A stretch of DNA of 64,000 bases from an uncultured Candidatus Saccharibacteria bacterium. GTDB taxonomy: Bacteria > Patescibacteriota > Minisyncoccia > Phycocordibacterales > UBA12088. The notes beneath the pieces are model-generated. The model did no database searches and was not told the DNA's origin. It saw only the letters and a program-made list of their open reading frames with translations. Position 1 is the first letter of the stretch. Every line of letters starts with the position of its first letter. Location of the stretch: assembly GCA_964411375.1 (NCBI GenBank), contig CAYPKR010000001.1:40227-104226 (forward strand). The letters run 5' to 3'. Positions 1 to 64,000 of the stretch are shown piece after piece. A program made the position numbers and the translations under genes.

Positions 1-1591
1 GCCGCATGATGAAATATTTGTTGCCTGATTTTTTGGCACGCGCACGAAGCTCTTCAACCGATCCGATGACAACAACTTTTCCAGTAGCAGAATTTTTCCA
101 GATCGGAAGTGGTGATGCCCAGTAGCGATTGCGAGAAATTGTCCAATCAGGCGCTGACTCGACGATATGCTTGAACCGACCGCTCTTTAGATGATCCGGT
201 ACCCAATGGATTCCTTCGTTCAATTCAAGTAATCGATTTTTTACATCCTGCACATTGATGAACCATGACGGAATCGCGTTATAGATGAGCGGCGTATTAC
301 ACCGATAGCAATGCGGATATGAATGGGTTCGATTTTCGACACTGAAGAGAAAGTTTCGATCACTCAAATCTTTTTTAATGAATGCTTCGGCATCTTCACC
401 TTTCTGAACCGGACAAAAACCGCGCTGGTGCCATTTGAAATATTTCCCTTTGATCAAATCAGGTGCGTCCGTATTGAATGTGCCATTTGGATTTAGAAGT
501 TGCACCATCGGTAAATCTACTTTTTGTCCGAGTGCGAAGTCATCTTCACCGTACATAACTGCGGTATGCACAACGCCTGTTCCTTCGTCGGTCGAGACAA
601 AATCTGCCGCAACGACATAGTGCGATTTTCTTCCGCTCGATTGAATTTTTTCAATTGCAAAGAGTGGCTCGTATTCAAGACCGAGAAGATCACGTCCTGT
701 CCAATTTTCTTTTTCCTTGTATGAAATATCGCCAAGTGCAGACAGGCGCTCCTTCGCAAGAATTACCGTTTCTCCTGAATCAGAGAGAAGTGCCGACACA
801 TATGCGATATCATTTCCAACCGCAAGCGCCACGTTTCCTGGAAGTGTCCACGGGGTTGTTGTCCATGCGAGAATGAAAGTGTTTTCAGGAATATCGTTTC
901 CAGCAATTTTTTGTCCCGGTTTCAATTTGAATTTGACGACGACCGACTCTTCGGTGACATCTTCGTACGAATTGTCTTGTGCGATTTCTGCTTTAGCGAG
1001 CGGTGTTTCGTCGTGCGGACAATACATCAAAACCTTTCGTCCTTCGTACAATTTTCCTTTCTCGTAAATCTGCTTAAGTCCCCACCACACGCTTTCGATA
1101 AACGTGTTGTCCATCGTCTTGTACGAGTTGTCGAAATCAACAAAGCGCCCGACGCGATCGATGTAGTATTTCCAATCATGTACATATTCGAGCACGACTG
1201 ATCTTGCGGCTTCGTTAAATTTCTCGATTCCGATCGCTTCAATATCTTTCTTACTTTTGAGTCCGAGTTTTTTCTCGATCATGCTTTCAATCGGAAGTCC
1301 GTGGCAGTCCCATCCCCACCTGCGCTCCACATGGAAGCCCTGCATCGTTTTGTAACGTGGGATCACATCTTTGATGACCGAGGAAAGAAGACTTCCCGAA
1401 TGTGGGAGTCCGGTTGCAAATGGCGGGCCGTCATAAAAGACAAATTCGCCCTTCGGAGAGGGTTTCTCAAGAGATTTTTTGAAAATATTGTTGTCTTTCC
1501 AGAACTTTAGTATCGCCTCTTCGCGAAGCGCTGTCTCGGTTTTTTGCTGATTTTCTGGAGTTTTTCTATCGTCTTTTTTGGGTTCTGCCAT
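1..1591 (-). CDS. ileS: isoleucyl-tRNA synthetase, N-terminal part (gene runs off the window start)
   Basis: Minus-strand ATG at 1589-1591. My own translation of the reverse complement reads MAEPKKDDRKTPENQQKTETALREEAILKFWKDNNIFKKSLEKPSPKGEFVFYDGPPFATGLPHSGSLLSSVIKDVIPRYKTMQGFHVERRWGWDCHGLPIE. This matches the eukaryote-like (type 2) IleRS N-terminus (FYDGPPFATG..H.G. region). The frame stays open to position 1. It is absent from the ORF track because there is no stop inside the window. Confidence 0.75.
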   Translation of the reverse strand, partial: MAEPKKDDRKTPENQQKTETALREEAILKFWKDNNIFKKSLEKPSPKGEFVFYDGPPFATGLPHSGSLLSSVIKDVIPRYKTMQGFHVERRWGWDCHGLPIESMIEKKLGLKSKKDIEAIGIEKFNEAARSVVLEYVHDWKYYIDRVGRFVDFDNSYKTMDNTFIESVWWGLKQIYEKGKLYEGRKVLMYCPHDETPLAKAEIAQDNSYEDVTEESVVVKFKLKPGQKIAGNDIPENTFILAWTTTPWTLPGNVALAVGNDIAYVSALLSDSGETVILAKERLSALGDISYKEKENWTGRDLLGLEYEPLFAIEKIQSSGRKSHYVVAADFVSTDEGTGVVHTAVMYGEDDFALGQKVDLPMVQLLNPNGTFNTDAPDLIKGKYFKWHQRGFCPVQKGEDAEAFIKKDLSDRNFLFSVENRTHSYPHCYRCNTPLIYNAIPSWFINVQDVKNRLLELNEGIHWVPDHLKSGRFKHIVESAPDWTISRNRYWASPLPIWKNSATGKVVVIGSVEELRARAKKSGNKYFIMR

Positions 1592-1669
1592 AGGAAAATA
1601 TTACCGCGTGTTTTCCAAATATAGCATATAAAAAGCAAGCGGCGGATCCGAGGGTCCGCCGCGATATTG

Positions 1670-1936
1670 CTAGTGCCTAGCCAGTGGCTGCACCGTGATT
1701 GGTCCCTGTCTAATCATCGATGGGAGCATGAATTCTGCAATGAGTGGTCCCGATCTCACATCTACACAATACTGTTTCTGGTGAACGTGACGCCCCAAAA
1801 ATGGTCCGCCAAACTCCGGACTATAGGAAATGACTGCCATGCAGCCGAGTGCGTGTATAGCCTCAAGCGACTCACGGGCTTTGTCCAAGTCTGTCGTCCA
1901 TACAACTCCAACCTCTCGGAGCAGGGCTGCGTGCAT
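1670..1936 (-). CDS. hypothetical small protein (possibly a gene remnant) between ileS and argS
   Basis: 88-aa ORF in the 420-bp gap. No clear ribosome-binding site and no recognisable motif. Confidence 0.2.
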   Translation of the reverse strand: MHAALLREVGVVWTTDLDKARESLEAIHALGCMAVISYSPEFGGPFLGRHVHQKQYCVDVRSGPLIAEFMLPSMIRQGPITVQPLARH

Positions 1937-2008
1937 TCGGTGTCTCCAAGAAAAGAACTGCTCTTTTTTCGAGCATACCCCTGCCCTGACGGAGATACAA
2001 GGGGATAA

Positions 2009-3691
2009 TTACATTTTTTCCGACGTTTTGATGCCGAGAAGTTGGAGTCCGTTTTGCATTGTGATTTGGAACGCACGAGTTAGGGCAACTTTGTACGGCG
2101 AAGTGGAATCATCTTTGTTTACAATCTGCTCATTGGCGTACCAAGAGTTGAATGCGCCAGCGAGTTCGGTGAGATACGTCGTCAGGTAGTGTGGCTCATA
2201 TGCGGCAGCGGCCCGTTCAACTATTTCTGGGAAACGATAAAGAAGTCGCTCGAGAATAGAAATTTCCTTAGGTGATTCACCATCCACATCTTCCCCAACC
2301 CCCTCCTTTTTTGCTTTTTCAAGAACCGAAAGCGCGCGAGTGTGTGCATATTGGAGATACGGTCCCGAATCACCTTCAAGCGAAAGCGATTTCTCAGGAT
2401 CAAACACCATGTCCTTCCCTGACGATTGGCGAAGGATTGTATATTTGATCGCCGCAACCGCAACCATTTCTGCAATTTCTTCTTTATTAGAAAGTTCACG
2501 GCCTTCCATTTTCTCTCGCGCCGCCTGCTTCATATCTTCAATGAACGATTCCCCGGTTACGATATTCCCTTTTCTTGATGACATTTTGCCACCAGAGAGT
2601 TTCATAAATCCATGAGTGATATGTCGCGTCCGTTCAGCAAGTTTAGGGAATAGCTTTCGCATTGCAGAGAGAAGTACCTTGAAATATTCAGTGATTTCAT
2701 TTGCCGTTACCACAATCGAAAGGTCATAGTTCGTCTTTTCAAACTTTATCTTCGCAAGTCCAAGTTCTTTTGCTTCGTAGGTTGGAAGTCCTTGAGAATT
2801 TAAAAAGACGCGAGTATGAAGCCCTTCGTCTTCTCCTCGATACACAACCGCACCGTCACTTTTCTCGAACACACCTTTCCCCAGCCCTTCCTCGACAACG
2901 TTCTTTCCTATCGTTCCGGTTTCACTTTCAAAAAAGTATTCGTCAAACTTGGTACCGAGGATTTTATAAATTTCTTCGAATCGGTCAAGAGACGTTTGTC
3001 GTCCGATATCGTACAGAGTATTTACCTCTGCATCACTCCGTTCATAAATTATTTTATTGAGTGCATCAATTTCTTTTTTAACATTTTCGTCACTTTCATA
3101 GTGTTCATTACCAAACGCATACGCTTCTCCAATTTCTTTGATATTTTTTGGATCACTTTGTTTCTGTTGCATTCCCCAGATTGCTTTTGCAACATGCAGT
3201 CCAACATCACCTTGATAGTTGGCACGAGTAACTTCAGCGCCACTCGTTTCATAGAGTCGCGCAATTGATTCACCGATGATATTGGTCATCAAATGACCAA
3301 TATGAAATGGTTTGAATGGATTTGGGTCGGTGTATTCAACGGTGACTCGTTCTCCACTCCATGCTTTGTTTCTTCCCCATTCCTCTTTCTTCTCTAGAAT
3401 TTCTTTTGTTTCAGTAGTGAAGTGTTCCCTATTTAAATGAAAATTGATAAAGCCAGGACCAGCAACTTCAATTTTTTGAATCATCGAGTTCTCCGAAAAT
3501 GCAGCGATTATTTCTTCAGCAAGCGCGTGCGGGCTTTTCCCTGCAACTTTTGCGAGCGCGAGCGCTACATTTGATGAATAGTCGCCACGAGGAAGTTCGG
3601 CTGGATGTTCGAGAGGAATTGAATCGAAATCAGCCGACCAGAGATCGCCAAGCGCTGACTTGATACCCTTCCGTATTTCATCCTGAATCAT
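2009..3691 (-). CDS. argS: arginyl-tRNA synthetase
   Basis: ORF 2009..3826. The conserved ArgRS N-terminus begins at an internal Met (MIQDEIRKGIK, ATG 3689-3691). Class I motifs FHIGHL and KMSSRKG are present, as is the ArgRS anticodon-binding C-terminal region. Confidence 0.95.
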   Translation of the reverse strand: MIQDEIRKGIKSALGDLWSADFDSIPLEHPAELPRGDYSSNVALALAKVAGKSPHALAEEIIAAFSENSMIQKIEVAGPGFINFHLNREHFTTETKEILEKKEEWGRNKAWSGERVTVEYTDPNPFKPFHIGHLMTNIIGESIARLYETSGAEVTRANYQGDVGLHVAKAIWGMQQKQSDPKNIKEIGEAYAFGNEHYESDENVKKEIDALNKIIYERSDAEVNTLYDIGRQTSLDRFEEIYKILGTKFDEYFFESETGTIGKNVVEEGLGKGVFEKSDGAVVYRGEDEGLHTRVFLNSQGLPTYEAKELGLAKIKFEKTNYDLSIVVTANEITEYFKVLLSAMRKLFPKLAERTRHITHGFMKLSGGKMSSRKGNIVTGESFIEDMKQAAREKMEGRELSNKEEIAEMVAVAAIKYTILRQSSGKDMVFDPEKSLSLEGDSGPYLQYAHTRALSVLEKAKKEGVGEDVDGESPKEISILERLLYRFPEIVERAAAAYEPHYLTTYLTELAGAFNSWYANEQIVNKDDSTSPYKVALTRAFQITMQNGLQLLGIKTSEKM

Positions 3692-3885
3692 ACGAGCAGT
3701 ATACGGATAAACTGCTTTTTTGACAGTGTTGCATAGTGGGGTCAAGGGCAGTACAGTTTCTTTTAGGACATGGCAAGCGGAGATGTGCCGTGCGCGTATT
3801 CTCCTTAGCACTACTCGCGATCCCAACCGTGTTTAACCCAAAGGGGTCCACACGCGAGAATCTCCCCGTCTATCCTCCACATTAT

Positions 3886-4185
3886 TTGAAATTAGTGTGT
3901 GAGAATCCTGATAACTTCAGGACGGCGGTAGACAAATTTACCACAGAGGCAAAGAGGGGGGTTATTCTAGACATTGTTGACAACACACCGTCGGAGGGCT
4001 GTGTATTGCTTTCAAAAGCCGAATACGATGTTGATGGAAACCCCTTGAGAGATCCTGGGTTCAAGTTTACCTTGAAATTTGAAAAGGATGGGTCAGAGAT
4101 TATTTTCGAAACCGTTCCCGTCCTCATGCGTAAGCTATCGCCCGGATTTCTGCTCACCGTCATCTACGTTCAAGGCTCATCATGA
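3886..4185 (+). CDS. hypothetical small ORF (non-ATG start) followed by a GC-hairpin repeat
   Basis: Open frame 3736..4185 overlaps the argS 5-prime end. The only non-overlapping starts are TTG 3886 or GTG 3895. Stop TGA at 4183-4185 lies 14 nt before hairpin repeat copy 1. Coding status is uncertain. Confidence 0.25.
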   Translation: MKLVCENPDNFRTAVDKFTTEAKRGVILDIVDNTPSEGCVLLSKAEYDVDGNPLRDPGFKFTLKFEKDGSEIIFETVPVLMRKLSPGFLLTVIYVQGSS

Positions 4186-4198
4186 AGAACTCCGAGCT

Positions 4199-4230
4199 CC
4201 CGCGGTGCAAGCCGCGGGTATCCTTTTGTC
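4199..4230 (+). repeat. GC-rich hairpin repeat copy 1 (CCCGCGG-TGCAAG-CCGCGGG, then TATCCTTTTGTC); terminator-like
   Basis: Perfect 7-bp GC stem with a 6-nt loop in an AT-richer background. About 85 percent identical over roughly 36 nt to the copy at 4672-4708. Confidence 0.7.
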
Positions 4231-4293
4231 AGAAGTTGCTGACCGTGATCGGATGACGTAGAGTGCCGGTAGAGACCGTTGGGAGAATGTGTC

Positions 4294-4950
4294 GTGAAGC
4301 AACTGATGCTACTCGTTGGTGTCGCCTTGTTGATCGGCGGTTGTGCAGGAATGGAAACTCGTGATCCCCGACCCCTCATTCAACCGTTGGCAGAGCAAAA
4401 ATCGGAGATGATCACCATTTGTGATTCAAGGATGTCGATCATTGCAGCGGTTATCGACAAGAAAAAATCCGCGAATCCTGACCTTTCCGGCGGAGATTGT
4501 CGCGAGTATCTTCGGACACTGATCACCAACAAGAAATTTGATGCCTCAATCGGTATTCTCATTCCTAGCGAGCAGACAATAATGAGTGTCATCATTGGGA
4601 AAGTAACTCTCTCCGATGGAAAAGTTGGGTACGTACTTGCTTCGCTCGAGTTTTACATACCGAACCCCACCCGAAGTCCCGCGGCGCAAGCCGCGGGCAT
4701 TTTTTATACACCTGACTTAGACGAACTTCTCCGGAATTGGAAATTTCTTGCAGAGTTTTTGAATTTCTTTGTGAATTTCTGCTTTCTTCTTTTTGTTATC
4801 TTTATTTCGAAGCGTTTCAATTATAAGTTCTGCAATCCTGGCAGACTCTTTTTCTTTCATCCCGCGAGTGGTGATCGCTGGAGTCCCAAAACGAATGCCG
4901 GATGGATCCATAGGACCTCTCGGATCATCGGCAATTGCATTTTTATTTAG
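4294..4950 (+). CDS. putative lipoprotein; C-terminal extent uncertain (no in-frame stop before 4950)
   Basis: GTG 4294 preceded by GGGAGA. N-terminus VKQLMLLVGVALLIGGCAG is a lipoprotein signal with lipobox LIGGC. The frame reads through hairpin repeat copy 2 and runs antisense across the last 78 codons of glyA. The true end is probably near 4700. Confidence 0.4.
   Translation: MKQLMLLVGVALLIGGCAGMETRDPRPLIQPLAEQKSEMITICDSRMSIIAAVIDKKKSANPDLSGGDCREYLRTLITNKKFDASIGILIPSEQTIMSVIIGKVTLSDGKVGYVLASLEFYIPNPTRSPAAQAAGIFYTPDLDELLRNWKFLAEFLNFFVNFCFLLFVIFISKRFNYKFCNPGRLFFFHPASGDRWSPKTNAGWIHRTSRIIGNCIFI
4672..4708 (+). repeat. GC-rich hairpin repeat copy 2 (CCCGCGG-CGCAAG-CCGCGGG, then CATTTTTTATA); bidirectional terminator-like, 9 nt from the glyA stop
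   Basis: Stem 4678-4684 pairs with 4691-4697. T-run at 4700-4706. The glyA stop codon is at 4717-4719. Confidence 0.7.
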
Positions 4951-5991
4951 AGTAATACCAACTTCATCAAGAACATTTTGCGCATCTTTGCCGGTTACCC
5001 CAAGTGAAGAATACACGTCTGCGAGAATGAGATGATTATCGGTACCGCCCGCAAGCATTCTAATTTTTTCTCGCTTGAATACTTTTTCCATGGCTTTTGC
5101 ATTCTTCAAAATCTGTCTGGCGTACGTTTTGAATGAAGGTTTGAGCGCTTCACCAAAACACACTGCTTTTGCGGCAATCACGTTCATATGTGGACCTCCT
5201 TGAAGGCCAGGGAAAATTGCCTTATCAATCTTCTTTGCATACTCCGCATTTTCACGAACTAAGATCATTCCACCTCGTGGACCGCGAAGCGTCTTATGGG
5301 TCGTAGTCGTAATAATGTCGAATCCGTAGTCGAATGGATTTTTGACGGCTTTCCCTGCAATGAGTCCGGCAATGTGTGCCATGTCAGCAACGGTGATCGC
5401 ACCAACTTCCTTGGCAATCGCAACGAATTTTTTGTAATCGAGTTCGCGGGGATACGCAGAAAATCCGGCCAAGATAATTTTTGGTTTTTCTCGCTTCGCA
5501 ACGCGACGAAGTTCTTCATAGTCAATTTCTCCAGTATCAACATTTTTCATCTTGTAGGTAACAAAACGAAAAATCTTCGCAGGGAATGTCATCGGATGTC
5601 CATGCGTCAAATGCCCTCCATGTGAGAGATCCATGCCGAGTACTGTGTCTCCGGGATTAAGGAGTGCGGCGTACATTGCGAGATTTGCCGGAGCGCCGGA
5701 GAGTGGCTGAACGTTTGCAAATTTTGCATTAAATAATTTTTTGGCACGCTCTATTGCGAGTGTTTCAACCGCATCAGTAAATTCCTGTCCGCCATAGTAG
5801 CGATTGCCCGGATATCCTTCCGAATATTTATTGGTCATTGCGGAGCCCAATGCTTCGCGAACCGCATATGACACATAATTTTCAGATGGAATGAGTTCTA
5901 CCCCGTCTGCCTGTCGCTTCTCTTCGCCAATCAGTGCAGAGAAAACTTGTTTGTCTTGTTTTCCAACAAATGAATATTGTTTCTGATTCAT
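4717..5991 (-). CDS. glyA: serine hydroxymethyltransferase
   Basis: 424 aa. Reads ELIPSENYVSYAVREALGSAMTNKYSEGYPGNRYYGG, with a PLP-lysine region (TTTTHKTLRGPRGG). Full-length SHMT. Confidence 0.97.
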   Translation of the reverse strand: MNQKQYSFVGKQDKQVFSALIGEEKRQADGVELIPSENYVSYAVREALGSAMTNKYSEGYPGNRYYGGQEFTDAVETLAIERAKKLFNAKFANVQPLSGAPANLAMYAALLNPGDTVLGMDLSHGGHLTHGHPMTFPAKIFRFVTYKMKNVDTGEIDYEELRRVAKREKPKIILAGFSAYPRELDYKKFVAIAKEVGAITVADMAHIAGLIAGKAVKNPFDYGFDIITTTTHKTLRGPRGGMILVRENAEYAKKIDKAIFPGLQGGPHMNVIAAKAVCFGEALKPSFKTYARQILKNAKAMEKVFKREKIRMLAGGTDNHLILADVYSSLGVTGKDAQNVLDEVGITLNKNAIADDPRGPMDPSGIRFGTPAITTRGMKEKESARIAELIIETLRNKDNKKKKAEIHKEIQKLCKKFPIPEKFV

Positions 5992-6044
5992 GATCGATTT
6001 CTAGTGTTCGGGTAATTCAGTTGTTGACTCGTCAGATCATAGGA

Positions 6045-7007
6045 TTATCCGTGAATTTTTTTATTATATCCCCCGATTACCGTTAGGTCACCTTTGATTG
6101 TTGGATGGGGCTCATACCCTTCAAGCTTCACCATTTCAGGACGGAATGTGTCGAGTGAATCGAAATCTTCAGTAAACGAAATTCGCGGAAATGCTTTTGG
6201 AGTGCGTGAAATTTGCTCCATTGCCTGCTCTTTGTGGTTTCCATATATATGCACGTCGCCAAAGGTATGGATAAACTCTCCCGGTTCGCGACCTAAGATT
6301 TTAGCAACGACCATAGTAAGAAGCGCATAACTTGCGATGTTGAACGGCACACCAAGAAAAATATCCGCGCTGCGTTGATAGAGCTGGAGACATACTTTGC
6401 CGTGTTTAATATTGAACTGAAACATGTTGTGACAAATCGGATAGCGCGCCGCTCTTCCAGGAGCCGCCATGCCGTAGAGATACTCAGGATTCCATGCGGA
6501 AAGTACCGTGTTGTGCGCAAACGGATCATTCTTGAGTTCATTTACAATCCATCCAAGCTGGTCGACTTTTCTGCCGTCAGATGCTGGCCACCGTCTCCAA
6601 AGTTCACCATAAATTTGTGGAAGCTCTCCGTGGAGTTTGGCAAATTCAGCATCTTCTTTTATTTTTTCAATAAATGCTTCCTGCGAAAGTTCGGGAACCT
6701 CTCCCTTCTCCATTTTTTCTTTGTAGTAGCGATATGGATATGCGTCCCAAATATGAACATCTCGGTCAACCAGATATTTGATATTGGTCTGCCCTGAAAG
6801 AAACCAATAGAGTTCTTCGATTACTCCCTTCCAGTAGACGCGCTTTGTCGTGAGAAGCGGAAATCCTTCGGACAAATCAAAGCGCATTTGTCTCCCAAAC
6901 AAACTGTACGTGTGTGCGCCAACTCCAGCATCAACCTGCTCTTCCCCTTTATCGAGGATTTCGCGAATGATGTCGAGATATTGTTCTTCAGGGTGGCGCG
7001 CGTTCAT
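6045..7007 (-). CDS. thyA: thymidylate synthase (ThyA type)
   Basis: The conserved N-terminus starts at an internal Met (MNARHPEEQYLDIIREIL, ATG 7005-7007). Active-site region PICHNMFQFNIKHGKVCLQLYQRSADIFLGVPFNIASYALL. Confidence 0.93.
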   Translation of the reverse strand: MNARHPEEQYLDIIREILDKGEEQVDAGVGAHTYSLFGRQMRFDLSEGFPLLTTKRVYWKGVIEELYWFLSGQTNIKYLVDRDVHIWDAYPYRYYKEKMEKGEVPELSQEAFIEKIKEDAEFAKLHGELPQIYGELWRRWPASDGRKVDQLGWIVNELKNDPFAHNTVLSAWNPEYLYGMAAPGRAARYPICHNMFQFNIKHGKVCLQLYQRSADIFLGVPFNIASYALLTMVVAKILGREPGEFIHTFGDVHIYGNHKEQAMEQISRTPKAFPRISFTEDFDSLDTFRPEMVKLEGYEPHPTIKGDLTVIGGYNKKIHG

Positions 7008-7008
7008 A

Positions 7009-7569
7009 TTATTTTTTCTTTCCTGGTCGCTTTTTTGCGGCAACAAAATTTTTGAAATTATCTTTTGAGTAGCGACCGGTGTCTTTGTAGCTTTGACGTG
7101 GCGGAGACGTGAGGCGAGCAAATGTTAACTGCGCAATCGCCATGTTTGGACGGAGAATAATCGGCACATTATTGAGATTACAAAGCTCAAGTGCGACATT
7201 CAAAAAATGTCCGGGGTTAATCAGCGCGGCAGAATTGTGCACAAGCAGTCCGATTCGTGCGAGTGATGATTTTCCATTTACTTCGATCAGATACTCATCG
7301 CTTCCAAAAAAATCTTTCGAGTAGCCGAGGATTGAAACGCCTGGATGCAGGACGAAAATATCATCGTTACCAATTTTGATTTCTTTTGTCTTTGGAAAAA
7401 TCTTTTTAACTGGATCAATGAAGGTCGACGAGTGCGCATCGTTTACGAAAAAAGTATTACCGAGAAGAATGTCATAGCTCGCCGGCTGTAAACGTTTTTC
7501 ATCAAACGGCTTCAGTACGATTCCGCCGGCGGAAACTGCTTTTTTAATATCGACATCAGAAAGAATCAT
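7009..7569 (-). CDS. dcd: dCTP deaminase (dUTPase superfamily)
   Basis: MILSDVDIKKAVSAGGIVLKPF...QPASYDILLG, a typical Dcd N-terminus. Its stop lies 1 nt before the thyA start. Confidence 0.88.
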   Translation of the reverse strand: MILSDVDIKKAVSAGGIVLKPFDEKRLQPASYDILLGNTFFVNDAHSSTFIDPVKKIFPKTKEIKIGNDDIFVLHPGVSILGYSKDFFGSDEYLIEVNGKSSLARIGLLVHNSAALINPGHFLNVALELCNLNNVPIILRPNMAIAQLTFARLTSPPRQSYKDTGRYSKDNFKNFVAAKKRPGKKK

Positions 7570-7587
7570 AGGAAGACTGGTTATCTA

Positions 7588-8259
7588 TTATTGAACGGTA
7601 AATACTTTTTCTGTCCCGTAATAATCTGGCCAATTGTTGTTATAAAACTGAAACATTCGTTCCAATCGATCCTGCGGAAGCTCCACGACTCCCATTTCGT
7701 CCATAATGGAACGAAGATCCTTTTTGGTTTGCTCCGCCTTCGACTGATCGTCAATCATTCGCTCGAATTCCGCTAAATACCCGTAGCCTGCATTTTTATC
7801 GATACATACTGTTACGTCCTTGAACACGTATTCTTCGCGATCGCGCGACCATTTTGCTTGGTAGCGAAATCCGGCGGAAAGAATTTTTGCGTCCAACTCG
7901 TCGAGCGAGAGCGGGACTTGCTCTTCAAACTCAATACGTGCGGTACCATTTTCGCTTGTCGTATCATCGATTGTCGCTTTTATGATGAAGAGCACTCGGT
8001 GATCGCGGTCTGCGGTTCTGATTGAATACGATTTGGCGTATGAAACGATATTTTCAAGTTTTTTCTGCTGCTCTTCGTTCAAAACATTCTTGAAAACTCC
8101 CGGCAGATTAAGAATGTCGCCTTCTTCGAAGTAGTGATTTTTTTGGGATGTTTTCTTCGGCGCTACTTCAGGATCACGAAGATGTAACCTTTTCCGAAGC
8201 TCTTCCGCCTTGTACTGATCGTCAAGCAGGCTTTTTATCTCGATTTCGTAGGAATGCAT
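7588..8259 (-). CDS. CYTH-domain protein (CyaB / thiamine-triphosphatase-like)
   Basis: ORF 7588..8424. The CYTH-like N-terminus MHSYEIEIKSLL begins at an internal Met (about 8259). The upstream 55 codons have no support. Confidence 0.55.
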   Translation of the reverse strand: MHSYEIEIKSLLDDQYKAEELRKRLHLRDPEVAPKKTSQKNHYFEEGDILNLPGVFKNVLNEEQQKKLENIVSYAKSYSIRTADRDHRVLFIIKATIDDTTSENGTARIEFEEQVPLSLDELDAKILSAGFRYQAKWSRDREEYVFKDVTVCIDKNAGYGYLAEFERMIDDQSKAEQTKKDLRSIMDEMGVVELPQDRLERMFQFYNNNWPDYYGTEKVFTVQ

Positions 8260-8534
8260 TCCGGCAATTATACCCTGGGGCAGTGTCCGCAAAAAAGGAT
8301 TGCCTTCTTTCTGTTTCGTGGCGTAATCAAACCAGTTGCAGATATATAGACTTGTGATTAGATTCAAAACAGCGAGGTCAGTAATCGGACTGCTTGAGGG
8401 TGGGCAAACCTGTGTCCGACCCACGGGACTAATCGAAAGTAGGGTGCCAAGGTCCTACTGAATCCGGTGAATGGGGGTGTTCAACGAATGCGACCCTTGG
8501 TCCAACATGTTGACCCACACCTCGCCACTTTTAG

Positions 8535-8560
8535 GAAGGCCTTCGGGCCTTTTTCTTTTT
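8535..8560 (+). terminator. plus-strand intrinsic terminator-like hairpin (GGCC-TTCG-GGCC plus T-run) 29 nt upstream of folA
   Basis: GAAGGCCTTCGGGCCTTTTTCTTTTT. There is no plus-strand gene upstream. It lies at the end of a 330-bp noncoding region. Confidence 0.55.
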
Positions 8561-8588
8561 GATAGCGTGAAAATGCTACAATCCCTGT

Positions 8589-9110
8589 ATGGAAAAATGG
8601 AATGGAAAAGTCTGCATTACTGTTGGACTCGGCAAAAATGGCGCTAACAATAACGCGATCGGAAAAGATGGCGGCCTTTTGTGGCATATTCCAGATGATC
8701 TGAAGCGATTCAAGGCGCTTACCCTCGGGCACCCGATCATCATGGGGCGGAAAACCTTTGAATCGATTGTAAAAATGATTGGCAAACCGCTTCCGGGACG
8801 CACGAATATTGTCGTCACGAGAGATCCGGTCTGGGCATACGACGACGTCGCGGTGTTTCATTCGATCGAATCAGCACTTGAATATGCAAAAACGCTCGAC
8901 GATGTGGAAGTTCATATCGGCGGAGGGGGTGAAGTATATAAAGCAGCACTTCCCTACACGGACAAGCTCTATCTCACATTAATCGACGGAGAAAAAGAAG
9001 CGGATTCTTTTTTCCCAGAATATGAAAAAGAATTTACGAAGAAAACATTCGAGGAGGAGCATGAATTTGATGGACTTAAATATCGGTTTGTAAATCTGGA
9101 ACGGGAATAA
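8589..9110 (+). CDS. folA: dihydrofolate reductase
   Basis: GGLLWHIPDDLKRFKALTLGHPIIMGRKTFESI matches the DHFR signature. Confidence 0.9.
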   Translation: MEKWNGKVCITVGLGKNGANNNAIGKDGGLLWHIPDDLKRFKALTLGHPIIMGRKTFESIVKMIGKPLPGRTNIVVTRDPVWAYDDVAVFHSIESALEYAKTLDDVEVHIGGGGEVYKAALPYTDKLYLTLIDGEKEADSFFPEYEKEFTKKTFEEEHEFDGLKYRFVNLERE

Positions 9111-9164
9111 AAAAAGAGCGCGACTCCTGCGGTACACAGGTGTCGCGACTCACGATGCAAGATT

Positions 9165-9737
9165 TCATGCTGCAGATACGGTATCAAGACTCCACATGCC
9201 GAGCTTTATGATAGCAGCGAGAAAGGCTGCTCGACGGTCAGGAGGCGTATGAGAACTGCTTAGTCCGTGATGAAAGGATGTTGGACACCCAACCCATCTC
9301 GGATTGCGAATTTCTTTATTGCATTTGGGTATAAATGCATGAGTTGCCTGTACCGACACCAGAAACATATGCGTCCACGAGTAATCGCTTCTGGTTGATG
9401 CAATAACGCACGAATGCAATAATACTGACTCAGAAAAATCGAGATGTTGGAGTGTACCCTTACCGCATTCCTCACGGAGTTCTCTTCGAAGCACGGCCTC
9501 AAGAGAGACATCTTCTTCTTCCGGAGCACCTCCGGGAAATGTGAGTCGCGGAAATCTTTTTGGGCTATTTCCGCTATCGCACATGAAAATTGAGTCTTCG
9601 TGGCGAATGACTGCCTTGACACTGGCACGAGTGCCGGGTAGCGGTTTGCGAATCGACCTCCAGAGATCTCTTGGTATTGCTGTGAGTGAAATTGGGAGTT
9701 GGAAGTTAGAAGGGTTCTCTCTAGACTTCTTCGTCAT
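9165..9737 (-). CDS. NUDIX hydrolase
   Basis: Nudix box GGAPEEEDVSLEAVLRRELREECG. N-terminal start uncertain. Confidence 0.75.
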   Translation of the reverse strand: MTKKSRENPSNFQLPISLTAIPRDLWRSIRKPLPGTRASVKAVIRHEDSIFMCDSGNSPKRFPRLTFPGGAPEEEDVSLEAVLRRELREECGKGTLQHLDFSESVLLHSCVIASTRSDYSWTHMFLVSVQATHAFIPKCNKEIRNPRWVGCPTSFHHGLSSSHTPPDRRAAFLAAIIKLGMWSLDTVSAA

Positions 9738-9802
9738 TACCGCCTTCCTCGTTTGTGTTCAGATCTGAAAAAAGCCTACGTCTCATTTGGAGATGAGTCA
9801 AG

Positions 9803-9840
9803 AAACAGCCGCGGCGCCAAAGGCGCCGCGGCTGTTTCTT
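9803..9840 (-). terminator. perfect GC-rich palindrome (AAACAGCCGCGGCGCC-AAA-GGCGCCGCGGCTGTTT), terminator after rplK
   Basis: 16-bp arms with the same CCGCGGCGC core as the 4.2/4.7-kb hairpins. T-rich on the plus-strand side. Confidence 0.7.
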
Positions 9841-9859
9841 ATTTATATTTTGAAGTCTC

Positions 9860-10282
9860 TTATTTAACCTCAACCCCCATCGATCGTGCCGTACCTGCGA
9901 TCACATTCATTGCAGCATCGACATCGTTTGCGTTAAGGTCAGGCATCTTCTTCTCTGCGATTTCGCGTAGCTGGGTCTTGTTCAATGTTCCAACCTTTGA
10001 AACCAAGTTTTTTCCAGAGCCCTTGTCCTTGCCGAGTGCTTTGAGGATCAAGGTCGATGCAGGAGAAACCTTGAGTATGAAGTCGTAGGTTCGGTCTTCG
10101 TATACCGTGATTTCAACTGGCGTGAGGTCGCCCATATTTGGACGTGTCGCTTCGTTAAATTTATTAACGAAGTCGCCAATGTTGATTCCTGCCTGTCCAA
10201 GTGCCGGACCAATAGGAGGAGCCGGGGTTGCCTTCCCCGCAGGAATGATAAGTTTGAGTTTTTTAGTGATTTTCTTTGCCAT
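9860..10282 (-). CDS. rplK: 50S ribosomal protein L11
   Basis: [35 protein letters not shown] is a near-universal L11 sequence. Confidence 0.97.
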
Positions 10283-10306
10283 ATTTTCTAGCTCGGTTAC
10301 CGTACC

Positions 10307-10852
10307 TTATATTCGCTTAACCTGCAAGAAGTCGAGCTCAACTGGGGTCTCGCGACCGAACATCGGCACCAAGACCTTGACTTTGCCGCGCTCTTCGTCG
10401 ATTTCGCCGACCTTTCCTTCAAGTTCCTTGAATGGGCCGTCAACGACAATAACTGGATCATCAATCTGGAGTTCAATCTGATGCTTCACCGTGTCAGACG
10501 ACATGCGCTTCATCAAAATGTCCACCTCCTTTTCTTCCAAAGGGACCGGATGCACGCCGGAGCCGACGAAACCGGTGACGCGCGGCGTGTTTCGAACCAA
10601 GTACCACGAATCATCGGTAACGATCATGTTGACCAAGATGTAACCGGGATAGACTTTCTCCTCTTCTTCTGCGCGCTTGCCGCCTTTAATCTTGATTTTC
10701 TTTTCAGTTGGAACAACGACTTCAAAAATTTTATCTTCCATTCCAAGCGATTCGATGCGTTGTTTCAAATTGCGCTCGACTGCTTTTTCATAGCCTGCAT
10801 AGGTGTGGATCGCGTACCACCGTCTCTCTCCCGTTGTTTCTTGTTTTGACAT
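10307..10852 (-). CDS. nusG: transcription termination/antitermination factor NusG
   Basis: RWYAIHTYAGYEKAVERNL NGN domain plus C-terminal KOW (VGEIDEERGKVKVLVPMFGRETPVELDF). Confidence 0.95.
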   Translation of the reverse strand: MSKQETTGERRWYAIHTYAGYEKAVERNLKQRIESLGMEDKIFEVVVPTEKKIKIKGGKRAEEEEKVYPGYILVNMIVTDDSWYLVRNTPRVTGFVGSGVHPVPLEEKEVDILMKRMSSDTVKHQIELQIDDPVIVVDGPFKELEGKVGEIDEERGKVKVLVPMFGRETPVELDFLQVKRI

Positions 10853-10878
10853 ACCAGTTCAATACAAAGATGAATAAT

Positions 10879-11064
10879 TTAATTCAAAATAAATGTCGAG
10901 AGAATGCGGGAGAATCCGAAGTCAGCAAATCCGAGGAAGAGTGCGGCGATCAAAGAAATGGTGATAACAAGCGCGGTGTAGGTAATCGCCTGTTTCTGTG
11001 TTGGGAAAGTAACGTGTGCCAATTCTGCGCGCGTATCTTTGAGGTAATTGATGAGTCGATTCAT
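10879..11064 (-). CDS. secE: preprotein translocase subunit SecE
   Basis: 61-aa single-TM protein immediately upstream of nusG-rplK (conserved operon order). Confidence 0.8.
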   Translation of the reverse strand: MNRLINYLKDTRAELAHVTFPTQKQAITYTALVITISLIAALFLGFADFGFSRILSTFILN

Positions 11065-11144
11065 ATGTTTTCTCGTTATAAAAAACCGCCCCGGGGGGCT
11101 GTTCGATACGAGTAAAGATACAGGGGATTTAGGAACCTGTCAAG

Positions 11145-11180
11145 AAAGCAAAACCCCGACTTCAATCGGGGTTTTGCTTT
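11145..11180 (-). terminator. hairpin terminator (AAAGCAAAACCCCGA-CTTCAAT-CGGGGTTTTGCTTT)
   Basis: Perfect stem flanked by A- and T-runs, between secE and the SIMPL-domain gene. Confidence 0.7.
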
Positions 11181-11195
11181 CTTTGAGTACGTTTT

Positions 11196-12002
11196 TTACC
11201 AGATCTCGTACGTGATAGTAACGTAGGAAGTAATTTGATTTTGCCCAGTCTGGATTTCGGGAGCTGCCTGTAAAGCAACCGCCGAGTCCACGGTCTTCCC
11301 TCCCATTCCCATCGCATAGTATGGCATTGGTTGATTGCCGTTTTCGCTAAAGGCGAGAACTTTACCGAGACGAACACCGAGTTGTTTTGCAAGCGCCGCT
11401 CCTTTTGTTTTTGCATCAGTGATTGCTTTCTCACGCGCATCTGCCTGAAGCTTAGTATCATCATCAATCGTAAACTGGAGTCCTGAAACTGATGTTGCAC
11501 CTTTAGTCGTTGCCCCAGCAAGCAAGTCTCCTGCTTTTTCAGTATCGCGTACCTTTACCATCACGGTGTGAGATGCGGTGAAGCCTTTCAGCACCTGATT
11601 TCCTGGACGACACTCGGAAGCCGTACAAATTCCCTGTACGTATTCATAGCGAGGAGAAACATCGTAGCCAACCGTCTTGATATCTTTCTCATCGATGCCG
11701 GCTGATTTGAAATATGCAATGACTGCGTTCATTTTTTCCGTTGCAGCCTTTTCTGCTTCGGCTGCAGTTGGCTTATCTTGTGAGACGCTTGCGCTAAATG
11801 TAGCGATATCAGGAACCGCAAATACTTCGCCCGTCCCAGAAAGCGTAATCGAATGCTCCCCAGTTTCTGATCCAATGTAGTGGTATCGCTTGAGGGCGTT
11901 AATCGTAAGCACGATCAAAAATGCGGCAAGCGCAATAAGGACGAGCGTCACCATTTTGCCAAAACGGCTGGTCTGCATAAACGACGGCGATTCGCTATTC
12001 AT
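11196..12002 (-). CDS. SIMPL/DUF541-domain periplasmic protein (BP26-like)
   Basis: N-terminal TM/signal, then a pattern resembling DUF541 (GEVFAVPDIATFSASV ... TVGYDVSPRYEY ... LQFTIDDDTKLQADAREKAITDAKTKGAALA). Confidence 0.65.
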   Translation of the reverse strand: MNSESPSFMQTSRFGKMVTLVLIALAAFLIVLTINALKRYHYIGSETGEHSITLSGTGEVFAVPDIATFSASVSQDKPTAAEAEKAATEKMNAVIAYFKSAGIDEKDIKTVGYDVSPRYEYVQGICTASECRPGNQVLKGFTASHTVMVKVRDTEKAGDLLAGATTKGATSVSGLQFTIDDDTKLQADAREKAITDAKTKGAALAKQLGVRLGKVLAFSENGNQPMPYYAMGMGGKTVDSAVALQAAPEIQTGQNQITSYVTITYEIW

Positions 12003-12086
12003 AGGAGATAGTTATTGTTAATTGGATACGGTTAAGTATACCAGACACCCTCTCTGACGAAGTTTGTCCCCTGCTATTACAACCAA

Positions 12087-12497
12087 TCACAAAAGTAGAC
12101 TTGCGATAGAGAACGCCATCAAGGAAACCGTGAGTGAGGAGATCGTACCCCAGACCATATCGACAATGACGACTCGAAGCGGCCAATCGCGGAGCGTGGC
12201 TAAATTGGTGAGATCATACGTCGCGTACGTGAAAAATCCGAACAGACCCCCGAGAATCGCGGCACCGAGAAATGTGTGCGCAATAATCGAAGGCGAGATT
12301 GCAAAAAACATAAGGCCGATAACATATAGTACATAAAATACGATACCCGCCTTCCAGTGCGTACGATCACTCATCAAATGCCCGACTCCTTGGCGATAAA
12401 AATCACGCATCACCACACCGATCCATAGCAAATCGAGAACCGCAAATAAGGCAAGCGTGCTGAGAAAGACAATAATGTACGGAAAGATTGAGGGCAT
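12087..12497 (-). CDS. DUF2177-like small membrane protein
   Basis: 4-TM protein. Paralogous to 12955..13353 (shared motifs YGTYDFTN / YATYDLTN and VDILWG / VDMVWG). Confidence 0.5.
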   Translation of the reverse strand: MPSIFPYIIVFLSTLALFAVLDLLWIGVVMRDFYRQGVGHLMSDRTHWKAGIVFYVLYVIGLMFFAISPSIIAHTFLGAAILGGLFGFFTYATYDLTNLATLRDWPLRVVIVDMVWGTISSLTVSLMAFSIASLLL

Positions 12498-12508
12498 TCA
12501 ATAAATCA

Positions 12509-12946
12509 TTACGCGTTTTTCTTAAGCAAGTCTCTGATTTCTTCGAGCAATTTTTCTTCGCCTGATTTTTCGGGAGGGAGTGTCGGCTTCTCTTCTTCCT
12601 TGCGACGGAGACGCGTAATTAATTTAACCATGAGGAAGATTGCGATTGCAGTGATGGTGAAATCAAAAACAGTCTGGAGAAAATTTCCGTAGGTCAGCAT
12701 AATAGGCTGCGACGTAATTGCGCCTGATGCATCGAGCTTTACTCCACGAAGCGGTATCGAGAGTTCCTTGAAATTGACGCCACCGGCAAATATACCAACC
12801 AAAGGAGTAATGACGTCAGTTACCAAAGAGCTTACGATCTTACCGAACGCTGCGCCGATCACCACACCGACTGCCAAGTCGACAACATTTCCTTTAATCG
12901 CAAAGGCTTTAAATTCAGTGAAAAATCCTCGTACTTGTTTTTTCAT
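12509..12946 (-). CDS. mscL: large-conductance mechanosensitive channel
   Basis: Starts at internal Met MKKQVRGFFTEFKAFAIKGNVVDLAVGVVIGAAFGKIV, the canonical MscL N-terminus. Confidence 0.9.
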   Translation of the reverse strand: MKKQVRGFFTEFKAFAIKGNVVDLAVGVVIGAAFGKIVSSLVTDVITPLVGIFAGGVNFKELSIPLRGVKLDASGAITSQPIMLTYGNFLQTVFDFTITAIAIFLMVKLITRLRRKEEEKPTLPPEKSGEEKLLEEIRDLLKKNA

Positions 12947-12954
12947 AGTAGGTT

Positions 12955-13353
12955 TTATTTTTGAGCTACAGTTACTGCTATGGTTGCAGCGGCAGCAGTG
13001 AGCGTCATACCCCATAGTATATCAACAATCGTTACTGAAAATGTCCAACCAAGTAGCGTTGTTTGGTTGGTAAAATCATACGTTCCGTAGGCAACAAACC
13101 CGAGCAGTGCGCCATAGCGGGCGGCATTTTGTATAGATTTTTCCCTCAATGCAGGACGCGTTGCAAAAAAGAATATCCCGAATGAATAGCAAATATAAAA
13201 CAGGACGGCGCCAAGCACATTGATCGACGGCGCCATGATCGCAAAGAGGTGGCGCTCGTAAAACGCGCTCATGAGGTAGCCAACCCAGGTAATATCGCCA
13301 ACTACCAGAACCAGAAGGCCCACGAAGTAGGCCAGGAAATGCGATCTCTTCAT
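12955..13353 (-). CDS. DUF2177-like small membrane protein (paralog)
   Basis: Starts at internal Met MKRSHFLAYF (ATG 13351-13353). Similar to 12087..12497. Confidence 0.5.
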   Translation of the reverse strand: MKRSHFLAYFVGLLVLVVGDITWVGYLMSAFYERHLFAIMAPSINVLGAVLFYICYSFGIFFFATRPALREKSIQNAARYGALLGFVAYGTYDFTNQTTLLGWTFSVTIVDILWGMTLTAAAATIAVTVAQK

Positions 13354-13360
13354 GTGACAA

Positions 13361-13912
13361 TTATACCCCTCCTTCCGATGTTTCAAATGGTGCGTACGTA
13401 TTTGGCATACCAAATGGTTTCGGGGAGAGGATAAGCATCCAATTTTGCTCATCGGTAATCTCACTACTCCACCGCGCAACAAAATCTTTGCGCGGCATTT
13501 TGACGAGTCCAAGCCATGGATCATTGATGATCACATGAAAGCGCGTGAGTCCGGTCACCACTACATAGTGGAATTGATCCCACGCTCCCCACTTCCCTTG
13601 CGGCCAATCAGGCATGAAGAGATGCACAATCGCAGGATAGCCTTTCTTTAGAAATGATCGAAGTTCATCGATCGTCGCATTCTTGTCCGCATACACCCAA
13701 AAGCCAGACGCTCTCGCTGCGTTCATCATGTTGCGATGCCAGGTGCCAATTGCTTCGTTCGTATCAGCCAACTTGGCAAGATCTTCAGCGGACTTCCGCA
13801 CGCCGAAATAGGCCAAAACCATCTGAAGCGCTGTTGGCCCGCAATAATATTCCGCCGGCTGTTTGTAGTACGGCACGGGGAGCGTATTCGTTTGTATCTG
13901 TTTCGTGGTCAT
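13361..13912 (-). CDS. papain-like cysteine peptidase (peptidase C39-like)
   Basis: YYKQPAEYYCGPTALQMVLAYFG matches the C39/C39-2 Cys motif. A later His region is also present. Confidence 0.6.
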   Translation of the reverse strand: MTTKQIQTNTLPVPYYKQPAEYYCGPTALQMVLAYFGVRKSAEDLAKLADTNEAIGTWHRNMMNAARASGFWVYADKNATIDELRSFLKKGYPAIVHLFMPDWPQGKWGAWDQFHYVVVTGLTRFHVIINDPWLGLVKMPRKDFVARWSSEITDEQNWMLILSPKPFGMPNTYAPFETSEGGV

Positions 13913-14034
13913 GATAAAAAGTTGCCGCGAATAACGGAACGTCGTCGTTCTCCGATGTAAAAATATTTTCGGACATGAGGAAAGTTTGTCTGAATATTTT
14001 CCTATATTCAGAATGGAACTGCAACCAAGATAGG

Positions 14035-15825
14035 TTACTCCCCTCCTCGCTTTGCCTTTGCTCGTCCTTGTTCAGTGAGAACTTGTTTACGTAGACGCAC
14101 GTTTTTTGGAGTGACTTCGAGGTATTCGTCACCATGCATGATTTCAAGTGCGCGCTCAATAGTAAGTTGCCATGCAGGAACCAAATCAATGGCTTCGTCC
14201 GCACCACTTGAGCGAACGTTCGTGAGTTGTTTTCCTTTAGTTGGATTAACGGTCATCTCTTCTCCTTTCGATGAATTACCGATAACCATTCCTTCGTACA
14301 CTTCAGTTTGCGGAATGATGTAGAGCATTCCACGATCTTGAAGATTCCAGAGTGAGAATGCGACCGCGGTTCCTGTCGCCATCGATGTCATTGAGCCAAC
14401 GTCTCGCTTCTCAATATTTCCAACATATGGACGGAATCCAATGACGCGACTTGCAAAGATTCCTTCACCTTTCGTATCAATCACAAACTGGTTCCGGTAG
14501 CCGAGAATGCCGCGCGTCGGTCCTTCAAACACCATTCGAACAGTATTTCCATGCGTTTTCATGTTGTTCATGATTGCCGCACGCTTTCCGAGTTTTTCGA
14601 TCACCACTCCCTGCGATTCACTTGGTACGTCAATGGTAATTTCTTCAAACGGCTCTGATTTAACGCCATCAATTTCTTTGATGATAACCTGTGGCTCGGA
14701 TACTTGGAGTTCATATCCTTCACGTCGCATTGTTTCAAGCAAAATTGAAATGTGGAGTTCGCCGCGACCGTACACTTTAAATACATCGTTTTGCGAAAAG
14801 TCGACTTTAAGTCCGACGTTCACTTCGAGTTCGCGCTCAAGTCGATCGCGAATTTGGCGAATGGTGACAAACTTACCGTCTTTCCCAGCGAACGGAGAAT
14901 TGTTAACGAGGAAATTGAGAACGATGGTTGGCTCATCCACCGTGATTGCGGGAAGTGCTTCGAATTCTGTTCCAGAGCCAATAGTGTCGCCAATAAAAAT
15001 TTCTGGAAGACCAGCAAGCATGATGATGTCACCTGCCGATGCTTCGTTTGTTTCAACACGTGAAAGTCCTTTGAAAGTAAACAGCTTGGTGATCCTGCCA
15101 GAAAAATTATTTCCTTGCATTCCTTTCACATTCACGACTTCACCCATTTTGATCGTACCTTCGTAAATGCGACACACTGCCATGCGTCCGAGAAAATTGT
15201 CGTATGCAAGATTAAACGGCTGCGCGCGAAGCGAAAGTGTTTCCTTCCCTGCTCCCGCATCGGGTACTTTTTCAAGAATAAGATCGAGAAGCGGTGTGAG
15301 ATCTTTTGATTCATCAGTCAAATTTTTCTTTGCAACACCGTCACGACCGATTGCGTAGATTACGGGGAAATCGCTCTGTGCATCATTCGCACCAAGATCG
15401 AGAAACAGTTCCAATACTTCTTCTTCCACGCGATCAGGATCAGCTGCTGGTTTATCGATCTTGTTGATGACAACAATTGGATGAAAGCCGAGTTCGAGTG
15501 ACTTTTTGAGAACAAAGCGTGTCTGAGGCATTGGACCTTCTTGTGCGTCCACCACCAAAATCACATCGTCAATTGAGCGAAGCACGCGCTCAACTTCCGA
15601 TCCGAAGTCTGCGTGTCCAGGCGTGTCGACAATATTTATCTTTGTTCCTTTGTATTCAACTGACGCATTTTTTGCATAGATAGTAATGCCGCGCTCTTTT
15701 TCGAGTGCATTCGAGTCCATCGACACGCCTTCAGACACGGCACCAGTCTGACGCAGGATTGCGTCAGTCAGAGTTGTCTTGCCATGGTCCACATGGGCGA
15801 TGATTGCAATGTTTCGGATTTCCAT
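14035..15825 (-). CDS. typA: translational GTPase TypA/BipA
   Basis: [27 protein letters not shown] and NKIDK G-motifs. 596 aa, full length. Confidence 0.95.
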
Positions 15826-15886
15826 AATGTAAACAAAAAACGCGCGAGCGGCGTAGATGCACCATACAACATTTTACATATTTTAG

Positions 15887-16456
15887 CTATAGCACGGCAG
15901 CAAGAGTGCCGATTGCGAGTATTCCAATGACGTTGAAAAAATACGACATCAAAATAAATTGATATGTTTTGATTCCCGAAAAACCAAGCATCGTGAGACC
16001 GAGTTCATCCGGTAAGGGAGAAGCGATAATGAGCGCGCCAAAAAGTGGAAGCGCCCATTCAAAGAGTTCGGTATGAAAGAGATGGAAAAGACGCTTGTAT
16101 TTTTTCTTTTCAAAGAGAAACGCCACGTCTTTGGTGACATCGGTATGAATGAAGTGAAACAAGAAAAGATCGCCTATGACCGAACCGAGCCCGCCAATAA
16201 TTGCTACTTGCCAAAGCGGTGCTTGTTGGGAAATTTCATAGAGTGCCGCAATTGCAGGTGCAGTCGTGAAAATCGAAGTGAAAAATACTCCTGCAATGAA
16301 ACTTGCGAATATCGGTGCGTTGGCAAAATGCGCAAGAAGGTCGTGGATGACGCCACTCGTAATAATCCAGTCCCCCACCAAAAGTCCAAGTATCAAAAAG
16401 AGAAAATCGCGCTTCACACGCCTCCACGCCTCTTTCTTTCGAGGAACTCCCCGCAT
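15887..16456 (-). CDS. hypothetical integral membrane protein
   Basis: 189 aa with multiple hydrophobic segments. No recognised motif. Confidence 0.45.
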   Translation of the reverse strand: MRGVPRKKEAWRRVKRDFLFLILGLLVGDWIITSGVIHDLLAHFANAPIFASFIAGVFFTSIFTTAPAIAALYEISQQAPLWQVAIIGGLGSVIGDLFLFHFIHTDVTKDVAFLFEKKKYKRLFHLFHTELFEWALPLFGALIIASPLPDELGLTMLGFSGIKTYQFILMSYFFNVIGILAIGTLAAVL

Positions 16457-16543
16457 CAGGACTTTAGTATAGCAGTCTGTGGAAAGAGGAAGTGATGACT
16501 TTTCCTCATCATGCTATCGTTTTAGGGAAGAAATTACTCATTA

Positions 16544-17152
16544 ATGTCGAATATGAAGGTATATTACGTCGAAGCGTTTGGTACTTTTACGCTCTCACTC
16601 ATTGTTGCGCTCTCGCTTGCTGGCATGTTTCCAGTTTCAACGCCGGTGCTTGCGGCAATGACGCTCGCACTTTTTGTGTATACCGTAGGGCATGTTTCCG
16701 GTACACATATCAATCCAGCAGTAACGATTGGACTTTGGTCGATCGGAAAGATGGAAGCACGGGAAGCTTTAATGTATATCATTGCGCAATTCCTCGGTGC
16801 CGCGGCAGCATTTTTTCTCGCACAATATTTTATTCCAAGCCTCGCATACTTCCATGGTGGACCTGGACGGATTGAAGCGGCGCTCGCAGAAGGACTTGGC
16901 GCAATCTTATTTGGATTTGGTATCGCGTCAGTTGTATACGGCAAAGTATCGGATGAAATGAAAGGACTCGTTATTGGGGGTTCCCTCCTTCTTGGTATCT
17001 CACTCGCGTTTTTTGCGGGGTCCCTTGGAATTCTAAATCCTGCAGTTGCGCTCGCAGTCAATGCATTCAACTTAATGTATCTTCTCGGCCCGATTGCAGG
17101 AATGGTAATCGGTATGTGGATGTACAAACTCTTCGCGACAAATATCAAATAA
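16544..17152 (+). CDS. MIP-family channel (aquaporin / glycerol facilitator-like)
   Basis: Two NPA motifs (HINPAVT and LNPAVAL). About 6 TM helices. Confidence 0.85.
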   Translation: MSNMKVYYVEAFGTFTLSLIVALSLAGMFPVSTPVLAAMTLALFVYTVGHVSGTHINPAVTIGLWSIGKMEAREALMYIIAQFLGAAAAFFLAQYFIPSLAYFHGGPGRIEAALAEGLGAILFGFGIASVVYGKVSDEMKGLVIGGSLLLGISLAFFAGSLGILNPAVALAVNAFNLMYLLGPIAGMVIGMWMYKLFATNIK

Positions 17153-17168
17153 AGAGATGCACTCCCAA

Positions 17169-17202
17169 ACAAAAAACGGCAGTCGCCGTTTTTTGTTTTT
17201 TT
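17169..17202 (+). terminator. intrinsic terminator after the aquaporin gene
   Basis: AAAAAACGGCAGTCGCCGTTTTTTGTTTTTTT. Confidence 0.75.
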
Positions 17203-17208
17203 GGTAGC

Positions 17209-17448
17209 TTATATATTCCCTATCGCGCCGTACGTGGAGATAAATGATGGTATCGCAAAAAGCAAACCGAGTAGCGGCAGAATAAATAACGCTGCGCTTC
17301 CAATCAGCATCCACAAAAAATACTTTCGCATTCGCTCAGACGATACATATACCTTGTCGAGCTTTTCAGAAAGCTCATCAAACTTTTTTTGGAGTTCTTG
17401 GTCGTTCATAAAATATAGTATAGCAAAAACAGGTACGTATCCTTTCAA
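17209..17448 (-). CDS. hypothetical small membrane protein
   Basis: 79 aa with a C-terminal TM segment. Confidence 0.35.
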   Translation of the reverse strand: MKGYVPVFAILYFMNDQELQKKFDELSEKLDKVYVSSERMRKYFLWMLIGSAALFILPLLGLLFAIPSFISTYGAIGNI

Positions 17449-17460
17449 AAGAAAGACATA

Positions 17461-18042
17461 TTATTTCGTATTCAGATACAAAATACTTGTTTGAAGTACG
17501 GTTGCAAACGCGCCCCAGAGTAAGTACGGAAGGAGGAGTATGAAAATAAGCGGATATGTTCCCCACACGAACCATTCAATATATAGAACCGTCAGTAACA
17601 CGACATATATGTCGAGGGTTGCTCCGATAAATGGGCTCACGCGAAGCTGGATAGGAGTATAGACAACATTCGCGATCAAATTGAGAACAAATACGAGAAA
17701 GAGCGAAAGCGGTGCGAAGCCTACCCACACCAAATAGCCGAGCCGAAGAAAGGCAATTCCAATCAGCGGATAAATAATGCTCCACGCAAGACCAAAGAAC
17801 CATGGAGGTGGAGCGAAAAATGGTTTTTTTATTGAGGAGTAGAAAGTTCGGTAGTCCACTTGCCTATTGTAATGCAGAGAAAGAAGTGGAGACAGGTACT
17901 GGGAATCGGTCACCAGTATTTTTCCTAGCGGAAAAATCTCGCGACCTCGCCTCGCCGACAAGTCTCGCTGCGCTCGCTTGTGTACCGGCTGCGGCTTCGA
18001 TTCCCGGACATAAGGCGCGCAGGCGCTTTGCTTAGTCGCCAA
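17461..18042 (-). CDS. tspO: TspO/MBR family tryptophan-rich sensory protein; N-terminus uncertain
   Basis: KKPFFAPPPWFFGLAWSIIYPLIGIAF matches the TspO signature. The upstream part of the ORF is not obviously membrane-like. Confidence 0.6.
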   Translation of the reverse strand: MATKQSACAPYVRESKPQPVHKRAQRDLSARRGREIFPLGKILVTDSQYLSPLLSLHYNRQVDYRTFYSSIKKPFFAPPPWFFGLAWSIIYPLIGIAFLRLGYLVWVGFAPLSLFLVFVLNLIANVVYTPIQLRVSPFIGATLDIYVVLLTVLYIEWFVWGTYPLIFILLLPYLLWGAFATVLQTSILYLNTK

Positions 18043-18074
18043 AAGAAAAAACGGCTTGCGCCGATTTTTCTTTT

Positions 18075-18150
18075 TGGGGCGACTACCGGGAATCGAACCC
18101 GGATTGAGAGCTCCACAAGCTCCAGTGTTGACCGTTACACCATAGTCGCC
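18075..18150 (-). tRNA. tRNA-His (GTG), with encoded G-1 and CCA
   Basis: Reverse complement GGCGACTATGGTGTAACGGTCAACACTGGAGCTTGTGGAGCTCTCAATCCGGGTTCGATTCCCGGTAGTCGCCCCA. Cloverleaf with anticodon GTG and an extra 5-prime G pairing with discriminator C. Confidence 0.9.
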
Positions 18151-18237
18151 ATGTAGCGACAGTTATAGCAGAACTACTGATAAAAAAGAAGACGCGCTGC
18201 AGTTTCTTTGAAACTGCAGCGCGTATACCCTCTCATG

Positions 18238-19440
18238 CTACGTTCCCGCAGTTGCAGGATCACGTGAGAGAAATGCTTTGAATGAAGGCCAAATATCTTC
18301 TCGGCGTTCGATTAAAACTGCTTGGAAGTTTTTTTCGTCGAGCTTGCGGAATCGCTCAAGCATCGAACTCTCGTAGTAATGAGAGCCCATCGGCTTTATT
18401 TCGCCATAGCCGAAGAGATTGCAGATTGCACAGAGTTCTCGGGCAAGCTTCATTGCCTCGTCGTTGTCCGACTCAAAATTGTCGCCGTCTGAACAATGGA
18501 AGGCATACACGTTCCAGTGATCGGGATGGTAGCGGTTCTCGATAATCTCCAGCGCTTTTTTGTATGCCGAGGAAATTAGTGTACCGCCTGACTCACCCTT
18601 GTGGAAGAATTCATCCTCATTCACTTCCTTCGCTTGCGTGTGATGCGCGATAAATACGAGCTCTATTTTGTTGTACTTAGTGCGAAGGAACCGATATAGC
18701 AGGAAAAAGAAAGCGCGGGCGAGATACTTTTTCAGCCGATCCATCGAGCCCGACGTGTCCATCATGCAGATGACGACCGCGTTCGACTCTTCCTTTTCGT
18801 CGAGGATGAGGCGTTTGAAGACTTTATGTCTCTCACGGAACGGGGAGGGACTCTCACCCTTACATCCACCCTTTTTCCACTCCCTCTGTTCATCCATTTT
18901 TCCTGCGGCCACCGTTTCTCGAACATGAGCTCTCACCGTATCCATGCGCCGCAAGCGAGCCGGGGTACCTCGTCTGGCTCTGCCTTTTACTCTTGCGAGG
19001 GTTTCAGCAACCGCCTGCTTCAAGATTTTCCGTTCGAGATCGGGAAGCTCCAGATCCTCGAACATGATATCGATGAGATCATCGAGGGTGATCTCGGTTT
19101 CGTAATAATCAACACCGGGATCATTTCCAGCAGGACCTTGACCTTTATCACCCTTACCTTTCGCATTGCCTACAACTTGGCCGGGTTTGGTGTTGCCGTC
19201 ACCCGTACCAACGCCCCCAGCGTTATCGCCAAAGACGAATCGGAATTCCCTCACGCCGCGGACAGGGACTTTAATGATCCTATCGCCCTGCTTGCCAACA
19301 ATGCCTTGTTCGGCAATGACGTCGGCAATATTTTCGCGGATTGACCTGCGAAGTTTCTCACGATGTCTCTTACGGTCGCCTGCACTCCGGTCGGAACGCA
19401 GAGCCTCTGATTCCGAATACGGTCGGAAGACAGTACTCAT
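18238..19440 (-). CDS. DUF444 family protein (YeaH/YhbH-like, vWA-containing)
   Basis: 400 aa. VVICMMDTSGSMDRLKKYLARAFFFLLY matches the vWA MIDAS-like region typical of YhbH/YeaH. No prkA or spoVR partner in the window. Confidence 0.75.
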   Translation of the reverse strand: MSTVFRPYSESEALRSDRSAGDRKRHREKLRRSIRENIADVIAEQGIVGKQGDRIIKVPVRGVREFRFVFGDNAGGVGTGDGNTKPGQVVGNAKGKGDKGQGPAGNDPGVDYYETEITLDDLIDIMFEDLELPDLERKILKQAVAETLARVKGRARRGTPARLRRMDTVRAHVRETVAAGKMDEQREWKKGGCKGESPSPFRERHKVFKRLILDEKEESNAVVICMMDTSGSMDRLKKYLARAFFFLLYRFLRTKYNKIELVFIAHHTQAKEVNEDEFFHKGESGGTLISSAYKKALEIIENRYHPDHWNVYAFHCSDGDNFESDNDEAMKLARELCAICNLFGYGEIKPMGSHYYESSMLERFRKLDEKNFQAVLIERREDIWPSFKAFLSRDPATAGT

Positions 19441-19590
19441 GATTCTCTCCTAGGAGTAAGTTGTCAGTGTGCGTCTTCGGTCAGAGTATAGAAAATGAGG
19501 AAAAGCACAAGGATTTGGTCGCGACCCGAAAAACAGTATTTAGACACTGTTTTTCCAAAAAAAGGTTTCCCAAACCTTTTTCTTCCGGCC

Positions 19591-19670
19591 GTTCAAATCC
19601 AGTCCTGCGCACAAAAACAAAAAATCCCCAAAGGGATTTTTTGTTTTTGTGCGCAGGACTGGATTTGAAC
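19591..19670. repeat. perfect 38-bp inverted repeat with a 4-nt loop; the right arm contains the 3-prime 21 nt of tRNA-Leu(GAG)
   Basis: GTTCAAATCCAGTCCTGCGCACAAAAACAAAAAATCCC-CAAA-GGGATTTTTTGTTTTTGTGCGCAGGACTGGATTTGAAC. Confidence 0.9.
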
Positions 19671-19733
19671 CAGCACGCCGTTGCCAGCGCTACCACCTCA
19701 AGGTAGTGCGTCTACCAATTTCGCCACCTGCGC
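19650..19733 (-). tRNA. tRNA-Leu (GAG), long variable arm
   Basis: Reverse complement GCGCAGGTGGCGAAATTGGTAGACGCACTACCTTGAGGTGGTAGCGCTGGCAACGGCGTGCTGGTTCAAATCCAGTCCTGCGCA. Anticodon loop CTTGAGGT. Confidence 0.88.
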
Positions 19734-19745
19734 AGTCCTCCTATA

Positions 19746-20333
19746 TTACTTATCTTCAGAAACTTCGCCAACTTCTTCTGCCTTCACTTCTTCAAGTGGC
19801 ATTTCCTCAGCGGCAGCCTTGGCTGCGGCTTCGGCAGCTGTCTTTGCTTCTGCAGCAGCCGCTTCAGCTGCTTCTTTTTCTGCCTGAATAGCAGCCTGTG
19901 CTTTTGCTTCTTCTTCGGCAGCACGCTTTATCGCTTCCTTATCTTCAATATCGCTTCCAGTTGAAGTCATTTTACCGAGAGCACGAGCGTGCTTCATTTG
20001 CTTACGAATCTCCTTCGCTGCCTTTTCGCGGATGTAATAGAGCTTCGCACGGCGAACCTTTGAGCGCTTTACGACTTCAATCTTGTCGATCATTGGAGAA
20101 TAGAGGGGAAAGGTCTTTTCAACTCCAACTCCGTCAACCACGCGGCGGACAGTGAAAGTTGCACCCGCCTGCTTGCCGCCTTTGTGGGTCAAAACGAGTC
20201 CCTCAAACATCTGGAGACGAGTCTTTCCTTTTTCCTGAATTTTCTGATGCACGCGAACAGTATCCCCCGCTTTGATTTCGAGGGTTTTGCGCTTTTCGGT
20301 ATTGATGGGCGATATGACTGCGGTCGATTTCAT
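19746..20333 (-). CDS. rplS: 50S ribosomal protein L19 with Ala/Glu-rich C-terminal extension
   Basis: [48 protein letters not shown] is the L19 core. About 80 extra residues of AEAAAK-like repeats follow. Confidence 0.9.
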
Positions 20334-20352
20334 AGTGGTGAGACTGTACCAC

Positions 20353-20390
20353 AAAGAAAAAGGAGGTGCAACGCGCTATGGTGCACCTCC
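20353..20390 (-). promoter_or_regulatory. hairpin plus U-run immediately 5-prime of rplS (terminator/attenuator-like)
   Basis: Minus-strand RNA GGAGGUGCACCAUAGCGCGUUGCACCUCCUUUUUCUUUG ends about 20 nt before the rplS start. The GGAGG is sequestered in the stem. Confidence 0.4.
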
Positions 20391-20412
20391 ATCCATGCCG
20401 AAAGATCTAGGC

Positions 20413-20643
20413 CTACGTTGTGGTAAGTGGCGTACCATACAACCCAGTACCATCAGGCTCGTCCGGTTTCCATTGGAGAAGAGGAAAAGAGGCTGCTTCG
20501 GGCTTTGGATGCGGAATCAATGTCCCGATAACCTGCCCATCAGCGATTAATGTAACCTCCTCTGTCAGAGCTATACCGCCACTAACTCGAGCAACAAGCG
20601 TGTCTAATCTGAGACAATGAGGGCCAATCTCGCCGTTCGCCAT
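20413..20643 (-). CDS. hypothetical small protein
   Basis: 76-aa ORF between rluD and rplS. No motif recognised. Confidence 0.3.
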   Translation of the reverse strand: MANGEIGPHCLRLDTLVARVSGGIALTEEVTLIADGQVIGTLIPHPKPEAASFPLLQWKPDEPDGTGLYGTPLTTT

Positions 20644-20685
20644 CGGAATTCCTCCGCATGAGTTCGAACCTCACAATACCATTCA

Positions 20686-21414
20686 CTACGCTTCATGCAA
20701 TTCGTTAAATTGGGTGAGCGCGTTTTGAAAATCTTCTGGAAGTGGTGCTTCGAATGTTCTCACTTCTCCGTCGGGGAGAGTAAGTGTGAGAGAACGCGCA
20801 TGAAGCGCGAGTCGTTCAAAGCCGAATGCAGTGGGCATGTTGGCTGCATAGAGTTTGTCGCACACGACCGGATGATTGATCGCTTTCATATGAACGCGAA
20901 TCTGATGCGTGCGTCCTGTTTTTGGTCTTGCTTCAATACATGAAAATCCTTTGATTGATTTAAGTACGGTGTATTCGGTAACCGCTTCGCGCATTTCTCC
21001 TTTTGCGCCACGCTGTGCCGACCATCTGCGGAAATCGCTTGCTGAACGACCGATCGGTCGATCGATTACTCCTTCCGTTTCTTTGAAGTTTCCGTATACG
21101 AATGCGTTGTAGATTTTCTTCGCTTCACGATTTTGAAATTGTGATTTAAGAAAAAGAAATGCGTCTTGGTTTTTTGCAATCACCATAACCCCTGATGTTT
21201 CGCGATCCAAGCGATGGACAATGCCCGGACGATCGATGACTTCTCCGCTTTGGAGTGTGAGTGGTTCGCCGACTCCTTTCATTTCAGGATGCGTCTCAGT
21301 TATCCAATCAACAAGTGTTCGCTCATCAGTACGGCCATCGGGATGTACGACCAGGCTGGCGGGTTTGTTGATAATAATGACGTTGGTGTTTTCGAAGAGG
21401 ATTGTGGGAGACAT
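20686..21414 (-). CDS. RluA-family pseudouridine synthase
   Basis: Catalytic motif GIVHRLDRETSGVMVIAKN and KIYNAFVYG. The upstream in-frame part of the ORF (to 21609) is unsupported. Confidence 0.85.
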   Translation of the reverse strand: MSPTILFENTNVIIINKPASLVVHPDGRTDERTLVDWITETHPEMKGVGEPLTLQSGEVIDRPGIVHRLDRETSGVMVIAKNQDAFLFLKSQFQNREAKKIYNAFVYGNFKETEGVIDRPIGRSASDFRRWSAQRGAKGEMREAVTEYTVLKSIKGFSCIEARPKTGRTHQIRVHMKAINHPVVCDKLYAANMPTAFGFERLALHARSLTLTLPDGEVRTFEAPLPEDFQNALTQFNELHEA

Positions 21415-21607
21415 GATGAGTGCACTATACATTGAAGCAGTGATTGCGGAAATAATCGTCGATGTGTATTGTGGCGCAAGTACATCATCTATAAGGAGGA
21501 ATGGCGTGAGTGAGTCTACCGAACCGCATGTCGATGGAAATGACTGGAATATCTTTGCCACATCGCCACAAGTGAGCAATCCTGAGCGATATTCCGATGT
21601 CGCACTC

Positions 21608-22069
21608 ATGAACTTGCTTTCGATGCATGTCAGCCAGCTTAATTCGGTTCGTCAGGCGATCTGGGCGAGATTCACGGCATTTCTAATCGGCAATTCCATT
21701 CTCTTTGCGTTTGCAGGAGGAGCGAATCGCCCCGCTGTGCAACAAGCCACTGGTACAATTTCTGGGGTAATCTTGTGCACCATATGGCTTCTGATGCTTC
21801 GACGGGATAAAAAGTTTTTCCTGTTTCTTATCGAGAGAGCCGCAAGATTCAGATTACTTGCCTTACCAGCGGCAGAAGCAAATCCTGCAAATATATTTCT
21901 CACACGACGAAGTCTTCAGTTTGGAGATTCAATTTATCGTCTGGCGTTTATGGTAGTGTGGATTTTTGTCACCCTCCACTTCATAGTTTTGTATCCAAGC
22001 GTTGAGGAATATATTCAAAAATGGGGAGCTGAGGCATACCAAGGAATATGCCGGCCCATACATTGCTGA
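21608..22069 (+). CDS. hypothetical membrane protein
   Basis: ORF 21221..22069 overlaps rluD antisense. A plausible start is the internal Met at 21608 (MNLLSMHV). The sequence is hydrophobic. Confidence 0.3.
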   Translation: MNLLSMHVSQLNSVRQAIWARFTAFLIGNSILFAFAGGANRPAVQQATGTISGVILCTIWLLMLRRDKKFFLFLIERAARFRLLALPAAEANPANIFLTRRSLQFGDSIYRLAFMVVWIFVTLHFIVLYPSVEEYIQKWGAEAYQGICRPIHC

Positions 22070-22373
22070 AATAGAATCGAGCCGTCGGGATTACCGACGG
22101 CTCTAATTATTAGGAAGATTGGTCTTCCTTTGGTTTTGGATATGTCCAACCATCTATGGTTGCCCATAGCATTATTATTACCAGGACCACAATGATGACC
22201 AAAAAAACCACCGGAAAATTCATTACAGATCTCCTCAGTCTGAGTGGAACCGATTACCCGCGCATTTGCGAGCAATTCTACCTGGGATTTTACCACAAAA
22301 ATTGGAATTTGCAATGGAGATTGTGTGTTGCGGGGTTTGGTCGCGATATTTAAAGACTTGATCCTTACAGGAT

Positions 22374-22431
22374 CAGTACACCTTGCGGATTTTTTCTTCG
22401 TCCTAGCGGACTCAAAAAAGTCTCGCAAGGT
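22374..22431. repeat. 58-nt direct repeat copy 1 (internal palindrome CCTTGCG...CGCAAGG), 3-prime of tRNA-Val
   Basis: CAGTACACCTTGCGGATTTTTTCTTCGTCCTAGCGGACTCAAAAAAGTCTCGCAAGGT is identical at 23010-23067. Confidence 0.9.
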
Positions 22432-22498
22432 TTTCAAGTCCCTCCGCAGAGTGCCCCGCACTCTGCTAGCGCACACTCTTCGCTCACTGTCGTTCGCT

Positions 22499-22574
22499 TG
22501 GTGCGCGCTGAGGGACTTGAACCCCCGACCTTCTCGGTGTAAACGAGTTGCTCTACCAACTGAGCTAAGCGCGC
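22499..22574 (-). tRNA. tRNA-Val (TAC), CCA encoded
   Basis: Reverse complement GCGCGCTTAGCTCAGTTGGTAGAGCAACTCGTTTACACCGAGAAGGTCGGGGGTTCAAGTCCCTCAGCGCGCACCA. Confidence 0.9.
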
Positions 22575-22683
22575 AAATTCGATTCTCGATACTTATCGCG
22601 ATTAAGTCGTTGGGTAAACGGCGAGGCCGCCTCCACCAATAACCTACGTGCGACATAAAAATTGAATGATTTTCAGTCTACAG

Positions 22684-22712
22684 AAAAGTAAGCGCCCCGT
22701 CCACCATTACAG
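22684..22712 (-). terminator. perfect hairpin GCCCCGTCCAC-CATTACA-GTGGACGGGGC about 165 nt downstream of tRNA-Leu(TAG)
   Basis: 11-bp perfect stem. T-rich on the minus-strand 3-prime side. Confidence 0.5.
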
Positions 22713-22879
22713 TGGACGGGGCTCGGATCAGCGTTGCTAATCGTCAAGCGGGTGGTATTGCAAAGGCGAGTCCACGGACGCCAAAACGCCGCTTCGTTCT
22801 CTCCCACCTATCCTACGCACTCGACGTGCGACACAGTCCTGGGTGGACAATATAGGAATTATTGAATTGCATCAAGTGT

Positions 22880-22964
22880 TGGTGCTGGGGAGAGGACTCG
22901 AACCTCCACGCCTTGCGGTGCCTGCTCCTAAGGCAGGTGCGTCTACCAATTTCGCCACCCCAGC
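22880..22964 (-). tRNA. tRNA-Leu (TAG), long variable arm, CCA encoded
   Basis: Reverse complement GCTGGGGTGGCGAAATTGGTAGACGCACCTGCCTTAGGAGCAGGCACCGCAAGGCGTGGAGGTTCGAGTCCTCTCCCCAGCACCA. Confidence 0.9.
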
Positions 22965-23009
22965 ATTTTGTAAATTGTAAGTCGGCAGGAGTTTCGAAGC
23001 TTACAGCTT

Positions 23010-23067
23010 CAGTACACCTTGCGGATTTTTTCTTCGTCCTAGCGGACTCAAAAAAGTCTCGCAAGGT
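23010..23067. repeat. 58-nt direct repeat copy 2, between tRNA-Arg(TCT) and tRNA-Leu(TAG)
   Basis: Identical to 22374-22431. Preceded by hairpin GAACAGTCC-CCC-GGACTGTTC (23082-23102), just as copy 1 is preceded by GCAGAGTG-CCCC-GCACTCTGC (22446-22466). Confidence 0.9.
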
Positions 23068-23127
23068 CTTCGAATCCTGACGAACAGTCCCCCGGACTGT
23101 TCTCCGGGGCAAAGCGCTTCGCGCTTG

Positions 23128-23199
23128 CGCCCCTGGCAGGATTCGAACCTACATCAACGCCTTAGAAGAGCGCTGCTCTATCCATTGAGCTACGGGGGC
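23128..23199 (-). tRNA. tRNA-Arg (TCT)
   Basis: Reverse complement GCCCCCGTAGCTCAATGGATAGAGCAGCGCTCTTCTAAGGCGTTGATGTAGGTTCGAATCCTGCCAGGGGCG. One acceptor-stem mismatch. CCA not encoded. Confidence 0.75.
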
Positions 23200-23313
23200 A
23201 AAAAAGCCCTGGGAGTGTAAAGCTCTGGGAGAGCTTTACACGAATTCCACCGCAACGGCAGATGCAACCAGAACTTATTCAGCAATCTACCATGCAGTGA
23301 AAAAAATTTCCTG

Positions 23314-23643
23314 CTATCTCGATGGGTCAGAAGGAGTTTGTGGAGTCGAACTACCTCCGCCAAAATTAGCGCCTCTTGCTTGTATGTTGGTGAGTGTCGT
23401 ATTCAATACTTCCCGATTCACTGCAGGCGGTGGAGTAGTAATCGAAGATTGTATTTTATGCTCACCATTTGTCGCAAGGAAAAGTGTTACGTGATACACG
23501 ACAAGCGCGATAATTAAGACGACTATACTTCCAAGCACAATCAGCCAATCACGAACTGGATGCCACAATGCACGATCGGTTTTATTCCCTCTTTTCAGAA
23601 GTTTTTGAAGCGATGCTTTGTCGATGGAGAAATTAAGTTTCAT
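23314..23643 (-). CDS. hypothetical membrane protein, last gene of the pilMNO operon
   Basis: 109 aa, single TM, Pro/Thr-rich tail. Confidence 0.4.
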   Translation of the reverse strand: MKLNFSIDKASLQKLLKRGNKTDRALWHPVRDWLIVLGSIVVLIIALVVYHVTLFLATNGEHKIQSSITTPPPAVNREVLNTTLTNIQARGANFGGGSSTPQTPSDPSR

Positions 23644-23645
23644 AG

Positions 23646-24164
23646 TTATTGTGGCAAATGCGGCGCAGTAAAATCAATCAACTCTTGCCAGTGTGATTGA
23701 TCACCTCCCTGTCGATCAAGTCGTACCGAAGTCACGATGAGCGGCACGGGAGAGTGTTCGATGTAATTCAACACCCGATACGTACCTTGCCACGATCCTT
23801 CAGCAGAAATACTAAAGCGATACGATTGCTTGTCAGTCGAACTATCGACAGAGAGTACGCGTACTTTTGATCCGGTGGTCGTACCGAGTCCTTCAATCTG
23901 CTCCAAAAACCCAACCAATTTATCATCATCGAGAAATGCGCCTTCAAGTGTCGCTCGCTCTCCGGAAAGTTCAACAAGAAGTGATTCTGCATTTTTTGCA
24001 TTCTGATCAGACGCTGCGGAGACGGCGAGATCAGCGGCAAGCGCATCAGCCCGAGTTGATTCTTTTTGAATCTGCATAGAGAGCAGTACATACGCGCCGA
24101 TAGCGACGAGTAGTATCGCTCCTGCGACCAGTGCACTCTGTAATGTCTTACCTATCTTGTTCAT
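23646..24164 (-). CDS. pilO: type IV pilus assembly protein PilO-like
   Basis: N-terminal TM then coiled-coil. Sits in pilM-pilN context, with ATGA overlap with pilN. Confidence 0.5.
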   Translation of the reverse strand: MNKIGKTLQSALVAGAILLVAIGAYVLLSMQIQKESTRADALAADLAVSAASDQNAKNAESLLVELSGERATLEGAFLDDDKLVGFLEQIEGLGTTTGSKVRVLSVDSSTDKQSYRFSISAEGSWQGTYRVLNYIEHSPVPLIVTSVRLDRQGGDQSHWQELIDFTAPHLPQ

Positions 24165-24718
24165 GGTTTTTTCGAGGTGTCTGGCGCGACCGTTAATCCC
24201 AGGGTAAATGGGATATGGTCGGCATCAGCAAGATCAGAAACCGGAAGATCAACTTTTGAAAAAGTTGGAATGCTTCGAAGACCAGAAATAAATGCAACCA
24301 GATTGTTTCTTGTCTCCGCAATACCGTTCACCGAAATCGTAATCTGTTTTGGTGATGTCGCTTGATAGTTGATGAGAGAAAAAGTGATGCCTGAAGTTCT
24401 CGCACGAAGAAGCGCTTCGATGTGATCGGTTGGCGTTACCGGATTTGCGTATTCTACGGCGCGATCAAGAAGTGCTTGAATCTTTTTCAGTGATTCCGCA
24501 ACATTCCCTTCCGTTGCACGCGCCGCTGATCCTTCCGCAATTGCTTTTTGTTTTTCAAGCACACTTCGACGCGCACTCGCCGAAATATACGAAGGCAGTG
24601 CCGCGACAATACTAATGATGACAATGCCGATCAGTGCCACTTCGGATACGAGAAGCAGGCGTGCGAGATATTCTCTCGTGAGTCGCTTTTGTGATGACGG
24701 AGGAAGTAGGTTGATCAT
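24161..24718 (-). CDS. pilN: type IV pilus assembly protein PilN
   Basis: Characteristic MINLLPPSSQKR start followed by a TM segment. Confidence 0.75.
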   Translation of the reverse strand: MINLLPPSSQKRLTREYLARLLLVSEVALIGIVIISIVAALPSYISASARRSVLEKQKAIAEGSAARATEGNVAESLKKIQALLDRAVEYANPVTPTDHIEALLRARTSGITFSLINYQATSPKQITISVNGIAETRNNLVAFISGLRSIPTFSKVDLPVSDLADADHIPFTLGLTVAPDTSKKP

Positions 24719-24721
24719 AGA

Positions 24722-25777
24722 TTATTCTCTTCCGGATTGCAGTGAGCGGAGCGCAAGTCCGAGTGCAGTTGCATATTGCAGTGATTCTTTTTCTGAAATC
24801 GGCGGTACGTAATCGGACGCAAACGTAACATTCGTCCATACGTTTCCCCGACCGACTGGCATTTTAAGAGACGCGCTCATATATTCAGCGATACCCACAA
24901 TGTTTGCGTTACCGCCGCAGAGTGTTATGTAGTCGATCGACGCACCTTTTTTTGTTTTGTCTGCATCGGTATGCATCGGATGTTGTTTCCAATATTCCGA
25001 GTGGCGAAGTATTTCATCGCGAAGCACCGACATTGCGGAGAGTAGCGCGCCGGAGACACTCTGCTTCCCTTTCAAAAATCCCCGCTCCTGTTTCAGTTGC
25101 TCTGCTTCTTCAAATGATAGCCCTGAATCTTTTTGAATTGCTTTCGTGAGATCGTCGCCACCAATATCCAAGGTTGCAGTGAAGAGAACTGATCCACCCC
25201 CGACAATCGAAATGCCTGCTTTTGTTTTTCCAATATCAACAATGATGACGGTTTCGGTGCCGTCTATCGGAGTGAGTGCGCGAGCACTTGCTTCACCTTC
25301 GATTTCAAGCGAAAGCGGTTTTATACCGGCACTTTGAAGTACGTTTAGATAATCCGCGACTACCTTGCTCGGATATACCGCAACACTTACTTTTTTCATT
25401 CCTGGAGGAGCCGGCAAGACTTTAGGCATTTCATAATCAAAAACCGCATCCGACGGAGAGATCGGCACGTTCTCTTTCATTTGAAACTCGATGATGGTTT
25501 GAATTTGTGCAGGCGTTGATCCTTCAGGAACGTCCGTTTGAAATACGTATGCGTGTTCTTCAGGAAGCGAAATATGCGCGAACTCAAATCCAAGATCGCG
25601 ACGAAACTTTTTTAGAATGGCGCTGAGCTTGTCGCCTTCTTTGATAGTACTTTCGGTGATGATTCCTGCCGGAATTGCGATTTTTCCGAAGTGAGAAATA
25701 GTGGTGCCGCCTTTTCCTTCCGTCAGCCCGATATATTTGATGCTTTCTTCCGAAATATCGATGCCGATCCCGTTCAT
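24722..25777 (-). CDS. pilM: type IV pilus assembly protein PilM (actin-like ATPase fold)
   Basis: Starts at internal Met MNGIGIDISEESIKYIGL. The C-terminal sequence pattern (DIGKTKAGISIV ... ATALGLALR) looks actin-like. Confidence 0.8.
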   Translation of the reverse strand: MNGIGIDISEESIKYIGLTEGKGGTTISHFGKIAIPAGIITESTIKEGDKLSAILKKFRRDLGFEFAHISLPEEHAYVFQTDVPEGSTPAQIQTIIEFQMKENVPISPSDAVFDYEMPKVLPAPPGMKKVSVAVYPSKVVADYLNVLQSAGIKPLSLEIEGEASARALTPIDGTETVIIVDIGKTKAGISIVGGGSVLFTATLDIGGDDLTKAIQKDSGLSFEEAEQLKQERGFLKGKQSVSGALLSAMSVLRDEILRHSEYWKQHPMHTDADKTKKGASIDYITLCGGNANIVGIAEYMSASLKMPVGRGNVWTNVTFASDYVPPISEKESLQYATALGLALRSLQSGRE

Positions 25778-25911
25778 ACTAAGAATGCTCGGCGGTGGAA
25801 ATACCGCGAGGATTCCTGGGAGGAAGGAACTGTGTGTTTGCGTCTGTCTCATGTGAGCAAATGCGTGACTATTATATCACGCATGTACTTCGCTTCTCTC
25901 TGGAAAACTGT

Positions 25912-26253
25912 TTATTTGACTCGTGTGCCGGGTGGAATCTCGGAATTACCTGCTTCAAGAAGAGAAAAAACTCCGTCCGCAGTCGACGCGGCAAGAATCA
26001 TGCCGTTCGATTCAAGTCCACGAATCACTCTCGGCTCCAAATTTACGAGAAACGGACACTTCTTTCCGACGAGTGTTTGAATGTCTTCAAAGTATGTGCG
26101 GATTCCGGATACAATCTGTCGTACTTCCTCTTCTCCAAAATCAACCGTGAGAAGAAGCAGCTTGTCGGCTCCTTCGACAACTTCCACGGTTTTGATCTCG
26201 CCGATCGCGATATCCATTTTTGACCAGTCATCGACATTGATTCTCTCTTTCAT
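25912..26253 (-). CDS. tRNA-binding protein (CsaA/Trbp111-like EMAP domain)
   Basis: DIAIGEIKTVEVVEGADKLLLLTVDFGEEEVRQIVSGI matches the OB-fold tRNA-binding domain pattern. Confidence 0.8.
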   Translation of the reverse strand: MKERINVDDWSKMDIAIGEIKTVEVVEGADKLLLLTVDFGEEEVRQIVSGIRTYFEDIQTLVGKKCPFLVNLEPRVIRGLESNGMILAASTADGVFSLLEAGNSEIPPGTRVK

Positions 26254-26269
26254 ATTGATGTATTGAAAA

Positions 26270-26665
26270 TTATTCTGTGTCTTTCCGCAAACTGTCCAAG
26301 TAATTTTGGAGAATTAAAGCGGCGGCTGATGCATCGACAAGCGCACCCTTCTCACTCCCCTCTCGACGCGCATGCGCGCTCGAAAGTATCTCACTCCAGA
26401 GAATAACCGGAACATCCAGAAGTTCTTCAAGTGCTTTCTTGAATGCGGCTATCTCTTTCATTACTGGATTTTCGTTCCCCTTAAAATCCCGCGACTCGCC
26501 AAGAATGATTTTTTCAGCCTTCTTCTCAATTACCAGCTTGCCGATTATTCCGAGCGACTCTTTGTTGGTGTCGATAATTGCTTCGGGAAACGCAATAGAG
26601 CCATCTTCATCTGAGATAGCGATGCCGATTCGTTTGGTGCCGTAGTCGATTCCAAGGTAACGCAT
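26270..26665 (-). CDS. ruvX: Holliday-junction resolvase-like protein YqgF/RuvX
   Basis: MRYLGIDYGTKRIGIAISDE matches the RuvX signature. Confidence 0.9.
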   Translation of the reverse strand: MRYLGIDYGTKRIGIAISDEDGSIAFPEAIIDTNKESLGIIGKLVIEKKAEKIILGESRDFKGNENPVMKEIAAFKKALEELLDVPVILWSEILSSAHARREGSEKGALVDASAAALILQNYLDSLRKDTE

Positions 26666-27173
26666 ATCGCAGTATGCCTAGTATTTTGAAATGATTCAAT
26701 TAAAAACGCCAGATGCGCGGCGCAGGCGAAGCCCGAAGCGAGTCGTATGAATAATACGACGAGCGAGGACTGGAGACTGCAACAAAGCAGGTGGCGCTTT
26801 TAATGAATCATCGATGCGTACAAATATGGAATCCAGAGGATTAGTGCGCCCAAAATAAAGGCGGCGGAAAGGAGGAGGGTCGTTTTCAGTATCTTTTTCA
26901 TAGATGATAATCCGAAGAATATCACACTTCACGCAAGAAACCTGTGGAAATGCGCGTTTCAATGGAAATTATGATGGACTTGCTGCAACCCTGATAATTC
27001 CATTGTCTTCTTGTTCACTAAACCCCTGGTTTACTTGGGTTCAAAGTTGCCAATCTGGCGGTGCAGGTGGGTTAAGTGCCCACCAGTGTCAATCACTGTA
27101 AGGGTTTTTGAGCAATTTTTCCACCTCACGTTTTGAGGCACGCGGGTCGGGCTAAGACTTTGAAATGTGACAA

Positions 27174-27210
27174 AAGTGACACCATTTGCACTTCTTTGGC
27201 GTGTCACTTT
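27174..27210 (-). terminator. hairpin AAAGTGACAC...GTGTCACTTT overlapping the stop codon of the NACHT gene
   Basis: 10-bp perfect arms 27174-27183 and 27201-27210. Stop TGA at 27204-27206 lies inside the right arm. Confidence 0.5.
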
Positions 27211-30200
27211 TTGCCTCGCACTCCGGAGCGTCGACGGACAGCGTGCGACGAAGTCTTCTTTTTTGGTCTTTTTGCAGTATTTTTGACAGTCTTGCGCTTT
27301 GGCGCTGTTGGGCTGTTATAGCAATCGAAGGACATGACCGAGACCTTATTGATTTTCTGAAACGCCTCTTGAATCGTCGAGAGATTTTTAGCGTCCGTGT
27401 TCTTAACTACGAGGAAAATGCCATGCGAGGCACCGTACCCTTGCATGTACGCATCGCGCATCGTTACGTACGAGTCGGACTTCTCAATCGTCTCGACCCG
27501 AGGACTTTGAATGTCACTATTGGAGGTTAGCTTAACTTCAATGACGATCGGACCCGTAAAGCCATATCTCACGAGCAGGTCTGTGCGCTTCTCATTAAGG
27601 AGCTGTGCTTCGCGGGTGATCTCAACCTGAAAACCACGTTTGAGGAGAATGTTTTCAATTTGCATCTTGAGAGTCTTTTGAACCAGCTTTTCGTCATCAC
27701 GACGTTCGCCCGGAGACTTTTTCCTGAGAAGAATATCGTATGCACCCTCTCCTTCGATCCAGCGACGAAGGTCAGTCTCCAGCGCATCCTGAACCTGTCG
27801 GAACAAATCTTCGGAGTTGCGGACTTTCTTGTCACTAAATTCACGAGCATCGTTGTACTTTGTGATGGCTTCGGCAATAGTCTGCGGTTTGCCCAAGTAA
27901 CCAAGATACGACTTTCTTAGATGCGCGAGTCGTCCCGCGAACCAATTCACGCCATCTTGTTCGGACACATTCGCAACTGCAGTCTCCAATTGTTGGAGTG
28001 AATCATACGATCGGCCCTCTTTAAGGTTATCGAAGTAGGCGTAGACGACCTCCCACATGTATTGACCGTATGCATGGAATTGTGGACCGCGGGCCCATAT
28101 CTTAAAGGCCTCATTCAACATATCGAGATAGTCTTGCTCGAATCCCGAATATTTGAGTTCCATCAAGGGCTTGGCAAACGTCTTGCTGTGCGAAATCTCG
28201 TCCTCAAAATCTCCGACGCTATGAACGCGTGCGCCATAGACCTGAGTGAATGGACCGGCTCGTTCAACAATTTGCTTGAGACGCCACCGTATCGCATCAG
28301 CATCGGCATGCGACGTAATGAGTAATCCGCTTGCGATATGCGCGAGCTTTTGGTCACCTGCATCCTTGCTGTCTTTATACTTCTCAAACACCTCCTTCAA
28401 AAAAGAAGCATCTGGAGCCAGCGAATCAAATACAGGCAATGCTTCTTCGCGCACATACTTTTCAATCTGCTCTTCCATAATGAGACCCTTGAGTATGGGA
28501 GCGGCTGCCGTGATGTGGTATTGCTTGGCAGCTTCCACAAAACTCTGCGGCATATGACGCCAGAGATCCGAACTCTTGTTCGTGTACACCTCGAATACTC
28601 TCGTCATCTCCTCTGGCTTGATGTCCTTCACGAGGTCGAAGATGGTGCGTAAATCCTCGTTATACGCGAACGGAATGAGGTTAATGATTTGCTGACGATA
28701 CGGTGATGTATCGAACCCAAGCCGTTTTGCGGCAACAAGTGCATCTCTGAAAATATAGATCGCGGATGCAGTCGTGTATGTTTTTGATCCGTCATGTTGT
28801 GCCGTTATTGTAAGATCAAACTTCCCAGGATCCATGAATTTGAAGACCGTGCCCGACAGCAACTCAAATATCCGCTTTTTGTCATCATTCGAGAGTAGCG
28901 GATCGAGCATATCTGCGTGGTCCGTGTAGAAATCAAAGACATTGGTGCTGTATTTGCCTTCTTCAGGCTCAAGCAAAACTCTAAACTCCTGAAGTAAGCC
29001 CTGACCTCGATCGTCTTGTGGATTCGCCGCGGCTTTTGCCTGTCCCTCCTCCCATTTTTGGTAATCATCCGCAAGGAGCGATCGGCAAGCCTCATAGAGT
29101 TCATTCGCGTTCTTCCTCCTCGAGAACTTGATACGCGTCATTACGGTAAACGCTGAGTACTTCTCTCCCGTATTGAGAAGTGCCTGCACGAAGGGTTGCA
29201 CGTCTTCCAGTTTGATCGTACGGGCAAAGAAACTGTGCGCGAAGTAGAGACCGGTTTTTCCGTCCTCGCTTTCCTTAATGCGACGCACCATATCCATGAC
29301 AAAGCTAGGATCACCTTCGCTCAGAAAATCCCAGAGCCCTTGGAGAAAGACCGATTGCTCGGTGTTATACGCAACACTGTGGTGCACCGATTTCACGAGA
29401 ACTCCTTTAGATAGTTCACGAATCTCGTTATCAGCAACCGCCTTGATACGATCAACAATCACATGATCTTTATCTCGGAAGATCCTCGTGTCGTCGAGGA
29501 ACTCGCGTCGGAAGTTTTCATCATCAATAAAGCGCCTCAAGAAAGCCACCACCGACTCGCGCTTTTTGAATTCAAACAAGCCATAGCGTCCGTGGAAATC
29601 GTCCCGCGCTACTGCTTCGAATACGTGCTGGAGCGTTTTCGGATGATCAGGATCGAGCGCAATACATGCCGAGAGGAATGCCTGCGATACCAATTCATCG
29701 CCCTGCGTCTGGGTGAGCACATCAATGACAGAAGGGTCGCCTAAATCTTCCAGCGCCTCCAGCGCGTGGCGTTGGAGCACGCCGTTTTCATCCTTATCTT
29801 GCGCATACGCGATGAGCTTTTCGCGCCAGTATGGTTTATCAACCGATATTTTATTGCGGAGCAAGTACGCGACCACGTAGCAAATGTTGCCGAGCGGCAC
29901 ATATCGAAACGCATCTTTCTGCGACTCAGCCTCTGTTACCCAAACTTTGAGTTGAGACTCTAGCGAAGGGTCGTAAAAATCCGGGAGAGCCTGCGTAATC
30001 TGACCAGATATCCATTGTCGCGTGCGTCGGTGGTATTCAATGACATCCTTAAAGAGGGCTATGCGGAATGCAGCAGGAACATTGCGCGGATCAACACGAC
30101 TGAGGAAGTGAAAGAAATTTTCATCGAGTACCTTGAACTTGTTACCGCGCAACCCTGAAAACTCGACAAACTGCTCAAGCAGATTGGGCTGCATGTCCAC

Positions 30201-31301
30201 GAGGAACGTAAGCGCGTTAAACCATGTGGGATAGATTTCTTTTACATTCGGATCAACGGCGAATGCAAACGCGGCGCGATTCGGGTCTGCGAAGCGCGTA
30301 ATTTCTTTCGCTGCGAGGTATTCTTGAAATTCTGTGTTCTCAAACTCAATCTTGTCGAGATTTTCATGACTCACTTTGAGCAAGGAATACTCATAGAAAA
30401 CATCTATGCCAATGCTCGAGAGTGCGGCGGTTTTTAGATCGGATTTCAGATCATCGAAAAACGTCATAAGCTCATCTTGCGTAATGACATTCGTTTGGTA
30501 GATCTCCATTCCAAGCGCGAGCTTCTCAAGCACGCGCTTGGTGATGGCTCGCTTGTCCTCATTCAGCTTTTTCTCCTCGAGTTCGAGCTTCTTGTAGATG
30601 AAGTGCTCGAACAGCTCATTGCGGGAGACCTTTGCCGCAGCATCCAAACCCTTCACTTTCAAGTAGTCATCGAGATAAAAGAGATATCGCGGAATCTGAA
30701 TCACGAGCATGCGGTGGCTGAACGACATCATTCGGTTGAGAAGTGTGTCGACATCGCGTTCCGCTCGTCCGGCAGAAATAAGGTACTCGCGTATCTGCGA
30801 GCGCGTAAAAGGTGAGATACTTATGAACCGAAATTCAGGAAAAGAATTCGCGTAGCGGCTGACGAAGACCCAGCGTCCCGAAATGAAAAGCTGAAGTTCA
30901 GGATGCGCTTTTGAAATCTCCTCGATTTTTTGTAACACCGCAGGGAACGTGCTCGACTTTACCTCATCGAGCGCGTCGAGTAACAGGGCTTGCGGCTTTT
31001 GCTCTGCGCCAAGAGCGCTATCTATTTGCTGCAGGGCATCATTGTCTCGTAAGCTAACGAGAACAGTGGTCGTGCCTTGAGCTTCCAAATGCTTATGGAT
31101 TTTTTGCAGAAGAAGGGTTTTGCCGATTCCTGGCTCCCCAACAATTAGGCTGCGGTTACCTTGGGCGAGCCCGTCGATGGCGGTTATTTCCTCATCTTCG
31201 AAGATAGCCAGGCCACCGAATTTATCAAAAAACTCCTTCGCTTCGGCGAAGGTGGTATGCACTTTCGTAATGGGCTGGATATAGATGTCTTTGGGGTTCA
31301 T
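27204..31301 (-). CDS. giant NACHT-type STAND P-loop NTPase with C-terminal PD-(D/E)xK-like motif and Lys/Arg-rich tail (candidate antiphage protein)
   Basis: ORF 27204..31367. The likely start is Met 31301 (MNPKDIYIQ), because the first Met abuts the divergent gene. Walker A LIVGEPGIGKTLLL. NACHT-style Walker B ALLLDALDEV. More than 1000 aa of helical-looking sequence. Near the C-terminus KRTDLLVRYGFTGPIVIEVK fits D-x14-E-x-K. It ends KRKTVKNTAKRPKKKTSSHAVRRRSGVRGKK. Confidence 0.8.
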   Translation of the reverse strand: MNPKDIYIQPITKVHTTFAEAKEFFDKFGGLAIFEDEEITAIDGLAQGNRSLIVGEPGIGKTLLLQKIHKHLEAQGTTTVLVSLRDNDALQQIDSALGAEQKPQALLLDALDEVKSSTFPAVLQKIEEISKAHPELQLFISGRWVFVSRYANSFPEFRFISISPFTRSQIREYLISAGRAERDVDTLLNRMMSFSHRMLVIQIPRYLFYLDDYLKVKGLDAAAKVSRNELFEHFIYKKLELEEKKLNEDKRAITKRVLEKLALGMEIYQTNVITQDELMTFFDDLKSDLKTAALSSIGIDVFYEYSLLKVSHENLDKIEFENTEFQEYLAAKEITRFADPNRAAFAFAVDPNVKEIYPTWFNALTFLVDMQPNLLEQFVEFSGLRGNKFKVLDENFFHFLSRVDPRNVPAAFRIALFKDVIEYHRRTRQWISGQITQALPDFYDPSLESQLKVWVTEAESQKDAFRYVPLGNICYVVAYLLRNKISVDKPYWREKLIAYAQDKDENGVLQRHALEALEDLGDPSVIDVLTQTQGDELVSQAFLSACIALDPDHPKTLQHVFEAVARDDFHGRYGLFEFKKRESVVAFLRRFIDDENFRREFLDDTRIFRDKDHVIVDRIKAVADNEIRELSKGVLVKSVHHSVAYNTEQSVFLQGLWDFLSEGDPSFVMDMVRRIKESEDGKTGLYFAHSFFARTIKLEDVQPFVQALLNTGEKYSAFTVMTRIKFSRRKNANELYEACRSLLADDYQKWEEGQAKAAANPQDDRGQGLLQEFRVLLEPEEGKYSTNVFDFYTDHADMLDPLLSNDDKKRIFELLSGTVFKFMDPGKFDLTITAQHDGSKTYTTASAIYIFRDALVAAKRLGFDTSPYRQQIINLIPFAYNEDLRTIFDLVKDIKPEEMTRVFEVYTNKSSDLWRHMPQSFVEAAKQYHITAAAPILKGLIMEEQIEKYVREEALPVFDSLAPDASFLKEVFEKYKDSKDAGDQKLAHIASGLLITSHADADAIRWRLKQIVERAGPFTQVYGARVHSVGDFEDEISHSKTFAKPLMELKYSGFEQDYLDMLNEAFKIWARGPQFHAYGQYMWEVVYAYFDNLKEGRSYDSLQQLETAVANVSEQDGVNWFAGRLAHLRKSYLGYLGKPQTIAEAITKYNDAREFSDKKVRNSEDLFRQVQDALETDLRRWIEGEGAYDILLRKKSPGERRDDEKLVQKTLKMQIENILLKRGFQVEITREAQLLNEKRTDLLVRYGFTGPIVIEVKLTSNSDIQSPRVETIEKSDSYVTMRDAYMQGYGASHGIFLVVKNTDAKNLSTIQEAFQKINKVSVMSFDCYNSPTAPKRKTVKNTAKRPKKKTSSHAVRRRSGVRGKK

Positions 31302-31369
31302 GCAGGTACATTTTCTCACTTTGGACGGTGAGCAGCAAACAAAGGCATATCTTGCTAAAATCGTCATAT

Positions 31370-31999
31370 ATGAGCCAATTCTCCAGACACACCATCGCTG
31401 AATACCTTCCTGAAATTAAGGGCATTTGTGCCTCTGTTGAAGTGGAAATGGCAAGACATGATCTGGACGGTCTCCTCCAGCTGCAACCCCTCCCCGCCAT
31501 TGAGCAGTACGGGCGCTCAAAGATTGTCTACGCCATGATGCTTGTTGGCGAATGGCTTAAGGACACCCCTTTCAGCACGCACTCGACCTATCTTAAGAAA
31601 AACGACAAAGGTGCAAGATGGGCAGACATGCTCAAAATCCTGAACGCCAAAATCCTTGAGTATCAGAATGACGTGCCCGTGATCGTTCTCAATCTATCCC
31701 GAAGCGGACATATCACGCGCACGGTCGACGGTAGTACGTTCGAGCATGATTTTGAAAGCGACGGCTTCAAAAAAGAAATACTTGTTATGCTTCACGAGAA
31801 CGACGGTTATGTGCAAACAAAAGATTTGAAACAACGCACTGGCTCAAAGAGCACTGAATCTGTGGCAAAAACGATTGCAGCTATAAACAACGTACTGAGA
31901 GCAAAACTTCAGCTTCCTGTAAAAGAAAAAGTAATTGGGAGCAAACGTGCTTCTGGGTATCGTCTCAACCCGCTGTACAACATAGTGATCAAAAATTGA
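31370..31999 (+). CDS. winged-helix DNA-binding protein (OmpR/CadC-type C-terminal domain) with unknown N-terminal domain
   Basis: C-terminal SVAKTIAAINNVLRAKLQLPVKEKVIGSKRASGYRLN resembles the trans_reg_C wing (..LR.KL......I.T.RG.GYRL). Divergent from the NACHT gene by about 68 bp. Start could be later (31448). Confidence 0.45.
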   Translation: MSQFSRHTIAEYLPEIKGICASVEVEMARHDLDGLLQLQPLPAIEQYGRSKIVYAMMLVGEWLKDTPFSTHSTYLKKNDKGARWADMLKILNAKILEYQNDVPVIVLNLSRSGHITRTVDGSTFEHDFESDGFKKEILVMLHENDGYVQTKDLKQRTGSKSTESVAKTIAAINNVLRAKLQLPVKEKVIGSKRASGYRLNPLYNIVIKN

Positions 32000-32119
32000 T
32001 ACTTCCCACATCCGGAGTGGAAAAGTGGCTCTATCGTCCCGAAGCTACGGGATTTTTTGCTGATGCCATTCCAGATGCGTTCCATGTAAATATGGTGCCG
32101 CTTGCGCCATTGTTATTAC

Positions 32120-33394
32120 ATGGCTACAAAATTGCGATGGCACACCGACGAACGCAGAGTTAGCGACCTTGTGCCAAATATTAAAAATCCGCGCAAGATG
32201 TCCCCGAAGCAGATTGAGGACTTAAAGCGTTCGCTTAAGAAATTTGACCTCGTCGAGCTACCGGTCGTCGATACAGACAACAAAGTCATCGCGGGACATC
32301 AGCGGCTCATGGTTCTCAAACTCCTTACCCGCGAAAATGATCTCATTCCTGTACGCGTCCCAAATCGCAAACTTACCCAAAAAGAGTACGACCAGTACCT
32401 CCTTGGGAGTAACCGCATCCATGGTGATTGGGACTGGCAGGCGCTTGCGGACAATTTCGATATTGAGACGCTCCTCTCCTCCGGCTTCGACGACATCGAC
32501 ATGGTGCATATTTTTGACGACCTTGAAGTTGAGGATGACGAGTTCGATGTCGAAAAAGAACTCGAGAAAATCAAGAAACCGAAGTCTAAGACCGGCGAGC
32601 TGTATCAACTCGGTAACCACAGAATCATATGTGGCGACAGCACTGACCCCGGAGTTCTGAAAAAGTTGATGGGTGACAAGAAAGCAAGCTCAATTCTTCA
32701 AGACCCACCATACAACATCTCCCTCGACTACAACAAAGGCATCGGCGGCAAGCGCAACTACGGCGGTACAGTTGACGACGCGAAGCCCGACAAGGAGTAC
32801 AAAAAGTTTCTGAAATCGGCTCTTGAGAATGCACTGTCAGTCTTAGAGAAAGACGCACACGTATTCACATACTGCGATCAGAAGTACATCTGGCTCTTGC
32901 AGACCCTCTACGCCGAGCTCGGTATCGCTAACAAGCGCATGTGTTTGTGGGTAAAGAATAATTCCACTCCCACGCCGCAAGTTGCGTTCAACAAGCAGTA
33001 CGAGCCGTGCGTATATGGCACGGTTGGCAAACCGTATCTGAGCGAGAAAGTACTCAATCTCTCGGAAGTGCTCAACAAAGAAATCGGCACGGGCAACCGC
33101 ACACTGGAGGACATCTACGACATGATCGACATTTGGATGGTTAAACGCCTCAACGGCACAAACTATCAGCACCCTACCGAAAAGCCCCCGATGCTCCACG
33201 AGAAAGCCCTGCGCCGTTGCACGAAGCCTGGCAACATCGTGCTGGATTGCTTCGGCGGTTCAGGATCTCTTTTGATTGCATGCGAACAACTTAAGAGAAG
33301 TGCGTACTTGGTCGAACGCGAGCCCATATTCGTTGACTTGGTAATACGTCGCTATGAAAAACTCACTGGCAACAAAGCGAAAAAGCTCAACTAG
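32120..33394 (+). CDS. ParB-like nuclease domain fused to N6/N4 DNA methyltransferase (phage-type)
   Basis: N-terminal sequence pattern resembling ParB-N (NPRKMSPKQIEDLKRSLKKFDLVELPVV). Methyltransferase motifs LQDPPYNIS (motif IV), HPTEKP and DCFGGSGS (motif I). Confidence 0.85.
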   Translation: MATKLRWHTDERRVSDLVPNIKNPRKMSPKQIEDLKRSLKKFDLVELPVVDTDNKVIAGHQRLMVLKLLTRENDLIPVRVPNRKLTQKEYDQYLLGSNRIHGDWDWQALADNFDIETLLSSGFDDIDMVHIFDDLEVEDDEFDVEKELEKIKKPKSKTGELYQLGNHRIICGDSTDPGVLKKLMGDKKASSILQDPPYNISLDYNKGIGGKRNYGGTVDDAKPDKEYKKFLKSALENALSVLEKDAHVFTYCDQKYIWLLQTLYAELGIANKRMCLWVKNNSTPTPQVAFNKQYEPCVYGTVGKPYLSEKVLNLSEVLNKEIGTGNRTLEDIYDMIDIWMVKRLNGTNYQHPTEKPPMLHEKALRRCTKPGNIVLDCFGGSGSLLIACEQLKRSAYLVEREPIFVDLVIRRYEKLTGNKAKKLN

Positions 33395-34118
33395 GTGCTG
33401 GCAGCTTGGCGACCATCGCCTAGTGCAGGGTGACTCCACCGATCCCGAGATCGTGCGGATGGTCATGGGCATCGAGAAAGCGAATCTCATCTGCACTGAC
33501 CCACCATACGGCGTGGCAGTCGCAGAATCAAAACGCAACTTCCGCACGCTCTCAAAAGACAAGAACATCGCCAACGATCACTTGCAGTCTGATGATGAAT
33601 ATCACCAGTTCTCGCGAGCGTGGCTGGAAGCCATCGCTCCGCACCTCGCCAAGAAAAACAGCGTGTACATCTTTAACGCGGACAAAATGGTGTGGTCTTT
33701 GCGCGATGGTATGGTCGATGCGGGATTCAAGGTGGCACAACTTCTCCTCTGGGTGAAGCAACAATCGGTTATCGGACGCTTGGACTATGCCCCGCAGCAC
33801 GAACTCATCGTGTATGGGTGGTTCGGTACGCACCACTTTAGACGCTCTAAAGATAAGTCGGTGTTGTTCTACCCACGTCCGAACAAGTCTAAGCTCCACC
33901 CGACGACAAAGCCGCTCGGGCTAGTACGTCGCCTTATTCTCAACAGCACGAATATCGGTGACGTTGTCTTTGACGGCTTCCTCGGGAGCGGCACCACTCT
34001 CTTGGCATGTGAACAAACGAAACGCCGATGTTTTGGCATTGAACTGGATTCCGAGTACTGCCAGACCATCATCAAACGCTGGGAAAACATGACCGGCAAA
34101 AAAGCAAAACAAATATGA
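33354..34118 (+). CDS. N6/N4 DNA methyltransferase (second, ParB-less)
   Basis: CTDPPYGV, HPTTKP and DGFLGSGTT motifs. Overlaps the upstream gene by 41 nt. Confidence 0.85.
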   Translation: MKNSLATKRKSSTRCWQLGDHRLVQGDSTDPEIVRMVMGIEKANLICTDPPYGVAVAESKRNFRTLSKDKNIANDHLQSDDEYHQFSRAWLEAIAPHLAKKNSVYIFNADKMVWSLRDGMVDAGFKVAQLLLWVKQQSVIGRLDYAPQHELIVYGWFGTHHFRRSKDKSVLFYPRPNKSKLHPTTKPLGLVRRLILNSTNIGDVVFDGFLGSGTTLLACEQTKRRCFGIELDSEYCQTIIKRWENMTGKKAKQI

Positions 34119-34531
34119 AAAAGACCGATCAAACCAAAGAAGCGCTTCTCGAACAGCTACGAAAAACACCTATCGTGCAGATTGCATGCGAGAAGCTCGG
34201 TATCAGCCGCTGGACCTTCTACCGCTGGAAGAAGGAAGATGCTGACTTTGCCAAGAAAGTCGACGAGGCACTTCTGGAAGGATGCCTGCTGGTAAACGAC
34301 CTCGCGGAATCACAGCTCATCTCCGCCATCAAGGATCGCAATATGCACGCGGTCATGGCATGGCTCAAACACCACCATCCTTCGTACAAAACCAGAGTGG
34401 AGATCGAAGGAAAACTTGAGACGGTGCAGGAAATGACCGACGAACAAAAAGAGTTGGTGCAAAAAGCTTTAGAGTTAGCAAATATTCAGCTAAAAGAACA
34501 TGGAAACGATCAGGGACACTGCGACGTTTGA
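34115..34531 (+). CDS. phage terminase small subunit-like HTH protein
   Basis: HTH IVQIACEKLGISRWTFYRWKK, typical of TerS-like HTH_23/terminase_2 proteins. Immediately upstream of TerL. Confidence 0.6.
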   Translation: MKKTDQTKEALLEQLRKTPIVQIACEKLGISRWTFYRWKKEDADFAKKVDEALLEGCLLVNDLAESQLISAIKDRNMHAVMAWLKHHHPSYKTRVEIEGKLETVQEMTDEQKELVQKALELANIQLKEHGNDQGHCDV

Positions 34532-35996
34532 GGCCATTGCGCAGGATCGTCTCGTGCGGCGTACGGTGACGCGCGAGAGTCACCTCATGTTTTTCTACGT
34601 GTATTTCTCCCACTACGTCACGTATCCAATTGCTGAATTTCAGAAGGACATCTTTCGTATCACCGAGGATCAAAGCAACAAACTCGCGGTCATTGTGGCA
34701 TTTCGTGGATCCGGTAAGTCAACCCTCGTTACCTTTTCATATTCCCTCTGGGCCATGCTCGGCGTTCAACAGAAGAAATTCGTACTCATTATTTGCCAAA
34801 CGCAAACCCAAGCCAAGCAACATCTCATTAACCTCAAGCGGGAGCTGGAGAGTAATATGCTGTTGCGTAACGACCTCGGACCCTTTCAGGAAGAGAACGG
34901 TGAATGGGGTGCTTCCGCTTTAGTGTTCCCACAACTGAAGGCTAAGATCATGGCCGTCTCAACTGAGCAGAGTATCCGCGGCCTCCGTCACAACCAGCAC
35001 CGTCCCGACCTCATTATCTGCGACGACCTTGAGGATATGGCGTCAGTAAAAACATATGAGAATCGTCAGAAGATATACAACTGGCTCTGCGGCGAAGTGA
35101 TGCCGCTCGGAGATCGCAGTACTCGGTTTGTAGTGGTGGGCAACCTCCTTCACGAGGACTCGTTGGTCATGCGGCTACGGAGAGACATTGTCGAAGGACA
35201 GCGCAATGGCACTTTCAAGATTTTCCCTCTAATCACCAGTGACGGAGCGATCGCCTGGCCGGGCAAATATCCGACACCGGAGGCTGTTGCCGAGGAAAGG
35301 ATGAAAAGCGGTAATGAGTATGCGTGGCAGCGAGAGTATCTCCTCAACATTATTCCTGATGAGGATCAGGTCATTCAGAAAGAATGGATCCATTACTATG
35401 ATGCCCTGCCCACTCGGCGCGATACCTACCATGGCATCTTTACGGGAGTTGATCTGGCAATTTCTCAAAAAGAAACTGCGGACTATACCGCCATAGTGAG
35501 CGGACTCATTAGCCACGACGAGAATTTCTGCGTGTATATTCTTCCCAACATGGTGAACCGGCGCATGAACTTTCCGGAGACAATCAAACAACTCAAAGAG
35601 ATTAATGCTGCGAACAAGAAAATGTACTCATCGCATATTTTGGTCGAGGAGGTCGGCTATCAAAAGGCGGTAATCGATCAGCTTGCGCATGATTCTCTGA
35701 ATGTCGAAGGCGTCAAAATCAGCACCGATAAGCGCTCGCGTCTTATATCCATCTCCGCCATGATTCAAAGTGGCAAGATAAAGTTCCCTCGGCATGGCGC
35801 GGAAGCTCTCATACGTCAGATTGTCGGCTTCGGAGTTGAGCGACATGACGATCTTGTGGATGCGTTTACACTCCTTGCCCATCATGCTATTCAATTCGAC
35901 CGAGAGGCTCCTCAATTCTTAGTTATAGACCTCACTCCAAACAGATGGGACGATGGGGAGGGTTGGTTTCCGCTGAGTCTCAACACTCGTTTTTAA
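34500..35996 (+). CDS. phage terminase large subunit
   Basis: Walker A VAFRGSGKSTLV. ATPase and C-terminal nuclease-type architecture. DHGAEALIRQIVGF...DDLVDAF resembles the TerL nuclease C-terminus. Confidence 0.85.
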   Translation: METIRDTATFEAIAQDRLVRRTVTRESHLMFFYVYFSHYVTYPIAEFQKDIFRITEDQSNKLAVIVAFRGSGKSTLVTFSYSLWAMLGVQQKKFVLIICQTQTQAKQHLINLKRELESNMLLRNDLGPFQEENGEWGASALVFPQLKAKIMAVSTEQSIRGLRHNQHRPDLIICDDLEDMASVKTYENRQKIYNWLCGEVMPLGDRSTRFVVVGNLLHEDSLVMRLRRDIVEGQRNGTFKIFPLITSDGAIAWPGKYPTPEAVAEERMKSGNEYAWQREYLLNIIPDEDQVIQKEWIHYYDALPTRRDTYHGIFTGVDLAISQKETADYTAIVSGLISHDENFCVYILPNMVNRRMNFPETIKQLKEINAANKKMYSSHILVEEVGYQKAVIDQLAHDSLNVEGVKISTDKRSRLISISAMIQSGKIKFPRHGAEALIRQIVGFGVERHDDLVDAFTLLAHHAIQFDREAPQFLVIDLTPNRWDDGEGWFPLSLNTRF

Positions 35997-36045
35997 GTTA
36001 CCAACTCCGCATATATAGGCCTACGTGTCATCCCTTGAGGAATGA
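35995..36045 (+). repeat. imperfect direct repeat copy A (AAGTTACCAACTCC...TAGGCCTACGTGTCATCCCTTGAGG), starting in the TerL stop codon
   Basis: 14/14 identity plus about 20/26 in the second block with copy B at 43009-43075. A third 10-mer GGTTACCAAC occurs at 37138. Confidence 0.6.
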
Positions 36046-36186
36046 AGTCTGTGGACGTTGGAAATCTGAGGTACGTGCAGAAACTCTTGGGTATCTGTAT
36101 ACAGCTATTGCGAAAGATCGAGAAAGAATCAGCAAAGCCCAAGAACCAGCCATCGCTCCCGTTTCGAAATAGTCGAAAACGAAAAC

Positions 36187-37065
36187 CTAGAAGCCGGTAG
36201 CAGCCGTCGTAATATCTGTGCCGTATCCGAGATCCTTGAATACCATGGTGTAGCCGCTTGAGCCTGTGGGTATCTCAAAGCCAAGGCTGCCTGTGACGGT
36301 TGCATGAGGCTGAAGCGTGAACGTTGGCATTTTCGCATCGGTGAGCACCATGGTGTATGTGGCTCCGGCAGCGTCTTTGAGGTAGAAGAAGAATTCACTG
36401 CACTGTGTTTCTCCACCATCGAGCGCATGACACGTGAGAGGTTTGTCGCCATTGTTGGTGATTGAGACATCGACACGAACTCTCTCGTGTCCTTCTTGAG
36501 GAGTCGAGCCATACTTTTCAGTGTATGGACGTTTGTACCCAGTTACCTTGAGAGAAATGTTCTCGAAGTTCTTTACCTGCGAGATAACGTTGGCGATACT
36601 CGAGCGGAAACACCAGCTGGTGCCAGATTTCTCGAGTGTCATGAGTTGAGTTTCGCTTTTACCGTCAGAGGTATTTTCAACGAGCTGAACCGATGCACCA
36701 TTGTTTTCTTCCAGAACACTCTTGATTTCAAAGTTGGTAAGACGCGTTGCACCCCATATGTTGGTGAGAGCTTTTACATATTCAGTCTTGGTTGCACCCG
36801 TCCTGTCTTGCGGACAGACGAGGTCGTACATCTTGGCGAAATCGCGCTGCTGCGTGTACCGCTCTACCTTGGTTGCGAAGGCAGAAGCGGATGACTGTTC
36901 ACTGTCGGTCAGCTCGCCATCTTGCACCTCTCTGGCAGCAACTTCAGAGTTAGTGGTATCGGTAACTTGATCAGTACGTGAGGCGCTATTGGACCACCAA
37001 TACACACCTCCGCCAAGAACCATAATTGCAACAATTACTGCTGCTATCCAATGGGCTTTATCCAT
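36187..37065 (-). CDS. membrane-anchored DUF4352-like protein
   Basis: N-terminal TM (WIAAVIVAIMVLGGGVYWW), then Ser/Thr/Glu-rich linker, then a beta-rich C-terminal domain (VRVDVSITNNGDKPL). Confidence 0.55.
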   Translation of the reverse strand: MDKAHWIAAVIVAIMVLGGGVYWWSNSASRTDQVTDTTNSEVAAREVQDGELTDSEQSSASAFATKVERYTQQRDFAKMYDLVCPQDRTGATKTEYVKALTNIWGATRLTNFEIKSVLEENNGASVQLVENTSDGKSETQLMTLEKSGTSWCFRSSIANVISQVKNFENISLKVTGYKRPYTEKYGSTPQEGHERVRVDVSITNNGDKPLTCHALDGGETQCSEFFFYLKDAAGATYTMVLTDAKMPTFTLQPHATVTGSLGFEIPTGSSGYTMVFKDLGYGTDITTAATGF

Positions 37066-37229
37066 AGTTTAAAGGGTTTTTATTGACTAATAACGGACCC
37101 TAGTGTTCCTAGCTTAGTTTCGGAGAGTTGCGAAGGGGGTTACCAACAGCGCCCTTTTGAGGCGCAATTTGAGCATAACATAAATATCTAAAGTTTGGAT
37201 ATTCAGTTCTTGGATAGACGCTTAATGGT

Positions 37230-37448
37230 ATGGGAAAGTCTATCCATACCAAGGAGTACAAAATATTTGTTGAGCGTTTGAGAAAGGCACGACTTGAAGC
37301 AGGTCTTACGCAGGTAGAAGCCGCAAAGAAATTAGGTCGCCCTCAATCTCATATCTCCAACGTTGAGACCGGACAGCAACGGGTAGATATCGTGGAGCTT
37401 AAACGGTTCGCGAACCTCTACGGAAAGAGCGTCAGCTATTTCCTCTAA
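37230..37448 (+). CDS. XRE-family HTH transcriptional regulator
   Basis: LRKARLEAGLTQVEAAKKLGRPQSHISNVETGQQ matches HTH_3. Confidence 0.8.
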   Translation: MGKSIHTKEYKIFVERLRKARLEAGLTQVEAAKKLGRPQSHISNVETGQQRVDIVELKRFANLYGKSVSYFL

Positions 37449-37469
37449 ACAACCGCCCCTCTAAGGGGC

Positions 37470-38000
37470 CTAGGCCTCTTTGATTGAAAGCCGTGGCAAT
37501 GCACTAAGCGCACGGATGCTCTCAAATACCGCAACAAGAGCGGTTGTGTACAACACATCGCCAACAAGCATATTTCTTAAAAATGGAAGTCCCAGTTCAT
37601 ACGAGTATAGAAGTCCAGAAATGGACTTCTCATACCATGGAGAGAACGCCCACACCGCACCGTTGGTAATTAAGAAGAAGATAAGTGAGGCTCCGATTAT
37701 TGATAATCCGACGGGCAATAAAGTTCGATATCTTGCAGCAACAAAACTAAGAAGACCAATCAAGACAAATGATCCGTACACTGAGAACAATATTTTCCAA
37801 TCGTAGAATCCGATGAGCACATCAGAGAGAAGAAGCATGAGTATTGGCAGTAGAATCGCCCATTTCCTGCCGAGGTACAAACTCCCAGTAAATGCTATTG
37901 CTGTGATCGGCGTCATATTCGGCGCATGAGGTAAAAGTCGCACGACAATACCGAAGAGAATAAGGATGCATGTTGTTATGATGATATTGTTCTTATTCAT
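37470..38000 (-). CDS. integral membrane protein, possibly ECF-type S component
   Basis: 176 aa, 5-6 TM. Adjacent to DUF4430 and a B12 adenosyltransferase. Confidence 0.4.
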   Translation of the reverse strand: MNKNNIIITTCILILFGIVVRLLPHAPNMTPITAIAFTGSLYLGRKWAILLPILMLLLSDVLIGFYDWKILFSVYGSFVLIGLLSFVAARYRTLLPVGLSIIGASLIFFLITNGAVWAFSPWYEKSISGLLYSYELGLPFLRNMLVGDVLYTTALVAVFESIRALSALPRLSIKEA

Positions 38001-38007
38001 AATTTGA

Positions 38008-38451
38008 CTAGAACTCTGATTTATCGAAATACCATTCGATTGCGTCTCCGCCTTTGACCTGCAATTTGTCCGCCCCGACTTGCGGCATTACTCCGTTCAC
38101 TCTGTACTGCCAATACTCATCATTCACCCCATTCGTTTTATTGCCGATGCTTTCGACAAGTGTTCCGAGCCCGGAATACTCTTTTGTTATGAGTCGTACT
38201 TCTTCTTGCTGAGTATCGAGTTGTTGTAGTATCTCAAGCACAGTTTTAGGAGAAGAAAACTGGACGCTCTTATCAACATAGAGCCCATCAATCGTTACGG
38301 TAACGGTTTGTGTTTGCGTCTGCGTCTGTGAAGATCCTTGTTCTGGCCCCTTGGCAATCTCAATACGGTCTATGGTTGCAGAAATCCCAAAAAGAAGCGC
38401 TGCAACAATAGCTCCTACCCCTACTATTTGCCAAATTGTTTTCTTGCTCAT
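38008..38451 (-). CDS. DUF4430-domain protein (B12-associated)
   Basis: N-terminal TM plus a C-terminal pattern resembling DUF4430 (EYWQYRVNGVMPQVGADKLQVKGGDAIEWYF). Confidence 0.55.
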   Translation of the reverse strand: MSKKTIWQIVGVGAIVAALLFGISATIDRIEIAKGPEQGSSQTQTQTQTVTVTIDGLYVDKSVQFSSPKTVLEILQQLDTQQEEVRLITKEYSGLGTLVESIGNKTNGVNDEYWQYRVNGVMPQVGADKLQVKGGDAIEWYFDKSEF

Positions 38452-38464
38452 AATTTTATAGATA

Positions 38465-38998
38465 CTAATAAGATGGCGATGCCTCTTTTATTTCTTCTTT
38501 TGCTGCCGCATACCGTGCAAGTGTGTACAGAAGGCTTGAGAGACGATTTAGGTATGCGAGCGATTCGCGGGACACCTTTTGTTTTGTAGCCAATGCAATC
38601 ACGGACCGCTCTGCACGTCGCGTAACTGTTCGGGCATAATCAAGAAAGGCCGATATCGCTGTTGCGCCCGGAATCACAAAAGCATGCGGATTGCCAATAA
38701 TGGTTTCAATGTGATCGATAACATTCTCAAGAGCTCCTACACGCACTTTATCAATTTGCTTGTCTGATCCGGCAAGCTCCGCTTGGATGATAAAAAGTGC
38801 TTCCTGCGCATCTCGAATCTCCTTCTGGAAAGATATCTCGCCAGTTGTTCCAGCCGCGAACAGCCTGCATATGCCCAAAAGGGAGTTAAGTTCATCGAGC
38901 GTACCGAGGGCGTCATACACGAGACTGTTCTTTGGAAGTCGTTTTTTGGTTCCAAAGAGTCCTGACGCTCCATTGTCTCCTTTGCGAGTGTACAGCAT
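38465..38998 (-). CDS. ATP:cob(I)alamin adenosyltransferase, PduO type
   Basis: MLYTRKGDNGASGLFGTKKRLPKNSLVYDALGTLDELNS matches the PduO/MMAB N-terminal signature. Confidence 0.85.
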   Translation of the reverse strand: MLYTRKGDNGASGLFGTKKRLPKNSLVYDALGTLDELNSLLGICRLFAAGTTGEISFQKEIRDAQEALFIIQAELAGSDKQIDKVRVGALENVIDHIETIIGNPHAFVIPGATAISAFLDYARTVTRRAERSVIALATKQKVSRESLAYLNRLSSLLYTLARYAAAKEEIKEASPSY

Positions 38999-39003
38999 GT
39001 TGT

Positions 39004-41340
39004 TTAATGCGCCGCAACGGCTTCAGACACTTCAATTGGTAGTGTGATGTCGATCTCGCATGTGCCACCAGCACAAGCAAGTTCGCGCTTTTGTTCCGTC
39101 TCGTCGGCATGTTCATATACAAGCAATTTCGAGTAATCAACGGTGGGTAATTTTGCTGCCATCTCGTCGTGTTGCTTTTTAGTAATAGTCTCGTATGGTG
39201 CAAGACGGTAAATGTGGTCAAATCGCGGAAGGAAGGAAAGTCCGCCAATGATGTCCCAATTCTTTTGTATCCAATCAACGACGCCGATCCACTCATCTTC
39301 ACCCACGGATATTGTCGCGGAAGGGTTGTGTTCTGTGTAATTAAGTTTTACCGTTTTCCAATATTCCAGTTGCTCAAGCGCAGAGAAGTCATCCTTAAAT
39401 TTGGCATCCCCGGGAGACTCAATTGGGAATTCTAGAACGAACGTCGTTGCGGTCTCTTCTGTCTGTCCAACTTCGGGGTGGTATGGAATACCTTGGTCTT
39501 TCAGCATTTTGAACAAAGAGTCGGTCGCCGATATGCGTACGCGGCGAATGTAGTATTTTGCGTGGCGCGGGTGGATGCCGGAAGAGCAATTGAATGTCTG
39601 TGAGACGGTGCCCGAAGGCTTTACGGCAGTAACCGAAAGAGAAGGTTTAATCCCAAAACGTTGAGCATATACTACGTTAGTTTTGACAGCCATATCACGC
39701 ATGGCTCGCATGGTCTCTGGATTGCGTGCGGCTTCAGAATCCCATTGACCTGTTACGGAAACGCCCAAAAGACGCTCCTCCTCACAATGCTTCGTCCAAT
39801 CTTTAGAGATGTAGTTAAAGCGGGATAATGAGGATTGATACGTTCCAAGGAGTGACGCCAAGCGCGCCTTTCGCACTAGACTCTCGTGAGTATCGTTTGC
39901 ACGAGCAATGATTTCTGAGAGATTGCAGAATTGTTTCGATTGCAGGATAATCTCGCCGCACGGGTTTGTACCAATGGGACCTTGCACCACGCCGCCTTCG
40001 TCGATAAATCCAACACTCTTAAAGTATTTTTCTCGCCGCTTTGGCAGGGTGTTTATAAGTGATCCACGATTAAAGATACCTCGCTCTCCGGAACCGCTCT
40101 TCATGAGAGCTACCCACTCCTCCATAAGCTCGTTGCTCGTTGGTCTGGTTCCATACACGGCAGAATTATTGGCGACGGAGCGATGAGGCTCGGTAAGGAA
40201 AAACTGGCCCTTTTTCGCGTCACGCATGTCTGCATCATCCAAGTCAGAGAGGCTAATCATGGCAGTTCGACGTACGCCCCCCGACACCACACATTCGCCG
40301 ATCTTGCAGATAATGTCGTGGACATCTATCGAGCGTAGCCGCCTACCTTGCCGTTTCAATATCTTTTCTCGTGCAAACGCAAGGAGCGACCGAAGCGGTT
40401 CTGGACCAGATGCCTTGCCTCCCATGGTTTTAAGTCGTGCACCTGCAGGACGGACGAGGGAAAAATCAAATTCGATATCCTTTCCTGCGTACCATGTCTT
40501 GAGTCCTAGAGTTAATGCGTCACACCAGCCCTCCTTCGAGTCTGCCACGACGTGAGCTGGTAATTTTTTCTGGATTTGCTTTTGTATCTGCGGCAGTTGT
40601 TCAATATTCTGGCTTTCAACCGCGAACCCCACGCCACATCCTTGCATAGACAGGTACATGATCTCCGCGAAATCCCCTAAAGCCGTTGGCGCGATAAACG
40701 TGCAGTTATACGCACAGGTATTACAGCGTCGTGCAGGTTCGCCTGCAAACTGCATAAGACGCATCGATGGCATAACTTCTTGCTTCAAAACTGCCTCCCG
40801 CACCTCTGCGTATTCTCCCTCTGAAAGTTTCTCCCCAATATTTTCGCGCATAAATGCCATGTATCGGTCAACTGTTTCGAGCCATGTCTCGCGGCGTTTT
40901 TCAGTGTCAATCCAACGGGCATAGGTACGGAGATAGACAAACTCGCCAAGAGGGTTCCCCTCAAAATATTTCTTGCTCTCGACAGTGAGAGCGCGAACAT
41001 GGTCAGGAACCTCACCGAACTCAGATCGTTTCTCCGCTCGTTCCGCTCGGTACAGGATGTATGCCTTAGCAGATTTAAGAAAGCCCAAAAGCATCAGTCC
41101 TGTCTCCACTTCATCCTGCACCTCCTCAACAGTTGGGGTAAAGTGCTCATCTGCAAGTCTCTTTGCGTCGAGTCTTTTTTCAACTGCCCGAGCAACTGTC
41201 TCAGCAGCACTTTCTTCAAACTCGCCAACCGATTTCATTGCCTTGCCAACCGCAATTACAATCTTTCCTCTTTCAAAGGGAACGGTAGCGCCGTTGCGTT
41301 TTATGATGGTAGTAAGTTTGGGAGAAGTGGATTGCGACAT
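39004..41340 (-). CDS. nrdJ: ribonucleotide reductase, class II (adenosylcobalamin-dependent) with N-terminal ATP-cone
   Basis: ATP-cone VIKRNGATVPFERGKIVIAVGKA. Active-site TNPCGEIILQSKQFCNLSEI. C-terminal CxxC (CAGGTCEID). 778 aa. Confidence 0.85.
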   Translation of the reverse strand: MSQSTSPKLTTIIKRNGATVPFERGKIVIAVGKAMKSVGEFEESAAETVARAVEKRLDAKRLADEHFTPTVEEVQDEVETGLMLLGFLKSAKAYILYRAERAEKRSEFGEVPDHVRALTVESKKYFEGNPLGEFVYLRTYARWIDTEKRRETWLETVDRYMAFMRENIGEKLSEGEYAEVREAVLKQEVMPSMRLMQFAGEPARRCNTCAYNCTFIAPTALGDFAEIMYLSMQGCGVGFAVESQNIEQLPQIQKQIQKKLPAHVVADSKEGWCDALTLGLKTWYAGKDIEFDFSLVRPAGARLKTMGGKASGPEPLRSLLAFAREKILKRQGRRLRSIDVHDIICKIGECVVSGGVRRTAMISLSDLDDADMRDAKKGQFFLTEPHRSVANNSAVYGTRPTSNELMEEWVALMKSGSGERGIFNRGSLINTLPKRREKYFKSVGFIDEGGVVQGPIGTNPCGEIILQSKQFCNLSEIIARANDTHESLVRKARLASLLGTYQSSLSRFNYISKDWTKHCEEERLLGVSVTGQWDSEAARNPETMRAMRDMAVKTNVVYAQRFGIKPSLSVTAVKPSGTVSQTFNCSSGIHPRHAKYYIRRVRISATDSLFKMLKDQGIPYHPEVGQTEETATTFVLEFPIESPGDAKFKDDFSALEQLEYWKTVKLNYTEHNPSATISVGEDEWIGVVDWIQKNWDIIGGLSFLPRFDHIYRLAPYETITKKQHDEMAAKLPTVDYSKLLVYEHADETEQKRELACAGGTCEIDITLPIEVSEAVAAH

Positions 41341-41397
41341 ACAGATAGATGCGTTATATTGATAATGGTCTATGCATTTTAATATAGATGACCATCT

Positions 41398-41769
41398 ATG
41401 AGTAAGAAAAAACTGGGGAAAAGAGTCGGCGGAAAGAATAGCGACACGAAAAAAGATGAGCGTACATACCCTCGGCCTACATGGGTGCCCAAAACCGTAT
41501 CAGGCGAGGAGGAATTGTGCCCAGATTGCTTCAAAGTCGTCGGGGAAAGGAGCCGCTACAATCTTGTGTGCATGCTCGGCAAGGCCAAAGAAGGCATGAC
41601 TGTGACTGAACTGACTGAAAAAATGAACCTGCGCCAGCCTACCATTACGCACCACCTTCAGACGCTGCACTCCGTTGATGCCGTTGAAATCGAGCCGCGG
41701 GGGCGGGAGCGAATCTATAAGCTCAACCGGGACGCACACTGCTTTGAAGAGTGTAAAATTCCTTATTAA
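41398..41769 (+). CDS. ArsR/SmtB-family transcriptional regulator
   Basis: ELTEKMNLRQPTITHHLQTLHSVDAVEIEPRGRERIYKL matches the ArsR HTH. Upstream CPDC pair. Confidence 0.75.
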   Translation: MSKKKLGKRVGGKNSDTKKDERTYPRPTWVPKTVSGEEELCPDCFKVVGERSRYNLVCMLGKAKEGMTVTELTEKMNLRQPTITHHLQTLHSVDAVEIEPRGRERIYKLNRDAHCFEECKIPY

Positions 41770-41774
41770 GGTCT

Positions 41775-42995
41775 ATGGAAATTCTTTCGTTTCTTTGGCA
41801 ATATCTCGTTGAAGGTTTTGGACTCTTAATAGCCTATGTCTTTGCAGGTGTTTTTATCTTTCTCGTGTTGCGCCAGTTCCACTCATGGAAAATAACAGCT
41901 GCACTGGTTGCAATCTTTATTGGTGTCTCTATTGCTTTTTATGTGCCGAATGGCATTCCGCATGCGTTTGAGTATCCGTTCGGCTTGCGAACCTTCGGTC
42001 CCTCTACTGGACCTGTGCTCCCATTCACAAACGTAATTGGGTTCTTGAGAAACTTCAACTCATTTGAAAGTGTAGCGAATGTTGCTCGCGACCCTAACGA
42101 TGTGTCACAGATAGCTGCGCGTGATGCTGAAGGAGTAGTTGAAATCAATCTCACTGCCAAGGAGGTCATTGGCGAGATGGCTGATGGGGTGACTTTCAAC
42201 TACTGGACCTTTGATGGATCGGTACCGGGCCCGTTTCTGCGCGTACGCGAAGGAGATACTGTCCGTCTTACACTCACGAACGATCCAACAAGTTTGCACC
42301 ACCACTCTATAGACCTTCACGCTGTCACTGGTCCTGGGGGCGGCGCAGCAGCTACTATTGTTGCTCCGGGAGAGAGCAAGACAATAACGTTCAAGGCGTT
42401 AAACCCGGGAATCTTTATCTATCACTGCGCTCATCCGAACGTTGCCAACCACATGGCGCATGGGATGTACGGGCTCATCCTTGTTGAACCTGAAGGAGGG
42501 CTACCCCCCGTCGATAAAGAGTTCTACGTTGTACAGGGAGAATTCTACAGTTCCGGCTCTCTCGGACGCAAAGGCTTGCAACTTTTTGACCCGCAAGCAA
42601 TGCTCGACGGTAAGCCGCAGTATGTGGTTTTCAATGGGAAGACCGGCGCACTTGTTGGGAATATGAATGTGGACGTCGGCGACACAGTACGTTTCTATGT
42701 CGGGAACGGCGGCGTCAATCTCATTTCCAGTTTCCATGTCATTGGTGAAATCTTCGATCGGGTTTACCGAGAGGGAGATTTAGTGAGTGTTCCCGCCCAA
42801 AGTGTGCAGACCACCCTTATCCCTGCAGGAGGCGCAGCAGCGGTTGAATTTAAGGTCGATTACCCCGGCAATTACATCCTTGTCGACCACGCGCTTTCCC
42901 GGCTTGATCGCGGGGCGTGGGGAGTGCTGCAAGTGAAAGGCGAGGCAAATCCGGCTATTTTTGAGGGGGAGATACAGAGCGGCCACGGACATTAG
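41775..42995 (+). CDS. copper-containing nitrite reductase-like multicopper oxidase (NirK-like), membrane-anchored
   Basis: Type-1/type-2 Cu ligand pattern LHHHSIDLHAVTGPGGGAA and IYHCAHPNVANHMAHGMYGLILVEP. N-terminal TM helices. Confidence 0.7.
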   Translation: MEILSFLWQYLVEGFGLLIAYVFAGVFIFLVLRQFHSWKITAALVAIFIGVSIAFYVPNGIPHAFEYPFGLRTFGPSTGPVLPFTNVIGFLRNFNSFESVANVARDPNDVSQIAARDAEGVVEINLTAKEVIGEMADGVTFNYWTFDGSVPGPFLRVREGDTVRLTLTNDPTSLHHHSIDLHAVTGPGGGAAATIVAPGESKTITFKALNPGIFIYHCAHPNVANHMAHGMYGLILVEPEGGLPPVDKEFYVVQGEFYSSGSLGRKGLQLFDPQAMLDGKPQYVVFNGKTGALVGNMNVDVGDTVRFYVGNGGVNLISSFHVIGEIFDRVYREGDLVSVPAQSVQTTLIPAGGAAAVEFKVDYPGNYILVDHALSRLDRGAWGVLQVKGEANPAIFEGEIQSGHGH

Positions 42996-43008
42996 GGAAT
43001 CAAGGCTA

Positions 43009-43075
43009 AAGTTACCAACTCCAGGGGTCTCGGGACGCTCTGGACTCCTAGGGCGGTCTGCGTCATTCCTTGTGT
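43009..43075 (+). repeat. imperfect direct repeat copy B (AAGTTACCAACTCC...TAGGGCGGTCTGCGTCATTCCTTGTG), 62 bp upstream of the serine recombinase
   Basis: See copy A at 35995-36045. Contains a 26-nt insertion relative to copy A. Confidence 0.6.
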
Positions 43076-44410
43076 TGTATGGAAAACATAGCAACATCAA
43101 GGGTGAACCTCGGCGTGAGGCAGGCTGGGCCAGCACCCATTATCAAGTACTGCCTCTATGCGAGAAAAAGTACGGAGTCAGAGGAACGCCAAATCCTCTC
43201 AATAGACAGTCAGATTAAGGAGATGATTCAGCTCGCCGAGCGCGAGGGCCTTGAGATAGTCGAAATCAAGAGAGAATCACATTCGGCGAAAGAGACAGGA
43301 CAACGTCCAGTCTTCAACGAAATTATCGACGAAATCCGGCAAGGTAAATTCACAGGAATACTCACTTGGGCACCAGACCGTATCAGTAGAAATGCTGGAG
43401 ACCTCGGAAAAATAGTCGACCTCATGGACGCCAAGCTCTTGATAGAGATACGCACCTTCGGGCAACGATTTACGAATAGCCCGAGTGAGAAATTCTTACT
43501 GATGATATTAGGAAGTCAGGCGAAACTTGAGAATGATAACCGAGGTATCAACGTAAAGCGTGGATTGCGAACGAGAGTTGAGATGGGATTGTGGCCTGGA
43601 GTCGCACCGCTTGGATACCTGAATCAAAAGTTGATGGACAAGAAGTGTCAGATTGCGGTCGATACAGCACGGGCACCGATAGTGAAGAAAATGTTCGAGA
43701 AGGTCGCCTACGAACATTACTCAGGCAGAAAGATTTACAACTGGTTAAAGTTTGAACTGAACTTTCATACACGAGGAAATAAGCCACTGACACTCAGTGG
43801 TGTGTATCGTATGCTCGACAATCCGTTCTACTACGGACCATTTGAATATCCACGAGATAGCGGAAACTGGTATCAAGGAAGACATACGCCACTCATCACT
43901 CAAGAGTTATTTGAGAAAGCTCAAGCACAACTAAAGCGTGACAAGATAGTGCGCGAGAATAAAGAGTTCGCCTTCACTAAATTATTTACCTGCGGATACT
44001 GTGGGTCAGGGATATCAGCGGAAGAAAAATGGAAACCGCTCAAAGATGGAACGTCAGCACACTATATTTACTACGGCTGTAGTCGAGCGAGAGACCGTAA
44101 CTGCAAAAATAAATACATTCGAGAAGAAGAACTCATTGACAATCTTCTCAAGATTATGGATGTAGTGAACATCAACGAGCTTGGCATGAGACAGAAGCTT
44201 GAAGATGAAATACGGCGATTCAACAAATTGCAGAAGATAGTGAACGGAAAGAGTGGTAACTCACTAGTGGAAGAAGACGACGTAAACATCAGACAATATG
44301 CTAAGTACCTACTCAAAGAAGGGAGTACATCAGACAAGCGAGAATTACTGGCAAATCTACGAAGCAGACTGAACTACAAAGACAAAAAGATAACGATGAT
44401 TGAGGAGTAG
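43070..44410 (+). CDS. large serine recombinase (resolvase/invertase N-domain, recombinase domain, zinc ribbon)
   Basis: Catalytic YARKSTESEERQ(S), ILTWAPDRISRN, and C-terminal CGYCGS...YYGCSRARDRNCKNK. Confidence 0.9.
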   Translation: MCCMENIATSRVNLGVRQAGPAPIIKYCLYARKSTESEERQILSIDSQIKEMIQLAEREGLEIVEIKRESHSAKETGQRPVFNEIIDEIRQGKFTGILTWAPDRISRNAGDLGKIVDLMDAKLLIEIRTFGQRFTNSPSEKFLLMILGSQAKLENDNRGINVKRGLRTRVEMGLWPGVAPLGYLNQKLMDKKCQIAVDTARAPIVKKMFEKVAYEHYSGRKIYNWLKFELNFHTRGNKPLTLSGVYRMLDNPFYYGPFEYPRDSGNWYQGRHTPLITQELFEKAQAQLKRDKIVRENKEFAFTKLFTCGYCGSGISAEEKWKPLKDGTSAHYIYYGCSRARDRNCKNKYIREEELIDNLLKIMDVVNINELGMRQKLEDEIRRFNKLQKIVNGKSGNSLVEEDDVNIRQYAKYLLKEGSTSDKRELLANLRSRLNYKDKKITMIEE

Positions 44411-44413
44411 AGA

Positions 44414-44448
44414 AAACAAAAACAGCGAACAAAATTCGCTGTTTTTGT
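44414..44448 (+). terminator. intrinsic terminator after the recombinase
   Basis: AAAAACAGCGAACAAAATTCGCTGTTTTTGTT. Confidence 0.8.
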
Positions 44449-44518
44449 TACAACTTTTTAGGCACTCGGGTCACAGCTTACTCGCTATTACTCGGGTCAT
44501 GCCGATAAGAAATTGTCT

Positions 44519-44606
44519 TGGCGGAGGGAGAGGGATTCGAACCCTCGGTACCTTGCGGCACTCCTGTTTTCAAGACAGGTGCACTCGACCACTATGCGAT
44601 CCCTCC
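44519..44606 (-). tRNA. tRNA-Ser (TGA), long variable arm, CCA encoded
   Basis: Reverse complement GGAGGGATCGCATAGTGGTCGAGTGCACCTGTCTTGAAAACAGGAGTGCCGCAAGGTACCGAGGGTTCGAATCCCTCTCCCTCCGCCA. Confidence 0.9.
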
Positions 44607-44688
44607 TCTTTTCTTTGTCTCGACAGACTATCGGAGACTGGCAAACTATGCAACATTCGTATATTTCCAAGTCTGCTAAAATAGCCGA

Positions 44689-46386
44689 ATGACCCAATCC
44701 GAAGTGCTCGATATCCTCAAAACTGGCGCGAATGTATTCCTGACTGGCGAGCCAGGTTCTGGAAAGACGCATACGACGAATGAATACATTCGCTATCTTC
44801 GCGAACACGGTATTGAACCTGCGGTTACTGCATCAACCGGCATCGCCGCAACGCACAGCGGCGGACAGACAATTCATTCGTGGAGTGGAATCGGCATCAA
44901 GTCTTCCCTCTCTCCGTATGATCTCGATCAGATTGCATCAAACGAAGGTCGTGCCAAAAAAATCCGCCGCACGACAACACTCATCATCGACGAAGTGTCG
45001 ATGCTCTCTGCGGCAACGCTTTCGATGGTTGATGCGGTGTGTCGCGAAGTAAAAGGTCGCGATGAACCGTTTGGTGGACTACAGATTGTACTCGTCGGCG
45101 ATTTTTTCCAGCTACCACCAATTGAAAAAGGCGGGAGCGACCTTTTTGGTGCACCAAATCCATCCGGTGAAAAAAACTTCGCGTATCGTTCCCCTTCATG
45201 GGAGAAGATGCGCGCGGTTGTCTGCTATCTCTCTGAACAGCATCGCCAAGAAGATGATTCGTTTCTTGGGGTTTTGACGGCGATTAGAAATGGTTCGGTT
45301 GGCGCAACGCATCACAAATTGCTTCGTGAGCGAAAGATTGAAAAAGAGAACGAAAATGCAACGCAACTTTTTTCACACAATATCGATGTTGATCGAATCA
45401 ATGATGCGGAACTCGCGAAACTTGCGGGCAATCCGCGCACGTACACCATGACCTCACGTGGTGCGACCCATCTCACCGAACAGTTGAAGCGCGGCTGTCT
45501 CTCTCCTGAATTTCTTTCACTCAAAATCGGCGCACGAGTGATGTTCACCAAAAATAATTTTGAAGAAGGATATGTAAACGGCACACTCGGTATTGTTGAG
45601 TCATTTTCAGACCAAGGACCGGTCGTCAAAATCCGATCAGGAAAAGTAATCACGGTGACGCCGCTTGAATGGACGGTGGAAGACTCGGGGAAAATTCTCG
45701 CAAAGATTATTCAGCTGCCGCTCCGCCTCGCATGGGCGATCACTGTACACAAAAGCCAAGGAATGTCTTTGGATGCCGCGCATATGGATCTCTCAAAAGC
45801 ATTTGAATACGGACAAGGGTATGTGGCGCTTTCTCGCGTGCGCACATTATCTGGTGTTTCCTTGATCGGTATTAATGAACGCGCGCTCCAGGTGCACCCA
45901 ATGATCGCAAAGCAGGATGTGGCGTTTCGCAGTGAATCGAAGGAAGCGGTGGAAGCGTTTGGAGGAATTTCAAAAAAAGAGTTGGGAGAAATGCATGCCA
46001 ATTTTATTAAAGCTTCTGGTGGAACACTGACCGCAAAAAAGATTGCGCCGAAGAGCCTGAAGGAGAAAAAGATGCCGAAGAAGGGTGACACCATCGCGGC
46101 GACCAAAACGTTTGTTGATAAAAAACTTCCGATTGAAGCAATCGCAAAAGAGAGAGGGGTGACACTCGGAACAATACTCGGTCATGTCGAATCGCTCTAC
46201 GTTGATGGAAAAATTGGAAAGACAGAACTTACTGCACTCTTCAAAAACCAACGGAAGTCATTTTCCGATATAGAGAAAGCGTTCTACAAACTTGGTGCTG
46301 AAAAACTCAAGCCTATTTTTGAGTATTTCAAAGGAAAGGTCTCGTACGATGAGATAAAGATGGCGCGAATGCTCTTTGAGAAGTAG
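44689..46386 (+). CDS. PIF1/RecD-family ATP-dependent DNA helicase with C-terminal extension
   Basis: Walker A FLTGEPGSGKTH. Walker B LIIDEVSM. C-terminal helicase motifs VHKSQGMSLD...ALSRVR. About 150 extra C-terminal residues. Confidence 0.85.
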   Translation: MTQSEVLDILKTGANVFLTGEPGSGKTHTTNEYIRYLREHGIEPAVTASTGIAATHSGGQTIHSWSGIGIKSSLSPYDLDQIASNEGRAKKIRRTTTLIIDEVSMLSAATLSMVDAVCREVKGRDEPFGGLQIVLVGDFFQLPPIEKGGSDLFGAPNPSGEKNFAYRSPSWEKMRAVVCYLSEQHRQEDDSFLGVLTAIRNGSVGATHHKLLRERKIEKENENATQLFSHNIDVDRINDAELAKLAGNPRTYTMTSRGATHLTEQLKRGCLSPEFLSLKIGARVMFTKNNFEEGYVNGTLGIVESFSDQGPVVKIRSGKVITVTPLEWTVEDSGKILAKIIQLPLRLAWAITVHKSQGMSLDAAHMDLSKAFEYGQGYVALSRVRTLSGVSLIGINERALQVHPMIAKQDVAFRSESKEAVEAFGGISKKELGEMHANFIKASGGTLTAKKIAPKSLKEKKMPKKGDTIAATKTFVDKKLPIEAIAKERGVTLGTILGHVESLYVDGKIGKTELTALFKNQRKSFSDIEKAFYKLGAEKLKPIFEYFKGKVSYDEIKMARMLFEK

Positions 46387-46451
46387 TAAATTGCTCTAGG
46401 GAATGTGGATGATTCATTTTGTAGTATTTGTGTCGTGATACACTACTAGGA

Positions 46452-46934
46452 ATGGCTGAAGAGGTTCCTCAATTTGAATGGAGTGCATACGAGCACGAAC
46501 ATATGGAGCGCTCAAATGAGTGGTTCTGGATCGTTGGCATCATTGCGGTTGCACTCGCAATTGCGGCTTTGATTCTCGGTAATCCCCTCTTCGCGGCACT
46601 CATCGTCATCTCGGCATTTCTTCTTGCGATGTTTGCGGTGAAGAAGCCGGAAGAAATACTCTACCAACTCACCCCAAAAGGCGTGCGCATTAATAACGCA
46701 CTCTATCCATACCGAACGCTCAATTCATTTTTCGTAACGCATGGTGATCCGCGTCTTGATATGATTCCAAAGTTGCTCCTTGAATCAGAACGTCCGCTGA
46801 TGCCGCTCATGTCCATTCCACTTGCACCGGGAATGGATCCGGATGATGTCCGAGAATTCATGCTCCAATTTGTAAAAGAAGAGGAACACAAGGAACCAAT
46901 CGCTCATCACCTTCTGGCGATGATTGGACTCTAG
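46452..46934 (+). CDS. hypothetical membrane protein
   Basis: Two adjacent TM helices (WFWIVGIIAVALAIAALILGNPLFAALIVISAFLLAMF). Start taken at MAEEVPQ. Confidence 0.4.
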   Translation: MAEEVPQFEWSAYEHEHMERSNEWFWIVGIIAVALAIAALILGNPLFAALIVISAFLLAMFAVKKPEEILYQLTPKGVRINNALYPYRTLNSFFVTHGDPRLDMIPKLLLESERPLMPLMSIPLAPGMDPDDVREFMLQFVKEEEHKEPIAHHLLAMIGL

Positions 46935-47005
46935 TGATCTGGAAAAAATCGACGTTTCTTGCTACAGTGCCTCGACAAGGCGCTTTTCCGTTATCGCCTC
47001 AATAT

Positions 47006-47077
47006 CCTCTCGTAGTTCAACGGATAGAACGCGGGATTGCGGATCCCGTAATGTAGGTTCGATTCCTGCCGAGAGGA
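47006..47077 (+). tRNA. tRNA-Arg with apparent GCG anticodon
   Basis: CCTCTCGTAGTTCAACGGATAGAACGCGGGATTGCGGATCCCGTAATGTAGGTTCGATTCCTGCCGAGAGGA. Good cloverleaf with anticodon loop TTGCGGA. Followed by a strong terminator. Confidence 0.72.
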
Positions 47078-47082
47078 CAAGA

Positions 47083-47125
47083 AAAACGAAAAATGCCCCG
47101 AATTTCATCGGGGCATTTTTCGTTT
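47083..47125 (+). terminator. strong bidirectional terminator hairpin
   Basis: AAAAACGAAAAATGCCCCGA-ATTTCA-TCGGGGCATTTTTCGTTT. Confidence 0.85.
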
Positions 47126-47172
47126 GCACAGAAGCTGGTAACCGAGTAAGGTACTGGCGGGTTAGTAAAGGT

Positions 47173-47892
47173 ATGGGAAGGGATAAAGAGATGCTACAGG
47201 CAGTGATTCTCGCCGCAGGCGAAGGTACACGGATGCGTCCCCTCACTATTGAGAAACCGAAACCGCTTATCAATGTCAGCGGCACGCCAATTTTGTCCCA
47301 CATAATGGGGCAACTTCCGCATTCGGTGAATGGAATCGTTCTAGTCATCGAGTATAAAGGCGGAATGATTCGCAAATATTATGGCGATGAATTTGAGGGT
47401 CGCCCCATAGAATATGTAGAGCAACGGGAAAGAGGAACATTCGGCGCGCTCGCATCAGCAGAAGAATATCTGACCGAGCGATTCCTTGTACTGAACGGTG
47501 ACGATCTTGTTTTCGAAGCCGATCTCAAAAACCTACTTCGCAAACGCACCGCAATACTCGCCGCAAGACACAGAGAGGCGCAGAATTTTGGGGTCATTTC
47601 GAAAACAGTCATCGGTGCAAAACTCCTCGGGATCGAGGAGCAACCAGAACGTCCGAGAAGTAATCTCGTGAATACTGGCGCCTATGTACTCACAAGGGGG
47701 ATCTTCGAATATCGCCAGTACGCTACACGCCGCGGCGATGAACTACTTTTGACGCCAGCGATAACCGCCTATGCCAAGGATCACCCTATGGATGTTGTCG
47801 AGACAAATTGGTGGTGCCCCATCGGCACACCCGAAGCAATTCCAGTTGCCGAACAGATGCTCCTCAGGCGAGAGCGACTCGATCTCGATTAG
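47173..47892 (+). CDS. sugar-phosphate nucleotidyltransferase (NTP_transferase family)
   Basis: LQAVILAAGEGTRMRPLTIEKPKPL matches the G-x-G-T-R motif. The upstream part of the ORF is accounted for by the tRNA and terminator. Start at 47173 or 47191. Confidence 0.8.
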   Translation: MGRDKEMLQAVILAAGEGTRMRPLTIEKPKPLINVSGTPILSHIMGQLPHSVNGIVLVIEYKGGMIRKYYGDEFEGRPIEYVEQRERGTFGALASAEEYLTERFLVLNGDDLVFEADLKNLLRKRTAILAARHREAQNFGVISKTVIGAKLLGIEEQPERPRSNLVNTGAYVLTRGIFEYRQYATRRGDELLLTPAITAYAKDHPMDVVETNWWCPIGTPEAIPVAEQMLLRRERLDLD

Positions 47893-47956
47893 TCAGAGCA
47901 CATGAAAGCGAAAACACCCCCGAACAGATCGTTCGGGGGTGCCTTCATTTTGATTT

Positions 47957-48214
47957 TTATTTCTTGACCATTGCGGCTACCTGCGACTTCTTTCGTGCGG
48001 CGTTGTTCTTTTTGATAAGTCCGCGCTTTGCTGCCTTGTCGATTGCTTGGTATGCAGCAGGAAGGAGTTTTTCTGCACCAGCCTTGTCCCCTGCGGCGAC
48101 CAACTTCTTAACCGCCTTAATAGACGTATCAAGAGCTGTTTTGCGGCGAAGGTTGAAGACGCGCTTTCGGTCGGAAACGCGAAGTGCTTTTTTGGCTGAT
48201 GTCGTAATCGGCAT
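47957..48214 (-). CDS. rpsT: 30S ribosomal protein S20
   Basis: MPITTSAKKALRVSDRKRVFNLRRKTALDTSIKAV. Confidence 0.9.
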   Translation of the reverse strand: MPITTSAKKALRVSDRKRVFNLRRKTALDTSIKAVKKLVAAGDKAGAEKLLPAAYQAIDKAAKRGLIKKNNAARKKSQVAAMVKK

Positions 48215-48284
48215 TCCGGTAATCTACCACAAGCCTATAAAAAGGCAAATGGGCGAATACCGGTCGGGACGGTATGATGGAGGA

Positions 48285-48848
48285 ATGATCGCAAGTATTA
48301 GAGGTACGGTTACGGGAGTAAGCAAATCTTCACTCATTATTGATGTTGGTGGCGTTGGCTACCGAATCTACACAACCGAAGCAACAGCGCTATCCTATTC
48401 CGTCGGCTCCCCTGCAGAATTATCCACCTACCTTGCCGTTCGAGAGAATGCACTCGATCTATTTGGCTTTGAAAATACCGCGGAACTTTCCTTCTTTGAA
48501 CTCCTTCTCGAAGTTCCCGGAATTGGTCCGCGCTCAGCACTCAATATATTGTCGATCGCTGACATAAGAACACTTCGCGAAGCAATTGCTTCAAAAAATG
48601 CAGGATACCTCACTCGTGTTTCTGGTATTGGAAAGAAGAGCGCTGAAAAAATTGTTATCACGCTCCAAGACAAGGTGACAAAGGGTACGCCGATCGGCAA
48701 TCTCGATTCTGAAGCCGATGCACTTGAAGCACTGCGTGCACTCGGATACTCTCCAAAAGAAGCGCGCGATGCGCTTCAAGAAGTGCCGCGGGAAATTACT
48801 GATGTCGGCGAGCGTGTTCGCGCAGCACTCGGACTCCTTGGAAAATAA
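48285..48848 (+). CDS. ruvA: Holliday junction DNA helicase RuvA
   Basis: Starts at internal Met MIASIRGTV (GGAGGA ribosome-binding site upstream). HhH motifs LLEVPGIGPRSALNIL and LTRVSGIGKKSAEKI. Confidence 0.9.
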   Translation: MIASIRGTVTGVSKSSLIIDVGGVGYRIYTTEATALSYSVGSPAELSTYLAVRENALDLFGFENTAELSFFELLLEVPGIGPRSALNILSIADIRTLREAIASKNAGYLTRVSGIGKKSAEKIVITLQDKVTKGTPIGNLDSEADALEALRALGYSPKEARDALQEVPREITDVGERVRAALGLLGK

Positions 48849-48860
48849 TTAAATCGACTA

Positions 48861-50135
48861 ATGCATAGTTTGCGTAGAGTAATAAAAAGTCTCGTTCCGA
48901 AAGGAATGCTTGATGCCATACTTCCCCTCTATCACCGTACCCTCGTTTTTCTGGGCGCGGTTCGCTATGGCTTTCCTTCGAAAGATATAAAAGTCATTGG
49001 CGTCACTGGAACAAAAGGCAAATCAACAGTCGTTGAACTCATCCGCGCAATCTTCGACGAAGCAGGATATATGACTGCGTCCGCCGGAACCATTCGATTT
49101 ACAATCGGCGAAGAAGAGCGGCCAAATCTCTTCAAGATGACCATGCCAGGGCGTTTTTTTATGCAGGAATTTCTCCATGACGCGAAAGTTGCCGGCTGTC
49201 AGTATGCGATTATTGAAATGACGTCTGAAGGTGCGAAACAATTTCGCCACAAACATATCGAGCTTGATGCGCTGGTCTTCACCAACATCGCTCCTGAACA
49301 TATCGAATCGCACGGTTCATTTGAAAACTATTTGGCAGCTAAACTCTCACTTCGTGATTCTTTGAACGAATCGACAAAGTCGTCACGCTTCATGGTTGCC
49401 AATCGCGATGATCAACACGGTGCTGATTTTCTTTCAGTTCAAAAAGGAGTAACGCCGATTTCGTTTTCTCAGAAAGATGCTGAACCGTATGCAGTAAATG
49501 ATCGTGGTATTCTCTTCACGATTGACGGAGTAACACTCCATTCTCCCCTTCTTGGTACATTTAATCTCTACAATCTTCTTGCGGCAGTGAAGATTGCTCG
49601 TGCGTTTGGCATTTCGTATGAAGCGATCAAATCTGCGCTTGCAAAAACGACCGAAGTTCAAGGACGCGTACAAAAAATTGAAGCGGGGCAAAAATTTCAA
49701 GCAGTAGTGGATTATGCGCACACGCCAGAATCGCTTGAAGCCTTGTACCGCGCATTCACTGGAAAGCGAATCATTGCGGTTCTTGGAAACACTGGCGGCG
49801 GACGCGATACGTGGAAAAGGCCGGTGATGGGAGCGATCGCCGAAAAATATGCGAGCCATGTCATTCTCACCAATGAAGATCCGTATGACGAAAATCCAGA
49901 TGCGATCATTGCAGAAATGGCAGCAGGCATGAAAGAAAAAATTCCCGAAATAATTCTTGACCGACGTGAGGCGATCAAGAAAGCACTCTCGCTCGCAGAA
50001 CCGCGCGATGTGGTTTTGATTTCCGGCAAAGGCACTGATCCATACATCATGGGACCAAATGGTACCAAAGAGAGGTGGAGTGATGCGGAAGTAGTGCGCG
50101 AGGAACTCTCGGCACTCCTCAAAAAGACGCTATAA
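48861..50135 (+). CDS. Mur ligase family protein (MurE-like, lacking N-terminal domain)
   Basis: P-loop IGVTGTKGKSTV. Central and C-terminal sequence patterns typical of Mur ligases (DYAHTPESL, ISGKGTDPY). Confidence 0.65.
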   Translation: MHSLRRVIKSLVPKGMLDAILPLYHRTLVFLGAVRYGFPSKDIKVIGVTGTKGKSTVVELIRAIFDEAGYMTASAGTIRFTIGEEERPNLFKMTMPGRFFMQEFLHDAKVAGCQYAIIEMTSEGAKQFRHKHIELDALVFTNIAPEHIESHGSFENYLAAKLSLRDSLNESTKSSRFMVANRDDQHGADFLSVQKGVTPISFSQKDAEPYAVNDRGILFTIDGVTLHSPLLGTFNLYNLLAAVKIARAFGISYEAIKSALAKTTEVQGRVQKIEAGQKFQAVVDYAHTPESLEALYRAFTGKRIIAVLGNTGGGRDTWKRPVMGAIAEKYASHVILTNEDPYDENPDAIIAEMAAGMKEKIPEIILDRREAIKKALSLAEPRDVVLISGKGTDPYIMGPNGTKERWSDAEVVREELSALLKKTL

Positions 50136-50142
50136 TCTCGCT

Positions 50143-51042
50143 ATGGAAAAGGGCAACGGCGATATCGTATTTTTCATACTCATATTTATTGCAATCGGTA
50201 TTGGATGGTTGGTATCAACGAACACGCCAACCACTTCAACCAATTTTTTTAGCGCACTTGTTCCTGTTTCGTCGCAAAGCACCAGCTCGGGCGCAACTAT
50301 CCAAAATCCGGGAAGCAGTACTTCAAACACTTCTTCCGGTAGTACAGCAGGAACAAATACCAAACCTCCAGTCTTCAAAGTGACAATCGATCGATCGTGG
50401 TCAAATCCGAAGACAACCACGATTGATACAGAATATGTCGTCGTGTACGCGGATTACCAAAACACCGGACCGGTGTCTCTTGCGGGTTGGAAAATCCAAA
50501 GTGCAGTTTCTGGTGCTTCCTACATAATTCCCCAGGGAGTACGAGTACCGACTGCCGGACAAGTAGGTACGGTTGAATCAGTTTCTCTTCGCCCAGGAGA
50601 CCGAGCGATTATCACGAGCGGTCGCTCTCCCATCGGACAATCATTTCTTGAAAATAAATGCACGGGATATTTAGGACAGTTTCAAAATTTTTATCCAAGC
50701 CTAGGGAGAAGTTGTCCGCTCCCAAGTAGCGAGCTTCCCTACAGTATTGATAACGCTCGAACCTACGGTGATGCGTGCTTCGACTATTTGAATCGAATAG
50801 ATCAGTGCACCGTGGCAACAAGCGGCTCGATTCCGAATACTCTGCCGCAAGCGTGTCAGATGTTTATCTCAACGCGACTCACGTACAACGGATGCATGAA
50901 TGCACACCGAAATGATTCTGATTTTTTTGGAACAACGTGGCGACTCTATTTGAATCGTGAAGGAGAAATTTGGCGCGACCGACGCGAAGAAATTGATCTC
51001 ATCAATGCGAGTGGTGTAATTGTCGACAGCTACTCGTACTAG
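50143..51042 (+). CDS. secreted/anchored protein with Ser/Thr-rich linker and lamin-tail-like domain
   Basis: N-terminal TM, low-complexity STS linker, then YVVVYADYQNTGPVSLAGWKIQ resembling a lamin-tail domain. Cys-rich C-terminus. Confidence 0.4.
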   Translation: MEKGNGDIVFFILIFIAIGIGWLVSTNTPTTSTNFFSALVPVSSQSTSSGATIQNPGSSTSNTSSGSTAGTNTKPPVFKVTIDRSWSNPKTTTIDTEYVVVYADYQNTGPVSLAGWKIQSAVSGASYIIPQGVRVPTAGQVGTVESVSLRPGDRAIITSGRSPIGQSFLENKCTGYLGQFQNFYPSLGRSCPLPSSELPYSIDNARTYGDACFDYLNRIDQCTVATSGSIPNTLPQACQMFISTRLTYNGCMNAHRNDSDFFGTTWRLYLNREGEIWRDRREEIDLINASGVIVDSYSY

Positions 51043-51054
51043 CTACTCTGGAAC

Positions 51055-52074
51055 TTAGAAATCTTCTGGTCCGCCCTCCACATGATCAGCGGCCGTGTAT
51101 TCCTTGATAGAAACTCCTGATTGCCGAGCTTTCTCTCGATTTGCCTGATCAAGAAATATGAGCTGGCCACCAGCACTCAATTTTCTCTTAAATTCATTTT
51201 CGATTTCATCTACATATTGCACATGTTTTGCTTGTGCCTCTGGCGAGGTGAATGATCTTTCGTCCCACCTACTATTCCATTGGTAAAAAGCCTGCACCGC
51301 CTTGAAAATTGCTTCTTTAGTGGGAGTGTGTGGACCGAAACTATCTACCATAAAATGTTCGGCGGCTTCACCAGCATTTTTGGCAGGTGCTCCTGTCTCT
51401 ACATCAAAATCAAGTGCAGGTTGTACATACTCAACTTCAGAATATGACTTCTTATCATCTCCTTCTGCGATATATGCGCGCTTCCATCCGACAGTATTCC
51501 AAAATTTCTCCGACGTCGAGGTGCATTCACCAGCGGCAAAGACTAGTTCTTTTCCTTCTGCTTTTGCAGATTTCGCAGCATCCAGGATTGCTGATATATA
51601 TGCTTCACGTGCCAGACCACCCTGTCTCGCATTTGGATCAGTGACTGCATATGCGACCATAAACATCAACTTGTTGGTCGGGAGCCCTTCTTCGTCCATG
51701 AGATCAAGTAGGCCACCAGTAACGGTCGAAACAACTACCCCTTTTTCATCCTTAATTACATGAATACGTTGGGGAATGTCTTCAAATCCCTCTGGAGTTT
51801 TCCCTTCAACGGAACTGCGTAAGATTTCTTCCGGATCAACTTCTGCAGCGCCGAATGTTTTCTCGAACAATCCCTGAACCTGGGAGAGATCTGGATGATC
51901 AGACTGTTCGAGTGATTCGATCGTAAACCGCCTTTCCCCTACTTCGATCTGTGTACTGGGAGAGTCCGGATGCAGTCTTTTAAATTTGCTTTGTGCAATA
52001 AGACGCTCAATATCTTGTTCTGCAGGTGTCTTTTCAGGGGCGGCTTCCTGGGTAGGAAATTGTTCGAGTTTCAT
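51055..52074 (-). CDS. hypothetical protein
   Basis: 339 aa, acidic, no motif recognised. Bounded by good intergenic gaps. Confidence 0.45.
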   Translation of the reverse strand: MKLEQFPTQEAAPEKTPAEQDIERLIAQSKFKRLHPDSPSTQIEVGERRFTIESLEQSDHPDLSQVQGLFEKTFGAAEVDPEEILRSSVEGKTPEGFEDIPQRIHVIKDEKGVVVSTVTGGLLDLMDEEGLPTNKLMFMVAYAVTDPNARQGGLAREAYISAILDAAKSAKAEGKELVFAAGECTSTSEKFWNTVGWKRAYIAEGDDKKSYSEVEYVQPALDFDVETGAPAKNAGEAAEHFMVDSFGPHTPTKEAIFKAVQAFYQWNSRWDERSFTSPEAQAKHVQYVDEIENEFKRKLSAGGQLIFLDQANREKARQSGVSIKEYTAADHVEGGPEDF

Positions 52075-52090
52075 ACAGCCATGATAGCGT

Positions 52091-52582
52091 CTAATTGTTA
52101 GGACGGGAATTAAAAAGTATTACCCCAGCCGATACTGATACATTAAGCGATTCTTTTTTCCCGTACATAGGAATTTCGGCAATAACATCTGCCTTCTCTA
52201 AAATTTCAGATGGAATCCCCGTAACTTCGTTTCCAAATATAAACGCCGCACTTTCTTTTATAGTGATTGATTTATAGTCGACAGAATTTTCTGCCTGTTC
52301 AACGGCAATAATCTGAACTCCGTCTTTTTTGAGTTTTTCAATGAGTGCCACAATGTCAGGATGTTGTTCCCACGATACGGATTCTTCAGCACCAAGCGCT
52401 GCCTTGGCAACATCCTTTCGTTTTCTTCCAAATCGATCGAGTGGAGTCGGGGTGTAGCCGGTTAGATATATTTTCGAAATTCCTGCCGCGTCAGCAGTGC
52501 GAAAAATGGCGCCGACATTTTCTGCGCTTCGTATATCGTGGAGAATGACTATATGTTCGGTATCCATAATTCCCATGTTCAC
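52091..52582 (-). CDS. SpoU/TrmH-family RNA 2-prime-O-methyltransferase
   Basis: HDIRSAENVGAIFRTADAAG and FGNEVTGIPSEI SPOUT motifs. Confidence 0.8.
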   Translation of the reverse strand: MNMGIMDTEHIVILHDIRSAENVGAIFRTADAAGISKIYLTGYTPTPLDRFGRKRKDVAKAALGAEESVSWEQHPDIVALIEKLKKDGVQIIAVEQAENSVDYKSITIKESAAFIFGNEVTGIPSEILEKADVIAEIPMYGKKESLNVSVSAGVILFNSRPNN

Positions 52583-52613
52583 ACGCGCGTCCGCACCATG
52601 CTAGAGTGTCTTC

Positions 52614-52991
52614 ATGTTTACCATATTTCCCGATCTCTTAACATTTAGTTTCTTTGCGCCAACTATTTTGCGAATCTTTGCTGGCACCTTTTTTCTCTTT
52701 GCTGCATTCACATTAGTCGCACGCACGAGACGACACACTGCTGAATCAACGCCGTTTACGTGGTACTGCATTTTGGCTGAAACAGTTGTCGGAGTGTTGC
52801 TTCTTGTAGGAGCGTGGACACAGATCGGTGCAATTCTCGGTTTTTTCTTGTCCGCAAAATTATTGTATTTCTCAAAGAAACGGTCACATCTCGCACCAGA
52901 ATCGGCAGGTGCCTATATTCTCCTCATCGGTATCTGTCTCTCAATCCTTATATCAAGCGCGGGCGCACTTGCGTTTGATTTGCCCCTCTAA
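52614..52991 (+). CDS. DoxX-like small membrane protein
   Basis: 125 aa, 4 TM. Confidence 0.35.
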   Translation: MFTIFPDLLTFSFFAPTILRIFAGTFFLFAAFTLVARTRRHTAESTPFTWYCILAETVVGVLLLVGAWTQIGAILGFFLSAKLLYFSKKRSHLAPESAGAYILLIGICLSILISSAGALAFDLPL

Positions 52992-53053
52992 ACTTATTTC
53001 TTATTTATGATATATTGTCGCCACGTTGGATTGCGGTGGCGATCTAATGAAAT

Positions 53054-53126
53054 CCGCCCATAGCTCAGTCGGTAGAGCGGCTCCCTTTTAAGGAGATGGT
53101 CCCAGGTTCGAATCCTGGTGGGCGGA
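53054..53126 (+). tRNA. tRNA-Lys (TTT)
   Basis: CCGCCCATAGCTCAGTCGGTAGAGCGGCTCCCTTTTAAGGAGATGGTCCCAGGTTCGAATCCTGGTGGGCGGA. C1-G72 pair. Terminator follows. Confidence 0.85.
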
Positions 53127-53141
53127 CAAGCGTTAAGAAAT

Positions 53142-53164
53142 CCTGACCTGCGTCAGGTTTTTTA
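53142..53164 (+). terminator. intrinsic terminator after tRNA-Lys
   Basis: CCTGACCTGCGTCAGGTTTTTTAAT. Nested in the outer inverted repeat GGACAAGC...GCTTGTCC. Confidence 0.8.
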
Positions 53165-53299
53165 ATGCTTGTCCGCGGCGGAGGCATATCGCGAAGCGAT
53201 GCCGAGCCGGGGTCGCGACCACTTAGTTTTTGAGGAGCAGAGCGACGAATAAAACTTAGTGAGTCGTGACGACAAAGTCAATTTGAGAACACATTTTAT

Positions 53300-53947
53300 T
53301 TAAATCCCAAGTACAAATTCCTCTACTCCTTCCTTCATCTCCCCCCTTCCTCGCCGCGCTTCGTGGTAGACCGTTACTAATTTTTTGAGAAACTCCCGAA
53401 GTTCGCTTTCAGAAAATGCGCCAAATGTTTTCCTCTGGAGCATGGTTTTCAGTTTCCAAAACACCATGCCATGCAAAGCTTCAGGTGCTGATCCTCGATC
53501 AATCGCTTCGAGATACAAAACCCATGCAGATTTTTTGTCACGACGTCCTACTGCGTCAGCAAGGGCGAAATCATTCGGTCGAACTGTTTCTTTGGAAGCC
53601 GTAAATTCAAAAAACTTCTCCGCATATTTTTCTACTGCAGTTTTCGGTTTTTTGAGAAGTGCACCTTCTTTGAAGATAAAAATATTTTCTGATCCCTTGA
53701 AATCAGTAAGCCTGTGGGAAATCACTTCAAACGATTCTGTGTCATCAAATATATGCTCAAGAACCGCAATAAGCTTCCGCTCAAACAATCCTTGGCCGCC
53801 AACTAACTCGTCGATAAGCGTGTCAGTGATTTCCTCCGATACATGAACGATGCTTGCATCTGGTTTTTTAGCACGAAGAGTCGCGACAAGTGTGTTTGCT
53901 TTCTCCGCCACCTTTCGTGTATCTGTTCCTGAAAATACGTACAGCAT
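53300..53947 (-). CDS. holA: DNA polymerase III delta subunit-like (short)
   Basis: MLYVFSGTDTRKVAEKANTLV N-terminus and overall HolA-like pattern, but only 215 aa. Confidence 0.45.
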   Translation of the reverse strand: MLYVFSGTDTRKVAEKANTLVATLRAKKPDASIVHVSEEITDTLIDELVGGQGLFERKLIAVLEHIFDDTESFEVISHRLTDFKGSENIFIFKEGALLKKPKTAVEKYAEKFFEFTASKETVRPNDFALADAVGRRDKKSAWVLYLEAIDRGSAPEALHGMVFWKLKTMLQRKTFGAFSESELREFLKKLVTVYHEARRGRGEMKEGVEEFVLGI

Positions 53948-54311
53948 GCACGCATTGTATCAAAAATGACGTAATGAATGGAAAGGGCGGCCGAAGCCGC
54001 CCTATTCGTCGAATTCAGCTCCTCTCACTGCAGGAGCGACTCGTTCTGATTGTTGCTGGATCGAATAGTGGCTGGCTCACTCGAGCGAGCCACGAGAGAA
54101 AAACGTCCATTAAGTTATCAAGCATCCTGGTTTCTCCTCATTTCAGCGTCTGATCTCCCCGAGGAGAAACTCTTCTGATTAGCAGGTCGACGACCACAAT
54201 GAGAATCAAGAAAGCCAAACCAACTTTGACACATGTTCCTAGATCGGGCATCTTTCACACCTCCACATTTCAAAAATCGAGTGTACTCCCTTTTTAAAAA
54301 TTGTCGAGAAA

Positions 54312-56717
54312 TTACACCGCCTTCATCTCTCCCCAATTTTTACCAACTTTCGCCTCGGCTTTAATCGGAACACCCTGCGTCTCTTTCGAAGTGAGGACTG
54401 ATTCCATGATTTTTTTTATTTTTGGAATGATAGTATCGGCATCTTTTGCAGGTAATTCAAAGACAAGTTCATCGTGTACCTGAAGTAAGATATGTGCATC
54501 TACTATTTTTTCTTCTTTGAAGAACTCGACGATGCGCGCCATTGCAATCTTAATCATGTCCGCTTGGGTACCTTGAATCGGTGCATTGATCGCCATACGC
54601 TCTGCCGCTGCGCGAATAAATGGAAGAGATGAGCGGATTCCCTCGAATCGACGCTTCCGCCCAAAATAGGTCAGCGTGTATCCATGCTTCGACGCAAACT
54701 GTTTTGTTTCTTCGAGATAATTTGCGAGGCCAGAAAATGTTTTAAAGTATTCGTCATAAAATACCTGGGCATCGGCGCGCGATGTACCGAGGTTATCTTT
54801 GAGCGCTGTCACACCCATCCCGTAGAGAATGCCGAAGTTAATCACCTTCGCACGGCGACGCATTTCGGAATCTACTTTCTCAGGCGGCACGCCAAACACC
54901 TGTGCCGCGACTGCGCGATGAATATCACCACCCTCTTTAAAAATCTCAATCAATTTTGTATCTTTCGAGAGAAACGCTGCGATGCGAAGTTCGACCTGCG
55001 AATAGTCGATTGAAGCAAGTATCGATCCTTTCTTTGCGATAAATGCATTTCGAATACGACGACCCAGTTCGGTTTTTATTGGAATATTTTGGAGGTTGGG
55101 ATTCAATGATGCCATTCTCCCGGTTGTCGTTCCCGCTTGAATAAAGTCAGCATGGAGACGATTATCTCCACCGAGTTGTTTCGGAATCGTATCAATGTAG
55201 GTGCCCAAGAGTTTTTGATATTCGCGATAGAGAAAAATGTCTTCAATTATCGGATGCATGTCACGCATCTTCTCAAGTTCTGATTCTTTGGTTGATTTTT
55301 GTCCGGTGCCCGTTTTTTTCTGATTTAGCGGTTTGAGTCCGAGTTTATCAAATAGAATATCGCCGAGCTGTTTGGGCGAGCTTACATTAAATTCCTGTCC
55401 TGCTGCCTTGAAGATGCGTTTTTCAATTGCACGGAGTTCCGCATGATATTCCTTTGCGAGCGCAGTGAGATACGGAACATCGATTAGCACACCGACATCA
55501 TGCATCTCTGTAGTAATCGGAATGAGTGGAAGTTCAATATCACGATAGACCGAATCTAATCTTTCTTTCTTAAGTTCTGCTTCAAGTTTTTCTTTTGCTT
55601 CAGAAACCGTGTCGGCTTTTGCATATTCGAGTACATCCATCCTTGTGGGATTTGTGAAATCAGATCGTAAGAGCCACAGTGCAACACTTGCTGCGTGGAG
55701 GGTTTCAGGATCGTAGGAATCTTCGACTGCTGGTTCTTGCTCTTGAATATTTTCAAGCAAACTATTGGTGCCAAACATTTCTTTGACGCGGATCGTAAGC
55801 GAACGAAATGCAAGCTCTGCAAAAAGTGTCGTTATTTTTTCGATACTAATTGCGTCGCGCCACCGATCTTTCGGAAGTGAAAAATCAATTGGCGCATCAC
55901 GGCGGATTGTTGCAAGCGCCTTTGAAAAAACCGCTTCTTCTTCGTGCTCACGAAGCAGTTCAAGTATGCGAGGTTTTATTCCCTTCTCAAGAAATCCTTT
56001 GTCACTTTTTTTCAGTTGCTTGTAGATAGTTTCAATCGATCCAAACTGCGATATCAAATCCGTTGCGGTTTTTTCACCGATTCCTGGAATACCAATGATG
56101 TTGTCAGATGGATCACCCCGAAGTCCTTTGTAATCAGGGAGAAGCTTGGGAAGAAATCCAAATCGTCCAAGCACTCCTGCTTCGTCATAAATAATGGTGT
56201 CCTGAATCCCCTTCTTTAGGGTGTAGACGCGCACCTTGGTGCCCTCAACGAGCTGAAGCGTATCCATGTCGCCTGATGCGATCAAGACTTCCAAATCTTT
56301 TTCTTTCTTTACTCGCTCGACGATGGTCCCAAGAAGATCATCGGCTTCAAACCCTTCGAGCGCGTAGAGTGGAATATTGAATGCTTCAAACACATCTTTT
56401 GAGCGCGTAATCTGAACCGAAAGTGCGTCATCTGTTTTTGCACGCCCTGCTTTGTAACCGTCATACACTTCATGGCGATAGGTTGGTTTCGGTAAATCGA
56501 AACACGCGATTATATAATCTGGTTTGAGTTCTTCCGAGATTTTTAAAATCATCGCGGCAAGTCCATAGAGTGCACCAGTCGGCTCACCTTTATTTGACGT
56601 AAAGTCTGGAAGCGCATGATATGCGCGGTGGAGAATCGCATGCGAATCCAAGAGGACGAGACGTCGCTTCTTTGCATTTTTGCCTTTTGATTTTTCCGTT
56701 TTTTTCTGTGCGGACAT
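54312..56717 (-). CDS. polA: DNA polymerase I
   Basis: 5-prime nuclease domain (LVLLDSHAILHRAYHA), polymerase motifs A (DYSQVELRI) and C (QVHDELVFE). Start at internal Met MSAQKK. Confidence 0.93.
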   Translation of the reverse strand: MSAQKKTEKSKGKNAKKRRLVLLDSHAILHRAYHALPDFTSNKGEPTGALYGLAAMILKISEELKPDYIIACFDLPKPTYRHEVYDGYKAGRAKTDDALSVQITRSKDVFEAFNIPLYALEGFEADDLLGTIVERVKKEKDLEVLIASGDMDTLQLVEGTKVRVYTLKKGIQDTIIYDEAGVLGRFGFLPKLLPDYKGLRGDPSDNIIGIPGIGEKTATDLISQFGSIETIYKQLKKSDKGFLEKGIKPRILELLREHEEEAVFSKALATIRRDAPIDFSLPKDRWRDAISIEKITTLFAELAFRSLTIRVKEMFGTNSLLENIQEQEPAVEDSYDPETLHAASVALWLLRSDFTNPTRMDVLEYAKADTVSEAKEKLEAELKKERLDSVYRDIELPLIPITTEMHDVGVLIDVPYLTALAKEYHAELRAIEKRIFKAAGQEFNVSSPKQLGDILFDKLGLKPLNQKKTGTGQKSTKESELEKMRDMHPIIEDIFLYREYQKLLGTYIDTIPKQLGGDNRLHADFIQAGTTTGRMASLNPNLQNIPIKTELGRRIRNAFIAKKGSILASIDYSQVELRIAAFLSKDTKLIEIFKEGGDIHRAVAAQVFGVPPEKVDSEMRRRAKVINFGILYGMGVTALKDNLGTSRADAQVFYDEYFKTFSGLANYLEETKQFASKHGYTLTYFGRKRRFEGIRSSLPFIRAAAERMAINAPIQGTQADMIKIAMARIVEFFKEEKIVDAHILLQVHDELVFELPAKDADTIIPKIKKIMESVLTSKETQGVPIKAEAKVGKNWGEMKAV

Positions 56718-56727
56718 GTCTGGGAAA

Positions 56728-57180
56728 TTACAACGTATCACTGATCCGAATTCCACGCACATCAGGACCTTCGTGTGAAAAAGTAATTCGAACGGCACTC
56801 GGAGGTAGGAGCGATTCTACTCGATCTGCCCATTCAATAAAAATAAGATTCTTAGGATCGGCGAGATCGTCCCCAAACTTTAATGTCGTGAGTTCTTTTG
56901 GATCTTCAATTCGATACGCATCGATATGAATGAGTGTGGTAAATGGCTCTTCGAGAAGCGGGTACCGACGCTCAATCACAAAGGTTGGACTCTGCATCAA
57001 ATCGGAAATTCCAAGCACTTCCCCACATTTTTGTACGAAAGTAGTTTTACCAGCACCAAGGTCTCCAAGAAGTGCAACAACAGTCGCTTCATTTGTATGT
57101 GCACCTTGCGCCAAAAGCGTCTGTATAAAAACATTGGCGACTTTTTTTGTTTCCGCGACGCTTTTTGAAATTACCTGCAT
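56728..57180 (-). CDS. tsaE: tRNA threonylcarbamoyladenosine biosynthesis protein TsaE
   Basis: Starts at internal Met MQVISK. P-loop LLGDLGAGKTTFVQ and SPTFVI matching the TsaE signature. Confidence 0.8.
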   Translation of the reverse strand: MQVISKSVAETKKVANVFIQTLLAQGAHTNEATVVALLGDLGAGKTTFVQKCGEVLGISDLMQSPTFVIERRYPLLEEPFTTLIHIDAYRIEDPKELTTLKFGDDLADPKNLIFIEWADRVESLLPPSAVRITFSHEGPDVRGIRISDTL

Positions 57181-57192
57181 CGCTCTATTGTA

Positions 57193-57246
57193 GCAAAAAG
57201 AAAAATCGCCCGCGGGATCGGCTCGACTGATGGTCGAACCGATCCC
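57193..57246 (-). terminator. minus-strand intrinsic terminator (GGGAUCGGUUCGACC-AUCAG-UCGAGCCGAUCCC plus U-run) just upstream of tsaE
   Basis: 13-bp stem followed on the minus strand by GCGGGCGAUUUUUCUUUUUGC. Confidence 0.7.
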
Positions 57247-57249
57247 AAA

Positions 57250-57620
57250 CGGGACGATTAATATGATGGCACCCGAAGATGGGGTACCGAGAATTGAGGA
57301 ACTGAATCTTGGGGTACCGATTGGTAACCGGCTGCCCCGCCTCGATATCGACCTGGAGGATTTCCGAAGTCGATGGAGAGATTTACGCTTTCGCTGTACG
57401 TCGCGTATCCACGAGGTGAAATAGTGGTCCGTAGCGAATGCCTGGCGACAATCTTGCGATTGCCGTTTGTGCATCCGGCCTGCGCTTGGCCGGTAAACTG
57501 ACCGCCGTAGACCGACGTTGTTGACCGAGCCTTAGCTTCTACACGGTAGTCGCTGTCCGCCGCCTGCTGACTGCAGAGAGCGGACGCGGCCTTGAGTGTT
57601 TCCTGCGGCCTGCCAGTGCA
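57250..57620 (-). ncRNA. candidate structured noncoding RNA (unclassified) between the lipoprotein gene and the terminator
   Basis: About 370 nt, GC-rich relative to surroundings. The only coding frames are Arg-rich junk. Ends at a strong minus-strand terminator. RNase P, tmRNA or SRP identity could not be confirmed by eye. Confidence 0.3.
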
Positions 57621-57624
57621 GGCG

Positions 57625-58188
57625 TTAGCCGTTAGGCACAGAAGTATCAGGGTACAGATTTGCGCATATCCCCTGAAGCTGCGCCAAATCCGAAGGGGAG
57701 TAGTTGCTTGCGTGCTGTTTGACGTCGAGGCAGATGTTCTCCGCAACGTCCTTACTCCCTGTATGAGATTGATCGGCATGACTTGTCTCCATACCGTCAC
57801 CGCCAAGAGCGGCACCAGTCTTTGCCTGAGTGGGAGTTGTTGGGTTCGGCGCAGCACGAGGGGCGCCCTGTGCTGCTGGGGCAGGAGGTGCGACTGGAGC
57901 GAGCCCGACAGACCGCTGTCCATTGAAAGCGCTTGCCTGCCCAAGAGCACCTCCGGTACCCTGCTTACCAGTTACATCGAGACCGAAACCGGTCCCGCTG
58001 CACTGGTATTCCGGCGGACAAAGGCTCGGGTCAGAGCCAGCCCGGACATAGGTAGCGGCATTGCGTGCGTCGCTCGGGTCAAGCAGATTTGACTGATTTC
58101 CGCTCTGGTCCACCGAAGAAGCGGCCGAGGAGCAAGCGCCGAGCGCGAGAAGTCCTAAGACTACCCAATGCTTACCTAGATTCAACAT
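57625..58188 (-). CDS. Gly/Ala/Pro-rich lipoprotein
   Basis: Start ATG 58188 with GGAGAT upstream. MLNLGKHWVVLGLLALGACSS lipobox. Confidence 0.55.
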   Translation of the reverse strand: MLNLGKHWVVLGLLALGACSSAASSVDQSGNQSNLLDPSDARNAATYVRAGSDPSLCPPEYQCSGTGFGLDVTGKQGTGGALGQASAFNGQRSVGLAPVAPPAPAAQGAPRAAPNPTTPTQAKTGAALGGDGMETSHADQSHTGSKDVAENICLDVKQHASNYSPSDLAQLQGICANLYPDTSVPNG

Positions 58189-58332
58189 GTCGAAGATCTC
58201 CATGTACACGGCTGACCGAGAGGTCAAAGCCATAGGTTTCAGAAAAACGCTTTCGGGACTATAGCATATAAAATGGTCATTTGTCAATAGCCTGCTTCCC
58301 TGCGCTAGGCGGCTAGTGGTACTATTGAACAA

Positions 58333-60000
58333 ATGTCCCAAATCCAAGAAGGCAAACAACGCGCGAGACTCGACGAAATCCGCGGTCGCGAGGAAGAAGA
58401 GCTTGCCAAAGTACTTTCAAAAAAATACGGCATCGAGTATGCCGACCTTTCGCAGCAAGTTATCGAGACTGATGCGCTTCGCCTTGTTGAGGAACAGGAA
58501 GCAAGACAAGCAGAACTCGCGACATTTCTCCGCGCCGGAAAAAAGGTGTCGATAGCGCTTCGGAGTCCAAATAATTCCTACGTCAAAGAAATTCTCGATC
58601 ATCTGAAAGAACTCGGCTACATTCTCTCAATCTACATGGTCTCACGCGCAAGCCTTGAGCGTGCGTGGTCACGGTACAAAGAAATTTCATTCGCGATGGA
58701 GACACGTGCCGGAATGCTTGATATTTCTGCAGATGAAATTCGGGAACTCATCAAAAGCATTACTACATTTCAAATCGCCCAAGCAAAAATTCGCGAAGTG
58801 CTCGGCCTGAACAAAGCACACCGACTTTCTAAAATTCTTGAATCGATTCTTGGCGCTGCGCTTGCGCTGAACGCGTCCGACGTTCATATCGAGCCGGAAG
58901 AAACGTTCGTGCGCGTGCGCGTGCGCCTCGACGGCGTTTTGACCGACTTGGTTGAATTTGATCGCGAAACATTCGGCCTTCTCGATTCACGCATCAAATT
59001 GCTCTCGGGACTGAAACTTAACGTCAAAGACGAAGGACAGGACGGAAGATTCTCCGTCAAAATTGATAATGCTGATATTGAAATCCGTACCAGCGTTATC
59101 CCAGGCGCATACGGTGAAGCGCTCGTTATGCGTATTTTGAATCCGAATTCTATTTCGGTTCCAATGGAAGAACTCGGCATGGATCCACATCTCTTGGCGA
59201 TTTTGGAAGAAGAAATTGGAAAGCCGAACGGAATGATTCTGAACACGGGTCCGACTGGTTCGGGAAAAACGACGACGCTGTACGCCTTTCTCAAAAAAAT
59301 TCACAAACCAGATATTAAGATTATTACGATTGAAGACCCGATCGAGTATCACCTGCCTGGCGTCGTACAAACTCAAACAGAAAAAGAATATACGTTTGCC
59401 TCGGGACTCCGCTCTGCACTTCGTCAAGACCCTGACGTCATCATGATCGGCGAGATCCGAGACGCGGAAGTGGCAGAAACGGCGATGCATGCCGCGCTCA
59501 CTGGTCACTTGGTGTTCTCAACACTTCACACCAATAACGCGGCGGGCGCATTCCCTCGCATGGTGGACCTCGGGATTAATCCGAAAGTGATTAGCTCGGG
59601 CGTCAATATTGTGATGGCACAGCGCCTTGTGCGAAAATTGCGCAAGGATGTCGCAAAGCAGGTACCGCTCGAAGGCAAAGAAAAAGAGTTCGTAGAGAGC
59701 GTCCTCGCTTCAATCACCAACAAAGATCTGATTCCTCCGAATCCCACGATGAAATGGGAGCCAGATGAGACTAAAGCGGAGGCAAATGCGGCATTTAGAG
59801 GTCGAATTGGTATCTTTGAAGCAATCAGAGTGGACGATGCGGTCGACCGATTGGTGGTTGGCGGCGCAAGCGAGCGAGAAATTGCCGAAGGAGTGAAGAG
59901 TCAGGGCATTCTTACGATGGTTCAGGATGGCGTCGTGAAAGTTCTTCAAGGTACGACAACGATCGCCGAATTAGGCCGCGTCCTCGATCTCGGACTGTAG
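58333..60000 (+). CDS. pilB: type IV pilus assembly ATPase PilB (GspE family)
   Basis: Walker A GPTGSGKTTTL. Asp box, Walker B IMIGEIRD, His box TGHLVFSTLHTNNA. Confidence 0.9.
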   Translation: MSQIQEGKQRARLDEIRGREEEELAKVLSKKYGIEYADLSQQVIETDALRLVEEQEARQAELATFLRAGKKVSIALRSPNNSYVKEILDHLKELGYILSIYMVSRASLERAWSRYKEISFAMETRAGMLDISADEIRELIKSITTFQIAQAKIREVLGLNKAHRLSKILESILGAALALNASDVHIEPEETFVRVRVRLDGVLTDLVEFDRETFGLLDSRIKLLSGLKLNVKDEGQDGRFSVKIDNADIEIRTSVIPGAYGEALVMRILNPNSISVPMEELGMDPHLLAILEEEIGKPNGMILNTGPTGSGKTTTLYAFLKKIHKPDIKIITIEDPIEYHLPGVVQTQTEKEYTFASGLRSALRQDPDVIMIGEIRDAEVAETAMHAALTGHLVFSTLHTNNAAGAFPRMVDLGINPKVISSGVNIVMAQRLVRKLRKDVAKQVPLEGKEKEFVESVLASITNKDLIPPNPTMKWEPDETKAEANAAFRGRIGIFEAIRVDDAVDRLVVGGASEREIAEGVKSQGILTMVQDGVVKVLQGTTTIAELGRVLDLGL

Positions 60001-60278
60001 CAAAACAAAAATCCGGCAGATAACCCTCTAAGCAACACTTTCAATACAAGTACTGAAAGCCGAGTGATTATTCTAAGGAGATTCCCAGTGATTCTTCTGT
60101 AGGAAGGGACCAGGAAATCCTCGAAAAATCCCCGCAGCCTTATACAGGCCTCGTCGCTTAGAGGGTTATACGCCGGATTTGGCGCCGCACGTGTCCTTGG
60201 GGAAACTGAAGGACAAATAAAAATACCCGTGGTGCGGGTGCATGCGGGCTTCGAGAAAACTAGCACGAAAAGAAATAT

Positions 60279-61304
60279 ATGTCAAGCTCTACCCCCAACG
60301 CTCCCCTTGCTGACCAGTCGCTCGACCGGACACTCCGCCCGAGTTCCTGGGACGAATATATCGGACAATCTGGCACTAAGGAGAACCTTCAGATATTGCT
60401 CTCGGCGGCAAAGGAGCGTGGCCATGCTCCTGAACATCTTCTCTTCTATGGCCCCCCAGGTCTTGGAAAGACAACGTTGGCGCATTTGATTGCGCGAGAG
60501 TTAGGCGTACAGATGAAAGTTACTTCGGGCCCCGCAATCGAACGAGTCGGCGATCTTGCTGCGCTTCTTACCAACCTTTCGAAAGGTGACATTCTATTTA
60601 TTGATGAGATTCATCGATTGAATAAAGCGATTGAGGAAGTTCTCTACCCTGCGCTTGAAAGCGGCGTACTCGATATCATCATCGGTAAAGGTCCGTCAGC
60701 GCGCACCATTCAACTCGAACTCCCCCCATTCACCTTAGTTGCAGCGACAACAAAAATTTCGGGACTCTCCGCCCCGCTTCGCTCGCGTTTTTCCGGTGGC
60801 GTCTTTCGTCTCGATTTTTACACTGAAGAAGAGTTAGGAAAAATTTTACTTCGCTCATCTCGAGTACTACAAACTGAAGCGAGTTCGGATGCGATTAGAA
60901 TGATTGCAGAGCGAAGTCGCTACACTCCAAGAACCGCAAATTATCTTTTGAAACGTGCGCGTGATTTTGCACAAGTAAAAAAACTACCACTTGAAGCGGC
61001 GGCCGTTTCTGAAGCGCTTCGACTGCTTGAAATTGATGAGCTTGGTCTCACTGCCGCTGACCGTGCGGTTCTGGATATTTTAATTCGAAAATTTAATGGT
61101 GGACCTGTTGGACTCGGCACCCTTGCTGCAGCGACTAGTGAAGAAGACGGGACCATTGAAGATGTGTACGAGCCGTATCTGCTTCGATCAGGACTTATCG
61201 AGCGAACGCCACGTGGACGAGTTGCAACAAAGCGCGCATACGAACATCTTGATCTCATGGATGAATGGCGCGGACAGGAAGAGTTACCAGTATCGTCAGA
61301 ATAA
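60279..61304 (+). CDS. ruvB: Holliday junction DNA helicase RuvB
   Basis: LLFYGPPGLGKTTLAHLIA, DEIHRL, plus sensor motifs. Confidence 0.95.
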   Translation: MSSSTPNAPLADQSLDRTLRPSSWDEYIGQSGTKENLQILLSAAKERGHAPEHLLFYGPPGLGKTTLAHLIARELGVQMKVTSGPAIERVGDLAALLTNLSKGDILFIDEIHRLNKAIEEVLYPALESGVLDIIIGKGPSARTIQLELPPFTLVAATTKISGLSAPLRSRFSGGVFRLDFYTEEELGKILLRSSRVLQTEASSDAIRMIAERSRYTPRTANYLLKRARDFAQVKKLPLEAAAVSEALRLLEIDELGLTAADRAVLDILIRKFNGGPVGLGTLAAATSEEDGTIEDVYEPYLLRSGLIERTPRGRVATKRAYEHLDLMDEWRGQEELPVSSE

Positions 61305-61308
61305 ATAT

Positions 61309-61839
61309 ATGTCAGGTCACAATAAGTGGAGCAAAATTAAACATAAAAAAGCAGACTCTGATGCAAAGAAAAGCAAGGAGTTTTCAAAAGTAGCGAGTTT
61401 GATCGCCGCAGAATCAAAGCGCGTGAAGGGTGATCAGACCGCAGCGACCCTTCGAGTTCTCATCGACAAAGCACGTTCAATTAATATGCCAAAAGAAAAT
61501 ATTGAACGGGCAATTTCAAAAGGCCGCGACAACCCAAACGCGTCATACGATACCGTACTCTACGAAGCATACGGTCCTGGAGGTGTTGCAATAATCATTG
61601 AAGGGGTTACGGACAATAAAAATCATGTCGCCTCAGAATTAAAGAAGGTGTTTTCAAGACACAACGTTGCACTTGCCGCTCCAGGAAGTGCCATTTGGGC
61701 ATTTACCAAAACGGAGGAAGGCTACGAGCCGAGCGTTACTGTACCGCTTGAAGACGCCGACATTGAGAAGCTAGAAAAAATTGTGGAAGAAATTGAAGAA
61801 GTACAAGATATCAATGACGTCTACACCAACGCGGAGTAA
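61309..61839 (+). CDS. yebC: YebC/PmpR-family transcriptional regulator
   Basis: MSGHNKWSKIKHKK start (ATG 61309). Lies between ruvB and ruvC, as in many bacteria. Confidence 0.9.
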   Translation: MSGHNKWSKIKHKKADSDAKKSKEFSKVASLIAAESKRVKGDQTAATLRVLIDKARSINMPKENIERAISKGRDNPNASYDTVLYEAYGPGGVAIIIEGVTDNKNHVASELKKVFSRHNVALAAPGSAIWAFTKTEEGYEPSVTVPLEDADIEKLEKIVEEIEEVQDINDVYTNAE

Positions 61840-61984
61840 TTTCTAGTAAAATCTCCACTTGCTTTGTTACGGAGCCTCTGCGTTTCGTTGCCGTACTATT
61901 CTATACGTCTCCTCAACGCTTTCTCCGTGCCGCGCAGGTGGAGATTTTACATACGAAATTGTGATTTAAGAGTATACTTCGCTC

Positions 61985-62485
61985 ATGCGAATACTTGCGC
62001 TTGATCCCGGATACGGACGTCTCGGCATTGCCATCGTTGAAAAAAAAGAAAACAAAGAGCACGTTCTTTTCTCCGATTGCATCGAAACAAGCTCAAAGAC
62101 ACCCTTCCCTGAACGTCTACATACTCTGGGGATAGCGATTGAAGCAGCACGGAACAAATATGATCCAGGTGCGATTGCACTTGAGCGATTGTATTTCACC
62201 AACAATCAAAAAACGGCAATGCATGTGGCGGAAGTTCGCGGCATGATTATTCATCTCGCGAGTACATTCGCACTTCCAGTCTTTGAATATACGCCGGGTG
62301 AAATCAAGGTTGCCGTATCCGGAAGTGGTCGAAGTGACAAACGACAAATGATGAGCATGGTCCAAAGACTCGTCCATGTCCGAGACGGAATCAAACACGA
62401 TGACGAGTATGATGCGATTGCGGTTGGACTTACCTGTATTGCCAGTGAGCGAAATCTGTTTTTGAATGTGAAAAAGGGGGCTTGA
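61985..62485 (+). CDS. ruvC: crossover junction endodeoxyribonuclease RuvC
   Basis: MRILALDPGYGRLGIAIV. Catalytic D/E/D/D pattern. Confidence 0.9.
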   Translation: MRILALDPGYGRLGIAIVEKKENKEHVLFSDCIETSSKTPFPERLHTLGIAIEAARNKYDPGAIALERLYFTNNQKTAMHVAEVRGMIIHLASTFALPVFEYTPGEIKVAVSGSGRSDKRQMMSMVQRLVHVRDGIKHDDEYDAIAVGLTCIASERNLFLNVKKGA

Positions 62486-62574
62486 AAAAGATTTAGCTTC
62501 TGATACAACTATGGCAATCTTTGCCCGCAACTATTTTGAGCGAAGAGTTTATAAAAAAGTAACGTTGAAGGCAC

Positions 62575-62745
62575 ATGGTTTCGGATACTGATTTTAAATC
62601 ATTTCGAGTGTCTGATGATGACGCTGATCCAGACGGAGTAGTCTTGGGTGACGATGCGCTTCCTGAAGCGATAGATCCCCTCGAAGAGGAAGAAGGAATG
62701 GGATGGGGTTCGAAAGAAGGATCGGCGGATGACGACATGGAATAA
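62575..62745 (+). CDS. hypothetical small acidic protein (56 aa)
   Basis: MVSDTDFKSFRVSDDDADPDGVVLGDDALPEAIDPLEEEEGMGWGSKEGSADDDME. Below the ORF-track size cutoff. Followed directly by a terminator. Confidence 0.3.
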   Translation: MVSDTDFKSFRVSDDDADPDGVVLGDDALPEAIDPLEEEEGMGWGSKEGSADDDME

Positions 62746-62758
62746 GCGACAATCAAAC

Positions 62759-62789
62759 CAAAAAAGTGCAGGACATCCTGCGCTTTTTT
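62759..62789 (+). terminator. bidirectional terminator between the small acidic ORF and tyrS
   Basis: AAAAAAGTGCAGGACATCCTGCGCTTTTTTG. Confidence 0.8.
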
Positions 62790-62790
62790 G

Positions 62791-63987
62791 TTAGCTAATT
62801 GTTATTTTCAAAAAACGCTGTTTACCAATACGGAGAATCATTTCTCGTTCAACATGAAGAGTGGGGTCATCCATTTTGATGCCAGCTTCTTCGGGAAGTG
62901 AGATTGCACCCTGTTCAAACAGTCGACGCGCTTCAGATTTTGATTCAATGAGTTTGCTTTCCATGAGCGCATCAAGAAGCAACGTACCTCGAGAGACGGA
63001 AACTTCCGGAATATCTGCCGGCACCTCCCCTTTTGAAAAAGTCTCTACCCAAAAATCTTCCGCATCACGCGCAGCATTTGCATCGTGATACATCGATACA
63101 ATCTCTCGTGCTAACCGCATCTTCGCGTCTTTTGGATGCTCAAGGAGGATCTCTCTAACTTCGTTCATTGGAACTCGGGTCGTGAGTTCAAAATATTCAG
63201 GGAGGAGCGAATCGGTAATACTCATTACTTTGCCGTACATGTCCCGCGATGAATCAAGAAGATTGATGACATTTCCCCAACTCGAACTCATTTTTCGTCC
63301 ATCAAGTCCAGCAATGAGCGGATTTAAAATAATATCTTGTGGTTCCTGTCCGTACTTTACTTGGAGCGGTCGACCTGCGAGCACATTAAATTTCTGATCA
63401 GTGCCACCAAGTTCGACATCTGCTTCTACCGCAACGGAATCATACCCCTGCATCAACGGGTACAAAACTTCACGAAGCGAGACACGCTTTCCTTCATCGA
63501 GTCGTTTTCGAATATTTTCACGTGCGGTAAAATCAGCGACCGAAAAAAGATCTGCGTGTTCGCCAATTTCACGATACGAAAGATTTTCAAGCCATTCACT
63601 GTTATAGCGAAGCTCGACTTTTGAAAGATCGAGAATCTTCCCCGCCTGATCAAAATAGCTTTGCTTGTTTTTTTCAATAATTTCTCGCTCGAGCATCGGC
63701 CGTTCGCTGTCTTTGTCGGACGTGTCCCCAATAACTGCAGTAAAATCGCCAACAATAAGAACAACTTGGTGTCCGAGTTCTTGAAAATCTCGAAGCTTCA
63801 GGAGCGGAATCGAGCGGCCAATATGGAGATTGGGGCTGGTTGGGTCAATTCCAAGCTTCACCCGAAGACGCTTGCCCTCACGGAGCTTCTTCTCGAGGGA
63901 GTCTTTCTGTATCACTTCAGCAACACCACGCGTAAGGAGTTCTGCTATTTTTCCGTCATCAGTATTGATTTCCCCGCCGATTTTCAT
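62791..63987 (-). CDS. tyrS: tyrosyl-tRNA synthetase
   Basis: HIGR (HIGH-like), KMSSS (KMSKS) and C-terminal S4 domain. Confidence 0.93.
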   Translation of the reverse strand: MKIGGEINTDDGKIAELLTRGVAEVIQKDSLEKKLREGKRLRVKLGIDPTSPNLHIGRSIPLLKLRDFQELGHQVVLIVGDFTAVIGDTSDKDSERPMLEREIIEKNKQSYFDQAGKILDLSKVELRYNSEWLENLSYREIGEHADLFSVADFTARENIRKRLDEGKRVSLREVLYPLMQGYDSVAVEADVELGGTDQKFNVLAGRPLQVKYGQEPQDIILNPLIAGLDGRKMSSSWGNVINLLDSSRDMYGKVMSITDSLLPEYFELTTRVPMNEVREILLEHPKDAKMRLAREIVSMYHDANAARDAEDFWVETFSKGEVPADIPEVSVSRGTLLLDALMESKLIESKSEARRLFEQGAISLPEEAGIKMDDPTLHVEREMILRIGKQRFLKITIS

Positions 63988-64000
63988 CTGCTCACTCTAG

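Follow-up and report, generated by a model that had tools for sequence, protein, structure and literature searches.

Tycheposons and PICI-like islands integrate at the 3' ends of tRNA genes with the integrase gene adjoining the tRNA, form tandem arrays, carry defence genes together with nutrient or metal cargo, and in some cases possess terminase genes without a full virion module; about 97% of tycheposon-type elements use tyrosine recombinases (bioRxiv 10.1101/2020.12.28.424599). A mobile island of 17.5 kb (27056-44524), located in a Patescibacteria (CPR) genome within the 64,000-nt stretch of DNA analysed here (the window), resembles them in each of these respects except the recombinase. Its family uses a large serine recombinase, with only a 6-nt repeat left, and differs further in its CPR hosts, in the element EL described below and in an MTase-MTase-TerS-TerL module. 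To our knowledge, a tRNA gene is an unusual target among large serine integrases, and the predicted target of the CPR island is tRNA-Ser.

Serine-integrase prophages (phiC31, Bxb1, TP901-1, SPbeta SprA) share with the island the domain architecture of its recombinase, rec, which is detectably similar to SprA and the TP901-1 integrase, and the position of the integrase gene beside one att site. Unlike these prophages, the island gave no domain or PHROG matches to portal, capsid, tail or lysis genes, and its minimal relatives comprise only ~2.9 kb.

The island and its putative attachment sites

The island is one of a family that is widespread across Patescibacteria, and its ends are marked by the following features.

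27051-27151, plus strand: left end of the island, with TGGCGG at 27056-27061 as the putative attL core and, after it, the conserved left arm TGCAGGTGGGTTAAGTGCC ... TTTTGAGGCACGCGGGTCGG
43079-44410, plus strand: rec, a large serine recombinase with Resolvase, Recombinase and Zn_ribbon_recom domains
44415-44518, plus strand: terminator hairpin (44415-44449) and conserved right arm
44519-44606, minus strand: tRNA-Ser(UGA), with the putative attR core TGGCGG (44519-44524) as its 3' end

The product of rec matched SPbeta SprA/YokA and the TP901-1 integrase in the PDB as well as the phrog_95 integrase family, carries the catalytic-type motif YARKSTESEERQ, and was found at 71-97% identity in more than 535 CPR genomes; its best NCBIfam match was CcrB, with a score under the cutoff. 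Located at the right end, rec is the predicted integrase of the island. A minus-strand tRNA-Ser was present 3' of rec in most of 40 scanned loci, and the right arm, consisting of two copies of ACTCGGGTCA followed by CCGATAAGAAATTGTC at 44502-44517, is conserved in relatives. Tandem junctions at locus L057, of the form ...ATTGTCC TGGCGG TGTACACGCG..., define the att core TGGCGG. A profile of the left arm gave its sole match within the window at 27051 (E=1.3e-21), and the arm likewise lies 3' of TGGCGG in L057, L068, L070, L073-75, L006 and L089, at a distance upstream of rec that varies between loci, the window included. Housekeeping genes (RuvX, a tRNA-binding protein and PilM) are found to the left of the island end. 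Thus the tRNA-Ser after rec, the conserved right arm, the L057 junctions and the left arm together point to the tRNA-Ser 3' end (44519) and 27056 as the best-supported att sites of rec. The best explanation of the 17.5 kb as a whole would be an integrative island that rec inserted at the 3' end of tRNA-Ser.

Backbone and cargo genes

The initial annotation had suggested a repeat-bounded cassette of 7 kb between two imperfect direct repeats, copies A and B, inserted into or recombined with a phage-derived block. The genes of the island outside rec are listed here.

27204-31367, minus strand: STAND/NACHT NTPase (Pfam and NCBIfam), defence-type cargo
32102-35996, plus strand: backbone module MTase-MTase-TerS-TerL (Pfam and PHROG)
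32102-33394 and 33354-34118, plus strand: two N6/N4 DNA methyltransferases (Pfam/PHROG)
34115-34531, plus strand: TerS-like gene (Pfam/PHROG)
34500-35996, plus strand: TerL (phrog_38, E=3.5e-81)
36042-36200, plus strand: conserved 52-aa gene (MKSVDVGNLRYVQKLLGICIQLLRKIEK...)
36187-37065, minus strand: DUF4352 gene, backbone in the closest relatives
37230-37448, plus strand: XRE-family regulator, the last backbone gene common to the relative RFQR01
37450-43009, mixed strands: variable cargo, 5.6 kb
37470-41340, minus strand: DUF6580, DUF4430, cobalamin adenosyltransferase and NrdJ-type reductase
41398-41769, then 41775-42995: ArsR, then NirK, cargo

The order MTase-MTase-TerS-TerL recurs upstream of rec in dozens of loci, and the module belongs to the same island rather than to a separate phage-derived block that had been invaded. 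The NTPase occupies a second variable slot just past the left arm, where relatives carry instead ThsB-TIR, DUF2188 or LexA-like genes. Four lineages have the 52-aa gene, in each case with its start 45 nt past the terL stop and with differences concentrated at third codon positions (e.g. 26 vs 9 and 7); searches of Pfam and PHROG gave no match to it. Other genes stand in place of the DUF4352 gene in L003-5.

The genes enclosed by copies A and B had been correctly named, including NirK (TIGR02376, over its cutoff) and the reductase, which is a class II ribonucleotide reductase. Homology to RFQR01 ends at 37449 and restarts at 43010, and the cargo slot of other relatives holds copper-resistance, RND-efflux or ABC/two-component genes. 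Since the stretch 36042-37449, with the 52-aa gene, the DUF4352 gene, copy C (see below) and the XRE gene, is common to relatives and only 37450-43009 differs from RFQR01, the A-B segment is read from these alignments as two modules, backbone (36006-37449) and variable cargo (37450-43009). Thus, while DNA has been inserted between terL and rec as first suggested, the 7 kb do not form one cassette.

The EL element upstream of rec

Copy B proved to be the canonical form of EL, of which copies A and C are partial versions.

43002-43078, plus strand: copy B, canonical EL, followed by the rec ATG at 43079
43010-43019, 43029-43038 and 43039-43048: Box1, Box2a (CTCGGGACGC) and Box2b (TCTGGACTCC) of copy B
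43060-43066: Box3 (GCGTCAT), following a variable spacer in the right part of copy B
35995-36041, plus strand: copy A, a shortened EL paralogue between the terL stop and the 52-aa gene
37108-37149, plus strand: copy C, a stand-alone EL left part forming a conserved composite
37108-37117, 37128-37135 and 37138-37149: CCTAGCTTAG, Box0 (TTGCGAAG) and Box1 (GGTTACCAACAG) of copy C

EL, a conserved non-coding element, lies directly 5' of rec in essentially all of ~150 related loci (nhmmer E down to 1e-23), and a profile made without the window, from the element as it stands before rec in 56 other genomes, matched copy B at E=4e-24 (nhmmer). Its Box1 has the consensus AGTTACCAAC with a following [AG]. 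The downstream part holds a promoter-like pair, T[GA]GAC-N14-GYGTCAT, placed 7-9 nt 5' of the start codon, as counted from the CATNNN hexamer. Among 97 such sites (91 before rec and 6 before a 110-aa gene), searched as T[GAT]GAC-N14-GYGTCAT, the spacing was 14 nt in 92 and 13 nt in 5, and Box1 is set off from the -35-like box by distances that group around 20, 31 and 40 nt. We infer from this geometry that the downstream part behaves as a -35/-10 promoter and that the rec mRNA would be leaderless or near-leaderless, while Box1 is best explained as a protein-binding-type motif set whole helical turns from the promoter-like part. A simple sigma-70 consensus scan of copies A and B returned no promoter. 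Searches of EL for conserved RNA structure, a hairpin or an Rfam match were negative, and Box1 bears only a weak resemblance to the att-proximal arm AA[AG]TTGTCAA.

The rigid two-box spacing, the helical phasing of Box1 and the fixed 7-9 nt before the start codons of rec, the 110-aa gene and the 52-aa gene, which are unrelated to one another, would all suit an alternative in which the copies are regulatory paralogues only. EL would then be a promoter-operator, copies A and C would stem from ordinary duplication and be kept because they let the regulator of rec also control the 52-aa gene and the XRE region, and cargo would turn over by homologous recombination in conserved flanking genes, with none at the element. 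We regard this as a serious though rather unlikely account, and return to it below.

Copies A and C and the statistics of the repeat

The 14/14 core AAGTTACCAACTCC reported for copies A and B was recovered at 35995-36008 and 43009-43022, both on the plus strand, and these are its only exact occurrences in the window. Copy A indeed begins within the TerL stop codon (TAA, 35994-35996), copy B extends to the recombinase start (ATG, 43079), and the third core match at 37138, GGTTACCAAC in copy C, is present and conserved in relatives. From the second block that the repeats were said to share, GTCATYCCTTG held up, with 10/11 matches, at 18 nt past the core in copy A and 44 nt in copy B; the rest of the block did not, and the pattern TAGG.C..C...TCAT is out of register in copy B unless an indel is allowed.

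That a repeat of ~55 nt was unlikely by chance had been overstated. The window contains 20 maximal exact direct repeats of at least 14 nt, 15 of them exactly 14 nt long; the flanks of the A/B pair score at p ~0.04, with two other 14-mers equal or better, and 7 of 100 shuffles gave at least two matches to the 14-mer within 2 mismatches. On within-window statistics alone the A/B core is ordinary, and these figures would favour a chance likeness of two intergenic stretches. The window-free profile, however, ranked copy A (E=0.08) and copy C (E=0.12) as second- and third-best matches in the whole window; with both copies also conserved from genome to genome and orthologous in position, coincidence is hardly credible.

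Box1 of copy A (AGTTACCAAC, 35996-36005) overlaps the terL stop, GTGTCAT follows at 36025-36031, and the ATG of the 52-aa gene lies 7 nt past the CATCCC hexamer; there is no Box2. The distance would fit Box1 and the GTCAT box driving the 52-aa gene, which is the best explanation of this arrangement. Copy A is orthologous in four lineages (L003, L006 and L089 among its named orthologues), with a constant 45-nt gap from the terL stop to the conserved small gene, and in single-copy relatives Box1 is at the terL stop, as in copy A. Copies A and C share the strand of copy B, and both lie between terL and rec. The composite of copy C was also found in L002, L003/L089, L006, L028, L037, L041, L042, L064 and L126. 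Stand-alone left parts (Box-1/Box0/Box1) occur in ten lineages, with conservation ending directly past CCAACAG, and the next feature on the 3' side is often a minus-strand cargo gene with its 3' end facing them.

Thus the window-free profile, the orthology of copy A in four lineages and the Box1 at the terL stop of single-copy relatives identify copies A, B and C, at the level of sequence, as homologous, locus-specific copies of EL; the possibility of common dispersed repeats was checked and did not hold. The final terL codons, TACTCGCTT, stand before copy B in RFQR01, which indicates that the duplicated unit ran from the terL 3' end through the promoter. A duplication of the whole element with the terL 3' end, more than a core, is again in keeping with regulatory paralogues.

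Empty and occupied relatives

Related genomes were checked for an empty site, and terL, EL and rec were contiguous in L014, L095-L104, L119, L121, L125 and L152 (rec 91% identical in the last). L014 reads ...GTT TAG TTACCAAC...GCGTCATTCCTTAGTGT ATG, with 63 nt from terL to rec. The arrangement is also empty in L148 (rec 95% identical), where the TAG of the upstream gene lies inside Box1. Between terL and rec there are as few as 63 nt and as many as 13.4 kb, with cargo unrelated between genomes; occupied relatives carry their foreign genes immediately 5' of EL, and in several lineages these genes are bracketed by two Box1 copies or two whole elements.

The notion that insertion occurred at the shared core found a precise case in the close pair L033/L037. 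Positions 1-82 of L037 match L033 9831-9912 at 94%, and L037 9910-11289 matches L033 9910-11289, so that Box1 and Box1' of L037 exactly enclose a type I R-M cassette of 9.83 kb, with Box1-like sequence at the far junction. The breakpoint is a 3-nt overlap (ACA) at the Box1 edge, and the junctions share very little flanking homology.

Direct repeats that adjoin a large serine recombinase, copy B abutting its start, could be taken for the attL and attR of rec, with the 7 kb as an excisable element in the manner of a prophage or a developmentally excised element. We consider this very improbable: the rec gene lies outside the A-B interval, the element is unsplit upstream of rec in insert-free genomes, no gene would be restored by excision, as the terL stop stays intact with or without the segment, the segment is partly conserved backbone, and separate lines of evidence put the att sites at tRNA-Ser and 27056. 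The repeats are thus unlikely to be the main substrates of rec.

L057, L093, L118/L120 and L130/L131 are examples of tandem islands and doubled rec genes, with an EL before each of these rec genes. Such arrays make it conceivable that copies A and C are left over from other islands of the family that once stood in tandem at tRNA-Ser and whose rec genes were lost by deletion. This is nevertheless improbable, as the window shows no arm remnant and no extra TGGCGG junction between 27151 and 44502, copy A sits exactly at the terL stop like the single element of compact relatives, and random deletions would not stop at one Box1 nucleotide in ten lineages.

Cargo entry and the origin of the copies

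We lean, by a small degree, towards a tRNA-Ser island in which EL serves as both rec promoter and cargo slot and copies A, B and C arose via single crossover. Cargo would enter just upstream of EL: circular DNA with an EL-like sequence would recombine with the resident EL in a single crossover, which would insert that DNA and leave the element on both sides. The crossover could be site-specific at Box1, catalysed by the adjacent rec, or homologous, and copies A, C and B would delimit a small module (52-aa gene, DUF4352) and the 5.6-kb cargo behind the XRE gene. For cargo entry itself, a site-specific crossover, a homologous single crossover and simple duplication are all possible.

Several observations count against EL as a cargo slot. 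Most cargo-bearing relatives outside the clade of the window show no recognisable second copy after terL, L015, L028, L031, L088, L115 and L117 among them; in the comparison with RFQR01, the variable cargo begins on its left at the stop codon of the XRE gene (37449) and not at an element copy. Extra upstream Box1 matches across the family number 33 on the rec strand vs 17 on the opposite strand, only ~2x. The sigma-70 scan of copies A and B was negative, as mentioned above, one ancient split could account for all stand-alone left parts, and rec would need two unlike site types. The absence of a second copy from most cargo-bearing loci and the repeat-free edge at the XRE stop codon would favour purely regulatory paralogues. 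However, in L037, L041, L042, L064 and L126 the left part lies 5-50 nt from the 3' end of a minus-strand gene, leaving no downstream gene to regulate there; the leftward genes beside stand-alone left parts are mutually unrelated, and the ACA overlap of L033/L037, with so little homology, would be hard to obtain via RecA-type recombination.

Comparison with cassette systems

As in SCC/SCCmec (CcrAB/CcrC), a large serine recombinase is involved, CcrB being the best, though below-cutoff, NCBIfam match of rec. In both, short and imperfect direct repeats flank a multi-gene cargo, the left-hand one running into the 3' end and stop codon of a conserved gene, which is rlmH in SCC and terL or a different upstream gene here, and several tandem modules may occur, some without a recombinase gene. 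In contrast, the ccr genes lie inside the SCC cassette and its repeats are the Ccr att sites, whereas rec lies outside and its best-supported att site is at tRNA-Ser. Hosts, target gene and repeat sequence are unrelated, and recombination at Box1 is a proposal for the CPR island.

Integrons (IntI, attI and cassettes) rely on a tyrosine recombinase that is divergently transcribed, in contrast to the serine recombinase here, and their cassettes are mostly single promoterless ORFs with a folded attC, while the CPR cargo is multi-gene, of mixed orientation and without a conserved hairpin. The likeness lies in the putative capture site, located next to the promoter of the recombinase gene and immediately 5' of that gene, where an array of foreign genes builds up with a short shared core at the junctions.

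Features of the island and its recombinase

The recombinase gene (rec) was classified by domain content, a large serine recombinase being a protein with an N-terminal resolvase domain carrying the nucleophilic serine motif, a recombinase domain and a zinc ribbon. Rec scored above the cutoffs for PF00239, PF07508 and PF13408 and is a large serine recombinase, or serine integrase, by this test; it carries YARKSTESEERQ near its N-terminus, and its PDB matches include SprA/YokA and TP901-1 integrase. The features considered here are the following.

27056-44524: island, with core TGGCGG at 27056 (attL) and at the tRNA-Ser 3' end, 44519 (attR)
35995-36041, plus strand: copy A, at the terL stop codon
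37108-37149, plus strand: copy C
43002-43078, plus strand: copy B, the canonical form of the conserved non-coding element (EL) upstream of rec
43079-44410, plus strand: rec

The names of homologues assign the window to Patescibacteria/CPR. All 8000 of the scored candidates in the rec search were significant, and among the 600 matching stretches listed from species-representative genomes at least 535 relatives, from many CPR classes, were confirmed. The best 80 relatives are 71-97% identical and come from many CPR lineages; at the same loci TerL is 39-57% identical, and TerL and the methyltransferases taken together 39-67%. Set against its neighbours, the conservation of rec suggests either a very recent spread of the integrase or an unusually strong constraint on it.

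For a tRNA-integrated genomic island we looked for an integrase beside a tRNA 3' end, a short repeat at the far end, conserved arms and host core genes outside, and the island in the window has these. Most of the 40 loci scanned have a tRNA-Ser gene downstream of rec, commonly at a distance of about 100 nt; it is encoded on the strand opposite to rec, and its anticodon is one of several. The right arm, which separates the terminator of rec from the 3' end of the tRNA, is conserved and contains two copies of ACTCGGGTCA and then CCGATAAGAAATTGTC. In one related locus, L057, minimal units of ~2.9 kb lie in tandem with junctions reading ...ATTGTCC TGGCGG TGTACACGCGTTCAGTG..., and since the last unit adjoins the real tRNA, TGGCGG is the core. 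At the other end, TGGCGG is followed by the conserved left arm, whose distance upstream of rec is 0.3-16 kb among many lineages (27051-27151 in the window), and outside the island are RuvX and PilM to the left and Pif1, RuvA and FolC to the right. The tRNA-Ser, the arms, the L057 junctions and the housekeeping flanks therefore define a 17.5-kb island in the window, with its boundaries placed by sequence comparison at the tRNA-Ser and at 27056. Elsewhere in the window no repeat of the tRNA-Ser 3' half was longer than expected by chance, consistent with a serine integrase.

Several observations concern the surroundings of such islands. The L057 units (9615-17260, beside tRNA-Ser) comprise a left arm, ~290 nt of non-coding DNA with GAGACA repeats, EL, rec, one gene and a right arm. 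Left of the attL core in the window (26993-27055), CTGATAATTCCATTGTCTTC resembles the end of the right arm and AAAGTTGCCAATC resembles the first EL box, Box1; the two motifs may have been left by an older element or derive from the flank of the original attB. In the close relative RFQR01 (L006, 3906-4030), what looks like the remnant of a tRNA-Ser (TTGGCGGAGAGGGAGGAATCC...) adjoins the left arm on its left side and suggests decayed earlier integrations. The window also has a perfect 38-nt palindrome over the 3' end of tRNA-Leu (19591-19670) and, in a tRNA cluster (22364-23103), a 104-nt repeat, 87% identical, between tRNA genes.

The island holds a STAND NTPase, an MTase-TerS-TerL module, cargo bounded by A, C and B, and rec. 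A complete prophage would carry portal, capsid, tail and lysis genes besides terminase and integrase; no structural or lysis gene was found among all annotated ORFs from 27204 to 44410, and this reading was rejected. A PICI-like phage satellite is defined by an integrase, a regulator, packaging gene(s), no virion genes, and induction and packaging that depend on a helper phage; the gene content, with rec, XRE or LexA-like regulators and TerS plus TerL, is compatible with it, and the island is possibly a satellite that brings a terminase of its own. MTase-MTase-TerS-TerL (32102-35996) is a conserved island module, though portal, capsid and tail are absent from the whole island. The 1387-aa STAND/NACHT NTPase (27204-31367) occupies a second variable slot right after the left arm, where relatives carry ThsB-TIR, DUF2188 or LexA-like genes. 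This CPR mobile island carries, together with an ArsR regulator, a gene for the copper nitrite reductase NirK (41775-42995), which scores above the cutoff of TIGR02376, and a related island (L003/L004, 20517-21494) has a NirK copy 75% identical and in opposite orientation.

A conserved element upstream of the recombinase gene

EL precedes rec throughout the family, with nhmmer E-values as low as 1e-23. Its parts are, in order:

Box1: first, (T/A)AGTTACCAAC
Box1': after Box1, often present, a second degenerate copy, TTAYCTAC or CTACCAC
Box2a: CTYGGGACGC
Box2b: TCT[GA]GACTCC
Variable stretch: between Box2b and Box3
Box3: invariant GCGTCAT, with the start codon 10-14 nt beyond

The spacing of T[GAT]GAC-N14-GYGTCAT is rigid, at 14 nt in 92 of 97 sites (17 nt from T[GAT]GAC to CATNNN) around a spacer of variable sequence, and the start codon lies 7-9 nt beyond the CATNNN hexamer. 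EL thus has -35-like and -10-like boxes 17 nt apart, with the start codon where transcription would begin, and distances from Box1 to the -35-like box cluster at ~20, 31 and 40 nt, that is, at whole helical turns. We infer from this arrangement that EL acts at the DNA level as a promoter/operator, and it would drive rec and, via copy A, a 52-aa gene. A simple consensus scan for a canonical sigma-70 promoter, with hexamers near TTGACA and TATAAT 16-18 nt apart upstream of the transcription start, was negative, and because of this the promoter is a putative one.

A structured cis-regulatory RNA or riboswitch would have conserved secondary structure with covariation, or match an Rfam family. Rfam gave no match at the gathering threshold, and the region of copy B had none even at E<=10; RNAalifold found no conserved pairing and no compensatory pairs in the alignments of both EL parts (consensus energies -0.33 kcal/mol and 0), and such an RNA was rejected.

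Copies of the element within the island

The initial annotation had described A and B as imperfect direct repeats of about 55 nt. Their 14/14 core, AAGTTACCAACTCC, is present on the plus strand at 35995-36008 and 43009-43022, with no further occurrence in the window at up to two mismatches; copy A does start within the terL stop codon, and copy B runs to the rec ATG (43079). Of the second common block, GTCATYCCTTG stood (10 of 11 positions match), at an offset from the core that differs, being 18 nt in A and 44 nt in B. The length of 55 nt was an overstatement, because the window statistics alone leave the pair within chance: there are 20 maximal exact direct repeats of at least 14 nt in the window, 15 of them exactly 14 nt long, the A/B flank similarity has p ~0.04, and two other 14-mer pairs are equal or better. 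Judged on these statistics alone, the A/B pair is not beyond chance. The gene calls were right for TerL, DUF4352, XRE, DUF6580, DUF4430, cobalamin adenosyltransferase, class II reductase, ArsR, NirK and the large serine recombinase.

An EL profile built without the window's own sequence was used to scan the whole window. Copy B scored E=4e-24, followed by copy A at 0.08 and copy C, at 37138, at 0.12, the next match being at 1.4; A and C match on the same strand as rec, and both lie between terL and rec. EL is a family, and A, C and B are members of it.

Copy A is orthologous in L003, RFQR01 and L089, in each of which it fills a constant 45-nt gap from the terL stop to the 52-aa gene. It retains Box1 and GTGTCAT, and its CATCCC hexamer is 7 nt away from the ATG; rec has this geometry too, as does, in another clade, a 110-aa gene behind a second promoter copy. 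This geometry suits the alternative by which A and C are simple regulatory duplications, an explanation that we hold to be unlikely. In RFQR01, TACTCGCTT, the last codons of terL, precedes copy B, and therefore the unit that was duplicated extends from the 3' end of terL across the promoter. The 52-aa gene (36042-36200) differs between genomes mostly at third codon positions. It is unannotated, encodes a basic C-terminus, overlaps by 14 nt the 3' end of the convergent DUF4352 gene, and is kept in four lineages under purifying selection without a known-family match. The ~110-aa gene (MKDDDIEAIIDASKHFKYHE...) is conserved ~400 nt upstream of rec in seven loci (L025, L038, L047, L048, L055, L060 and L062), has its own copy of the promoter boxes ahead of it and encodes Box1 in its last codons (ELPT); its product is possibly a directionality or regulatory factor. 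Pfam and PHROG held no family for either protein, and no homology was found between the two.

A larger conserved left part, CCTTAGCTTAG-N10-TTGCGAAG-N3-5-AGTTACCAACAG, has copy C as its 3' end; this left part is contiguous with Box2/3 and rec in L031, L033, L088 and L124 and stands alone, kilobases upstream, in ten other genomes. In five of these ten lineages the 3' end of a minus-strand gene comes directly after the left part, which on this gene order marks a boundary there and is not the promoter of a downstream gene, a position that regulatory duplication alone does not describe. A single conserved leftward gene was rejected as the explanation of the stand-alone left part, the neighbouring genes being mutually unrelated.

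Loci with and without cargo

Dozens of loci have MTase-MTase-TerS-TerL ahead of rec, in the orientation of rec. Empty sites, which the initial annotation had proposed to look for in relatives, do exist: the terL-rec gap is 63-180 nt in L014, L095-L104, L119, L121, L125 and L152, and in several compact loci, e.g. L014 and L148, the upstream stop codon is part of Box1. Occupied loci have a gap of 1-13 kb filled with unrelated genes for copper resistance, RND efflux, ABC/two-component systems, type I R-M, KAP NTPase and restriction enzymes. Both states of the site, empty and occupied, are represented among the loci.

The best pair of close relatives is L033 and L037. In L037 a stretch of 9.83 kb that encodes an entire type I R-M system breaks the homology, exactly at the point between Box1 and Box1'; there is an overlap of 3 nt (ACA), and the far junction has a Box1-like sequence. 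Aligned in this way, the two loci show a precise insertion at Box1.

In the window, the 7 kb between A and B had been taken as one cassette. Comparison with RFQR01 (rec 96% and TerL 86% identical) divides it instead into a backbone part and separate variable cargo: homology extends over 31353-37449, to the end of XRE, and resumes at 43010, exactly at Box1 of copy B, which leaves 37450-43009, with the NrdJ/B12 operon and ArsR-NirK, as the variable cargo. In the closest relatives the backbone includes the small ORF, DUF4352, copy C and XRE; DUF4352 is itself replaced in L003-5, and in L002 divergence begins directly after Box1 of copy C.

The copper-resistance module with a ATACCCCCTAGGGGGTAT operator lies downstream of rec on the plus strand in L148 (5706-11920; rec 95% identical) and upstream of rec on the minus strand in RFQR01 (compared locus L010), so that, by gene order, the EL-rec unit is inverted relative to this cargo between the two.

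Exact-protein look-ups with NrdJ, RuvX and NirK matched only the same sample, the Logan contigs of SRR12487045, which are 100% identical to the window; those with TerL and rec gave no match. No alternative junctions were seen in these contigs. The Logan assembly splits at 41348-41377, in the nrdJ/arsR intergenic region, into two contigs overlapping by 30 nt, which hints at strain heterogeneity at that boundary. Viral contigs scanned for the terL end, Box1 and Box2 of the window's clade (TTTTRAGTTRCCMAC-N5-30-GCTCTRGACTCC) gave no match.

Entry of cargo

Copies A and B were considered as the attL and attR of a serine integrase, sites that would bound the element of the integrase, each a hybrid of two parents sharing little beyond a short core. 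This was rejected: rec lies outside A-B, EL is unsplit upstream of rec in cargo-free genomes, and both sides of the core are shared between A and B.

Instead, cargo would enter when circular DNA with an EL-like sequence recombines with the resident EL in a single crossover, an event that would leave the element on both sides of the cargo. We regard a cargo slot filled in this way as somewhat probable from the comparison of loci. Most cargo-bearing loci outside the window's clade have no second copy after terL, and extra upstream Box1 matches on the rec strand occur family-wide at only ~2x the control rate. A Box1 remnant after terL was rejected as a general trait of cargo-bearing loci, being convincing only in the window's clade and L093.

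The crossover would be either site-specific at Box1, with rec as catalyst, or homologous. It is conceivable, if rather doubtful, that rec uses two kinds of site, the tRNA-Ser att to move the island and Box1 to capture or release circular multi-gene cassettes for defence, metal and nucleotide metabolism. The att sites that a serine integrase binds are imperfect dyads of ~40-50 bp, centred on a dinucleotide; around Box1, Box0 (TTGCGAAG) agrees by eye with Box2a in reverse complement (GTCCCAAG) at 5 of 8 positions. An identity of Box1 with the motif of the att-proximal arm was rejected, the resemblance being weak and lineage-dependent: the Box1 matrix exceeded the 95th percentile of the null on that arm in only 20% of loci.

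Comparison with known systems

Little is known of how CPR bacteria (Patescibacteria), whose genomes are tiny, exchange genes. The locus reveals a very widespread CPR island family, its integrase found in at least 535 species-level genomes and far more conserved than the neighbouring genes, in which a serine integrase at a tRNA gene is combined with a defined slot that swaps defence systems, metal resistance, B12-dependent ribonucleotide reductase and nitrite reductase. We found nothing specific in the literature searched on CPR serine-recombinase, terminase or tRNA-Ser islands, and no account of this CPR family. Should recombination indeed take place at Box1 as a second site, the locus would amount to a new system of cassette capture, the island being a serine-recombinase-driven, integron- or SCC-like cassette platform within a mobile element, spreading among ultra-small bacteria with a highly conserved integrase. 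If it is not, EL is still a sharply defined promoter/operator candidate for a CPR mobile element. The compact integrase (~443 aa) and short sites could interest genome engineers.

Like integrons, the locus has its capture site beside the recombinase promoter. An integron has a tyrosine recombinase of the IntI type, and its cassettes end in folded attC sites; this reading was rejected here, the recombinase being of the serine type and RNAalifold showing no conserved pairing in either element alignment. SCC composite islands resemble it in having a serine recombinase and cargo flanked by imperfect direct repeats, the left one of which falls in a conserved gene's stop codon. An SCC element, which has Ccr genes inside the cassette, integration at rlmH and ISS direct repeats, was likewise rejected: the CcrA, CcrB and CcrC models score far below their cutoffs (e.g. 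132.8 vs 900 bits), and target and gene placement differ. Among the closest analogies are tRNA-targeting islands such as tycheposons, ~97% of which use tyrosine recombinases (bioRxiv 10.1101/2020.12.28.424599).
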